Origin: Marsupella aquatica
Lineage: Eukaryota; Plantae; Marchantiophyta
DNA: 64,000 nucleotides
NCBI GenBank assembly: GCA_973895155.1
Contig: OZ316893.1
Location: 558,860-622,859 of the forward strand
Direction: 5' to 3'
Shown here: positions 1 through 64,000 of the stretch, piece after piece
Numbering within the stretch: the stretch's first letter is position 1
How the letters are laid out: every line of letters starts with the position of its first letter
Position numbers and translations under genes: made by a program
Notes under the pieces: generated by a model
The model's database searches: none
Seen by the model: only the letters and a program-made list of their open reading frames with translations
Told to the model about the DNA's origin: nothing

Positions 1-275
1 TGCAAATGAGCCACTACTCCTCGCGAGCGGTCCTTACCCCTCTCCTCCTAAGGTTCTCCCTCCCGTTGGTTACCCCTAGCCACTGGCACTTAGTGTGCCC
101 TAACCCTAATCGTATTCTCTCCCCTGGCATCGTTACTTCCTGCCTCGGCTCGGGTTCCATAGTCACCCTTAATTGTTTATATTTTCCTTATTTATGTAAC
201 TATACTAAGGTGTTTCTAGGGTACACTTCCCTTTTCCCCTTAAACTAGCCCAGTGATTCCTGGCTAGGCATCACA
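1..275 (-). mobile_element. 5' end of a family-A TG...CA element (giant solo-LTR-like), running off the window start
   Basis: The reverse complement of 1-275 begins TGTGATGCCTAGCCAGGAATCA and is colinear with 27762-28036 of the complete copy. Confidence 0.9.
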
Positions 276-358
276 CCGTTGAAGCTCGCATGTTATTAGT
301 GTCCACCGATCATAGTCCTTTGGTAGTCACTACATCAACCTTTTGGACTCACTAGATC

Positions 359-537
359 GATAAAGGTGCTGACCTTGTCAATAAAGGTGCGGACCTTGTC
401 GATAAAGGTGCGGACATTGTCAATCTGGTTGCGCACTTTAAGGCAAGGTGCAAACATTGTCGAGCTAGGTGCGGACCTTACGGCAAGGTGCGGACGTTGT
501 CAAGCTGTGTGTGGACATTGTCGAGCTGGGTGCGACC
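359..537. repeat. Degenerate ~21-bp minisatellite (AAGGTGCGGACCTTGTCGATA-like)
   Basis: Repeated ggtgcggac(c/a)ttgtc units at mostly 21-bp spacing; they produce the repetitive ORF 'VRTLSIK' in the track. Confidence 0.85.
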
Positions 538-1084
538 ACATGGAGAGGAAGGAACCAATGTCATTGGACGAGATGCTTGCCTTCTTCAGTCCTTCCCGAG
601 TTTGACCGATGGAGAGCCACTTCAGCTCCTTCGAATCAGTTCGTGTCGACACTGAGACCAAGACATCGACATTTTGGAACCATAATTCTCTTCCTTATGA
701 TGAGGCAATTAGTTTTGGGGAGAGAAATATTCCGTGGACTGGAGACCGACAGACTCCACACAAATTTGCGGATCAGTTCTCATTTCATGAAGTTGTTCCT
801 GCTGATGGTCAGCAGCCCATTGAACGTCGTGTGCAAGAGTGATTGGGGCGCATCGACTTCCTTGATGCAAATTTTCCGGGCCCCGGCCAAGCTCATGCTG
901 AGCGTCGAGTTCCCTCTACGAATTATATTCGGCTCAGGGGTTTAGGATTCAAGAGAAACTACAAGCGGGCGAGGGCGGGAGTCGATGATGACTGTGAATC
1001 ACAGAGCTAAAGGTGTTCCAATCGCAGGTGCTTAGGATATTTGGGAGTGCATCCATATGCCGATTAGGTTTCTAGGCAGTGATA

Positions 1085-1460
1085 TTTAAGCTAGCGCCGA
1101 GCGCTGCTAAAGCTGGATGCTTTCCATCTCCATTTTTCAGTACTCAATGTTTTGTTAGGATTGGTAATCTGGGTAATATGTGTTCGCCCATTTTGATAAG
1201 GAATGCTTTTTGGATCGACCCAATTCCCTCTCCATGGCGTTACACATGGAAGGGCGGGATTTGTTGTTTTGAGCTAGCGTCGGGAGCTACTTATACTCAT
1301 TGCTTTTTGTTGCCCATGTAATCTCGGTGATATGTTTTCGCCCATTTTTGAAGTAAATGAATTTTGGATCGGCTCAATCTCCAATGTCTGGTTTTCCTCT
1401 CGATGCCGTTAAACATGGATTTTGGGAATTTGAGGTTTAAGCTAGCAACGAGATCCGGAT
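1085..1460. repeat. Imperfect ~180-bp tandem duplication
   Basis: The blocks 'agctagc', 'ttcgcccatttt', 'ttttggatcg' and 'cgtta.acatgga' recur about 170-190 bp apart. Confidence 0.6.
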
Positions 1461-1800
1461 TTTGTTGTTGTATGACCCTGCCTCTGTTGATTTGAATTGC
1501 CTCATTTTAAGCCGCTCATTGTCTTCTCGATTGAGGTTATGTAGATTTTAGTTGACTTTTCCCTTCTTCTATGAAACCCTACAACCTTTCCATTCGGTTC
1601 ATTGAGACCAGCGCTGGGCGCTGGTAATCATCGTAAATTTCGGTCGGACTACCTGATGGGATATTTTCTCCGGAATGAGACGGTTTTAATGAAAGTGACT
1701 CAAATAGGCTTTAATTTTGATTGTTTGGAATCCTTTTTTTGGTCCGATGTTTTCGGTTTTTACCTCCAATTCTCCTAGTATCAAAAACTGTTTCCTGTTA

Positions 1801-4227
1801 CTATTTCCTGGTTCCTGTCTTTTGTAAATACCTTGACCCATTGCAGACTGGACCATTTCCGTTTCCACACCTTCGGAAGTGCCAAGTCCCAAGTGGTATG
1901 TCTACTTCATGTACAGCTGGTATTCGCCGAGGTGGAATATGAATTGGTTCCCCTGTACCAAGAGGAGATACAGCTTCTTCATGCAACGGCCTTGGAATTT
2001 CTTGAGTGTCATCAATTGACATATCAGTGCCATTTTCTTCATTATCAAAAAGAAGGATCACAACAGATGGGTCCAAAACAACTTCTGGACCTCTAGACGA
2101 CATTGAGTGATGGAGTATTCCGGAAGTTTCCAAAACATCTTGCTTATCTTCCACCACTTTCACACTTCCAAAATCCGAATATAGATTTCTAGGATGTACC
2201 CCCCTAGTCACTGCCTCGGTTCGCATTACCCTATCATGTCGATGAGAGTCTTCAGCACCAACTCTTGCCGAAGCAGGACCTTTTCGCTTTCCAGACTTTG
2301 TGCAAAGATCCCTGTGAAGTGGTTGGGTATGATGGAAATCATACTTTGGAGACGACTCAAGCAAAAGATTTGATGCTTTCTCAAAAGCATCAAGAGATCC
2401 AAGAGTATCTGCATTCCGATATGCAAGTTCAAAAATGGTTGGTCCATGTCCCTTGTGACATCCCTCAATGTACGCAGCAAAGGCAACAATCTGTCCACCA
2501 GCTCGATTTTGGTCCAATTCACAAGCTTCCAACAATCCGATCTTCCTCTTCATTTGACAGGCTCTCATTGACGCATGTACAGATTCCGCTCCAGTACAAT
2601 TTGGCATCAATATTGGATTTGAGTCTGAAATCCAATACAAAAACAACATAAGATTATGTATCATGATGAAAGGCCCCAAACATAAACTCCCACTTAACCA
2701 GAATGCTAGCAACCTCGCTAGCCAACTCAAGTGGTTTACTTCACTTACCAGTCTGAAGTAGTTTCCCCATTGTCGCCAACGAACAACCCACCAGGCAATC
2801 CAACCTTGCGAAGCCCTCAATTTACCATGATGACAATTCCCAGATTTCCACCACTCTTGAATCTTGTCTGCCACTCTGTATGCCTCAACATATGTTGGAG
2901 CGTTCCAAAATTTCTCCCACATCTTGTAATGCTCTGAATGTTTCCCGTCACAAATTCCCTCCAATGTATGACGTCTCAGAGACTGAGACAAATGGAATGC
3001 ATCACTATGTTCTCTTTCTGGGAACCGGACACCATCAAAGAAAACATTTCTCACAGCAATCCATCCAGCTTCAGCATTGTCAGCCATAAAACCTGCTATC
3101 TCTACCTCACTAATACCATTCTCGGCAGCAACCTCCAACATTAAACGCCATGCAGTTTCCAAAGAGTCAGCATCCTCAGCTTTCAATTCACAAGTGAATA
3201 TTGTACAAAGGGCACGTTAAGTGTGATCATAAACATGAGCACTGAAAGTGAGCCAACCTGTTGTTATCCTATGCATCACGTCAAAACTCACCCATGCCCC
3301 CTCTAAAGTTCCTCCTCTTTGCATGCGACGGAGAATGTCAACACCTGAACCTGGACCCTTGGTACTCATCTTGAACACATGAGCCCGGATGGACTTCCCA
3401 GCCTGTCCCGGGAACATGAACCTCTAAAGGAATGGAAATTTCACACGCGTTTGCATCTCACAAAGTGAATCCAACTCACCTTTCTTGGGATTTCCTATCT
3501 TAACACTTCAAAAAATTGCATGGAACTTTGCCGGCGATGACACAACTTTCATTGAATTCCACAATTCAACCTCCTCTTCTTTTGAAAGATCTTGGCATGA
3601 CTTGGGATGCAAAAGCGATATCAATGTCTATCCCTATAGAAATGTTCTTCACCCTGGAGGGTGTTGCTAGTGGATGAGCTAGTTGGACGCCTTGAATAAC
3701 TTCTTCCGCTTTCTTCTTGGAAACTCGACACTTCCCAGTTCAAACTTGATGATCATGAAATCCCATATGCACAGCAAGTCGAGACATATGCTTTGATATA
3801 TGTGAATCCAAGGCCGGTTTTGCGTACACATAAAACATCTTAGCAGGACAGGGCCTTACACAAAAAGGTCTTTTGTCACAAAACCCGCAAACCAAACCTC
3901 CTTCAGGAACAAGGGAACCCGGCTGGAAGACATCTGTAAGAAGAGACCTTCCTGGGAATGCAGCTTCATTCTTGGCCCCAGTCTCTTTGAATTTTGAACA
4001 ATTCAAATTTTGACATTGAATAACACCTGTGCAGCGGACCTTGAAACAGACCAGTGGTTGCGTGGCTTCAGATTAGCAGATGTGGTGACCAATCTTGTCC
4101 ATGGATATCCATCATTATCACGGTCCATGTCTAGAAGCCCTTGCCCTCGACCAAATCTAGATTCCACCGGAGGAAGCTCATAGACCTTGTCTCCATTGTT
4201 ACTTTTGGGAAGCCGATCAACTTGGAA
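1801..4227 (-). pseudogene. Mutator/MULE-type DDE transposase with an N-terminal GCM/WRKY-like Zn finger; frameshifted and 5'-truncated
   Basis: Motifs across the minus-strand ORFs: CGFC...C...RLAVHMGFHDH (Zn finger), WVSFDVMH (D1), FMADNAEAGWIAVRNVF (D2), SDAFH (CxxH-like), NCTGAESVH (E). Probable intron ~2628-2749 (gtaagt...tttcag). Coding similarity stops abruptly at ~4227, where family-A sequence begins. Confidence 0.75.
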
Positions 4228-7200
4228 GCGCGCTAAGCGTCGGCGGCTAGGAAGGATCAACGGGAGGAAGGACCGGAAGAGGAGAGGGGTAAGGAGCGCT
4301 TGCAGGAGATGGTGGCTCATTTGCGAGCATGAACTAGGCAGACGACTATGTGAGGCCAACTACTGTCAGCTGCTTAGGCAAGCACTCGGGGAGAGAGTAC
4401 ATACCGACGATCGACCTAAGGAGGGTGTGAGCAACGTCAATCAAGCGACACATTTCTGGGGATGCCTGTTCGAACGGGCAACTGAGTACATCAAGACTTA
4501 CGAGGACGAGGAATCAGAAAGGGCCGCTTGAGAACGGCAAGAGCTCGCTCGATTGTGGGAGCTGCAGAGGACGGCTTTCTTAGGAGGCAAACTCATCAAC
4601 GCCGAGTTCTTGTGGACTCCTACTTCCAATCAGCTCGACGATCTTCTGTTTTGTGAAGACAGAATCATCGGCATTCGAGAGGCCATCAAGAACTGCAACG
4701 ACATACACTGGGAATTGAAGGGTAGCACGGAAAGGTGGACCCCGGCAACGGTTCTAGGAGAAACCTCCACTGCAGTAGAGATGAAGAGGAAGGGAGCCGT
4801 CAACAATGAAGCCACCCCGGCAAAAAGAACAAGGTCGGCGGCACCAAGGAAGCCAGCCGAGCAGCAGAGCAGGAGGCAGGGAGAAGCCGAAGAGGAGGAG
4901 GTCGATCCCATCAATGCCATTCCAACTAGGGATGACACCTGGAAAGGCTGGGCAGCAACCCTACCGGTGGAGGTGCAACTACATTTTGCACGGGAGGAGG
5001 ATGCATGCTTTACGGCCATGCAGACCAAGAAGTACCAAGGCTTCATGGCCGGATCCGGCTTAGAGGCCTTTGTAAGATTACCATGGCTGAAGCCGGAGGT
5101 GCCGGATTCAGACTTATTAGAATTCGTGGGGTCATGGGAACCCGAGAACAATTCCACGAGGATATATGGGAAGGATTTCTATCTTACTCCCAAGGTGATT
5201 GCCGAAGTGTTTGGCTTGCCGATAGGCAATAAGACCAAAGTTGATACCAGGAAGACCTTGCCTGACAAGAAGTTCCGGTCGTTCCCTGGGCCATCAACGA
5301 AGGATGGCTTCTTCCGGAACACCTGCACCAACCCGCACATAGGAGAGATGATCGACTTCTTGCGGGTGACCATGCATTGTAACTTGCCGAGGGCAGAGAT
5401 CGGCAAGGCACAGGTCTATCTGGCAGAGAGGCCAGGCCCAAGCCGGGACTACAACGGGTACCTCCTCAACCAATTGAAGAAGATCTTAAAGGAGGAGCAG
5501 CAGGTAATCGGCGTGGGGAGTGTGTCGCGGCTTGGCTATCACATGCCGCTGTTGTGCCGGTATGCCAGAGGTCAGACCTTTGCCCCGGTACTTCCCCTGC
5601 AGGTAAGGGCACCCGAGGAAGCTCCAGCACCGAGGCCGGTAGCAGAGAAGCCTCAACCACCTGTTAGCCCTACGATCGAGCAGGTGTGTAGGCCAAGGAC
5701 GGAGGACTTGCCGATGCAGCAACTAGGCATGCAGAATCTGCTGAAACTACTGGAGAAAGAGAAGAGATCGGCATCGGCAACGACAACGGCAATGGCAACA
5801 ATGCAGGACACTGCTCCAGAGGTAGGCCTACACCGGCTTACAAGGGAAAACCCCTTTACTGGAGACAAGGAGAGAATCAGGCCAGAATCCAAGCCGGGTG
5901 TTCGAATGTACGTAGGAGTCTCAAGCTCTGAATCTGAGGCAGAATTTCCTGAAGCTCCTACGGACGAAGAGGAGAGGGAGAAGCCGGAAGTCCAAGGAGT
6001 AGAGGAGGCAGTGGAGGACTGCAGCCATGATAACTCCGGCTATGGGTCGGACCATGACGTTCCAGGAGTAAGGACCTGTGGCCGGTTTATCCCCACACTT
6101 CCAAGGGTAGTACGAGGGGACCCCAACCAGTAGAGTAGCCCTGAGTCTCCCCCACCAGATGTTGCTCCCCCGAGCTTTGACGGCATAAAACAGACGACGC
6201 AGAAATTTCAGGAGCGAATCAGGCAGGAAGAGGAGGCAGCCCTGGCTAGAGAAAAGGATTTTCCAGGAGGAGATTGGCCGGAGGACATCAAGCGGCTAGC
6301 CGAAAAAGGAAGCAAACCTCTAGCCACGATTGAAGAGATCCGCAAGACGGCTTGGGAGCAGAGGCCGCGGTGGATGATGCCGATGACTTCTACTTCCTCC
6401 ACCTATGCTAAGGACAGAGCCATGGAGTACGGGGAGATGTGTGGAGAACTGGCGCTCAGCATATTTGGGGAGGAGTTGGAGCAGGGACCCTTTTACCAGA
6501 GGGAGATGTTGGAGAAGCGCCAATTAGAAGAAGCGGTGGCCTTGGAAAGAAGCAAGAAGGACGAGGTCATCCGTCGGCTTAGGGAAATGGAATCCGAAAT
6601 CAAGGACCTGAGGGTGGCCAAGAAAGCCCAAGATGAGCTGCGGATTAAGCGGCATGAGCTAAATATCATGTAGGGCCAGTTGGATCCCGCACAATCTGAT
6701 AATCGGATGATCGAGAATCTACTAACGCGGACCCAAGGAGAATTGGCCGACGCAATCAAGGACAGGGAGAAATGGAAGAAGGAGCTGAGGAATGCAGAGG
6801 AGGCCCATATAACAGCCAACAACCGGGCCATGGCGGAGACCCAAAGAAAGGAATGGGCGTTGAAGGGGGAGCTCGAGAAAATCCGCGGAGCCCTTGAGCA
6901 GAAGGAGGCCGAGTTAGGGAAATCCTATCAAGGGATTATGGCGCTGCAGCAGGAGCTTGCATCCCTGACGGCCAGCTTCAAGGCCGACCTAAGGGAGAAG
7001 GACGAGATGCTCGATCAGACTTACGCCAAGATGAACCAGATGGAGTCTGTCATCATTGCAGAGCTCGACAAGGAGCTAAGAGCAACCCGGGAGGAGAGGG
7101 CTACCACCAAGAAGGAATTGGAGGAAGTCCACAGGAAATTGGAGGAAGCTAAAAACGAGCTAGAAGAGGCGCGCAAGGACCTGGATGAGACCCAGGAGGA

Positions 7201-8736
7201 GTTGGAGGAAATCACGAGGAAGATGGAGAACCTACAGCGGCGGGCCGACAACCAAACAGAGCGGCTGAAGAAACAAGCCGCAGTATTTAAGTGCTTGTCT
7301 TCATCAGGCCCAACTCCAATTGGGGCAACCAAGTTACCAGGTGTGGTACTGGCCGAAGAACAAGCCGCACCACCTGCACCAGTGACGGAAGTAAGTGGGA
7401 AGGGGAAGGGACCAGCTGCCGAACCAGAAAAGAAGAAGAAGCGGAAACCTTCAGGGTCAAGGAGTAATACAACTCCACTGGCCGTGGTGACCAAGGAGGT
7501 AGACCCAGCACCAACCTCCGGCATGAACACGGCAATAGATCCCGCTATCACCAAGGGTGGGGATGGCGCGGCCCAAGCCGAACTACTCAATAATGAGGCC
7601 GGTATCCCAGATCCGCCTCTTGAGCAGGCCGGGGAGACCATAGCCGAGGCTGAGGCCGTAGCCAAGAATGATTCCCGAGCCGACGCCGATGCCGATGGTA
7701 GACCCAGTCAGGCCGATGGAGAGTTGACTCAGTCAAGGGCAGGTAATCTGTTAGAGAATGAACCTACGACAGTGGCTGGGGAGGAAGCGTTGGGGGCGTC
7801 CATTGAAGATCCACCACCGGTGTCGTGACGGTGCAAGGGCGCCGTTCCTTTTAGGAAGGGCGGACGTGGAGGTAGGAGGCGTGAGTGGGCAGGGCGAGCG
7901 CTGATCTCCAAGTTTAGGATTAGGATCAGGACCAGGAGGCGGCCCTGACACTTAGCTTAGTGGGATTGCGGTTCCACTGGCAGGAGCAACACTTGTGCTC
8001 CTGCCTCGCTGTACAGTTAGGTAGATTACAGGTAGGATAGATTAAGCTTACGCAGCAAGTTCTGGACAGATCCACTGCCAGGATAAATACCTGGGCAGCA
8101 GGGAGCTCAGGGCCTCTTCTTTAGCAAGTTTTTAGTTTGCACCAGCCGGGCTGGGATCAAGTAGTAAGAGAAGCTCTCGGTTAGTCATACAGTGACCCTT
8201 GTGTATATTCATGTTTCCTCATGCCTAAGAGTTGAATAGAGTTGGCCTCACGGCTTAGTTCGCAGGGCTTGTGTATGAGATGTACTGTTTGTATGGCAAG
8301 TGCATGGTATGACTCAGTCAGAAGGAGTTATTTTGCTATTTGTGTGTCGCATTAACTTGTGTGAAGAGTGCCCACATCAACTAATAGAAGAAGGAAAGTA
8401 AGCAGGGGAGTGAGAGTTGGATGTGTCAAGCTGAGAGAGGTCTTAGCGGCTTAACCAAGCCTATTGGGGATCATTCCGGTGGCGGAATCCAAACATACCT
8501 AACAAGACGGAGGGGAAGACAAGGGAAGGCCTAGATTAGGCCGGCTACGTATCTCATGACCCGATGAAGGATCTGTCCAGTATATGTGTGTAAAATGTTA
8601 ATAGTAGTAGTAGAAGGAGGTTAGCAGCGTCCCATGCCGCTAAGCCGCTGAAACGGCCTCGCCAAGCGCGAAACCTGCGGGAATCGGCTTGAGCTAGGGG
8701 GTTTCTTGGGTTCAGGGAGCCATGGGACACACCACA
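4228..8736 (+). mobile_element. Family-A TG...CA element, copy A1, missing ~180 bp at the 5' end
   Basis: Colinear with 27942-32473 over the whole length; ends in GGGAGCCATGGGACACACCACA like the complete copy. No TSD can be tested because the 5' end is deleted. Confidence 0.9.
4232..7828 (+). pseudogene. Single ~1200-aa reading frame of element A1: Athila/Tat accessory-ORF-like 'plant transposon protein' domain plus long coiled coil; three nonsense codons
   Basis: ORFs 4187-4531, 4553-6133, 6374-6673 and 6680-7828 are all in the same frame. The stops at 4529, 6131 and 6671 align to CGA, CAG and CAG in copy A2. Motif GLEAFVRLPW...LLEFVGSW...RIYGKDFYLTPKVIAEVFGLP, followed by an E/K-rich heptad region. 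Confidence 0.75.
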
Positions 8737-8760
8737 CCCTTCCATTTTCTTTATCAGCCG

Positions 8761-11700
8761 ATGGCAAATTTTGCATCACCAGAGTCTATCTCTTCTCAAG
8801 CTTCACAGTCTGCAACTTCTCAGCGTCGAGAGACAAGGTCTTCGACTACCAACAAGGCACTAGCTTCGGGTTTGAAGACACCTCGTCGAAGGAAACTTGT
8901 TGATCCAATGGAGATTTTGCCACCACCGATGGAGTCTTCTAAGTTGGAACCGTTCTCCGTGGTGATCAACCGTCACCTCTACCACTTTGGGCCAAACAAA
9001 TTTGGGTATCCCCTTGTTCCTCCTCGAATTCCACTGTGTAGGATGCGAAACATGCAGCCTGTCAGGTCGCTGCAGACTGATTCCAATGCAATTGAAACGC
9101 TCAAGAATGAGTTTCGAGCTCAGGGTTACATTGAGGATGCGCCCAGGTTTTACGTTCAGATGACGAACAAGAACGGTGAGGTTCAGTTCATCAATGACAC
9201 CATTCGAATGGGTTGGGATCCGATATGGGCATTGCAGAACGAAGATTTCGAGAGAGAGTGCGATTCTCATCCAGACTTTGCTGTATTGAAGGACAAAATG
9301 TTTCACGTTTTTGATGGTAATCATCGTCTATACTCGTGGAATCTACTGGCCATCGAGAACCCACATGATATCAAATATCATCCTCGTGTTGTCACCAAGA
9401 TTTTCAAAGGGGAGAAAGACACGTTTGTGCAGATTGAATCTGCAATGCATGCCCTGAACCGGTGAGCACCAGATCTGTTCTGATTGATTCAATGCTGTCT
9501 GTCACTTCACATTTTGGGTTTTCTTATCTCTGATTTGTACTCGAAACATCTTTGATACTTTTGTTCATTGGCAGGCTCACTCAATGCCACGTTGAGAATT
9601 CATGGGTCCTAGAAGCAGATCGTGTCCAGAAGATACTGAACACGGACTTGTCGATCTACAAGGATTTGATTGATGCAGACAATTTCAAGTTGTTCCAACA
9701 AAAGATGCAAAATGTGAAGAAACCCTCCTGGTATTCAAAAAATATGACCCTGGATGCTTGTACTTACATTCTATCAGCTGCAAATATAGCTTCCCAGACT
9801 GCAGATTTGCAGAAGAAGTTTTCTCTCAAGGAGGATCTTGGAGAACCTTTGTCAAAAGCTGTGAAGGACACTGCTCTACGAGAAATGATGAAGGAGCAAC
9901 TATCTGATTGGAATGTTAAAGTTCCAAAAATTGCTCCTCTTCTCAATCCCGAATTCGGGGATTTCTTTCAGAAATGTGTGGAGATGCACAACTACTGTGA
10001 GAAAGAACGGAAGGAAGCACAAAGGACTGATGATAAAGGGAGAGGCAATGTCTCATGTGGTCTTGATCGAGCGAGGCTTTTTACCGGGGTAACATCTCTC
10101 AGCCCACTGCTTCGTTGCAATCTACTTGAAGCGCTGTGCAAGCCCGAGCTACGGAAGCAATATTTTCATCCTGGGCAATTCTCAGATAGTGAGACTAAAC
10201 TCTGGCTGCACAGGTGGGCTACGTGGGAACAAGTAGAGTCAATTGCTAGATCTCTTTTGTCCGAAGCTGTTTCAGAAATGATTCTAAGTGTCCCTGAATC
10301 TCGAGTTCTTTTAGCCTCAGAGAAGAACAAGGCATCACTTGTTCTTGATATTAGTGATGAGTTTGAGGGCTTTTTGCAGCGAGTTAAATCCAGGTTTTTC
10401 AAGAGCATTTGGGCCCCAAAAGTAGGGGAAAAGATAGACATTGTTGCATTTCGGAGAAGGGTAAAAAGATATGTATACCGATGTTTTGTTGATCGGGAGG
10501 ACGGTGGCCAATCGAGCATTCTGGTGGTGTTACCCTGCGTGTTTCTCCCAGTGGGCCGAATACGTGACTGACGATTTAGGAAATAAAAAATGTGGCGACT
10601 ACTCAATGTACCCTTGTGAGGACGTTGAGCCACTCCGGAAGATGAGTGAATGGGAGGTTTTACACTATCCATGGTACTTAGATTCAGAGAATTGGTCACT
10701 GACATTTGATGGGACAGAGAAGCTTGCTTTGCAGAAGATAATTCGTGGGTTAGTCCCAGAGTTTTATATTTCTAAATCAAAAATGCCCAGCCTCGAAGCA
10801 GTGCAGGCCGGGTGTGAGGCGATGGAGCAGGCTTGCCTTGGTGTTGCACCAATTGTTGATAGAAGCCGTTCCAGAAATTGAAGAAGGACGTTGTGAAGGA
10901 GGTGTCGAAAGAGACCTCTCAGGTTTCCGGCAGGAGAAGTAAGTGTGCTCATCGTCCTAACTCTCCATTGGCTTCTAATGTTTAGTCCTTTCTTTGCAAA
11001 TTCTCATTTTCTGAGGTTTTTGGTTCTCTTTTGTTTTCCAGAAAAGAGAAGGTCGACTGGTTCAGAGAGTGTCCAGACCGTGCAGAATCGTGGGCGACAG
11101 GATCCCATTGAACCTGAATCTCTGGATTTTGAGATTGTGACGAAACCGATTGGTGATAAGCTTAAGAAGAAGAGAAAAGTTCAAGTGCTCTCAGATTCAA
11201 AAGATGAGGAAGGGTCGATTAGTGAGGGTGTGATGAGGATATGTGGACTTCAACTGGATGGGAATCGACATTTCTTTGCCAAGAGTAATTTACGTTTCAT
11301 AGCAGACTCCATTGCTTTGAAGAAAGTTTGACCTTCGTGGATGGGGGAGGGGGATCGATGGCTGAGTGAGATTTTGAGTTCTTCAGAACATCCGAATCCC
11401 CTAAGAATCAATGGCAAGCCTTACACCGGTACCAGTGCCCATCTTGGGTTCATTGCTCTTCCTACAGGACTAAGGCCTCGTGTTACTGCTGTGAAGGTGC
11501 CAGAATGGAATGTTTGGATGGAGAAACTTCCTTATTACTTCTTCGGAGTCATGAGGCCCAGGCTGTCCGATGATGGATATGTGGCTGTTCTCCATAGTGG
11601 AGAATTTAACCACATGAAGCAGATTTTTGCTGCCATTGAGCAGAAGAATAAATTCAAACATCTTCGCCAGTACCACGTTTTGTTGAGTAGCCCAATGTGG

Positions 11701-12804
11701 ATGCCAGACATCGATGTTGAGGTGAGATGTCAAGAGTTTTTGGTTTAAATTATAGGTGGTTTTTTGCCAGCGAGGTTGCTAGCCTTCACAGCCTCAATAT
11801 TTGACATATTGTTTGCTTTTCCAGGTTTGCAATCTCAGTCTGGATGTGTTTTGTCGAACTGAATTTGATGGGAAGATCCCCAAGGACCCGAAGTACATCC
11901 CCATGGCAACATCCGAGGATGCATCTCATAAGAAGTTACTCAGTCTTTGTTACCCAAAAATCAATGTCAGGATTGAGTTAGCTTTTGCAGGGTCTTGTCG
12001 ATTATCTATTGGATTCATGCAGGCGGTGATGGAGCTTTTGACAAAGCCAAGAGACATTGTGCTAGATTGGAATGTTGGAGATGGAAGTTCATTCCGAGCG
12101 GGGGAACTCTCCGGGAGGTTTGTAGTTGGGGTTGAGGATAGGGAATTTCTCCATGATGCTGCGCAGGAGTCGTTGAAGTTGGTTCTGGATCGTCATAAGA
12201 AAATTGAAGACATCACTGTCGGGATGGGTACTGAGTCATTGGAGGACGGGGATTCAGATGACGAGTTTACTCTTGCCGGATCGAGTGGTGGAAGAACGAA
12301 AGTTCCTGCTCCGGATGGGAAAGATGACCACGATGAATTTGACTTGGAGTAATGTACTTATCCTGTCTCATACCAAATCCAACTGTGTTTAGAAAGTTAA
12401 GTTCAGTTTTTTCCACCTTGAATTAATCGGCTGCTGGTTTTGCTTCTTACAGTGATCGGCGTGTAGATTGGTTCTCGGAGGAGAGATTTTGGCTCCGAAA
12501 GGAAATTGAGGGCGCTTTTCTCTTCTCGCCTGAGAAATCGTTCACTCTACCTTGCTATGCGGAGAAGTCTGCAATTGAAGCAGATGAGACTTTTGTTATG
12601 ACTTGGGAAGGAAAAGGTCGGAGGTCATACCGTGGCGCTCGGAGGAATTTGTACAGCCTTCCTTTCATGGATGTTGAGGCGGGTCATGTGAAGAGATATG
12701 TGGACGAGTCCGCTGAGTCAACTGATAGGGAGTTTAGCAATGCGGAAATCAATAGTAGTAGTAGGAATGATTTGGAATCAGATGAAAGTCATTCCACAAA
12801 TTAG
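8761..12804 (+). pseudogene. Spliced gene: ParB/Srx-like N-terminal domain plus C-terminal beta-class N4C/N6A DNA methyltransferase-like domain; two apparent frameshifts and one in-frame stop
   Basis: ATG at 8761. GT-AG introns at 9462-9574, 10939-11041, 11722-11824 and probably ~12349-12452. ParB/Srx-like motif FHVFDGNHRLYSW. MTase-like segments in beta order: HLGFIALPTG (motif IV position), RPRLSDDGYVAV, and MELLTKPRDIVLDWNVGDGSSFRAGELSGRFVVGVED (motif X/I/II). Lesions near 10485, 10860 and 11329. Confidence 0.7.
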
Positions 12805-13483
12805 TGTGAAGTTTGATTCTGCTTGTGTGTTCCCTGAATGGGAAGCAGCAGAATAAGCTTGATCTCTTTAGCCATTCTGGGGAACTTACTCTCAGTTTCA
12901 ATAAAGTAATCGAGGCAGCCAATTTTGATGAGTGGGAAATGTCTGTAACTTGAGTATAATCTTTATTGGTTATCTTGTCTTGATCAGTTTTGTGTATGAT
13001 GGAAGGCTACCGCCCTCGCTTACAACCCATGTGCATTATGAAAGTTTTGACAAATGCTTAGTTTGGTTGTGTGAAATCCTTTTTAGGCCCGTTTCTAGGC
13101 ACTAAATATGCCATTCAAAAAATGACATATCCCTCGCTAACAAAAGCTCATGTCGCTAGCAATTTCTCCTGTTTCCTTGCATGGTACAAACCCCCTTAAG
13201 TAACATTCTGTATCGATCAAGTCGTTCGCAACTACAGTTGGTCGAAGTGAAAGAAATATGAGAGCTTCTCACACTGTCGTCCGCGACTATATTTGGTTTA
13301 AGCATCTTGTCATAGCTCGGCACACACATCTTAGCTTTACATAGCATTCAGCGATCTTTGAATTTGACGTCCTGCGATTTCTGCAACGCGTGCTCGTGCA
13401 GCTCACTTGAACGTCTCTGCGACAATCGGGACTCCCAGTTGTCATGGTCTAACAAGCAACTGAAAACAACAAGAAACTCGCTA

Positions 13484-13648
13484 TTTAGGGTTTAGGGTTA
13501 GAGACTAGTTATCCGCTGTCAGTTACGATTTCTCTCTGCGGACGGACGGGCAACCCTTTTGATAGGGAGAGCCCTCATTTCACTCTGGAATTGAATGGTT
13601 TTGGGGAATTACGGAGAACTGAATTGAGCTTTTAGGGTTTTAAGGTTT
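13484..13648 (+). promoter_or_regulatory. Telo-box (TTTAGGG/AAACCCTA) motifs upstream of the ribosomal protein gene
   Basis: tttagggtttagggttag at ~13484 and tttagggttttaaggttt at ~13631, within 250 bp of the mL53 ATG. Telo-boxes are established plant promoter elements of translation-machinery genes. Confidence 0.6.
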
Positions 13649-13728
13649 AAAGAGAAAACTGAATCGATATATTTGGGAGTCCACGGAGCCCCAGGAGAGA
13701 GATATACGGCGCGCGCGAGAGAGAGAGG

Positions 13729-14079
13729 ATGTTCAAGCATTTATCAAAGGTGAGAATAGAGTTCAATGCTCTGGACCCCCGAGCAGCGTCGGCCCTGGAA
13801 TTTCTGGCACAATGCAACTCGAGGAAGGCCCGGCAGTCGAACCCGAAGTGCGAGGTCATAGTCAAGCGCAGGACCGACGAGGCTACTCCTCTTATTACCG
13901 TTACTTACGCAAATGGCAGAGTACAGGAGTTGGATGGATCGGTAATGCATGCCAACCAGATTCGGAGAGGAATTCTCGCCCAGGCAGATATGATGGAAAC
14001 CGAGCAGCGTTTTCGGGATGCGGGGCAGGAGTGGCCGGTCATCATCCCCGTCGACGAGCCTGCACAAAAGTGCACCTGA
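13729..14079 (+). CDS. MRPL53: Mitochondrial large ribosomal subunit protein mL53
   Basis: Intronless 116-aa ORF MFKHLSKVRIEFNALDPRAASALEFLAQCNSRKARQSNPKCEV... recognisable as the plant mL53 family. Confidence 0.9.
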   Translation: MFKHLSKVRIEFNALDPRAASALEFLAQCNSRKARQSNPKCEVIVKRRTDEATPLITVTYANGRVQELDGSVMHANQIRRGILAQADMMETEQRFRDAGQEWPVIIPVDEPAQKCT

Positions 14080-17000
14080 GACCCACCTGGAGATTCAGTA
14101 GAGAGCTCAGTCCCGTTTTAGTTCTACAAGAAATTCCGGTTTTACAGCGGAAACTCCAATCAATTACCAACTGAAATTGTCCTTTGAAGTTGCCATAGTT
14201 GTCACATATGCCCATGGATCGCAAGCAAGTAAAACAGAGATGATTTACTATGCTGCGGACATTGATGCAAGCTTCAGATCGTGATCTAGAATGGAGCATT
14301 TCTCAAAGCTTAATTGATGGGAAAAAGTTTCCAGAACTAGGACTTTGCGGCGAAATGAAGTTGTTCCACATTTGAACCTTCACAAAATCAGGACTGGTGT
14401 GCTTCCTGCAATAAGCGAACTGCTTATCACATTACAAGTTAACTGGTCTACTGCAGATGTAAAAAGAGAGAATATATCACTGAGGTATTTTTCTAATACT
14501 AAGATGCTTTGTTCAAGATTGTATCAGATTCCGTCCACAAGTCAGTGGCCAGTCGCGTAGTACTTTGATTCGTGCTATCAAACCATCTGTCTACGCCATG
14601 GTTGGTCTTATGAGTTCCAACACGGAGATTTTAGATATGTTTATGAATCATTCTAAGCGTTTTTATCCATGCCAAACTGTATGTTCTTTCTTATATCGTC
14701 TACACATTTGTAATGAATGAAATTGTTCATATTTTGACGACGCACACTTGTCAATGAAAGTATTAATGAAATTGATCGATGGGTCATGCAGATTCTCACT
14801 GTGCATGTGGATAGCTTACATTAGTACAGGCTCTAATCAAATAGCTTTGTCCTCGTTTGTCTCTTCTGCTCCTTCGAAACCAGGATGCTAGTTGTACTCT
14901 TCTTTGACTACCTGTAAGCTACTGCAACCAATCTTTCGTCTGCCAGGTCTGTATGTTCTCGACGTCGCAATAGGCTTCTCTTCACCAGCTTGTATTGCTA
15001 GAGACGTTAACCTGTTCGAAATTTCACCTTGATACAATAATTTCCGACAGGATCCGTCTCGTTTGTGGATTGTACAACTGACCCACTAACGAGCTAGTAT
15101 TTCCAAAACCTTCTTGAGTATACAGTCTACCAACAGCTAGTTCTAGTCAAGCGGCTTGAGGTCAAGAACATGAATCCTTTCAGAGCTGTAAGATTTAGTT
15201 CATTCATACATTGTTTTCTTGGAGTACACAGCAGATGTAATGACGAAGGGCGTCGAGAAGCTTTAGGGTTTAGGCGGAGGCTCGCTGTTTACATGTGGAA
15301 GAGTTCGGCCCAACCTTAGAAGTGATCTTGAAATTATTTTGGCTCGGTTTGAAAACTCTATTTTTGGTTGAGAAATGGCCCAGTCTGAAGATCACTTGGG
15401 AGAACCCATCTTATTATGCCTGTCTTTCTTCATGCCACCGGCATTTTCTTGTGGTGCCCTTATATATGTGTACATGTCCACCATAAGGCACGCTACCACA
15501 GATTTTGAACATGTTTGGCTCGTCGTGCATTGAGAACTGTGTTTTTTGTTGCTACTGCGGCAATTCATGGGCCACTAGTTGGAATACAAATTTAGCTTCA
15601 GGACAATTGCGTTTCTCGAATTGCTGGAGCCTGACTCAATTCCTGGTCATTCTAGGCGACGGGATTCACGACAAAGTTCAATTTCAACGTAGAGATTCAG
15701 CTTTTTGACTTCGTGTTATGTTGTTGGGGAGAATCCTGCAGGACTGATGCTAGTCCAATCAAAGGGAGTCACACATCAGTTCCAAGACACTATGTTAGCT
15801 GTGGTCAGAGAATGAGTCTAAAGCCTTTGGTCCACAGAAGCTTGAACAATCAATAAGGGATCATATGGGTGAGTTACTTGTCGAACAGTCCATACCTTAG
15901 TCTCCTTTAAAGGCTTGGTTTGACTACTCACGGCTCTCTGTTGGAGATCTTTGTCTCCTTCAATGGACTCTTCCATGGGGCCGTCCATCACCTGACTTAC
16001 TCGTAGGTCTGGCTATTCTTTCTTTTGTCTTGGAAAGCAAACTTTAATGAAAAAGATAAAGCATGCTTTCCGCGGATTTCAGGTTTGGCTATTCTTACCT
16101 TCGTAGCTGATCTATCCTGACTCTCGGAAATCAGCTTTTCTCCCTTTGAAGCAGTCACTGTTAATACCCTGCTCAAAGCCTGGCCTTAGCAATTACTTAA
16201 AAACATAGCTGCTCAAAATCATGAGCATATTTGCAAAGCACTTGCCAAACGCTGCGATTTTTACGCAAGTTTCGCTTCTCAAAATCATGAGAGTTGCAAA
16301 GTACTTGCCCGACAAACAGCTAGGCATCCTTTGCAAAGCTAATCGAAACTTTGTGAAGCTAAAAGAAACGCAATTACTTTCTCGAGTTTTCAAATCCAAC
16401 TGTGATTAGAAACTCATTCGGCACCTTTAGTCTTGGGAACTTTGAAAACTTACTGTCCCCCATTTTCTTTCGAACCACAGCGCCTCTGTGCAAATGTGCA
16501 ATGCGTGTACAGCGCAAAAACGTTTCAATCCTTCCACCTTCGGAAATGGTTTGTGATAACTTTTGTTTATTAAGTCCCTAAAGCTTTAAACTCGTTGTTT
16601 GTGTTTTTTCTAGTGTCGATCAAAATGTCTTAATATGAGGATCTAGCAAGGAGGTTGTCAATGCCGATAAGTTTAAGATTAGCTAGTTTCAAAGAGCAAA
16701 AGAGAGCTCCTTGCAGTAGGCATCATTTGTGTTTCTAGTTTGTCACAAATCAATAGAGGATAGGTTGCTTGCGGGGGATTCGATTAGTGGGCTAGAGGAT
16801 TGGGTGGGGCCTTGGTTGAGTCGAAGCACTTTCTTAGTTTGATATAGTTGAGAACGGAATTTAAATTCTCTTTTTAATTAATTCTTCCAAAGTGATTAGG
16901 GAGTTGCTACTAATGTCTACAAGTTCTGTAAGGTTGTCTAACTATTTATCACGGGCCTCTTCCATATGTCATGTTTAAAGTCTCTTTGTCATTGCATAAG

Positions 17001-18736
17001 TGTTTCCCTATAGAGAAGCCCCTTCGCCACACAAGAATCGCATTGAGACCAACAAGATACTGGCATTGGCAAAACGAGGTCCACCACATGTCCAATAAGG
17101 ACGCATGGATTGAGCATGGACAAATTTGGAGCAATTTTAGTGATTGAGCTTTGTTTTTACACCAGGCCCATGACCAAATAGGGTTGGTCATAATAGCTGA
17201 CCTTGTCAATACTTCCTAGTGTGACAAAATAAGTAGGAAAGTACTTTCCTCTCCTCACTGGAACCCTCATGACAATACAGTAGGACCTAGTTACAGCAAG
17301 TGTACATTCCATTCGACAAAGTATTGCACACAAGTATTGCAGACATGTGCCCTGCTGGTTTTCGCAACGGTGGCCTCTGGAATAAACGGGCGCACTGCTG
17401 CCCTTTAAAATTAAAAATATATATACCTTGCCGCCTTTTTTGGGCCCCCTTCACAACTACTGAACAAAGTTTAGCCAACACAATAAACTTCTGACTATCA
17501 ATGAGGTATGGACAAAGAGTTTGATCAGCAACCTAATAAGTAATTAGACTGCATCAATATCACCCCAGCCAACTAACATATTATCTTTGCTATCACAGGC
17601 AAATTGTAATTGAATGGCCAGACTGATTTCAAAGGGGGTCTGTACATAATTGTTCACTTTTTAGTCTTATTTTTCTTGAGTGAAAGGTGACCATGCACCA
17701 CAATCAATTCCAAGGCACACAGGGGAAAATCAGCTGGGAGCAAAGAAAAACACAACCTAAGGGCCAAGGGAGAAGAACAGTAAGTTGAATAAGTTGTCCA
17801 TATGCCATGGCATATGGAGATCACTTAGGGCTAGGTTCCATGGGCCAAGACCAGGGAGTAAGATCACTATCTCTGACACCCCCTGGGGCCCAAATACACC
17901 ATATGCCAAGGTGTACACAGTATTTTAAATGTATGAATTTTGACTTTAGAGCCAATGAGAATCACTGTACTATCACTATACAGCGCAAAGGGTGCCCCTA
18001 GAGTTTAACAGGGAGTGTGAGGGAAAACCATGCTCCCTACTACCTTATTTGTACACTCCTCACTCCCTGGAAAAGCTGTGATCTTATTGGCTCAAACATG
18101 CCAACACACATGTGCACTCCTCACTCCCAGCCCCATGGAACCTAGCACTTATACACTAGCCCAACCTCTTTTTCTTCTTCTTCTTTCGTGCTCGTGGGCT
18201 GGGTGCTCGTGGGCCGGGAGGTGGGTGCCCTAGATGTGGCAGGGAGGTCCTAGCTAGAATCACAGTTCAAAGTACACCAAAGTCACTTACTGTAGGTTTA
18301 GCACCCAGCCAGCACCCCAGGGTAAAAAGCATTGTGCAATAGTGTATGGGGAATAGTGTATGGGGTACACTAGGATAAGAGTGAGGGGCAGATTTAGGGG
18401 GTCAAAGTGAAATTCATATTGATTTTTTACTTTTTTAGTTTGCCCAAACATGTGAAACATTTGGTTGATTTCTTGCCATATCTCGCAATTGGAGCTGCCA
18501 TACTGTTTGGATAAGCCAACCCATCTTTTTTCCCGGTCTGTGCTCCCAAAGGATCCACCCTAGCAAGCCAGCCAGCCAACCGCGGGCCCCCTTCCCCTCA
18601 CTCTGTCGCCAGCCAGTGCCAAGCACAAAATTCCGCCGCTTCGTCTGGAGCTCAAATCTGCCCCTGCAGCAGCGAGTCGCGAAGAGAAGAGGAGCTTGAT
18701 CTGAGCTTGTTTAAGCACCCAGAAAATTCTGTAGCA

Positions 18737-19382
18737 ATGGCGTGCACTACAGTCGTCACCGTCAGTGCCCCGGTCGTGGCCCAGTTTGGAGAGTCTCGAG
18801 TTCTGTCCCTCCAGAGCACCGTCGTCTCCGGTGCTGCTCCCAGGACCAGCTTCTCATCCAAGCTCGTCGCCAACAAGGGCAGGGTTGTCATGAGGTACGA
18901 GGAATCTCTTCTTTCCAATCTCTTGTCCCATTCCAATGTTGGGAATTTTACTGCTGCCTGCTGTAGGTCTCTGTGGACGATCTAGGGTCGGAAAACTCCG
19001 GTGATACTGAGCTCAGCTCGGCCTAAGTATTTGGATGAGTTGAGATTGATGAGCTTCCGAAGTACTGCATTTTCCGGTGAGGTTAGGTCGGGGGAATGGT
19101 TGGGCTTCTATATGACACTCCGGGAGCTGACCATTCTTCTCAATCGTTCAATTTTTTGGACGCAGCGCTGCACCTCAAAAGGCCATCAACATGGCTGGAC
19201 TGACCACCATCGCATTGGTGGCCGCTACTATCGTCCCCGAAATCGCCGAAGCTGCGGCCCCAGGAGTGTCCCCCTCTTTGAAGAACTTGCTCTTAAGCGT
19301 TGTGGCCGGAGGAGTTGTTCTCGGCGGCATCGGCATTGTCATCGCAGGAGTGTCCACCTTTGATCCTGTCAAGAGACGGTGA
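18737..19382 (+). CDS. PSBX: Photosystem II subunit X precursor (exons 18737-18894 and 19166-19382, 124 aa)
   Basis: Transit peptide exon, GT-AG intron 18895-19165, thylakoid signal ending AEA, mature peptide [20 protein letters not shown]...[10 protein letters not shown]. Confidence 0.95.
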
Positions 19383-20431
19383 AGAAGAAGCAGGGATGGC
19401 AGTGCCATCATGTAGATTTTGGGTAGTGCCGATCCAAAGACAGAGGGGAAAGAACTCGTCGAAATCTTGTTTATCTACCTCTGTATGTGTACATCAAAAA
19501 CTATATCATGATTCAGCGAATGAAGACTATAATTCTTTGTGATCATCGCATTTGTTGCCATTTCAATCAACAAACATTTAATGATTGATGACTTCTTTGT
19601 TTCCTAAGACAGAGCAGCTCTGAAACTGGTAGAGGCGGTTGTAGCTTATAGTTGATTGACTACCACCAGGGAATATCCTTGAGCAGCTCTTTGGAATTTC
19701 CGCACTGTTTGGGACTTGGCTTCTCACCTTGGGATTTGATGCGATAAATCTGGAGGAATTTATCGCATGAGTATGACTCTACCACATGAGTATCTCTTGC
19801 TATGGGGCACTTGTGGTAGCCAATGGCAATTATGATTTTGGGTCTTTGTGCCTCTGGAAGATCTGGAAGGGTGAATCTGGCATGCTTTGCAATGTATAGC
19901 CGATTCACTTTAAAATTGATTCGGAAAAGATTTATCTTAATGAGGGGGAAGATTTATCTTAGCAAAGTGGGTCTGGAAACAGGAATCTAGTCGAACATAA
20001 TTGCCCAGGTATGAAACTTTGAAGCACGGAGAGATGTTTGTCGTCGGGGTAAGGCCCTAACGGGCCCACAGGAGAACAACAATCTCGCGAAATTTCTTTA
20101 CCAGATTTGATAGAAAGAAAAGTGATCACTCTCAAGCAAACCTGCGTATCCTCCGACAAACTAGTTGAGTGCCCAACCGCTGTTCTACGTTAAGTCTTTC
20201 AAACGGTACTCTTTTGCCTCGAAATGCCTTGTTATGTGACTTCCACGCGACGAATATAAAAAGAAAGTTGCCTACATAACTTTTGAACGTCAAGGATAGA
20301 GCTATCTCAAGTTTGCCAATCGTTGTGACAAGATTGATGTAAGCATGGGGAAAAACTTTCTCTATATTAGGGCTATGTAACCAACGCCTACCTTTTACGA
20401 ATATTCTCGAAATGCTCATTATGCCCGTGCA

Positions 20432-20514
20432 ACAAGTTCTTCACGCCTCATTCACTTCCCAATTTCTGAGCTCAAGTTCTTCGTGCCTCAATTCACTCCC
20501 CAATTTCTGAGCTC
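20432..20514. repeat. ~40-bp tandem duplication
   Basis: caagttcttc..gcctca.ttcact.cccaatttctgagct occurs twice in tandem. Confidence 0.85.
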
Positions 20515-23500
20515 AGGGCCTCGACGGTTTCTTTAGGCGAATTTTAGTAAGGGCGATCGGATGGAAAACCGGGAGCCAATGGAGGAGGTTTATTATAGCG
20601 GTTCATAATATCCCTAGTATCGACTCCTGCTGTGGCTAAAACAGAGCAACCTTAAAAATTACCCTGCAGTAGACTTCTGGAGCAATGTTGTAGTTGGGCT
20701 CGAGGGACGTATCAAAAAGTACACAAAAGTCAAAAGGCTATCTGCTGGGCATGGGAGACTATCTACACTGCCCAAGAAACACAAACAGAAAATGCCAACT
20801 CTTTAGACAAGTATAGGATAATGCAACTCTAGGCAGCCGTTATTGGGCTGCAACGGGGTGACCAGGTTCTGACAGGAAGTTGACCGGCGTAGCCGGGAAA
20901 CTGACTGGAAGAACTGGGGAACACCGGTAAAGCCCACTAATGGATGGCCTAGATCTGCGCTAACTCATGTAATCTAGGTCGACTGTGTTGGTTACCGGAT
21001 AAACCCGTTTTGGCAAATGGGATGAGGCATCAGCAGCGCGCAAACAATGGGAGGCGCGAGCAATGCGAGAGTGGGAGGCAGTAGTGGGAGGTGCGAGCGA
21101 TGCGCGAGTAGTGTGAGAATGAAGGTCGAAGCGCTAAGTGGGAGGCTGAACGGGGAGGCGAGTGCAGCGGCTGAGTCGTCAAGTTGCTGAAAGGGCGGCG
21201 AGTTGCAGTCAATTTCACTGCATTTGAAATGGTTTTCTATGGTGGCATTGCTTTGTGCTTCTTTGTGTAGCTTGCAGTTTTTAAAATCTGTTTAGGGTGG
21301 CGTGAGCGCCGTGGAGATTTCAATCTAGTTTGAGTTGCATGCTTGTGCTGTGCGCTCGCCCCTTCAGCTGATTCAAAATGTGGATCCCCTGTGTGTTCTT
21401 GCTCTCAGATCCCTGTTATGTAATTAGTATAAGGTCATCAGACGATCGAATCACTAAGAACATGGCTCAATTGTGTCAAGAAGCTCTGCTCATTTTCTGC
21501 CATAACTGGTTCGATTAATTCAGTGTTGCCTGGTTGCAAGGTTGTGCGGGGTCGAAGGATGGGGGATTCTGATGACGGTGATCTGATGTTTGTTGAGGGA
21601 GAGGAAGAAGGAGGAGACATGGACATCATGTTCTTGGATGAGGCTAATGGGCCCTACAAGCTTCCGTGCCCGTCCAACTTGTCTGTTGTCTTCGATAATG
21701 AAACTTCCAATCTGCCTGGCCTGTTCGATGTATCCCATGTGTTTGAGAACGAAGTTGACACACTTTCACTCAACCAACCTTTGTATCATGGCATTGTGCC
21801 TCAGATCGAAGCTACTGTTCAGCCTCCTACTGAGTTGATGCAGGTAGAGGTAAATGCCCCTGGATTCAGGATTGTTATTGATCCATCGTTGGCTGATGCA
21901 GGGACAGGGAAAGAAAAGCGTAGATCTGAATAGAATGATCAATGGGCCACAAACCGTGCGAATCTACTTCGAACTGCTCTGAAGTGGGACACGAGTATCC
22001 CACTTGGGGATCTGCCTCTGGAGGTGCTTGATGAGCTATTCAGTAATGTCTTCTCCCGGGTTGTGAAGTTGGATGGCAAGCAGTATCCGTCATCGTCTTT
22101 AATGGGCCTGATGAATGCCTTCAATCGTGTGATAAGGCATGCAAGCGAGATGAGAGCTTTGAGAGGGGACAGAAATGTTGTGGATAGGGACTTCAAAATC
22201 AGCAAGCATGCATGCTTCACAAAAACTCGACTGGTTCTGAAAGCTGCAATCGAGAAGAGTGCGAAAGAGGGAATCAACAAAAAGACCAAGAAGGTACACG
22301 CTTCATTTATTTGTGTTGTGAATTATGCAGCTTGTTGTTGAACCATAACTGTGTTTTTGGATTTTGATAAGAGTGTGTTTCCTTGTGACAGGTATCGAAC
22401 CTCACAGAAGAGATGGAGAAAGCTATCCTGCCTGATATGGATCACCAGATTAACTTCTCCCATGGTTGTCAAAAACGTTTGGCTTTCTTCTTCCTTGTGA
22501 GGCTTGGGATTCGAGGAAAGGAGAATTGAATTCAGTCTATTAGCTGTCGGTTTTAGTTTGGTGATATTCAGTTCATGTTCGTTCTGACATTTTCTTGGAG
22601 TGGTTTGTGCTTGACTGATGCAGCTTTGAGGAGAGACAAAGCAAGAATAACTCCTACACGCTTGAGAGATACAACGAGGAGCAGTTTTGGAAAGTATTCC
22701 ATAGCTTTGAACCTGATTTTGTGCTGACATTGAGACAATATTTACGTCACATGCCTCCTCTTGAAGAGGGGACAAAACCTGACTTGTTCATGGGTGCTAT
22801 TCCTAATCCGATTGGAAATATTTGGTACAACAAGGTTCACAAGGTGTCGAAGGAGAGAACAGGTTCATGGCTTGTGAATATGCTGAAGTTAGTGGGCCTG
22901 CCTACAGAGTTGTTCAGTAATCGGTCTGGCAGAGCAACTCTGATTACACGCATGGCTGCAAGGGGAGTGCCTGATGAAGTTGGCATGCTGATATCAGGGC
23001 ATCATACCATAAGTGGGTATCTAAGGTATGATCGAACCAAGGCTATCAAGATGGAGGCAGCCACTCTAGTAGCATCAAATCCTATGATCAGTTACGAGTC
23101 TGCGTTACAGGAAGTATCCAAGAAGTTTGTGGAAGAAAAGATTGTAGGCAGTGCCCTTTGACCTGTGTGATTGATGGGGAGAGAGGGAGATGTGCTGCTT
23201 CTTCATCGTCAAATCAGAGTGTGCAGGTCCCTATAGATTCGACTTGTGATGCCGCCAGTACGGTGGGTAATGAGTGATTCAGCCTAACAACGCTTAGCAC
23301 GTGCATTAGGGGTATCTTAGGCCATAATTATTAGCATAACGACAATATTTAGGTAGCTATTATGAGTAGGAAATCATTAGTCAATAAGGGGCATTTGTGT
23401 TCGGGCTGGCAGCGGGTCGCCATTCGCATGCCCGGGTTGCAAGCATGTAATGGGCCCCCTTTCCCCCCCTCGGGTCCGTATAACAAAATTTGAGAGGCGG

Positions 23501-23716
23501 CCACTGACACATGTTGACCCGGACTGGCGGAGTGGCCAGTACCCTGCAAGCGTGAAAGGCTCGGCCTATAAGCGACAAGGAGGCGTCGGGCAATCGACGA
23601 GCTCTCACGGTATAAAAAGGGGGCCAATCCTTTGCAGTGCATCAGTTCTTTAGTCCACGCGCCAGCTTTGACCCCAGTTCTCTCACTCATCCTTAGTCGC
23701 CTTCTATCTCCTCTGA

Positions 23717-24289
23717 ATGTCGCACACGATCGTTTCCAGTTCGGCCATACGATTTTGGATGCAGTTCCTGTCTATCGAGGGGCACTTGGCCGACTCATTA
23801 AAACACGCCAACCCACGCCAATACGAAATCGAATGCGAGTACGAGAGTGCCATCCGCCTAGCAGGCTGCCACCACTATCTCCTTAACTTTGATTACCCGT
23901 CCCAGAGCGAGCTTTACCGACCCGAAGAAATATCAGGGTACTTCTTTGACGGGGGAAAATACATCGGCTTCTGGGAGGCATTGCTTCGGCTTCTGGATGC
24001 GGTCTTCACTATCCCGGGCACGATCGACTTACAGTGGCACCACTTCGACCACATCCCCGCTCGGGTCCAGGACATCATCAACAGTGAGTCCAGCACTACC
24101 CGGTCGACAAGGGCGTCTACACTTACTTCGGAAAATCTCTACCGGCACCTACAGAATTTCATGGCAACCACACCATCGACCACCGGTGCCGGCCCAGCCG
24201 TGCCCGTACCCGCACCAGCACCGGCTCAGGCTCAGGCTCCGCCTCAGCCTAGCCAACCCCACCGCCGGTCGCCCCGCCCATACAGGTGA
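23717..24289 (+). CDS. Element-B ORF1, 190 aa, unknown function, Pro/Ala-rich tail
   Basis: Intact ATG-TGA ORF about 100 bp downstream of TATAAAAAGGGG (23611). Confidence 0.55.
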   Translation: MSHTIVSSSAIRFWMQFLSIEGHLADSLKHANPRQYEIECEYESAIRLAGCHHYLLNFDYPSQSELYRPEEISGYFFDGGKYIGFWEALLRLLDAVFTIPGTIDLQWHHFDHIPARVQDIINSESSTTRSTRASTLTSENLYRHLQNFMATTPSTTGAGPAVPVPAPAPAQAQAPPQPSQPHRRSPRPYR

Positions 24290-24306
24290 GATCCGTCGTC
24301 AATGCT

Positions 24307-26332
24307 ATGGATCTCAGCGATGACAAAGAGGCTACCTTACCCCTACTCAAGTGGCCTAGAGGAGCAAGCACCCAGGGAGCCGGCACTACATCGCCTCTTC
24401 CCCAGGCCTGGACCCAAGTAGCGGCTCCGGTGGACAACACGGTGACCGTAGCCGCCCCGGCCCCAATACTAACGGTGGTAGCACTACCTATACCCGATCG
24501 AGAGGATGGGGAGATGTCACCCTCCCCGAGCCAGTCTCGGGGAAAGAAGAGGAAGGAACCCGCAGCTGTATCGGGGTTACCCATGGCCACGGTAGTCGCG
24601 GCCAAGGTGACAATGCACCGCATGGGGGAGAACATGCATAAGAACATCCTCCATCCCAAACATGCAGTGTGCTTGAAGACTCAGGGGTTTGAGCACCTTG
24701 CCTCTCTCCCTTGGAACACCTGCAGATACTACGGGGAGGACATGATGGAGTTCGTCAAGAATTATGATGACGTCCGTCAGTAGACTCAGCTACAAGGGAG
24801 GAATATGTCCCTCACAGAAGAGCGGCTCAAGATGATCTTTGGGCTACCCGAGGGAGATCAACGAGTCGAATCATGGGCTCCCGGGGGCAAAGGAGCCAAG
24901 TACCAATCCTCGAGTTTTCCCTCCAAGGGGTCAGTGGACAACGGGTTCGTGATGAGGACCTGCCTCATCCCCAAGATAGCCGAGCGGCTGGAGTTCCAGA
25001 GGTATGTCCTCCACATGATGGAACCCCGGGCAAGATCTCCGCTGCCCAGGTTATCCAGGTCAAGAACTATCGGCCTACAAAGTGGGCGTCGTACTTTGCT
25101 AAGAAGTTCCATGAAGAGATGGAATGGCAAAGGAAGGCATTGTACATCAGTGGGAAGGCGTATTTTGCGAGCCACATCGAGATCATTCTCGAGTGGTATG
25201 CCCGGTTTGATCGATGAACCCTTCCCCGGGCCAACATAACTAAGTTGGTTCCGACTAAGTGGATCTTCCCGGCCTTGGAGAGACGGCCTCAACCTGAGGC
25301 CCAAAGTCTAGCAGCCACGCAGGCCTCACCCACCCCACCTCCACAAGTAGCCGTAGCCGTGGCCGAAGAGGTATCGGACGAGGCAGTGATCGCAACCTTA
25401 GACGCGATCAACCAGACCAGGCCAAGTACAGAAGTCAGGGCGGTGGAGGCCTTGACCAAGGGTCCAGAAGATGCACCGGTGGCTATTCCAGAGGACAGCA
25501 CAATGATGGAGGAGGACACTCCAGCCCCTTCCAACACTACATCCCCAGGGCTGGATGTCACTACCCCGGCTCCCGCGCGAGTTGACGTTTGCCCATGCCC
25601 AAATCTGGACTCGCACAACCTGGACCACCCGGAACTCTTTGCACCGGGTACATTTCTGAACAAGATTTTGGGAGATTTCTCCCAATGGATTGCCCGGGAT
25701 ACCGGGGAGTTCATGGCCCGGAAGGTAGCCTACTTCTTCAATCAGGAGTTGGTTACCGCAGTAAAGGCAGGTTGGGCCTAGTCGGAGTCCCTTAAGAGGA
25801 TAGAGCGGTACCGGGTTGAGTCCGTGTACCTAAAGGGAAAAATTGAGACTCAAGAGGCTGAGCTTTTGCAACTACGACCCAAGGTTGCAGCCGCCGATGA
25901 GTTGTTAGCAAATGCGCACGCCCTTACCGCCTTAGCCAAACATGCCAAAGCTGGGAAGGAGGCCGAGATTGCACGGCTCCAGACCCAGATTGACAGTTTG
26001 AAGAATCAAACTGTCACTGGTAGAAAGACCTAGAGGAGGCCGAAGAGCGGGCCCAACGTGACACTACGGAGATTGCCGCCCTACAGGCCAAAGTAGCGCG
26101 GCTTCAAACCAAAGCCGAGAAGCAGAACCAGATGGTGGACAAGCTGACGAGCAACGCCCAGCAACTGGAAGAGGCATGCTAGGAGGCAGCTGAGTAGACG
26201 GACGCGACAAAGCGAGAGAACAAATCTCTGCTAGACCAAGTCCAGCTCCTCAAGATGGACAACGACAGACTCCGTAGGCAGCGGGATGGCCGCTTCCACT
26301 CGGACGGCTCTGGCAAGCGCACCAGGCATTAG
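24307..26332 (+). pseudogene. Element-B ORF2: same plant-transposon-protein-like domain plus coiled coil as family A; disrupted
   Basis: QGFEHLASLPW...DMMEFVKNYD...LQGRNMSLTEERLKMIFGLPEG aligns with A's SGLEAFVRLPW...DLLEFVGSWE...IYGKDFYLTPKVIAEVFGLPIG. Several TAG stops and frameshifts. Confidence 0.7.
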
Positions 26333-27761
26333 CGGAGAGTTAGACTTAGAATAGAACTAGGAGTAGCTAAAATAGGCTGTTAGGACAAGTGCCGGGCATA
26401 AGATAGCGGCGCTGACACATTAGCCAGCCTGTGTAGAATAGGTTAGACTAATAGGACAAGTCATAACCAGCTTAGCGAGGATATAAGTTAGCGTAGATTT
26501 GGGCATGAGGCCAGGCTGGTCCTCAACCCTTACTATTTAGTAGCCCCCCGGTAGAGGCACAGGGGGAGATTTTAGACTAAGAAGTTGGCCATTCGCGGTA
26601 CGCGTGGGGAGTCCCAAACTTGATGAAGTGCCGGAGTGCCAAGGGGAGGGTATATGACTAAGCTCATTGGGCGAGTGCGGAGCCGGGCTCCGTTGTAGTG
26701 TATACTCCTCGGCCTTGGGCCCGTTCATTCACGAGGTGTCGGGTCAACCAATCGTAAGTGTATGATCATAAATGAATGAAATCCTTTCCCCTCAATTCCT
26801 TCGTGTAAATCGAGATTTATGGTTGCGTATGAATGCATGTATGAGTCTCGTGTGCAAGTATCAAGGCCGGGCCAAACACGTTGTGCCGAGAGTGCACGGG
26901 GTGCAGGTTTCACTTACGGGGTAGCGAGCCAGGGTTGAGCACTTGTACTAATGGATCTGGATCGAAGGCGGTAACACAAAGGCTTAAAAGTCCATAAGCC
27001 AGGGTCGATCCCGTGTCGACTAAGGTACGTTCCGGCGGCGGAACACAAATCATACCTAAGAGGTGTCTGTATATAACAGTAGGCGCACTGAGCGCTAGTT
27101 TATGTGAGTTAGGTGCATTCTGTGCTTCCCTCCCTGCCCGAATCCTCATATTTATGAAGGATGTGCCTATCTAAGCCGAAGCCCGGGTTAAGGCCTAAGC
27201 TGACGACGTGACATGACTGCATTCACACCTCTAGTGGAGAGGGTGAGCGAAAAACGTTCTTTGCAATTGGCAATAGCTGCAGGGCCAATTTAGGTAAAAT
27301 ATTATCTATACTTGTTATTTGCTTCATCGTTGCTTATATGTAGTCTTTCTGTACACTGACAAAGGTCAGTTGTTATGTGACAGAAACCTGGTGATGGCAT
27401 GGGCGTAAGTGACATTCATGAAAAGAGCAAGGAGTTTCTTCAAGATTTTGAATCAGTCAATTGGGACAAGGAGGTTCTTGCTAATCAGGGGTTAGCAAAG
27501 TATCTTAGAGGAGATGCATCTGCTGTTTCAATTGCCAACAGCTTGGCTAATGATTCATTCCAGAATTGCAATGTTACCATCAAGATTGTTCAAGCTAAGG
27601 ACAAGGAGAAGGAGGCAGCAAGCGAGACAGAAGCCCAGTATGAGTTAGATTAGGGACAAAATAAAACAGCTGATCAAATATGGTAGTGTAGTTTTATCGA
27701 TAGTCTGAGATCAAGTATAGTCGTTTCCAAGATTGGATTGTACTTTCGAAGCTTTTGAAGC

Positions 27762-30700
27762 TGTGATGCCTAGCCAGGAATCATTAGGCCAGTTTAAATA
27801 GTAAAATCAGCAGTGTACCCTAGGAAACACCTTAGTATAGTAACAAAAACAGGGAAAATATAAACAATTAAGGGTGACTATGGAACCCGAGCCGAGGCCG
27901 AAAATAAGGACGCCGAGGGAGGGAACACGATTAGGGTTAGGGCGCGCTAAGTACCGGCGGCTATGGGTAACCAACGGGAAGGAATACCAGCCAGGGGGGG
28001 TAAGGACCGATCGCAAGGAATGGCGGCTCATTTGCAAGCACAAGCCAAGCAGACAACTACGGGAGGCCAACTACTGTCCGCTGCTCAGGCAAGCACTCGG
28101 GGTGGAAGCAGATATCGACAATCAACTCAAGAAGGGTATGAGCAACGTCAATCAAACTGTTCATTTTTGGGGATGCCTGTTAGAACGGGCAACTGAGTAC
28201 ATTGGGACCTACGAGGACAAAGAATCAGAGAGAGCGGCTCGAGAATGGCAGGAGCTCGCTCAGCTGTGGGAGCTACAGAAGTCTGCCTTCTTAGGAGGAG
28301 AACTCATTACGGCTGAATTCTTGTGGACGCCTATTGCCGACAAACTCGACGATCTTCTGTTTTGTGAGAACAGAATAGTCGGCATCCGGGAGGCCATCAA
28401 CCGCTGCAACGACATACACTGGGAGTTGAAGGGTAGCACGGAGGGGTGGACGAAGGCAACCGTGCTAGGAGAAACATCCACGGCAGCCGCTATGAGGAGG
28501 AAAGGGAACAACAACAAAGAAGCCACCCCTGCAAAAAGAATGAGGTTGGCGGCACCCAGGAAAGCAGCAGAGCAGGGAAGCAGGAGGCAGGCGGAAGCCA
28601 AAGAGGAGGAGGTCGACCCCATCAATGCCATTGCAACAAGAGATGACACCTGGAAAGGCTGGGCGGCGACCCTCCTCGAGGAGGTGCAATTACACTTTGC
28701 ACGAGAAGAGGATGCATGCTTTACGGCTATGCAGACTCGGAAATACCAAGGCTTCATGGCCGGATCCGGCTTGGAAGCCTTTGTAAAGTTACCATGGCTG
28801 AAGCCGGAGGTGCCGGATTCAGACTTACTAGAATTCGTGGGATCATGGGAGCCCAAGACCAAATCCACAAGGGTGTATGGGAAGGATTTCTATCTCACTC
28901 CCCGGGTGATTGCCAAAGTGTTTGGCTTGCCAATGGGCAATAAGACCAAAGTAGATACCAGGAAGACCTTGCCAGACAAGGAGTTTTGGTCGTTTCCAGG
29001 GCCATCAACAAAGAATGGCTTCTTCCAAAACACCTGCACAAACCCGCACATAGGAGAAATGATCGATTTCTTGCGGGTGACCATGCATTGCAACTTGCCG
29101 AGGGCAGAGATCGGCAAGGCACAGGTCTATCTGGCGGAGAGGCCAGACCCAAGCTGAGACTACAACGGGTACCTCCTCACCCAACTAAAGAAGATCTTGA
29201 AGGAGGAACAACTGGTGATCAGCATGGGAAGCGTGTCCCGGCTTGGTTATCATATGCCACTGTTGTGCCGGTATGCCCAAAGTCAGATATTCGCCCCGGT
29301 ACTGCCCTTGCAGGCAAGAGCACCAGAGGAGGTTCCGGAACCAAGGCCGACAACATAGAGACCGACCCAGCGCCGACAGTCCTACAATCGAGCAGGTGTT
29401 TAGGCCGAGGAAGGAGGACTTGCCGATGCAACAACCAGGTATGCAAAATCTGCTGAAATTGCTGGAGAAGGAAAGGAGAACGGCAACGGGACCAGTACAG
29501 AATACTGCTCCCAAAGTCGGCCTTAGCCAACTTACCAGGGAAAACCCCTTTACCGGGGTCAAGGAGAGAAGGAGGCCGGAACACGAGTCGGGAGTCCGAA
29601 TGTATGTAGGAGCTTCAAGTCCCGAAGCCGAGGAAAAGCAGCCCAAAGCTCCTGGTCGCGACAGGGAGAAGATGAGATCAACGTGGAAGCCGGAGGAACC
29701 AGGACCCGTGATCTGTGAGGCCGTGTTCATGGCAAGACCAGGACAGCAGCGGGGGGAGCCGGTAGTCCAAGCCGAGGAGGAGGCGGTAGAAGGCTACGAC
29801 AATGATGACTCCGGCTACGGGTTGGACCATCATGTTCCAGGAATAAGGACCCGTGGCAGGTTCATCCCCACTCTTCCAAGAGTAGTTCGAGGGGACCCGA
29901 CCCAGCAGAGCAGCCCCAAGTCTCCCCCACCAGATGTCGCTCCCCCAAGCTTTGACGGCATAAAACAGATGGCACAAGAGTTTCAAGAACGACTCAGGGA
30001 GGAAGAAGAGGCAGCCCTGGCTAGGGAGAAAGATTTACCAGGAGGAGAAGGGCCAGAGGACATCAGGCGGCTTGCAGAAAAACGAAGCAGCCCTCCAGCC
30101 ACAATAGAAGAAATCCGCAAGGCGGCTTGGGAACAAAGGCTGCGGTGGATGATGTTGATGACTTCTACTCACTCCACCTATGCTAAAGAACGAGCCATGG
30201 AGTACGGGAGATGTGTGGGGAACTTGCACTCAGCATCTTTGGGGAGGAGTTGGAGCAGAAACCTTTTTTCTAGAGGGAAATGTTGGAGAAGCGCCGATTA
30301 GAAGAAGCGATGGCTTTGGAGAGAAGCAAGAGGACGAGGTCATCCATCAGCTTAGGGCAAGGGAAGCCGAGGTAGAAGACCTGAAGGCGGCCAAGAAAGC
30401 CTAAGATGAGCTGTGGATTAAGTGGCATGAGCTCAACATCATACAGGGGCAATTGGATACCGCGCAGTCTGATAATCAGATTATCAAGGATAAACTGACT
30501 CGGACCCAAGGAGAGTTGGCCAATTTGATCAAGGAGAAGGAGAAGAGGAAGCGAGAGCTGAGAGACGCAGAGGAGGCCCACATAGCAACCAACAATCGGG
30601 CCATGGCGGAAACTCAGAGAAGGGAAAGGGCGCTGAAGGGGGAACTCAAGGATATCCGCGGAGCCCTTGAGCAGAAGGAGGCCGAGTTAGGGAAATCCTA

Positions 30701-32473
30701 TCAGGCAATTATCATGCTGCGGCAGGAGCTTGCATCCCTGACGGCCAACTTCAAGGCCGACCTGCGTGAGAAAGACGACCAGCTTGATCAGACTTATGCC
30801 AAGATGAATAAAATGGAGTCTGAGGTTGTTACAGAGCTCGACAAGGAGCTGAGAGCAACCCAGGAGGAGAGGGCTACCTTAAAGAAGGAATTGGAGGAAG
30901 CCCAGAAGGAGTGGGAGGAGGCGCGCAAGGACCTGGATGAATTGCAGGAGGAGTTGGAGGAAAGCACGCGGAAGATGGAGAACTTATAGCGGCGAGCCGA
31001 CAACCAAATGGAGCGGCTAAAGAAACAAGCCGCAGTATTTAAGTGCTTGGCTTCCTCAGGTCCAACTCCAATTGGGGCAACCAAGTTGCTAGAAGTAGTA
31101 CTGGCCGAAGGACAAGCCGAGACACTCGCACTGGTGCCGGAGGTAAGTGGCAAGGGGAAGGGGCCAGCTACCAAACCAAGGAAGAAGAAGAAGCGGAAAC
31201 CTTCTGGGTCAAGGAGTAATACGGCTCCTCAAGCCGTCGTGACCAAGGAGGTAAACCCAACACCAACCTCAGGTAGGGTTACGGCAGAGGATCCAACTGC
31301 CCTAGAAGGCGGGGATGGCAAAGCCCAGGCCAGGATACTCGGTGATGAAGCCAGGGTACCGGATCCACCACTAGAGCATGCCAGGGAGGCCGTAGCCGTA
31401 TCACAGGCCGTGGCCGATGCTGAGGCCGAAGCCAAGGGTGGACCCAGTCAGGCCGATGGAGAGTTGACTCGGTCCGGAGCAGGTAATCTTTCAGAGAACG
31501 GACCTACGGCAGTGGCTGCGGAGGAAGCGTTGGGGGCGTCCATTGAGGACCAGACACCGCTGCCATGACGGTGATGGAGGGCCGTTCCTTTTAAGGAGGG
31601 CGGACGTGGAGGGAGGAGGCGTGAGTGGGCAGGGCGGGCTCAGATCTCCAAGTTTAGAATTAGGATCAGGACCAAGGGGCGGCCCTGACACTTAGCTTAG
31701 TGGGATTGCAGATCCACTGGTAAGAGCAACACTTGTGCTCCTGCCTCGCTGTACATAGGTAGATTACAGTTAGGTAGATTAGGCTTACGCTGCAAGGAAT
31801 TAGGCGGGTCCACTGCCAGGATAAGTACCTGGGCAGCGGGGAGTTCAGGGCCTTCTTCCTTAGCAAGTTTTTAGTGCACCAGCAGGGCTGGGATCAAGTA
31901 GTTAAAGAAGCTCTCGGTTAGTTATAATGTGACCCTTGTGTATAGTCATGTTTCCTCATACCTAAGAGATGAATAGAGTTGGCCTTACGGCTTAGTTCGC
32001 AGATCTTGCATATGAGAAGTACTGTTTGTATGGCAAGTGCATGGTATAACTCAGTCAAAAGGAGTCATTTTGTTATTTGTGTGTCGCATTAACCTGTTTG
32101 AAGATTGCCCACATCAACCAAGAAGGGAGTAAGCAAGGTAGTAAGAGTTGGATGTGTCGAGCTGAGAGAGGTCTTAGCGGCTTACCCAAGCCAGTTGGGG
32201 ATCATTCCGGTGGCGGAATCCAAACATACCTAAAGGAAATCCGAGAGAGGAGGACAAGGGAAGGCCTAGAATAGGCTGGCTAGGTATCTCATGACCCGAT
32301 GAAGGATCTGTCCAGTATATGTGAGTAAAATGTTAATAGTAATAGTAGTAGAAGGAAGTTAGCAGCGTCCCATGCAGCTAAGCCGCGAAATTGGCCTCGC
32401 CAAGAGCAAAACCTGCGGGAATTGGCTTGTGCAGAGGGGTTCTTGGGTTTAGGGAGCCATGGGACGCACCACA
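27762..32473 (+). mobile_element. Family-A TG...CA element, complete copy A2 (4712 bp)
   Basis: Perfect 5-bp TSD GAAGC (27757-61 and 32474-78). Termini TGTGATGC...GCACCACA. No internal direct repeats and no gag/pol motifs seen. Confidence 0.92.
27880..31568 (+). pseudogene. ~1230-aa ORF of element A2, disrupted by stops and frameshifts
   Basis: Protein fragments align with A1 throughout. Lesions (e.g. 29155, 30402, 30987) are at different sites from those in A1. Confidence 0.75.
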
Positions 32474-35400
32474 GAAGCTATAATAGGCCATCCATAGTCG
32501 CAGATCCCCTGCTAAGTTTTCAGTAGCAAGTTTTCAGGGTTGATCATTCACGATCCCCTTTCAGTAAAGTCTTTTCACGCAACTCTTTTTTCAAGAAACT
32601 CGTTTCGCATTCAATAAAGTGTATTTTCACCTCAATAACTGAAGTGTATTTCACAAAAAGAATTGTGTCGTGGCTGTTTAGCCTATAGGAATATCCAAAA
32701 TGGGTGGACTATACAAATTCTATTAAATGAGCACCAAATCTTCTTGTGTCAGGGGCCTTGCCAGGACCGTGAATTATGGCCCCATGTTGTGTCAGGACCC
32801 AATGTTATGGCACTCTGAATGTGTCAGGGAACGTGTCAGGGCCGGATATCACGGAAATAATGCAGATGCCCTAATCACTGTATCCACCGGTAACCAATAG
32901 AGTCGACCTAGATTACGATCCCTGACAATATGGGGGAGAAAACAAGGAGAAAGCCCAAGGAAGACCAAAGAGAAAAAAAGCCAGAGAGTTTCACACAATG
33001 GCAAAGGAATTAAAGCCCTACTCAAACATGAACTAAAACTCTGCAATGGCGAACTAAAGCACCTGGTAAAGCTCAGTAATAAACGCATTGGAAGGTCACA
33101 AAGAGGAATTTGTCTAATAGCTCTCAAATCAACAGCCCAGGGGGGGACTGAGGGAGAGACAAAGGGGACTTACAAGACACTGACTCATACGTTGTTCTTT
33201 TTCTTTGGTCTTCAACAGAGTACCATAGTAAAAACTAGGGTGACACCATGTGGCTAGGTTCAAACCCTAGGTCCCTTTGATGTGCTTTGAATCAGAGTGT
33301 TGGCAAGGGTACCCTCACATCTCGAGCACTCATCTCCTGCACGTGGGAAGAATTTTTTTTAAGTAAAATTGCCACTACCACTCCATTGGAGAGATTACTG
33401 AAGGTGAAACTTGTTTGGTAGTTGGAGTTCAGGACCAGGCAATAAGCACTCACCTGAAAATTTTATAATTAAAACTAGCCTAAGTAGCACTACAAATCCA
33501 CCATGGGCCATGTTTGGGTTGTTGCCATGCCCCAGCCAAGGCAGCATGGCTCACGGAGGAGGCATGTTGGTTGCTCATTAACTGGGGATTTGTTTTACCT
33601 GCTTGCTTTGCAGGTCTTTGGGGCTCTACTCCCTGGTGTGATCGTTTCTTCAGAGCATGCGTGGTCTTTTGTGTAGAATGGACCCTTTAAGCCTCAGTTC
33701 CTGCCCTCCCTACCTCCTTAGACAGTGGGGGTCTGTTGCACTACACAGGCCTTGCTTGTCTGCACAACAGTTCCACGTTTACCATGCAAAAAACTGGTAT
33801 TGAACTAGTGGTATTACAACACACTTACGATGAGCTAGAATGTTGATCATAATTGCATGTAATACATTGAAAATGAGAAGAAGAAAACTTGGCTTGGATG
33901 TACTGGCAAGTTGGATGTGAAGCCTGCCTGGACTGGCAAAGCTATGATGAACTTTCACAGAATATCTGAAAAGACTCAGATAACACCTTTTACATTTTCC
34001 ACTGAATTGTGACCTGTAGATGGTCTCTCGACCATTTGGAACCTGTTTCACTTAAGTTACCCAATTGTAAGTTGCTGTTCATGCCCAAACTACTCAGGGC
34101 ATTCATTACAAAAGTGGTGTGCCCTTCACAAAAGTTTAGGGTAGTCTTGGTAATTTGGGCTTCAGTTTCCTAAAAATGAAGTAATAAATGTGTTTATTTG
34201 CTCTTTCCACATAATTAATGTTAAATCTTGAAAATATAATGATATAAAGCCTGGATGGACACAGGGGATTGCTCTCCAGCCGCCTGGCAGTCAGGATAGA
34301 TTTCCAAAGCTGGGATGGATTGACACATAATGTGGTTAATGGCTACTCATCCCTAATCCAGTGCCCACTAATCCCATAATGGTTGTCATCCCTAAAGCAC
34401 ATGGCTACCTATCCCTAAACTACTCATGGCCTAAGTGAAAAGTTTTTCCCAAAACTGATAATTTATGGCTCATGCGTGGAGTACTTCACAAATATGAGGT
34501 GTCCCTTGGCAGTCTTTTTATAGTATTTGACCATTTCCATACTCATTAAAATGGAGCAAAGGATATCCAAACAATCTCCAAATTTGTGAGGTTTAGGGTT
34601 TAGGATTGGAAATCAAAAACCATGCTGGCAAAAATTGAAATTAAGCAAGACCTCCAAAAATTATCTACATAAATGCACAAATCTACCAAAAACCAGCAAT
34701 TAAAGATGACTAAATAAATATACAAGTTTACTAGAAATGAGCAGTTAAGTTGTCCAAATAAGTACAGAAGAACATCAAAAACAACAGAAGTTTTCAGAAA
34801 ACCAACAACTAAACTTGTCTGAATAAATTCACAAGTTTACCAAAAATCATGTCCAAAAAAATGCACATGTGCACTAAAACTATTTAATCAAGCCACGTAG
34901 GGAACCTCTTTGAGACGTCCTTCTCAGAAGTGCATATCCTTCTAAAAGCAGGGTGCTCTATTTCAGTTTGTAATTATTTTTAAGTGTGAAACATCCTTCC
35001 ATCCAGACAAATTTTCTTTGGTTCCAAAAGCATAAGTCACTTTTCTTTACAAGTTATATCGATTTGGGCACTTTTCCTTTCCAGTGTAAACTGGCTGATA
35101 GCTTTGGGCCATGGGGATGGGCAGGATAATTCCCTTTAAGTATTATCTATACTTCCTATGTGATCGGTGGAAGGGTTTTTGGACCTTTAGGGTTTAGGGT
35201 GCACTAATTTAAAGATGCAATAATTACTAATTTAAGTGACCACAGCGAGATCTATGAAAAACCGTGCATGCCACAGTGAGGTTTGTTGTCTCTCCGTAAT
35301 TTTGGTAATTGAATTCAGAGTTAATAAAATGAAAAAGAGACTAACAAGTACTGTGAACTTCAACCTAAATAAGCGTAGATAATGAGGATAACAAAAATTA

Positions 35401-36100
35401 GTGTAACAGCTAATATTATTTAAATCACACCTGTCACTATAAAAGTCTCATTCCATGTCTAACTACATAAAAGGTGGAACACTCATGTTTAGTGGAATAC
35501 TTACCAAAAAAAGATTTTGTAATCAACATCTTCTGTGGAGCACCCATTTCTGAACTTCTACTCCTTAGAATGAGAGCATGAGAGCTAAGGGTTACCCGTA
35601 GCCCTTTATAGGGGCAGGTGTGGTTTAATGCTCGTGAAAAACAGTCACAAATAACTTCTCTTTCCTCAAGTGCCAACATGCCACAAAACAATCTTACTAA
35701 TCACAAATGGTCAACAAACCCAATAGTGGGAGTTATTCTAAGTGGTCCACACTTTGACCCAAACAATAATTGAAAAAGACGGTGCATTTTGATTCATAGG
35801 ACACAGCTCGCGATGGGCGACCTCATAAGACTATTCCAATTCCACTGTTGTTCCTGTAGAACATTTTCTCTCAAGGACCAAAAATTCTTCAATAAAGATA
35901 CTTATCTTCACGTCAAGCATATCTCACGAATCAGGCTCCAAGTTTCTTTGTGTGATGGTCTTGCTGAATTCGCATAGAACAGATGAAATGGGCTCGCTGT
36001 CAAACGTCCCTCTTATTCACTTCATCACAAAACTCATTATCCCACCATTACCCATACGGTGGGTACTTCAACAAGGAAACAGGCATTAAATTGAAACAGC

Positions 36101-39100
36101 CTATGATGCTTCTAAGGCCGCAGCACCAGATATAATTTCGATCAGCTCTGTGGTGATCTGTGCTTGTCGTGATCTGCAAATGCAGGATAGCAGAAATTTC
36201 ATCAATACACCTCTACTGCCTTCACCTGGCAAGATTAATCAAAGCAAATAACTGCTGACGGCAGGAAAGGGTAATGACGGCAATCGAGATCTCAATTAAC
36301 ATTACTTCACTACGAACCTGTTGTAGCTGAGGGTGAGGCGATCCAACATGTCACTGGCATTCTTGGCTGAGTTATCCATGGCGGACATACGTGCTCCCAT
36401 TTCACTGCAAGCATTCTCTAACATTGCATTGTACAGAAGCTGCAACAAGTAACAACCATGGACGGTCACCATAGCATTAATCCACCGAATTCCCCGAGGG
36501 AAATTTTGGACCACGGAAAAAAAAGGAAACGAGCAAAGGTAATACCACTGTAAGTATACCAGAATGGAAGTATGCTCGAAGCTACTGCCACCAACAGGGG
36601 TGCCAAGCCGCGGCCCAAAATTATCTTGATTTAAAAATACACACTGCAAATGCTACTCGGAAGGCAAACTTCCAACTAGAAGCCTACATACCGAGGAAAA
36701 CTGGAACTCGCTCAAATTCTGTAACACTTCCGATTGTGTTTCAGCACCTTCTACCTCGTAGACATCGAGCTCACTTTGACCTTCACTTCCCGTCTTTGCA
36801 AGAATCTACATCATACAAATGTAACTGGTGAGCAGCAGTTTGTCACGATCAATTGCTTCGCACTGATCAGGCTCCACAGAAAATGGCATTGATGACGAAG
36901 TATAAAGTCATTCTAAAGCGGCCAGCGTAATAAAGTTGATGTCAGAAGTTCTACAAAAATTTTGCCAGGAAAGAACGAATGATCAAATCGGTTCATGGTC
37001 TTTACCTCTGGCGAAAGGATGGTCGCAACAGTAGGAAGGAAGGATACAACAGACTGGAATCTGTTGTACACTAGATAAATGGCGTCGAATTCCACTTTCT
37101 TCAAAATTTCATCTGCAATCATGGACACCTAGAGACAAAGAAGGCAACAAAATTGTTTCATTCCAAAAGCACCCATTGGTTACTTTTGAGTTGAGTTTAT
37201 GTATCGTAGGAAACATTCAGAGAGATCTAATCAGTAGACCTGTTAAGCGTGCATTACCAATTCCGAGCAGAATCTTCACAAAAAGGCTCTGTTCCATCTG
37301 TAGACAACGAAGATGCCCGAACCTCAGGGGAATGCTTAGCCACAAAGGAGAACATGGCAGACAACCTTAAATCAGGAATGTTCACGATAACCACTGACCT
37401 GTGTAAAGTTGATGGGTAACTTCTGTGTTTCGGTGATAAACATTTTGATATGCTTCTTCGAGTCACGCTGCAGTTGTGCCTTGCCCTTCTCTCCCATAAC
37501 AATGTAGTCAGCCTTGTACTCAGAGCCTGATTGAGATCACACCATTAGTACATGTAAGTAATCGCATATATATGAAACTAGGCGAAAAATGAGTAATTAG
37601 GGCTTTCCTTTTGGCACTCAAACCCCTCCAGGTGAAAACATGAAAGCGCAGCTCTGGATTCCCACTTCAGCTAAATTTGTTAAACAAGTTGGACAAAAAC
37701 GGGGGAAACCCCTAGTTAGAATATACCAGCAACAAGTTTTCGTCTTAGCCTCGTTCTCGAATGACTTAAGCTACCTCGGATCCAAGTAATTTTCGTACAT
37801 AAGCACACTTTGGATAGAGAACATGACTTCCCGTGAAGAGCATATGAAGCCAATCTATCCTCCTAGGGAAAGAAACGACAGTAGTAAGAGAATGGGTTAT
37901 GTAGAGTTCCATTGAAGAGCTATTACTGACCAGATGCTTGTGATAACCTCATGAGAGCTTTGCTAAACTTGACAGAAGTGGAGTTGATTCCACCGCACAA
38001 TCCTTTGTCGGACGATATGGTAAGGATGATCTTCTTCTTCACATCGACAGCTGCAAAAGGCGCTGTTTTACATTAATCCAAGATAACATAGAAAAGTCTT
38101 TCCACCACTTTAGAAATTGAGGAGTTACAACTATGGCAATCAGCCTTGAGTGAAGGATCGAGCCTTAGTTACCAGGCGAATCGCCTAGAAGAGCAGTGAA
38201 TGGTTGCCAAAGTCCTCGGGAGTCCTCAGTTTTACCCTGCACCCCACGGAGTTTTGATGCAGCAACCATCTTCATGGCCTGGGTGATTTTCTGGATACTC
38301 TTCACACTCTTCATCCGATTTCTTACTGAAGTAGCCAATCATACGGAGCAGAAATTTAGTTGATCCGTGCGCTTATGGAAAGGAAACCTATTTGTCCTAG
38401 TAAGAAAGACTGGTCTTAGGTCTTCTTTGCGCTCTGGAGCCACCATTATCATCTCAATTGTGCAACACCCGTGGAACTGGGGCAGTGCTCAAGAACAAAA
38501 AACAAAGTAATATTTCCATTGACTAATTTCTCGAGTGCCCAACGAGTCATCTGAGGTAACGACGTTGGAGTCAACATTGTCCAAAACTTTCTTCACCACG
38601 TGCTGAGGCTCGACATCTTGAGGCCGCCATGCTAAACAGTTCAGCTAGAACCAAAATAACAACATTTACAATCTCGCACAGAAGTCCCGTGGCTAGGTCT
38701 CGGCCTGACCAACATGAACAGTGGATCAAATAAAGACCTATCAGTTAACGATATTCTTCATCGTAATTTTCATTAACAATCGTTCTGCAAGGATCCAATG
38801 CCTGACTGCAGATTCATGTTATCCAACTTTAACTCATTGATGGTCCATTAAAAGCGCATGGACACCATTTACGTGGGTCCCGGTTGGTTTCCGATCCACT
38901 CCTAGATTGCAACCCTTGCGCTGAAGCATTCATGCACCTTAACGACAAATCCACATTTCAACTCTGAGGTACTTATCACGGTGGTCTATCTTTTCCCTTA
39001 CAAAATCCAGGAAGTACTAACCAATTTGGTTGGAGGCCGATCGTGCTCCAAAAGGAGCGATTTCTCTGCACAAGATCAGCAAGTCCAGTGAAAAAACTAA

Positions 39101-39467
39101 GCAAATGCTGAGGAGCTAGACCGAGAGGCAATTGATCCATGTCATTTGAGACCTTCCGCACAAATCAACAGGAACCCTAACATCCCAGCGCATCCTTTCA
39201 GGACGGAATTCCAATCGCATCAAACCCACACTTCAGACCTTCTCCAGGACGAGCAAGGGGTCGGGCATACTCCAGATTTGCATATTGTTCTGTTACTAGC
39301 AAACCAGAGACAAAGGACAGAAAGCAAAATGCATACCCAGCTGCAAGACCAATCGACGACCATGCTGCTGCTGCTGGGGCGGCAGACACCGCAGACGAAG
39401 CATCGATGGAGCCATGAAAAATGTTGGCAAGTCGAGCTCCGGCCCTGCGTGCACTTCCCGAAGCCAT
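36101..39467 (-). CDS. ATP3: Mitochondrial F1 ATP synthase gamma subunit, multi-exon
   Basis: Spliced exons give [71 protein letters not shown] and [24 protein letters not shown], with GT-AG junctions. Presequence [13 protein letters not shown]; the 5' exon structure is less certain. Confidence 0.93.
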
Positions 39468-39859
39468 CCCTAAGTCCCCTCCTTACTTAGCCCACCGAGC
39501 AAGATTTCCGAGCGAAGCGAGGGCTCCCCCTAACAAAAGTGTTGTCTGTCCGTTTATCTTGCGTCCACAGGAGGAAATGCCTCAACCGACCTCTTCAAGT
39601 TGCGATCAAATTGACGAATCAATCGAGCGCTCCCAAAGACTCACAAAGGTAGCGCACTTCTGCACCAACACTACATCGAGAGGTAGCGCCAATGCACCAA
39701 GGAACCATACTGCACAGTCATAACCATGCCTCTGTGCCCCGACCGACTACCGTTTTAGAGTATAGTGCAGTACGGTCAGTAGACTCTCCTTCGTCTCCTT
39801 GTTTGTGGCCGGACGCCCGGACCAGCGTAACTCTAACTGAGAGGGGTCCCAGGCAGCCA

Positions 39860-40945
39860 CTTTTTATTTTGTTTTTAAAAGTTAGCCAACCAAATATACA
39901 CATACTTTTTACACAAATAGGCCAAATAGAGTACAAAAGAATAAACAAGAGAGGTCCCAAGTGGACAAAACCAAACTAAAGTGAGCAAAAGGAAACCCTA
40001 AAAACCAAGAAAGAGAAACTAAAAGAAGTGAGCAAAAGGAAACCCCTAAAAACCAAGAAAGAGGAACGAAAACTACCGCAAATGGACCGAGGTCTTCATC
40101 ATACCTAGCAAATGTGGCAACAAGCTAGTGGTCTACATCAAGTGTCGAAACTAGATCGGCAAGTGGGACAGGAATGTCCTCTAGGGGCGCTAGCCGCTGC
40201 GGAGTCACACTAGCACCCACTGTCAGAGATCGACGATAGACGGCCCGAGCTTGAGCACGCTGTAAGGTGACTGAAATGCGTTGGCGAAAGTGCGTGGTCA
40301 AAACAGATAGCGGGGGCCTGGTGGGACCCATCCGGCCGTGAACATCCCGAGCAGCTTGGCGAAGAAGCCCGTCGAACTGATGATGGAGATGCCCAAATAT
40401 CTCAAGAGCAAGGGGCAGGAAGCTATCAGATGAAGCTCGTGCAGCATATTTGGCCTCCTTCGTTGTTGTTGCTCGTGATGCTGCTGCCCCTACCGTTGTT
40501 GTCGCTGTCCCAATGATGTCTTGGCGCAATGGGTTTGCCACCACTACATCTGCCAAAGTACGGTGACCTTCACGGACCATGGTAAGATCCACCCGTAACC
40601 GCTGTGATGGAGGGCCAGGTAACTCGAGCACCACCTCCTGCCGCGCGCAGACCAAAGAGCCAGAGAGAACCTGAGCAGTCGCATCTCTCACAGCGTCGTG
40701 AACAAAAGTGGTTTCGCCGCCCAAACTGCATCGAAGAAGATGGACACCTGTGGCATCACAAGGCTTCCCACAAGTGCAAGTAGGAGGTAAACCAGCAAGA
40801 AGTGGGTGGGGCAAGCCCATACGAAGACGCATGGCTGTCGCAACTCCGCTGAAGACATCCGCAGGTGAGGAGACTGGATTGGCCTGAAGCCAGCCTCCTG
40901 CGCCCTTCCCTCCGGAAGAAAGAATCCGAACCGAGCCAAGGTGGT
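39860..40945 (-). mobile_element. 5'-truncated non-LTR retrotransposon with CCHC knuckle and restriction-like endonuclease (CRE-like)
   Basis: GAGGWLQA...MRLRMGLP...CTCG...HLLRC...HDAVRD...RVDL...LADVVVANP...KEAKY...FLPLALEIFG in and upstream of ORF 40125-40832. T-rich 3' UTR with a duplicated ~40-bp block and an A-rich tail at ~39860-39880. Confidence 0.8.
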
Positions 40946-41094
40946 TAGTGTTTTTTTCAACTTTTGATTATTTTGTGACATGTTCAAAGTGATAATATTG
41001 CCATGATTTTTTTTGTATTTACAAATATGTCACAATTAGTAAAGATGACAAGATCAACAAAGTAACTAAGGTGAGAATATACTAAAACTGCAGC

Positions 41095-41528
41095 AAAATA
41101 CTTGATGGGACCGTCTAATGAATTAGTTCGTGGACCCCACCTGTTTTGATTGAGAAGGTCGAGAAAATTGTCACGATTACTTTGTTATCAGATCAACTTG
41201 CCGAGAGAGATTTAGTTATTATTCAATTGAAACACAATTCAGAATGCGAGTGGGCAACAGTTACTCAGGGTAAAAAAAATAGAAGGTGGGCACTCCTAAT
41301 AATTGAACAGTCTGTTACCTAGGGTAAATAAAATAGTTTTTTTTCAAACATTTTTACATCAAGATTTACGGTATGGCATCCTCAATTTTATGAAAATCAT
41401 GTCACACACACGAATGTTGAAATAATTTTATTTTGTAAACCAATTCGTACCTGTTTGCAACGCGTCTCAATGATGTGGCACGCTGTGGAGTCTCGAATTT
41501 TGGAAGGGACCTCTAGTGGGGTCCGTAA
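41095..41528 (-). mobile_element. Putative short non-autonomous Helentron/Helitron2 derivative
   Basis: Minus-strand 5' end TACGGACCCCACTAGAGGTCC (also at 51304). Subterminal complement GTGGGGTCCACGAACTAATT at 41140-41121 (also at 41580-41558). Confidence 0.45.
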
Positions 41529-41642
41529 AGATATTCTTTACAAGCCCCTAACTTTTCAATTAGTTCGTGGACCCCCCACCTATTTTTTATTGAAAAGTGG
41601 ATAGTTATTGATACAAATAAAAATGTGTTAAAAAGTAGATAA

Positions 41643-42631
41643 TTATTGATATAGATAAATATGTTTCCGACATTGGGTATCTTTATTGGGACTCGTCATT
41701 TGTTTTTGCATGATACACCACATTGTTCTGAAAAATGAAACTTGTACTACATCACGGAAACAACTGTCACATCGCGTTGAATTTCCGCTTGGATGTGGTG
41801 GGTTGTTCCGTTGTTGTTTGGGCAGGACGTCAGATAGCAGCCCCTGGTCGCTGCTCCTCCTCAGCCTGTCGATTAGGGACTGGGATTGCTGATGTGTCAA
41901 CCCTACCAACATATCAAGTGGCATCTTGAAATCATGCCTCAGTCTGGTCATTTGCTCTAGACGAGCTCCCTTTGTGACTTGGATGTACTCACGCATCCCG
42001 TCCTTGTAAGTGAGCTGGTCTTCCTCGAACGGAACTGCCATGTACCTAAGAATCTCCTTCATGACACCTGCATTTGTTTTCAACACGGAGTTAGTGCTTA
42101 ATGTGTGCATGAGATGGTTTAATTCATTTATTGGGGGTTTTCTCTTTGTGCTTACCAGTCGTCGGTTATCTTCGTAATGATCGTAGAAGTCGGCCTTGAA
42201 CACTTTCCTCTCCTCGATCATCTTCGACAGATCTCTCCTCTTGATCCCGTTCACCATCTCAGTTGTCTCCATTCCGAGACCGTTGCCGAAAGCAATTTGT
42301 TTAGCCGTTACCTCCTCGTCAGTCCGGAAGTCATCCGACGGCAGCTCTCTCATGATCATCCTTGCCATCTCCACGGCTGTCATGGGCTGCACAGGAAAGA
42401 CGTGAACAATGTGTTAGAACAATAGTGCCCGTCAATGTTAATGAATCTTGCAACTTTCGTATCATCATTTCATTATATATCGCTTGCATCAACAATGTGA
42501 AGTATGAAGTGGACACTGTTTACCTGAACTGTTGTAGGAGTAGCGCTCGTCGGATTGCTATTTGCGCCTGTCATCGTTTCTCGTTGTTGTTGTGATGCCT
42601 TCGCTGCCTTGTTGCCTTTGGTGGTCGACAT
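41643..42631 (-). CDS. Unknown spliced gene downstream of RepHel (exons 42631-42524 and 42386-41643)
   Basis: ATG at 42631, 108-nt exon, gtaaac...tgtgcag intron joining in frame to the 249-aa ORF. No domain recognised; 3' end uncertain. Confidence 0.45.
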
Positions 42632-45288
42632 CTGCTTGTTGAACACGACGAATTGGTAAGTGGAACACTTTGCAGTCCGGCGGCATAAGATCTCCAACAA
42701 TGCGCATGAATGCTCTATTTGTGACCCTACTCAACATAACGTACACCAGTCCCGGTGTGAATGCACTGTTTATTTCTAGCATGACCTTGCCCGCTAGTGT
42801 GCAACCTTGGCTCTTGTGACCTGTTATGGCATATCCGAGCATGAGAGGGAAAGTGGATTTCAGATGGGTTTGCTGTCCCGAGATGAACTTGTTCTCGTGA
42901 ACCGTGCGGTTGATCTTTACGAGGCAGTGGTTGGAAGACATTCTCACAAAAATTGACATTTTGCCTTCGGCTTCTGTAGTGATTTTCTCCATGGTTGGTG
43001 AAGTAGTCGTAGAAGGACATTGCAAACATGTCCTCGGGCCTCTGTGCGTAGAGCCTGGTGGAATGCAAACATATCCCTGAGGACTTACGGTAGATGGCGG
43101 ACCTCAGTTCCGGAGGCGACGAGTCCATGAACGCCACTTTCTCCGAGCGATGGATGATGCTGATTTTGAGGCACGTCAAGGCCGCCTCCGTGGTGCACAC
43201 GCTCCAAGATAGGACGGCTCCGCTGACGAGCTTGAGTTGGACTTCAGACAGGTCCTCGAGTCCTAGAGTGCGTGCATCATTCGCATTGAGTTGGAGTGAT
43301 CCCAGGGGCTCGCATTTGATCGCGTACTTGAGCAAATAGAATGACCAGGCCGCGTTTGTGATGCGCTGCAGGTTCATGTGCGCGCCCCACAACAACAACA
43401 CGAGCGGGTGGTATGGCACGACGTTTCAGTGGTGGTCGCTTGGCCTGTGGTACCTCCATTTCCCCGTGGCCGGGTCGATGGCCGCATCTTTGTCAAGGTG
43501 AGTTTCTTGGGGAAAACCCAACTTGCAGTACTTGGGGCCTGTTTGGGAGTGCCTTTGCAAGCACAAGCCCTCCTTGCAGTAGTGAAGTTGTTTCGTCACC
43601 ACGTTGCGATATAGGGTCTTTTCTTCATGTCCATTTGGCTCTTCAAATCTGCCGGATGTCGAGTTGAATCTGCCAGGGATGAATGCGGCAATTTCGTTCG
43701 TGACTCGATCGACGTCGCAATCCTTGACCCATAGCACCGTGTGGGCGTGGAGTGATCCGCGGCCCTGCAACTCATACCTGATGACATAGTGGATCACATT
43801 TCCGATTATGGCGCATTTTGACAAAATGTAATCCCTGAAAAAACGTTGGATTCATTCGTGGAAGAGCACGGCGCATTCGACAGGACAATCTTTCCATGAG
43901 AGGGTCGGATTCATCCTCTTCACGAGGTTCTCGAGGTCGGCGATCTCAGGCCAACGGGTGTCGCTGAGCTCGTCGCAAGTGAGCGTGAGGAAGAAGTGGG
44001 GCAGTCCCCATTTTCTCACCATGCACTTGAGGTCATCGAGGTGTCTTCCGTGCCACGCCGGGCTCCCAGGAACGGCCTGTGTGATTGTCTTTTTTATCAG
44101 CATTTTGTATATTTCCTTCTCGCTAAAGTGGGGGCACTTTTGCTTGATTTGCATGTATTCCTTGTCGATTACTATCGTCCTGCTCATGCTTGCTACTTGG
44201 CTGGCCTGTCGCAATTGGTACATGATAAGCATGTACGGCTTGTACAAAGTGAATATGCTGAACAATTGTTGTGTCCTCCGTTTCATGTAGTCGATCAAGC
44301 TGAGTTGTCCTCGATGGAAACCCCTTGAGTGGACAAACAAGAACGGGAACATTGCATTTTCCAATGTCAATTGTGGATTGTTCGATAGTCCTTCCGCGTC
44401 GGTGTTGACGCTCTCTTCGGAGCACATTCTCTTGCGGTCGTACACGGTGCCGGAACGAAAGACCTGGTACTTGCGCTTGCGTGAAGTCGGGATCCTGTAC
44501 TGCACATCTTGGAGGATGTGCAGGTCGGGGTCGAATGGGTCAAAGTTCATGGATCTCGTGGTGATTCCCTTTGCCCACTTGTCTTTGATGATGTTCTCTA
44601 CTCCGTCGGAACTTAGGATGCACAGTCCCAGTGACGGGTCTGGCAACTCGACTAATGAAACGTATCTTCTGAAAAGTTGGTTGGTCGTCAAATTGAGTTC
44701 CATGACCTTGTATATCTGTCGCATGATCTCCTCTCGATTATTGCACTCTAGCGTGTCGAGATTCCAGGATATGAGCGGGTTGTCAAGGAGGCTTTCCTTT
44801 TTGTAGAAGCCAGAGTGGAAGCCATTGTACTTTTGTATGATGCCTAGTCGACAATCGATTAGCGAGAGCAATTGCATATACAACAGCTTCGCGGCTAGGA
44901 TGTCGATCGCATATTGCGGAGATATGAAGGAGTTTATCTGGATACGGGCGGGGTTTCGCACGCAAGTCACGCACACATTGATTGTTCCATCTTGGTTTTC
45001 AATGTACTGGTTGACAAATGCGTTGCATATGCCGTATGGCGTCAAGTTCACCTTTGGTACGGTGGTGAATGTTTTGTCGATCCTCGGAGTGTTTCCGTAT
45101 CGAACTAGTCCGCACATCCCGCACACCTTCATGCCTTGGATTGTCTTTTGGCAGACGGCTCTCCATTCTTGGAGATACAATGGGGCTGAGGCCCATCCTT
45201 GACATAACGGACTCAGGGACTCGGCATAGGTGTTTATTGCACGCCTTCGTGCGGCATGTCTCTTCTCGGACATTGTACGCCGTGACAT
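42558..45288 (-). pseudogene. Helitron Rep-helicase with frameshifts and a large internal deletion of the helicase
   Basis: GSPAWH...GLPHFFLTLTCDE..WPEI (Rep motif 1), YELQGRGSLHAHTVLW (HUH), YLLKYAIKCEP (Y2). The sequence then jumps at ~42990 to the PIF1 C-terminus FPLMLGYAITGHKSQGCTL...GLVYVMLSRV; no Walker A is present. Confidence 0.9.
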
Positions 45289-45618
45289 TTTTGTGGAGAC
45301 CTATGCAAAGGATTATGAACTCGTGAATTTTCTTAGCTAGGTTCCATCCAAAATTCACTCAATGAAATTCCAAAAACGAGACTTGCTTATCACGATCTCG
45401 TAGTTACCAAGAAGAGTTGGTTGCTTGACTCCAACCCAAGTTAGTAGAGCGCCAAACACCTCTTCAAAGTCATGCCATAAACACTACTCAAAGGTCATGC
45501 CATAAACACTATATACTCGAAGGTGATGCCACTCATGAAGCAAGCGGCCGCGCCTGTATCCACCAACGCAACACCCAGATTACCGTTAGAACTTGTGACA
45601 TTCACAAAAACTGGCTTG

Positions 45619-46113
45619 TCAAGATTTATTGTTACGTAATTTCTCTCGCAACAACACCTTCTCTTCGATAGGCATATCCCCTACAGGGACCTCATCAACT
45701 ACTAAGGGTTCGGTTAGAGCAATACTTTTATTATTGCCCTGCTGCCCTCCATCTCCGCTCGGCTTGCCACCTTTGGTGGAACAATCCTTACTACAATGAT
45801 GACCCATGGCGCCACACGTGAATCACTATAAAGTTGTTCAGTTGTGTATGTAGGGTCTCTTGCCCGTCGGAATACACACCAACTGGTTTTGATAATAAGT
45901 GATTAGCTTTTGGATATCACCCCTAAAGCTCATTTACCAAGACTTGTACCAAGTCAAGGCATAGTTCTCCTAGGTATTTCGGTTAGAGCTTTACTTAATG
46001 CCCTTCTGCCCTCCATCTCTGCTTGGCTTGCCACCTTTGGTGGAACAATCCTTACTTTGATGACCCATGGCGCCACACGTGAATCACTAGAAAGTTTTGG
46101 GTATCACCCCTAA
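45619..46113 (-). pseudogene. Gag-like CCHC zinc-knuckle relic, partly duplicated
   Basis: TCGAMGHHCSKDC at ~45780-45822, with a near-copy of the same DNA at ~46010-46090. Confidence 0.5.
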
Positions 46114-46419
46114 AGCTCATTTACGTTACACATCTCTAAGCGTTCCGCTCTAGATACTTAGTGGTGACATGAGCACGAAGAACCTCAACTAGGTTTTCCC
46201 AAGTTAACGGCAAGTAGGAGTCCTCTTGTGACTTCTTCCAAGACTTGTACCAAGTCAAGGCATAGTTCTCCCAGGTATTTTGGTTAGAGCAATACTTACA
46301 TTAAGGTATAGTTACCAATCAAGGTATAGTTCTCCTAGGTATGCAAAACCCTATCGCATCATTCACATGATAATACGGTTTAGGTGGTGTTGGAGACACC
46401 CAAGTAAACCCGCAAGTAA

Positions 46420-46719
46420 ATGGGCGTGGGCAAAAGCTACCATGTTAGCCGAATCAAGAAATTTGTCCAAGACGATGATCCCAACCGGGATCAAGTCTTG
46501 CATTTGGACGCTATGCTAATGGAGGACGCTGAGGAGTTTGAGGTGGAGGCAATTCTATACGTTTGTTACAAACGCAAGTTGGGAAGGCAAATCTTAGAGT
46601 ATTTGGTGAAGTGGGCTGGTTATGACCAGGCCAAGAATAATTGGCAACCGGAAGAAAATTTGGGTAATGTCTCAGAGATTTTTGGAAGCTATTGTAAGCG
46701 AAGCGACCTACCGCCTTAG
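46420..46719 (+). pseudogene. Chromovirus integrase C-terminus with chromodomain (fragment)
   Basis: YHVSRIKKF followed by EEFEVEAIL...EYLVKWAGY...NNWQPEENLGN. Confidence 0.85.
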
Positions 46720-46841
46720 TTTGTGAATTGGTACAGGCAACTATAGAACCTTGTAATCTAATCTAATGAATTATATAGGTTTAATACTCAGTCAATATAA
46801 AGATATATTTGTATATATATGTATATATTAAATTTTTTTAC

Positions 46842-48278
46842 TTCATGTTCTTTACAAAGTGAGGATCTTTGTTGCAATTCAAAATTGTAATGACAAAAAG
46901 CAATTCAAACATGGCTATGATTTGGAGTTGGTCCGGATTCAAAGCACACTAAACCGTCTTAAAAGGACCGCAACAGAGTAAATGCCAAATTAAATAACCA
47001 AAAATTATATTAGAAAATAGTAAGGAGTTTAGGGTTCAATAATCATGTTAGGGACCACACAAAAAGCAGGAAGAACTTGATGTCAGGAGACAACAAACCT
47101 GTATGTAGAAGCGTTGTTTAACTTATCCGGAGCTTCACTTCTCTAGGAAACTTGAAAACTCACGTCCAACTTCCCGAACACCATTAAGTAAGTTAGCCGA
47201 TACACCATGCCCTTTCTGCAAAAAGACTTGTGTGAGTACCAAACAAACTTTAAACCTCTAGTAAGTTACACTAACACGGAAACAATTCTAAGTATGCTTT
47301 AATTTGGGTTCATCTTTGCCAATCTAGTTCTTTGTCCACCCTCCCCCATACTTTTTTTTTTCATTTTTTAAGTTGTGTGATTATTAAAGACTCATTGTCA
47401 GTTTTGTTTTTATTGGGAGTTGCCAACTCTAGACCATAGGCCTTAAGTAGCTTTGCAAATTATTAGTAAGATAGCTTAGCCTATAAAATACATCTCACAT
47501 AAAATTGTGACTCATTTAAGTTTATTTCAGGTGTCAATCTAATTTCATGTTGTTTACGAAGTGAGGATCTTTGTTGCAATTCAAAATTGTAATGACAAAA
47601 AACAATTCAGACATGGCTATGATTTGGAATTGGTCTGGATTCCAAGCAAACTAAACCGTCTTAAAAGGACCGCAACAAAGTAAATGCCAAATTAAAAAAC
47701 CAAAAATTATATTAGAAAATAGCAAGGAGTTTAGGGTTCAATAATCATGTTAGGGACCACACAAAAAGCACGAAGAACTTGATGTCAAGAGACAACAAAC
47801 CTGTATGTAGAAGCGTTGTTTAACTTATCCGGAGCTTCACTTCTCTAGGTAACTTGAAAACTCACATCCAACTTCCCGAACACCATTAAGTAAGTCGGCT
47901 TACACAGCATGCCCTTTTTGCAAGAAGACTTGTGTGAGTACCAAACAAACTTTCCATTAGATAAAGTGTCCACCTGTAGTAAGTTACACTAACTAGGCCT
48001 CTTACCCAAGGTTCCTTGAAAGTAGAGATATGTAGAAAGAGAGAGCTTGCACGGAAACAATTCTAAGTATGCTTTAATTTGGGTTCATCTTTGCCCATAT
48101 AGTTCTTTGTTCACCCTCCCCCATACTGTTTTTTTGTTTATCTTCATTTTTTAAGTTGTGTGATTATTAAAGACTCATTATCAGTTTTGTCTTTATTGGG
48201 AGTTGCTAACTCTAGACCATAGGCCTTAATTAGCTTTGAAAATTATTAGTAAGATAGCCTAGCCTATCAAATACATCT
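46842..48278. repeat. ~700-bp tandem duplication (46842-47497 and 47544-48278)
   Basis: Both copies start ttcatgtt.tttac.aagtgaggatctttgttgcaattcaaaattg and are colinear; the second has two short insertions. Confidence 0.9.
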
Positions 48279-50658
48279 GACTATAAATTTCAGTCTAATT
48301 ATAGGCTCTAAGTATGGGTAGGGTTTCTCTACTTGCAGATTGCTACTGTCTGTTATGATTCTGGCCTCCTTGAAATAAGGATTTGTCCTATGCAGTGATT
48401 TGGCAGCAGCCCAAGTTGTATTAACGAACTGCTGTCGTGTGTTACTCCTTTTTAGTTCGTCGGGTGTTTACTAGGACTGAATGCGTTTACTATTTTGAAG
48501 TTGAGTTGTGATCATCTGCTCTCCTTTCAAGATCAGTCTCGATTACCAAAACCCTTCGGCTTGCAGGAACTCAACTGTGATGCATTACAATGACTTTTTT
48601 GGGCCAGCTTAATCGAGACGATTGTTCATTTGCTCTCCTTTCAAGATCGGCTTGTGGGAGGTTGCTAAGTTCAAGGCTATAGAATCTCAATACATGGAGG
48701 CATTTCAACTGTAGCTATTTGATGTATAGTATAAGTTAGTTTCCTTGCTCGTGAAGGAAAAAATGGTGAATGCCCTAATCATAGGCGCTTTGGTGTAAGT
48801 CTTGGCCAAACTACTTGACACTGAACATGAATTTTGAGGTGCCAATTTAGGGACAGCATTGCAATTGCCAAGTGGACGTCGTCAGCAAGTTTGGCTATAA
48901 ATGACTGCGAAAGTGTATGTTGCTGACTTCAATTCCTGAAAGCACATGATATTACAGTCCCCAAGGGCGAAGAGTCTATTATTGAGCACTGACTCCATGC
49001 TGAGGACAAGATCGTTCCTAACTCGACTCCACATATTTACAGTTCTCGCCCGAGAATGACAATTAATTACTCAGTGTGTTTGACAAGGAGGTGCTCATAA
49101 GAAAGTTGACCTTGTTCGATCGATCTACTTTTGCCTTTTTCTTCTGCTCAGGTCGCTGCCTTACAGCTCTTCTCTGCCCCGATCGTGTATGGCCCACTCG
49201 AACAAAACAATCTATCTGGAAAAACATGGTGGGAAATCTTAGGGCGCAGTAAAGTTAAGAGCCACCAACAAAGGTATGGGCCAAACATGTATCTGTAAGG
49301 AGTCTCTGGAGCAGAATGATGCAGATTATAAGTGACTCTAAATTCTCACGCGACATTGATATCTTATTTATTAATGCTTTGTGACATGATTCCAACCAGT
49401 TTCAATTCAGCACCAATTTTGGTCGACATGGATTGGCTTCCAATCAAAGTGTTGCCTGCTGCTCAAAATTAATCTAATATCCACAAACTTGAGTCGAAAG
49501 CAGATTGAAAAAGTTACAAAACAAAGGCAGAGTCGATCATTTTATTAAACAAGGAAATTAAACAGTGAAGTCCTGATTGGAATTTGGAACAGAAAACTAA
49601 ACTTCCCTACTGCTTTGCGCAATTCAGCACACGACAAGGGAGATGAAACGAGGTTTTTCAATGTGCAGAATTGTAAACCGACCTTTACTCCTCTTCAATG
49701 CCGACAGTAAATTTCTATGAATCACAATCAGACATTGGGTTTAGTCTATGGAAACATCAAACTCAATCAGCGAGAACTGGTGAGACTAGGGACCTCCACT
49801 ACAAACCGCGGTTAGTAACAGGCTGTGTAAAAGTAATTAACTGGAACTGCACTCACACGTTTTGTGAACACAATCAATCAAAGGTCAATAGTTAATATAT
49901 AGTTGACATCGGCGATTGCATTTTCCCGATTTTGTTTCTCTCCTGCAGCTTTTGGAAGAGCTAATTAAGGTTCCGTAATTTCTTGAGTCCTAATTTTGAG
50001 TACTGGCTGACTTGGCTTGTTTGTTCTCACTCAAATTCATCTCATCACAAGGCTCTGTGGTGAATTGTCATTTAGAGAATCATGTTCCAGACGAAAGAAT
50101 TGAAGGAAGGTTTACGTAGGAACAGGATGAACTCTGGGTCCGTGTGGCCGATTTAGAAAAGAAGCTACAAGAGCGCACGCAAGAACTGATAGAGGGAATC
50201 AGAAAGTTCTCGTACAGCAGAAAGTGCAGAATTTGGTATATTGCAGACCAAGATGAAGGAGTTGGAAAAGCTTCGAGAAACAGATGTAAGCTTTTGGTCG
50301 ATCTCCACGCACGTCCGTCATACTTGACGAGATGTTTTCATCTTCAGACTCAGGAGTAAATGGAAACATTACTTAATTACTGTTGAAAGGAAGGCAGAAG
50401 GGGAAGATTTAATTGACATGCTTTCATCTCGGACTTCGGAGCAAATGGAGTGCGGTAAACGGAAGAAATACGGAAAGCGGCAGGCGTACAATAAATCGAC
50501 ATGTTCTTGAATTGGACATCGCACAAAGGTGAATCTACTGCTAAAATGCGTCACCGGGCCATGCCCTGCGTAAGCAATTACCTCCCCTGTCGTGCATGGC
50601 TACTGTCCTCTCTTGTCGTGTATAGATTAGAGTTTTGACCTGCATTCGTTGCTAGTCA

Positions 50659-50712
50659 ATGTCCTTATCGATGTCCTTATCGATTCTCTTATCGATGTCC
50701 TTATCGATTCTC
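50659..50712. repeat. 12-bp minisatellite (ATCGATGTCCTT/ATCGATTCTCTT)
   Basis: About four tandem units. Confidence 0.8.
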
Positions 50713-51719
50713 TTTGCTTCTCCTTCTTTTTGCTCGATCTATTTGTTCTGATTAAGATGTGTTGCGCCTCTTTTCTGTCCTCGATCAGTTCTCATTTTTG
50801 CTCTCTTCATTCGGCTTCTGATCTTTTTTGATTTTGTTTCTCCAGCATTCCTCTTTACTTTGCACTTCAAGAGGCGAAACTCCTTTCAAGCTTTCCTCTT
50901 TTCATTACTTTCATCAAAAGCCTTCCTCCCTTTCGAAATGTTGATGTGCTTCTTTTGTTCTGACGGTTTTATTCGGCAGTTACACAGGAATACGGTTACT
51001 GTTTAAGTTGAACAATATTTACTTTTACAAAAAAACATTTATAAATTTAAGTTAAAGAGAATATGGGTGAATGTTTTTAATCTCGCCCTTTGTATCAATA
51101 GATTTGGATGAATTACTTTTAATTACTTTTACATTATGTTTTGACGGCACGGTGTCCATAAAATTACACGAAAAGTGACGTAAACAAGATGGAGAGGAGT
51201 TTATTCGTTGCGCAAACATGACCATTCTTGTTTGTTGCGGTTGTTGCTGACGTGGCACACTGTGGTGCCAGGAATTTTGGAAGGAACCTCTAGTGGGGTC
51301 CGTAAATATACTTAATGGGGTCCCTTTTCCATGTAACCCTTTCTCAAGACCTGTCATATTAGCCCAGGAGGGCATGACTTTGTGGTGGCTCATTTGAGTA
51401 GAGATTGATAGTTCTTGGATTCAACTATTGTGGCCGACTCTTCCCTTTCTGTGGGGTTTCACAGATTTCCCCTTAAAAAAATTAAAATTAAAAAGACCTA
51501 TCATATTGGTTTTTCTATTTTTTACTAATTAAATTAAAATTAATTATATTTTAACTAGTTACTGATATTTAAATATTTTTACTACGTTAATTATTAATTA
51601 GTAATTAGTAACAATTAATTTTATATTAGTTAATTATTTAGTATGTTACAATTAAAAAATGGAATTGAATTTTTTAACTTTCAACCTGAGTATCATTAGC
51701 CTGCCTGTTTTTAGGAGGG

Positions 51720-52702
51720 AACAACATGGCAGTAGGCATCATCTTCATCTGAGCTATATATCACAAAAGAAGGGTGAGTTATCTCGTCACTATCACTTCT
51801 GACACTCACTTCATTATAGTCTACCTCTACGGCTCTATCATCTACAAATCTAGATTTTTGCCTCTTTGTGTACTTCTCAACTACACCCTTGAGCCGTTTG
51901 AAGGGTCGTGAATCAACACTCCCTTTCTACATAAGTTGAAAGGCAAAATCTATCTGGAGAGAAAGTTTTTGATGCTTCCTCCCATGCTTGACGGACTTGG
52001 TCCTTGTCCGATGTGTGCCATTGTTCAGACTCAGTGTTCCTGTAGTGAACTGCCTATTGGTTAAGTAGACAGTTTAGGGTACTAATGCCATAATAATGTG
52101 GAACTTCACATTTTTATTGATCCTAACCATGGCTAAATGTAAATTGCAAACTACCTACAACAAATGGGTACTTGGATGGAACGTTTACTCACAATCCTGA
52201 GCATCCCGACCCTTGCCTTCTGCGACATCCTCCTCTGAATCAGACTCAAGGACCAGCTTCTTCCACCCTTCAAGCCTCTTAGTCTCCTTGGCCCCTCCTT
52301 CTTAGTCTCCTCCTTGCCCTCCGCTTTGGTCTCCTTGCCCTACTACGTTGAAAGGAGTTTTGACACCAGTGAAGTTGCTGAGTCACCAAAGTAGTCATGC
52401 GCTTCCATCCCAAATACTAGTCGCCCACAATTATTGGCAGCTTTGTAGATAGCACCAAAGTGGACATTCCAAGAAAATATTATATCGTCGGGACTAGTGA
52501 TGTGCTCTATGATGCATTGCAATGTTGCAGGCGATAAGGTACCCGCCAATTCATCTTTCATTGCATCATCTTCCTTTGTAAAATTGGATAGAGCATTGCT
52601 CTTTGCTGGGCACAGGTCACCAGTAATTTGCTTCATATGTACCTTTGGGAGGGTCACATGTGTACCCTTCATGGCAAATATATCCAAATATAGATATTGA
52701 GC
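51720..52702 (-). pseudogene. 3' exons of a second, diverged MTase-like gene paralogous to 8761-12804
   Basis: Acceptor tag|AQYLYLDIFAM at 52702 matches cag|VCNLSLDVFCR at 11825. LSPATLQCIIEHITSPDDIIFSWNVHFGAIYKAANNCGRLVFGMEA aligns with LSIGFMQAVMELLTKPRDIVLDWNVGDGSSFRAGELSGRFVVGVED. Tail RFVDDRA versus RYVDESA. Confidence 0.7.
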
Positions 52703-52771
52703 CTATCACATCACACAAAATAGATTCGCATTTGTTAGCAACACTAATTGCTCTACTTATCTGACATCGGT

Positions 52772-52836
52772 CCTACCTATGTTGGAGAGGCTCTCCAAGA
52801 TGGGTCCTCGTAATCTAGGAGAGGCTCTCCAAGATT
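52772..52836. repeat. ~36-bp tandem repeat (CTACCTATCTTAGAGAGGCTCTCCAAGATGGATC-like), left part
   Basis: gagaggctctccaagat units; the array resumes at 63813. Confidence 0.8.
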
Positions 52837-53117
52837 CACTAGTAGAAATACCCCCTATTTTTTACCAAACCACTATTGACTAATGTGACAAGGTTATGGA
52901 AGTTTAGGGAGTTATCACTACATATGTCTTAAGTATCACTTCTACAAACTATCCACTCATTTGTTGCGACTCCTTCATAAGGAAAATGGCAGGTCCACTA
53001 TCCAAGCTAAATGTCTTAGTGCTAAGTACTTATGTGAGTGAGTGCTAATCACCAATTGCCAAACATTCAAGCTTTTAATGTGAGAAAGTCTCAAATAGTA
53101 GAGGTACCCCATTAGGT

Positions 53118-53275
53118 GAGCCCCTTACATGTCACTGGCTCCTTTACATGAGCCCCTTGCATGTCACTGGCTCCCTTACATGTCATTGGCTCCTTTACAT
53201 CAGCCCCTTACATATCATTGGCTCCTTTACATGAGCCCCTTGCATGTAACTGGCTCCCTTACATGTCACTGGCTG
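53118..53275. repeat. CACTA subterminal tandem repeat (GAGCCCCTTACATGTCACTGGCTCCTTTACAT-type units)
   Basis: Repeated ccttacat / cactggctc modules. Confidence 0.8.
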
Positions 53276-54077
53276 AGTACATTAGTACTCTCCACCCTTG
53301 TGCGCGGGAGCGAAAGTTTAAGGTCTTTGTCCGCAGAGAGGGTTTAGCGAGGGGAGGGGAGGGGAGGAGGAGCGAATGAGGTGACTATCGATAGTCGATA
53401 GTCGATTGATCAAGGAGGGAGGAGGAGCGAATGAGGAGTGTGTCGGGATTTCTTCTCGCTACCACTCTTACTAGAGCTTTTAGGAAGGCGGAAGTGTTTA
53501 CGACCACACTTGAAGCGCAACGACAGCGATTTTCAGTCGAGTGCTAAGTGCGAGAGCGAGTGCTCCCCGAAGGCATTGCGGGGGCATTGCGGTCAGTTAT
53601 TTTAGGGTCGGAGCATAAGTTTGTGGTGGGGGTCCGTCTTCCACCATCTGCTTTGTAAGTACTTACCTCTAACTTTGCCATGCGCAGCATTGGAATGGAG
53701 CATTGCATGTCTGCTATCACAATGCTTGCTCCCGGTAGAAAGTGACAATGCGCCCTAGACTTACTCTTTGCCTTGCGCAAAGCCTTGCGTAGCATTGGAG
53801 TTGAGGTCTATCACGTTGCGCTATGGCTGTTGAATCCACCTCAATCCGTGAAGCTAAGGTGCCGTAGTCTTTGTGAATCGGCTGGGGTGCAGCGCGGCTT
53901 AGCAGGAGGAGCGGGTTGCTACTTTGTTGACTTCGGCAAAGCTCGTGTTAAGCTGTGGTCATCGTAGTCTCCAACACCTCTACAAAGTTGAGTTGCGGTG
54001 CTGGTCATCTCCGTCTCTCGGTAGGGTCTAATTGCTGCTATTGCCTTGCTTTCTTTCTCTTTGATATGCTACGGTAG

Positions 54078-55690
54078 GGCTAAGTTCTACTGGGTTCCCT
54101 GAGTTCTACAGGGTTTCCTCTCTTGCTCAATTCTCTCCTCGCTCTCTCTCGCCCTCTCTCTCGGTCTTGCTCATCCATCGTCTTCGCTCTCCATTGTCCT
54201 CTCTCCTGCAGATTTTTCCCACTCGCGATCCTCAAGTACATACAAAATCTCTCCCTCTCTTATGCACGCCCATCACTATAGCAATCTGAGGTCGGGGCCG
54301 GGGTCAAACTTGGATTTCACTATGGAAATGTAGATCAAAAGTATATTGTCGGCACTTTCATTCTGCTTTGGCTGTGAAGCTTGAATCCCCACCATCCTTA
54401 TACACTAGTATTCTAGTGTGTGGAAGTGTTGTGCAGAACTAAGGTGGGGTGCGGGGGGTTTTTCTTTGCCTTTGCTGAGCTGCGATTTCAACTCAACGGT
54501 CCTGTATTCCATGTACAGGACATTAGTCAAATGTGATACTCTATAATGTACTCCTCCATGGACAACGGATGAGCCACGGAATTGATGAGCCACACTCTGT
54601 CTGTGGCACTTGCAGATCAATTTTCCACCTGTTCGAGAGCTTTCTCTTTTGCCAAGCTAGGCACAAAGAAATCATTCCCAGGTTTCTCAACTCCTGAGGT
54701 CTGCAATCACTCAGAGCCCTCTGCATTGTCATTGCTTTGTCTTCACTGGTGGTCTCAGGGTCGGGCGTTTGTGCTGCCATTGCCAATATTTTAATTTGCT
54801 GCTCGTAGACTCGCATGTTTGCTTCAATATGCTACTCTACAACTAAGTTCTACTGGGTTCTTTGACTTGTGAATTCCTTTATTCAACTGTGAAAATGCTA
54901 GCCCAACAATTGTCCACTTTTATTCTACACAATCTTTCAGGATTAGCAATCGAGTGTCCAATCTTAGAGTCCTGGGTCTTCTCGCACGTATGTACCAGCT
55001 TTGGTTTGACTACTTCAACACTGAGCAGAATTTTCTCCTTGCTTAATTCTCTCCTTGCTCTCTCTCCGTCCGTGTGTCTCTCTCCACTTTGTCAGTACTC
55101 TGTTTGTTTGTCTTTGCTCACCATCATCTTCTCTGCTGCAGAATTCTCTCTCTCTCTCAATCCTCAAGTATGTACAGAAATCTCTCCCTCTCTTATGCAT
55201 GCCCATCACTATAGCAATCTCAGGTCGGGGCCAGGGTCGAGCCAGGATTTCACTGTGGAAGTGTAGACTGGATCATAGTATAGTGTCGGCACTTTCATTC
55301 TGCCTCGGCTGTGGAGCTTCAATTGCTCTAATGTCATACACTAGTATTCTAGTGTGCGGAAGTGTTGTGCAGAACTAAGGTGGGGTGTCGCGTTTGTGCT
55401 GCCATTGCCAATATTTTAATTTGCTACTCGCAGACTCGCATGTTTGCTTCAATACGCTACTCTACAACTAAGTTCTAGTGGGTTCTCTGACTTGTGAATT
55501 CCTTTATTCAACTATGAAAATGCTAGCCCAACAATTGTCCACTTTTATTCTACACAATCTTTTAGGATTAGCAATTGAGTGTCCAATCTTAGAGTCCTGG
55601 GTCTTGTGGCACGTCTATACCAGCTTCGGTTTGACTACTTCAACACTGAGCAGAATTTTCTCCTTGCTAAATTCTCTCCTTGCTCTCTCT
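54078..55690. repeat. Internal long imperfect direct repeats in the CACTA 5' region
   Basis: 54225-54450 recurs at 55157-55386, and 54764-55066 recurs at 55391-55690. Confidence 0.8.
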
Positions 55691-56367
55691 CGGTCTGTGC
55701 TGAGAGTATGGAAAGTCCACAGTACGATGGCTCATCACACATGGGCTGCGTGTGGTCTGCCCTGAATGGGTCAGGCAGTCACTTTCAACAAATATGCGAT
55801 TAGATGAGCATAAATATGATTTATATGAAATATGGCCAGCAAAGCCATTCATTCCCTATGACGACCCAGAATATGTTACTTTTGAGTTCCAGACCACGGA
55901 TGAAGAGTTTTCTGATAGTGCGTATGATTATGTTAGCCCTAATGATTATGAATAAGTAAGGTCTCAACTGTCTGTATGCTAGACGGTTACATTTTTGAAA
56001 TAAACTTTTGTGTGTTATTTTTGGTCTACAAGACATTACTCCTTTTCATCCTCCAAATGTCTTGGTTTTGCATGTGGAGATGTATGGCAGTGTATGATGT
56101 ACGTTGTACCAATGACTGGTCAATAACCAAGCACTTCACTGATTATAGCAAGTTTGTTATGATGTTGCTGCCTGTAGTGAGCAGATGATACGTGAGCAGG
56201 TCGGGCGCCAGCACAGAGCGGACTTGATAGTGAGTGTGTTTAGCGTCTGTGATATGTCCTTCATGAAACTTGCATGTGTCCCCTCCATGTACTTAGAATA
56301 TGCAATTGTATAAGCCTGTCTAGTGCAAAGGTTACATAGCCAAGAGGTGCCTACGACAGCTGAAGGT

Positions 56368-59300
56368 ATGGATCAGGCAAATGAGGATGGACAATTGGGG
56401 CAAAGGAATCAGAGACATACCAATGAACTGCGACTCCCTTTGCATCACCCACTAAGGATTACACGTCATGACTCCAAGTTGTGGAATAGAGAGGTGCTTA
56501 GAGCAAGCCGGGGCAGAAATGCCCGGATGAGATGCCCCTGCATGCAATGTCGAGGATACCACTCGATGACCCTGAACCAAGTGCATTCTCATCTTCAAAG
56601 GCATGGAAGATATCCAATCCACAGGGTGTGGAATGTGCCAGAGGAAGAGGATTCATCGGATGATGAATGGAGAGCAGATTTTGAAAATGTGAATACAGCA
56701 AGATGCTCTGCATTCTTTCATAACGTCACTGGTCATGCAGGCAACAATGCCGAAGATGAGTATGTTCCACAGGGAGGTCCCGAGACTTCTAATGAGGATG
56801 GGGCAGATGTTCCTAGGATGGTTTCAGACATTTTTCAAGACCTGGATGCACTTTATGAAGATGCAGAGGCACGGGGGATGAAGAACCAGACATGCATGGT
56901 GCAGATCCATCGGACCAAGAAGAGTTTGACATTGGAGAAGGAGCTGGAGATGATGGTCAATTCTTGGGAACTGGGGCCTACTTGGAGGAACCTATGTCCC
57001 CATTGTATGGTGGTGCAAATTGCTCCAAACTAGGGTTCATAGTGATGTTCCTCAATATATGTGGATGTCATCGTGTGCCCAACATATGTGTAACAGAGTT
57101 GTTGATGTTCCTACAGAGGACAGTACTACCCGCTGGAAACATTGCTCCTAAGAACATGTATGAGGCAAAGAAGGTGATGAGCAAACTTGGTTTGAATTAT
57201 GTGTCCATCCATGCATGCCCAGATGGCCATGTACTTTTCAGAAAAGAATATGTTGATTGCCTATCCTGCCCTATCTGCGGAAAGCACAGATATAAGAACG
57301 TGGGGAAGTCAACTCAACCTGCTAAGGTCCTACGGCATTTCCCTCTCATTCCAAGATTGCAGCGCCTCTATAGGTGTCCATCCATTTTTAAGATGATGAC
57401 TTGGACCTCTGATCAGAAGAGTACAAATGGTTTGCAACGTCACGTTGGAGATTCCAACCACTGGAAGTACATAGATGAGAAGTGGCCGGACTTTGCAGCA
57501 GAGAGCAGAAATTTGAGGTTTGGTCTAAGCCTTGACGGTGCTAATCCTTTTGGAGACAAGAACAACGTGTATTCTTGCTGGCCAGTGACTTTGATAAATT
57601 ATAATCTCCCGCCTTGGATATCCACCAAGCGTTTTTTTGTGATCTTGTGTCTTATGATTCCTGGCCCAAACTCTGCTATAAGTGCGAACATAGATGTTTG
57701 GTTGGCCCCTGCGGTGGAGGAATGGGTTCCTCTATGGACACATGGAGTTATGACAGTTGATGCACTTTGTGGACCTGGTAGACCGAGGACATTCAACCTA
57801 CGTGCAATGTGTGTTAATTCAATAGCAGACTACCCTGGACATAGCATGATATCTGGGCAGGTAGGGAAGGGATATCTGGGTTGCACACGATGTGGCCCAG
57901 ATGTTACATCTGAAAGGTCCGTTTCCTTGGGCAGTATCAAATTCCACGGCCACAGGCGATATCTTCCTGCCGACCACCCTTTCAGGCACAGGCAATCCCA
58001 CATAGCCCACTTCAACAACCAGAGGGAGCTTTGAGAGTCTCTTGTGTTGGTTAGTAGAGACCAACTTCTGCAATGGGGACTGAACAAGGTGTCTTATGAT
58101 GAATATGGTGCTTGTAGAGACGTGCCAAACGACCCAGCAAAGACTCATGGCATCAAAAGGCAGACAATGATGGACACATCATTGGAGTATTGGAAGGTAA
58201 CATTTGCATATTCACTTGTACTCAGTGAACCTCTTCAGGATCTATGCACAACAGTTTTTAGTTCTTGTGTCTGAACCTAATTGTGGCAATCATGCGTACT
58301 TCATGGATGCAGGATTTTGAGCCAAGCAAACATAACATTGATGTAATGCACATTGAGAAGAATGTATGCGAAAGTCTTTTGAAGTTTTTGTCGGGGGACA
58401 ACGATACTGCAGCAGTACAAAAGGACCTTTTCGTCCTCAACTTTGGCTGCAAGAATCCCAGAATAGGCCGGGTGTGGTTTTCAAGTACCAAGCTCCATAT
58501 GTTTGCACCCAGAACGAGTGGAACACAGTTTTGTCTAGGCTGAGTTCGTTCAGAGTACCCTCTAGGTACGCTGGAGCCTTTGCAAAGCATATAAGGAAGA
58601 AGAAGTTGGGAAGCATGAAAACTCATGACTTCCATGTTATGATGCAAGACATTCTACCAGTATGTCTGAGGGGATTGATGCAAAAACCAGTTTGCAATGT
58701 CATTTTGAGACTGTGTCAGATCTTTCATCGTATTTGTGTGAAGGTGTGGGACCCTACAATATTTCCTCAGTTAAAGGCAGATATTGTGCGTGTGCTTTGT
58801 GACTTGGAGATTTATTTCCCGCCAGCATTTTTTGATGTCATGACTCATTTGATCATCCATGCGGTTGAAGATCTGGGCCACTACGGCCCAGTGAGTACAA
58901 GGTGGATGTATCCGATGGAACGGTACATGAAGTTTCTAAAAGGCCATGTACGTACTTATTACAGGCCTGAAGCAAGCATGGCTCTCGGTTACATTCAAGA
59001 AGAGACCTTGGGGTTCCTTACAGAGTACATGGCTGGTGTAGACAGTGTTAGGAGTAGGGTGTGGGATGCTGAGGAAGAAGAGGGGGTGGCTGGAGAGGTT
59101 CTTCAAGGCGCTTTTACTTCCTTGCAATTGTCTGCAGAAGTTCGTGATGCAGCACACTTATATGTCTTACACAATACAGTCATGATGCAACCTTGGTGGC
59201 AGTGAGTACTCATGTTTCCGCACCCTCCCTGCATTCCTTCTTTATTCATATCCATTTTGGTAGGATATGTACATTGTATTGAGAAATTGTTCTCATCATG

Positions 59301-60060
59301 CAGGGAATACAATGTGCAGAAGGCCGCCCAATGAGGGTTAAATCACCAGGCATTCCCTACTTTTCCTGAGTGGATCAGGACAACAATTCGAGAGCATAGC
59401 AGGCAGAACCCAAACATGGATAGAGATGTTCTCCTCTTGTCTGTGCCTCCCAGACGTATTGTACAGCGGTATAAACGGATGAAAGCATATGGGAATCAGT
59501 ACCGTGTGCATGATGATGAGGACAAGCATTTAGTGACATATAATTCGGGGGTAATATCTGTGTTTGAGCATATAGATGCTCAGAGCAACAGGGGCTGGAT
59601 GGAGATGGGATATGTTGGGGAGTTGGCAGACATCTGGGCACTGAATTATGGGAACACATCACAACAAATCATCCTAATGAAAGGTTCATGGGTGAAGCCA
59701 GATTGGCATGGGCCAAGAGCGACCATGAAACGGGATATGGATGGCTTTCTAATGGTCAATTTTAACCAAAGACTGGCAGAATGGATGGAGCCTTTCGTGT
59801 TCCCAAGTTAAGTCGGGCAAGTATTTTTTTTAGATGTGGAGGAGTCTCATGGTTGGCGTGTAGTCTGGCATAGCTCACCTAGAGTTCGAAGGATGGAGGG
59901 TACTAAAATAGAGTTCAGTTTGGATGCACATGGGGCCTTTGAACAGCCGGCAGTAGACGTTGTACATCGGGGCCAGGGGACCAGGGAGTACATCCCCTTG
60001 ACAATGAGACAGACTTATGAGGGAGAGGTTGAAGCTGACATGGACAAAGATGATGAGTAG
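56368..60060 (+). pseudogene. CACTA TnpD transposase (Transposase_21/DUF4218/DUF4216-like), disrupted
   Basis: RCPCMQC, IHACPDGHVLF...CPICG, RNLRFGLSLDGANPF, YSCWPV..NYNLPPW, DVMHIEKN, MKTHDFHV, FPPAFFDVMTHL, GPVSTRWMYPMERYM, EPFVFPS. Frameshifts and stops are present. Confidence 0.92.
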
Positions 60061-60523
60061 TTGGATTTGTTTTGTTGTGAGTAGGTGACTCTTTGAAGTG
60101 CAATGAGTAGCAAGTATGAGCAATAAATGGATGACTTGTTTGTGCAACCGCAGTAACTTGGTGAGTAGGATGCCAGACGAAAATGGCATGTGTGAGTATG
60201 AGAAGCAGGCTGTGAAACACCGAGCATGGGTTCGCCAATGTGCCACAGCCCTGTTGGGTGATGTGCAAGAGGCTATTTCGGATATGTAAGGGACTGTGCA
60301 TAGTATGAGTTGTATGTGTATCTCGTTGTGTGCGTCTGTTCATTGTGTAGCTTCTGTAATGGACTACTACATACATAACCTGTGTCGAATTTCATGTGGA
60401 TGTTGCAGTAACAAAAGTATCCCAACACTGTCGAAGCGGAGTCAGTGTAGACGGAAGACATTCTGTAATCTTGACGGACCTAGGCGACGTAGTGAGAGGT
60501 TGACTTCAAAGACCCCTATTTCA

Positions 60524-63386
60524 ATGGCTGAATCTCCTGATAAGAATGAGGTAGAGGATTGCATGCCTGATGTTGGTGATACAGAATATGATCCTGACCA
60601 AGATCCGAATGCAAGTGCTAGCATGTTAGAGGATGATGACATGCCAAATCCTCCCCCTCCACCAAAGCCTGCTTGCAGTAAGGCAACTGGGGGAACTTCT
60701 ATGAGATCTCGACCGACGCCCTCTGTATACTCAGCCCAAGCCCCAAGCAACAGCAATTGCAATAACCCGCAATTTAATGCCCCCAACTATAACTGGCCGC
60801 AAGCACGACAGGGGGCAATAACTATGGCGGGTCTATGGGTGTAGGCCCTTCTGCCAGCTATATGGGTCCAAGTTGGCCAAGTAAGTGTGAACATTTTAAT
60901 TTGTTTCATGTGGACAAGTGTATTTTGAGCTCAAATTGGCTGATTGTGTTCCTCAATAGATGTGGGTCTAAGTATGACAATTTGCCTGGTCTGATGTGAA
61001 TGGCAGACCCAATGTGGGACCGTATGCAGCCCACAAATATGTATGAAGGAGGGTCAATGGGGCCATCGGGGCAATTCATGGGAGGTCCTCTCCCAATGGC
61101 GACAAGATGGCAAGGTTATGGTGGGTATGGTGGGAACCCAGCACCAGCACCAGCACCAGCACCTTCAGTCCAACCGACACAGAGTCTGCGGAGGGGAGGA
61201 GGTATTTTCTATAGCAATTCTAAGTAAAGTATTGAAATCAGGTAGTTCACATAGACCATATGATATTAATGGTGTTAATTGCGTTTCTCTTTTCAGATAA
61301 CCCTATCACACCCCGCTCAGGCCATGGGGGAGCAACTCCTGGATTTGCAACACCAAGTAGTGCATTAGGGAGCACTGGGAGAGGTGAGAATGTGAAGCTG
61401 GGTATTGTTGAAGTTGATGATGAAGGCCGGATCACAACGATGAGTGTTGGAAAGAATAGATGGCACAATGACTTGCGAATGGAGTGTCTATGGTGGTTGG
61501 ACATTAGCTGTACTAACTTTAATTGTCAACATCCATCTGACTGGGAACTGGTTTGCAAATATATGCGAGACAAGTGAGAATATTTGGGGAATTCTGGGAA
61601 AGGGGTCAGTGCTGATTGTCTTGTAGAGTATGGACGAACTATCATGAAAACAGAGAGGCATCGATTGCACAAAGCATGGATTGCTGATGGCAATAAACCA
61701 CATGCTGAAGCACCCCCAAGTGTTCATGTAGAACAATGGGCTCGACTGAGAGGGACATTCCTGTCTAGGGCAGGACAGGAGAAGTCTGCACAAATGATTG
61801 CTGCTAGAAATGCAGTGAAGAATCCTACGCTTACAGGGAGGGGAGGACATGCACCAGTAGTAGCCAAATTGGTTGGGTTCCCATGCCATACATATCTTTA
61901 TTTACGTTTCAATATTTGAGTGGACTGTATGTAGTTGTAGCAGCACGCTACGTTTAGGCAAGATTGACATTGAGAAACGTGTCTTGCAATGTTTATGTGC
62001 TCCAGAAAAAGCTTACTGGAGAGAAACCCACAAAAGAGGAGGTTGTGGCAGAAATCAAAAGGGTAAAGTGTGATGAAGGTAGCATTGGATCTAAACAGGT
62101 AATTTAGGAGCATTATTGATGGACAATCTGTTATACAGTCCTTCTTCAGATGTACAGTACTGTCAGCCCTTATGCAATTGTAAAATTGCTGAGAAGAGCC
62201 GTTTGGTTGGTGTATGTGATATATAGCAGGGAGCAGTGTCTACCCTTACAGAGATATCAGACCGGTTGAAGACTGTGGAGAACGCTTGGCCATCAGTAGA
62301 ACTGAGATCAAGAGTCAATTCAAGGACATAGCTAGTCTTCTTCAAAGCCAAGGATCAACCTTAAGGGAAGTACAAGCTGAACTACGTGAGTTGCGGGCGA
62401 TGCACATTGCTGGCAGGGTTGAGCACCCAATTGTACATCCATATGAAGAGCCTGCAAATATTGTGAAAGTTGTGCCTACAAAGAAGAGTGGTACGTGTCA
62501 TCTGAAATCATGTTTAGTGTAGTGTGACTTTACGTAGGAATTTGAGGTTCATGGATGCAGGATGGTTCAGGTTCAGGTTCTAGACCCTGAAGGTTTGTTA
62601 CATTGTGTATCAGGTGATCAGATTGCAGTGGCTGCAGCAGATCCAAAGATCATCAAACCTGGTACAACTGTCATTGAGAGTAAGTAAATGTTGGTTTGAA
62701 GACTCTGTCTGGCCTGTTAATGTGGTTGAGTATCTATGCCATGTACGTTTAATTAGTGCAAACTTGATGGTTTGTTGACAGCTTTAGTGCCTATATGCTT
62801 AGTTGTAAATGAAGGAATTTGTGGCTGCTATTGAGATACAGAGCCAGCACAAGAGGAGGTGCGCATACCAAATCCAGCAGGCAGGAAGAGGAGATGAAAC
62901 TTAGAGGCTACCAAATTTTCAGATTCACAGGAGAAGCAGAGTGATGACAATGATGTGATTTTCATAGACTCTCAGCCTCCCCTAGGTATTGGAGATGAGT
63001 TTTCTCAATCCCCACCACTGATGAACATGGGAAAGATGAGGACCAAAAACAGTGGGAAGGAGACTTTGCCTTACAAGGCACCAAAGAAGAAGAGAAATAA
63101 CACTTCTCCAAAAGGGACAGCAGTGAGCATTGTAGCACAGTCTTCTAGGCTAATGGCAACTGATAATTCTGGTGTTTGTGTTGGGCAAGGCATACTTCAA
63201 ATTGAAGCAAGTACTTTCCATGGAAAGAAGGTACTTGCTGATCATGTTGTGCTGTTGTTGACTGCTATCAGTAAGCCCAAATATCTTGTACCCTTTCCAA
63301 ACAAGGGAGATGATCCGCCACACATCCATCTTGTGGATGCTGTGGAATCATTTGTGATGTGGCCTGAGAAATTTGTAGAGTGTTAG
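60524..63386 (+). pseudogene. CACTA second (TnpA/Ptta-like) gene, multi-exon, disrupted
   Basis: Spliced fragments including RHRLHKAW...PPSVHVEQWARL...EKSAQMIAARNAVKNPTLTGRGG and a C-terminal STFHGKKV...VMWP, at the canonical position downstream of TnpD. Confidence 0.6.
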
Positions 63387-63812
63387 GTACCAAGTACAAT
63401 TTGAGACTCAAAATGTGAAGGATTGTTTCAATATATGACCACAATTTGGAGTACATGATGTTGGGTAATACTCTTTTTTTATGGATTGCTCATATTTTGA
63501 GTTATTATCATGCCATTGTTAGTTGGATTGGTGCTTTTGTGACATTAATCACTCACGGAAAACCCCATATGACTCGAACTAAGTCATTCTAAACACTTAT
63601 GTTTGACTGATGTATGGTTCCAAATACTTGACCCTCTAGTCACTAAAATGACTAATGACACTAGTCAATAATATGACTAAGTTAATCCAAGTCACCACTT
63701 TTACGACTACTAGTTGCAAGAACGACGTCAGTGATTTTCAGTCATACATGACCGGTTTTAGTCATAGTCAGTCGTATTTTATGGTAAAAAATAGGGGGTA
63801 TTTCTAGTAGTG

Positions 63813-64000
63813 ATTGGTGCTCACTATTTGGGAGAGGCTCTCTGAGATCCATGCTACCTATCTCAAAGAGACTATCCCAGATGGATCCTAAGTATCTGAA
63901 AGAGGCTCTCCAAGATTGATGCTACCTATCTTAGAGAGCCTCTCCGAGATGGATCCCACCTATCTCAGAGAAGTTCTCCGAGATCCAAGCTACCTAGCTA
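63813..64000. repeat. ~36-bp tandem repeat, right part (continues past the window end)
   Basis: About five units of ctacctatct.agagaggctctcc.agat. Confidence 0.85.

Follow-up and report, generated by a model that had tools for sequence, protein, structure and literature searches.

Fusions of a ParB domain with an N6N4 methyltransferase have been described in phages and prophages (PMC12704722), where the same two folds stand in the same order as in the plant family reported here, and ParB-terminase loci have been described in PMC4738411. The latter source also describes eukaryotic N6A methyltransferase clades, including a ParB-helix-turn-helix fusion in chlorophytes and chytrids, and states that few occur in land plants. 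The ParB-methylase fusion is of a kind already known from prokaryotic mobile DNA, and what is new is that it is spliced and has expanded in plants. Unlike the phage fusions, the plant proteins are nuclear-encoded by spliced genes, are approximately 1,200 aa long, contain a predicted helix-turn-helix, a large helical region and linkers, and in most members have a motif IV without its aromatic residue. ParB-type CTP clamps that regulate genes on mobile DNA (VirB, KorB, BisD and Noc) resemble the predicted nucleotide-binding and helix-turn-helix architecture of the plant family, which retains the residues of the phosphate-binding motif, and VirB counteracts silencing by loading onto DNA and sliding along it (10.1101/2023.06.01.543266). 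These clamps, however, are prokaryotic and have no fused methyltransferase, and the plant clamp is predicted from sequence and a structure model.

VANDAL elements and their VANC protein offer a parallel of another kind, being MULE-type elements with an accessory gene, as in the likely setting of the plant gene, whose tandem repeats and non-coding regions hold short motifs, as with the candidate 18-mer and half-sites described below (PMC10398659). The effect of VANC spreads beyond its binding sites, a spreading that the same source calls enigmatic. Anti-silencing is demonstrated for VANC, whereas the role of the plant ParB-methylase is proposed by analogy, and no piece of the ParB-methylase gene or of its relatives that we scanned matched a VANC-type Pfam family. 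VANC is not known to contain a ParB or methyltransferase fold. Like the present family, Marchantia DN4MT1 and bdelloid N4CMT bring a prokaryote-derived beta-class amino-methyltransferase fold into the nucleus of a eukaryote, a parallel that a sequence-only reading of this DNA had drawn. The parallel proved weak, since those enzymes are host genes with a TSPPY/SPPY motif, shown 4mC activity and no ParB part, whereas the ParB-methylase family is scattered in many copies and carries D-x-P-x-G, in most cases lacking the aromatic residue. Sulfiredoxin is the commonest eukaryotic member of the ParB fold according to a 2025 survey (PMC12704722), and, unlike the model of the plant family, it is without a helix-turn-helix.

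Results

The window analyzed is a stretch of 64,000 nucleotides from the liverwort Marsupella aquatica, almost all of it transposon DNA. The intron-containing gene of about 1,200 codons recognized in the sequence-only reading is present at 8761-12804, with its motifs in the order given there: DGNHRL (9313-9330), RLSDDG (11560-11577) and TKPRDIVLDWNVGDGSSFRAGELSGRFVVGVE (12041-12136). Its five exons, all on the plus strand, sum to 3,621 nt (1,207 codons including the stop) and are separated by four introns of 103-113 nt, every one of them GT-AG. Exon 1 (8761-9461) encodes a basic low-complexity leader and then a ParB-type nucleotide-binding domain (V-R, DGNHR at 9313-9327, terminal N), a fold assigned from the structure model of the relative P0022. 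Exon 2 (9575-10938), which is 30% identical to residues 324-596 of P0022 (tblastn), encodes a predicted ParB-like helix-turn-helix with helical insertions, followed by a helical region of unknown fold. A linker and the N-terminal half of a predicted beta-class methyltransferase fold, with the motif IV position at 11455-11469 (ALPTG), are encoded by exon 3 (11042-11721). Exon 4 (11825-12348) encodes the C-terminal half, which includes motif I as DWNVGDG and, in VGVE, the acidic residue. Exon 5 (12453-12804) adds an acidic low-complexity tail and the stop. This copy is a pseudogene. Exon 2 has two compensating frameshifts (one between approximately 10490 and 10568, the second, restoring the frame, between 10863 and 10878), exon 3 is interrupted by an in-frame TGA at 11329, and there is a motif IV (IALPTG) in which the catalytic Asp position of the D-x-P-x-G seen in relatives reads Ala.

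The gene is nevertheless more than a chance assembly of motifs, since its pieces are collinear with the full-length Riccia proteins P0155, P0023, P0022, P0157 and P0031 (tblastn, summed E 2e-28 to 4e-58) and since a profile of exon 1, built from three sequences, matched 407 proteins at E ≤ 0.001 and 189 at 1e-10 among 1.84 billion representatives, the best 150 of the 407 matches being listed. With exon 1 itself as query, two proteins were matched among 48 candidates. From the ParB part through motif I, the window gene runs collinear with P0155 of Riccia sorocarpa (KAL3677308.1), an apparently intact protein of 1,207 aa. Thirty proteins were looked up by cluster, comprising 29 ParB-type proteins and one transposase; the named relatives among them are from Riccia sorocarpa, Adiantum capillus-veneris and A. 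nelumboides, and the others are Logan, ENA or JGI records. In Riccia, 19 ParB-type gene models correspond to 17 loci on 6 contigs once two neighboring pairs are merged, and the Riccia rows fall into at least two separate clades in a tree that was built by a quick method, omits 4 short rows of the 107, is without a prokaryotic outgroup and points to no donor. The ParB open reading frame terminates at the same, first intron in 14 close relatives aligned, so the gene has long been spliced and is old in plants. Many copies of the family are broken or split. A predicted member, P0101 of Adiantum capillus-veneris, ends in a NIF/FCP1-type phosphatase domain (Pfam E 2e-12), which may be a gene-model join.

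Pattern scans found no relatives in viral contigs (3 stretches) or in bacterial and archaeal genomes (250 stretches), and four loci among 183 metagenome stretches, all of 1.2-1.8 kb and too short to show neighbors. A word-based protein search with exon 4 gave no match among 678 candidates, and sequence searches of the PDB gave nothing significant. Matches to phages and plasmids by tblastn were weak (best E 0.01 and 0.05), though nearly all matches listed were DNA methyltransferases. Our literature search, which covered few subscription journals, found no paper on this ParB-methylase family; the supplements of PMC4738411 and PMC12704722 could list members.

The domain of exon 1 is predicted to form a ParB/Srx core fold, the model of P0022 bearing out the fold proposed in the sequence-only reading, and the region that follows it may be a ParB-like helix-turn-helix. 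Two-domain ParB/Noc chains align over 192-199 residues to positions 170-536 of the model, at an rmsd of 5.3-5.8 with long insertions, and two-domain ParB chains fit it better than sulfiredoxin does. Over a motif alignment of 107 rows, the pocket retains the box II G in 98 and R in 88, the upstream R in 89 and the terminal N in 83, the equivalence of the box II G-x-x-R and of the phosphate-binding R/N being set by motif rather than by residue-level structural alignment. The residues of CTP hydrolysis (Q52 and E93 of Myxococcus ParB) are not retained, the E position being N in 103 of the 107 rows and the Q position variable, and we therefore do not file the family as a canonical ParB CTPase. In the ESM Atlas, the features of exon 1 resemble fungal DUF3723 clusters (0.96, 183 features) and one unnamed eukaryotic cluster, a likeness that is a lead from features without an alignment. 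DUF3723 is Starship cargo in fungi (10.1101/2021.12.13.472469), and we found no paper in the literature that treats it together with ParB; it may be another eukaryotic mobile family of the ParB fold.

The C-terminal part is predicted to be a beta-class N6/N4 methyltransferase fold in permuted order, with motif IV before motif I, and here too the earlier fold call stands. Pfam N6_N4_Mtase matched window exon 4 (E 7e-4) and three Riccia proteins (9e-6 to 5e-5) at 20-26.2 bits, slightly below the cut-off of 26.7. Exon 4 also matched a PHROG DNA methyltransferase (E 0.0018), and the nearest feature look-alikes of this part in the ESM Atlas are phage N6_N4 clusters (0.95). A single-sequence structure prediction of the same part was poor (pLDDT 33). 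The canonical catalytic (D/N/S)-P-P-(Y/F/W) is not matched by the window copy or by six relatives, motif IV reading DLPT, DLPT, DMPS, DMPT, DVPF and DFPI in the relatives and ALPT in the window copy. Five of the six relatives have T, S or I in place of the aromatic residue, whose role is to stack on the target base (PMC10406627). Ser at the first position, as in SPPY, is absent from the window copy and all six relatives with the motif. A cyanophage enzyme annotated as a methylase shows 21% identity over 229 aligned columns; its DLPYG falls on DLPTG and its motif I lies downstream, so that only the last position of motif IV is clearly deviant. The Asp, the second Pro, the G-x-G and the acidic residue are retained from liverwort to ferns; the SAM-binding loop is GDG in the window copy, GWG in Riccia and GCG in Adiantum, and the following E is invariant in all four rows. 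These residues suggest that the family likely binds SAM, and we put methyl-transfer catalysis at about even odds.

In four public runs, the flanking DNA shows zero differences and the ParB-methylase gene is covered by contigs that are approximately 10-12% diverged, its summed depth being roughly ten to tens of times that of low-depth bins; depth is not equal to copy number, and we take from it only that there are many diverged copies. The gene is thus multi-copy and spliced, and not the single-copy syntenic host gene that would have spoken against the sequence-only reading. Depth is raised on both the ParB-methylase gene and the transposase-like gene beside it, and the rise stops before approximately 14005, near an intronless, host-like gene for mitochondrial ribosomal protein L53 (13729-14079; Pfam E 1e-15) with telo-box-like repeats upstream. 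Another host-like gene, at 18738-19383, is likely psbX, presumed from inspection by eye.

The neighbor (1804-4227, minus strand), arranged head-to-head with the ParB-methylase gene, is a decayed MULE-like DDE transposase gene whose 5' end is cut at 4228 and whose class is assigned from motif order alone (D-D-DxxH-W-E, with DxxH instead of CxxH). Its relatives have a D1-D2 spacing of 67-68 in all 9 checked and a D2-H spacing of 29 in 7 of the 9; the corresponding spacings in Muta1 are 69 and 24 (PMC5225508). No transposase family was matched by this family in Pfam (11 proteins), NCBIfam (12 proteins) or PDB sequences, and it is possibly an unclassified MULE clade. A Cys/His-rich N-terminal region is present in the family (1804-4227, P0158-P0168).

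Between the two genes lies a very high-copy, 5'-truncated LTR-like insertion (4228-8736, plus strand), which replaces the DNA between them and is not part of the system. It ends 24 nt before the ParB-methylase ATG and is without 180 nt of its 5' end, as compared with an intact twin at 27762-32473 that has TG...CA ends and a 5-bp duplication (GAAGC). The transposase-like gene abuts the insertion and is without approximately 190 N-terminal codons relative to its relatives; a deletion has therefore removed DNA between the head-to-head genes. We rejected this repeat as the carrier of the gene because its full copy ends before any such gene. The 4.7-kb element (27762-32473, also at 4228-8736 and 1-275), with long coiled-coil ORFs, no clear Pfam family and a summed depth of about 1e5, resembles a giant solo LTR that contains coding sequence.

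No terminal inverted repeats or 8-11 bp target duplication were found between 276-1800 and 12850-14100, and the ends of a putative element enclosing both genes may be decayed or of a non-TIR type. No known ParB-type model adjoins the single transposase relative in Riccia. The setting suggests that the ParB-methylase gene is likely an accessory gene or cargo of a MULE-like transposon; of the earlier proposal, transposon cargo thus stays likely, with its link to a transposase seen at one locus and its element ends not found.

A near-palindromic 18-mer, GCCAGCGA-GG-TTGCTAGC, lies in intron 3 of the ParB-methylase gene (11766-11783), and a matching one, GCTAGCAA-CC-TCGCTAGC, in an intron of the transposase-like gene (2705-2722). 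Both sit in a shared 25-mer of 88% identity, in the same sense orientation in the two genes. The two gene regions share no better match than this; 0 of 100 shuffles reached it, narrowly, in a test that was post hoc and on sites that are not independent. The core is an 8-2-8 near-palindrome, and at 11777 most contig depth carries C, which improves it. The parS site is a palindrome with 8-bp arms. Half-sites are absent from the coding parts but lie in the outer non-coding DNA on either side, three of them (GCTAGC core at 1090, 1273 and 1441) within 1090-1448, a degenerate tandem repeat that follows the transposase-like gene on its downstream side, and two downstream of the ParB-methylase gene (13134-13160). 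The shared 18-mer and half-sites support the placing of both genes in one element and make the 18-mer a parS-like candidate loading site. A branch point was considered for the 18-mer and rejected, as it lies 40-80 nt from the acceptors. The palindrome, the neighboring transposase and the helix-turn-helix predicted after the ParB domain all go beyond the sequence-only reading.

The last methyltransferase exon of a second, distant paralogue remains at 52355-52687 (minus strand; tblastn with P0156, E 1e-6), and in the alignment it has lost the first G of G-x-G. It lies between a decayed Helitron Rep region (41646-45300, minus strand) and a CACTA element (52837-63812; Transposase_21, DUF4218) that has terminal repeats and an ATT duplication and is inserted in a 34-nt tandem array. 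The remnant is just outside the CACTA terminal repeats, so we rejected it as CACTA cargo; the rest of the paralogue likely lies beyond the CACTA insertion and the window end, and the Helitron could be its carrier. Elsewhere, a spliced gene at approximately 21560-23161, without a Pfam match at E 0.05, has a motif that we take to be tyrosine-recombinase-like. It lies within 20969-32916, where 30-nt inverted repeats flank it, depth is modestly raised and two high-copy insertions are nested, possibly a Crypton-like element. A second very high-copy repeat, at 23243-27260, has degenerate ORFs and no Pfam match in the pieces scanned.

Discussion

This locus is a decayed copy of a multi-copy, spliced gene whose protein is predicted to join a ParB-type clamp to a beta-class methyltransferase fold, and the gene likely serves a MULE-like transposon as an accessory. 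Our favored reading, held tentatively and at rather less than an even chance, is that the protein targets the element that encodes it, resembling VANC in its role and VirB in its mechanism. A dimer would recognize the GCTAGCGA-NN-TCGCTAGC palindrome in the introns of the element via its helix-turn-helix; a nucleotide, probably CTP, would then shut the clamp, which, on the model of ParB, KorB and VirB, would slide for several kilobases. The tethered methyltransferase fold would bind SAM and either write an amino-methyl mark (6mA or 4mC) or occupy the sites of host 5mC enzymes, with the outcome that only its own element family escapes 5mC silencing. The bolder version, a working ParB-parS system in the DNA transposons of early land plants, in which a nucleotide-gated clamp loads at an intronic palindrome, drags the amino-methyltransferase and writes a private 6mA/4mC mark or blocks 5mC over a self-limited domain, is in our view unlikely.

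The same protein could instead be a transposition helper and not a chromatin factor, with the ParB part binding internal palindromes to gather or bridge the ends of an element whose terminal repeats are poor and the methyltransferase fold serving as a DNA-binding or timing module. The sites found in each of the two genes and close to either end of the putative element, the terminal inverted repeats not found at 276-1800 and 12850-14100 and the mostly absent aromatic residue of motif IV would all suit such a role, and MULE accessory proteins can bind transposase (MURA-MURB, PMC12973397); but a pure scaffold has no need of the catalytic D-x-P and the G-x-G, which are retained from liverwort to ferns, and we think a helper improbable. 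The neighborhood could also mislead, if the gene is mobile on a different carrier or on several (a Helitron, a tyrosine-recombinase element or an unknown class) and the MULE-like neighbor and shared 18-mer are chance. The second remnant beside the Helitron Rep region, the lack of transposase-ParB adjacency seen in Riccia, a window that is almost wholly transposon DNA and the likeness of exon 1 to DUF3723, a Starship cargo (10.1101/2021.12.13.472469), are consistent with this, whereas the intronic 25-mer in the same sense orientation in both genes, the depth raised on both and the half-sites on both outer flanks argue for a common element, which leaves another carrier doubtful.

It is likewise quite unlikely, in our judgment, that the family was acquired horizontally long ago and now has a host function or none at all, being a sulfiredoxin-like module with a dead methyltransferase passively copied by transposons. 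Domesticated amino-methyltransferases are described in Marchantia and bdelloids (10.1101/2021.02.12.428880, PMC8885841), and both the many broken or split copies and the common first intron of an old plant gene would fit. The better fit of two-domain ParB chains than of sulfiredoxin speaks against it, however, as do the deeply diverged subfamilies that keep invariant pocket residues in one genome, which is what element-level selection would be expected to produce.

Descriptions of loading-and-sliding clamps of the ParB type come from bacteria and bacterial mobile DNA, and the plant family, expanded in the genomes of liverworts and ferns and read as an accessory clamp of its own element, would extend this device to plant chromatin. 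If true, it would place a CTP-type clamp in a eukaryotic nucleus together with a built-in, spreading and element-specific form of anti-silencing, and the clamp would give a direct mechanism for anti-silencing beyond binding sites of the sort that is called enigmatic for VANC (PMC10398659). The family could, in addition, account for some 6mA or 4mC in the DNA of non-seed plants.
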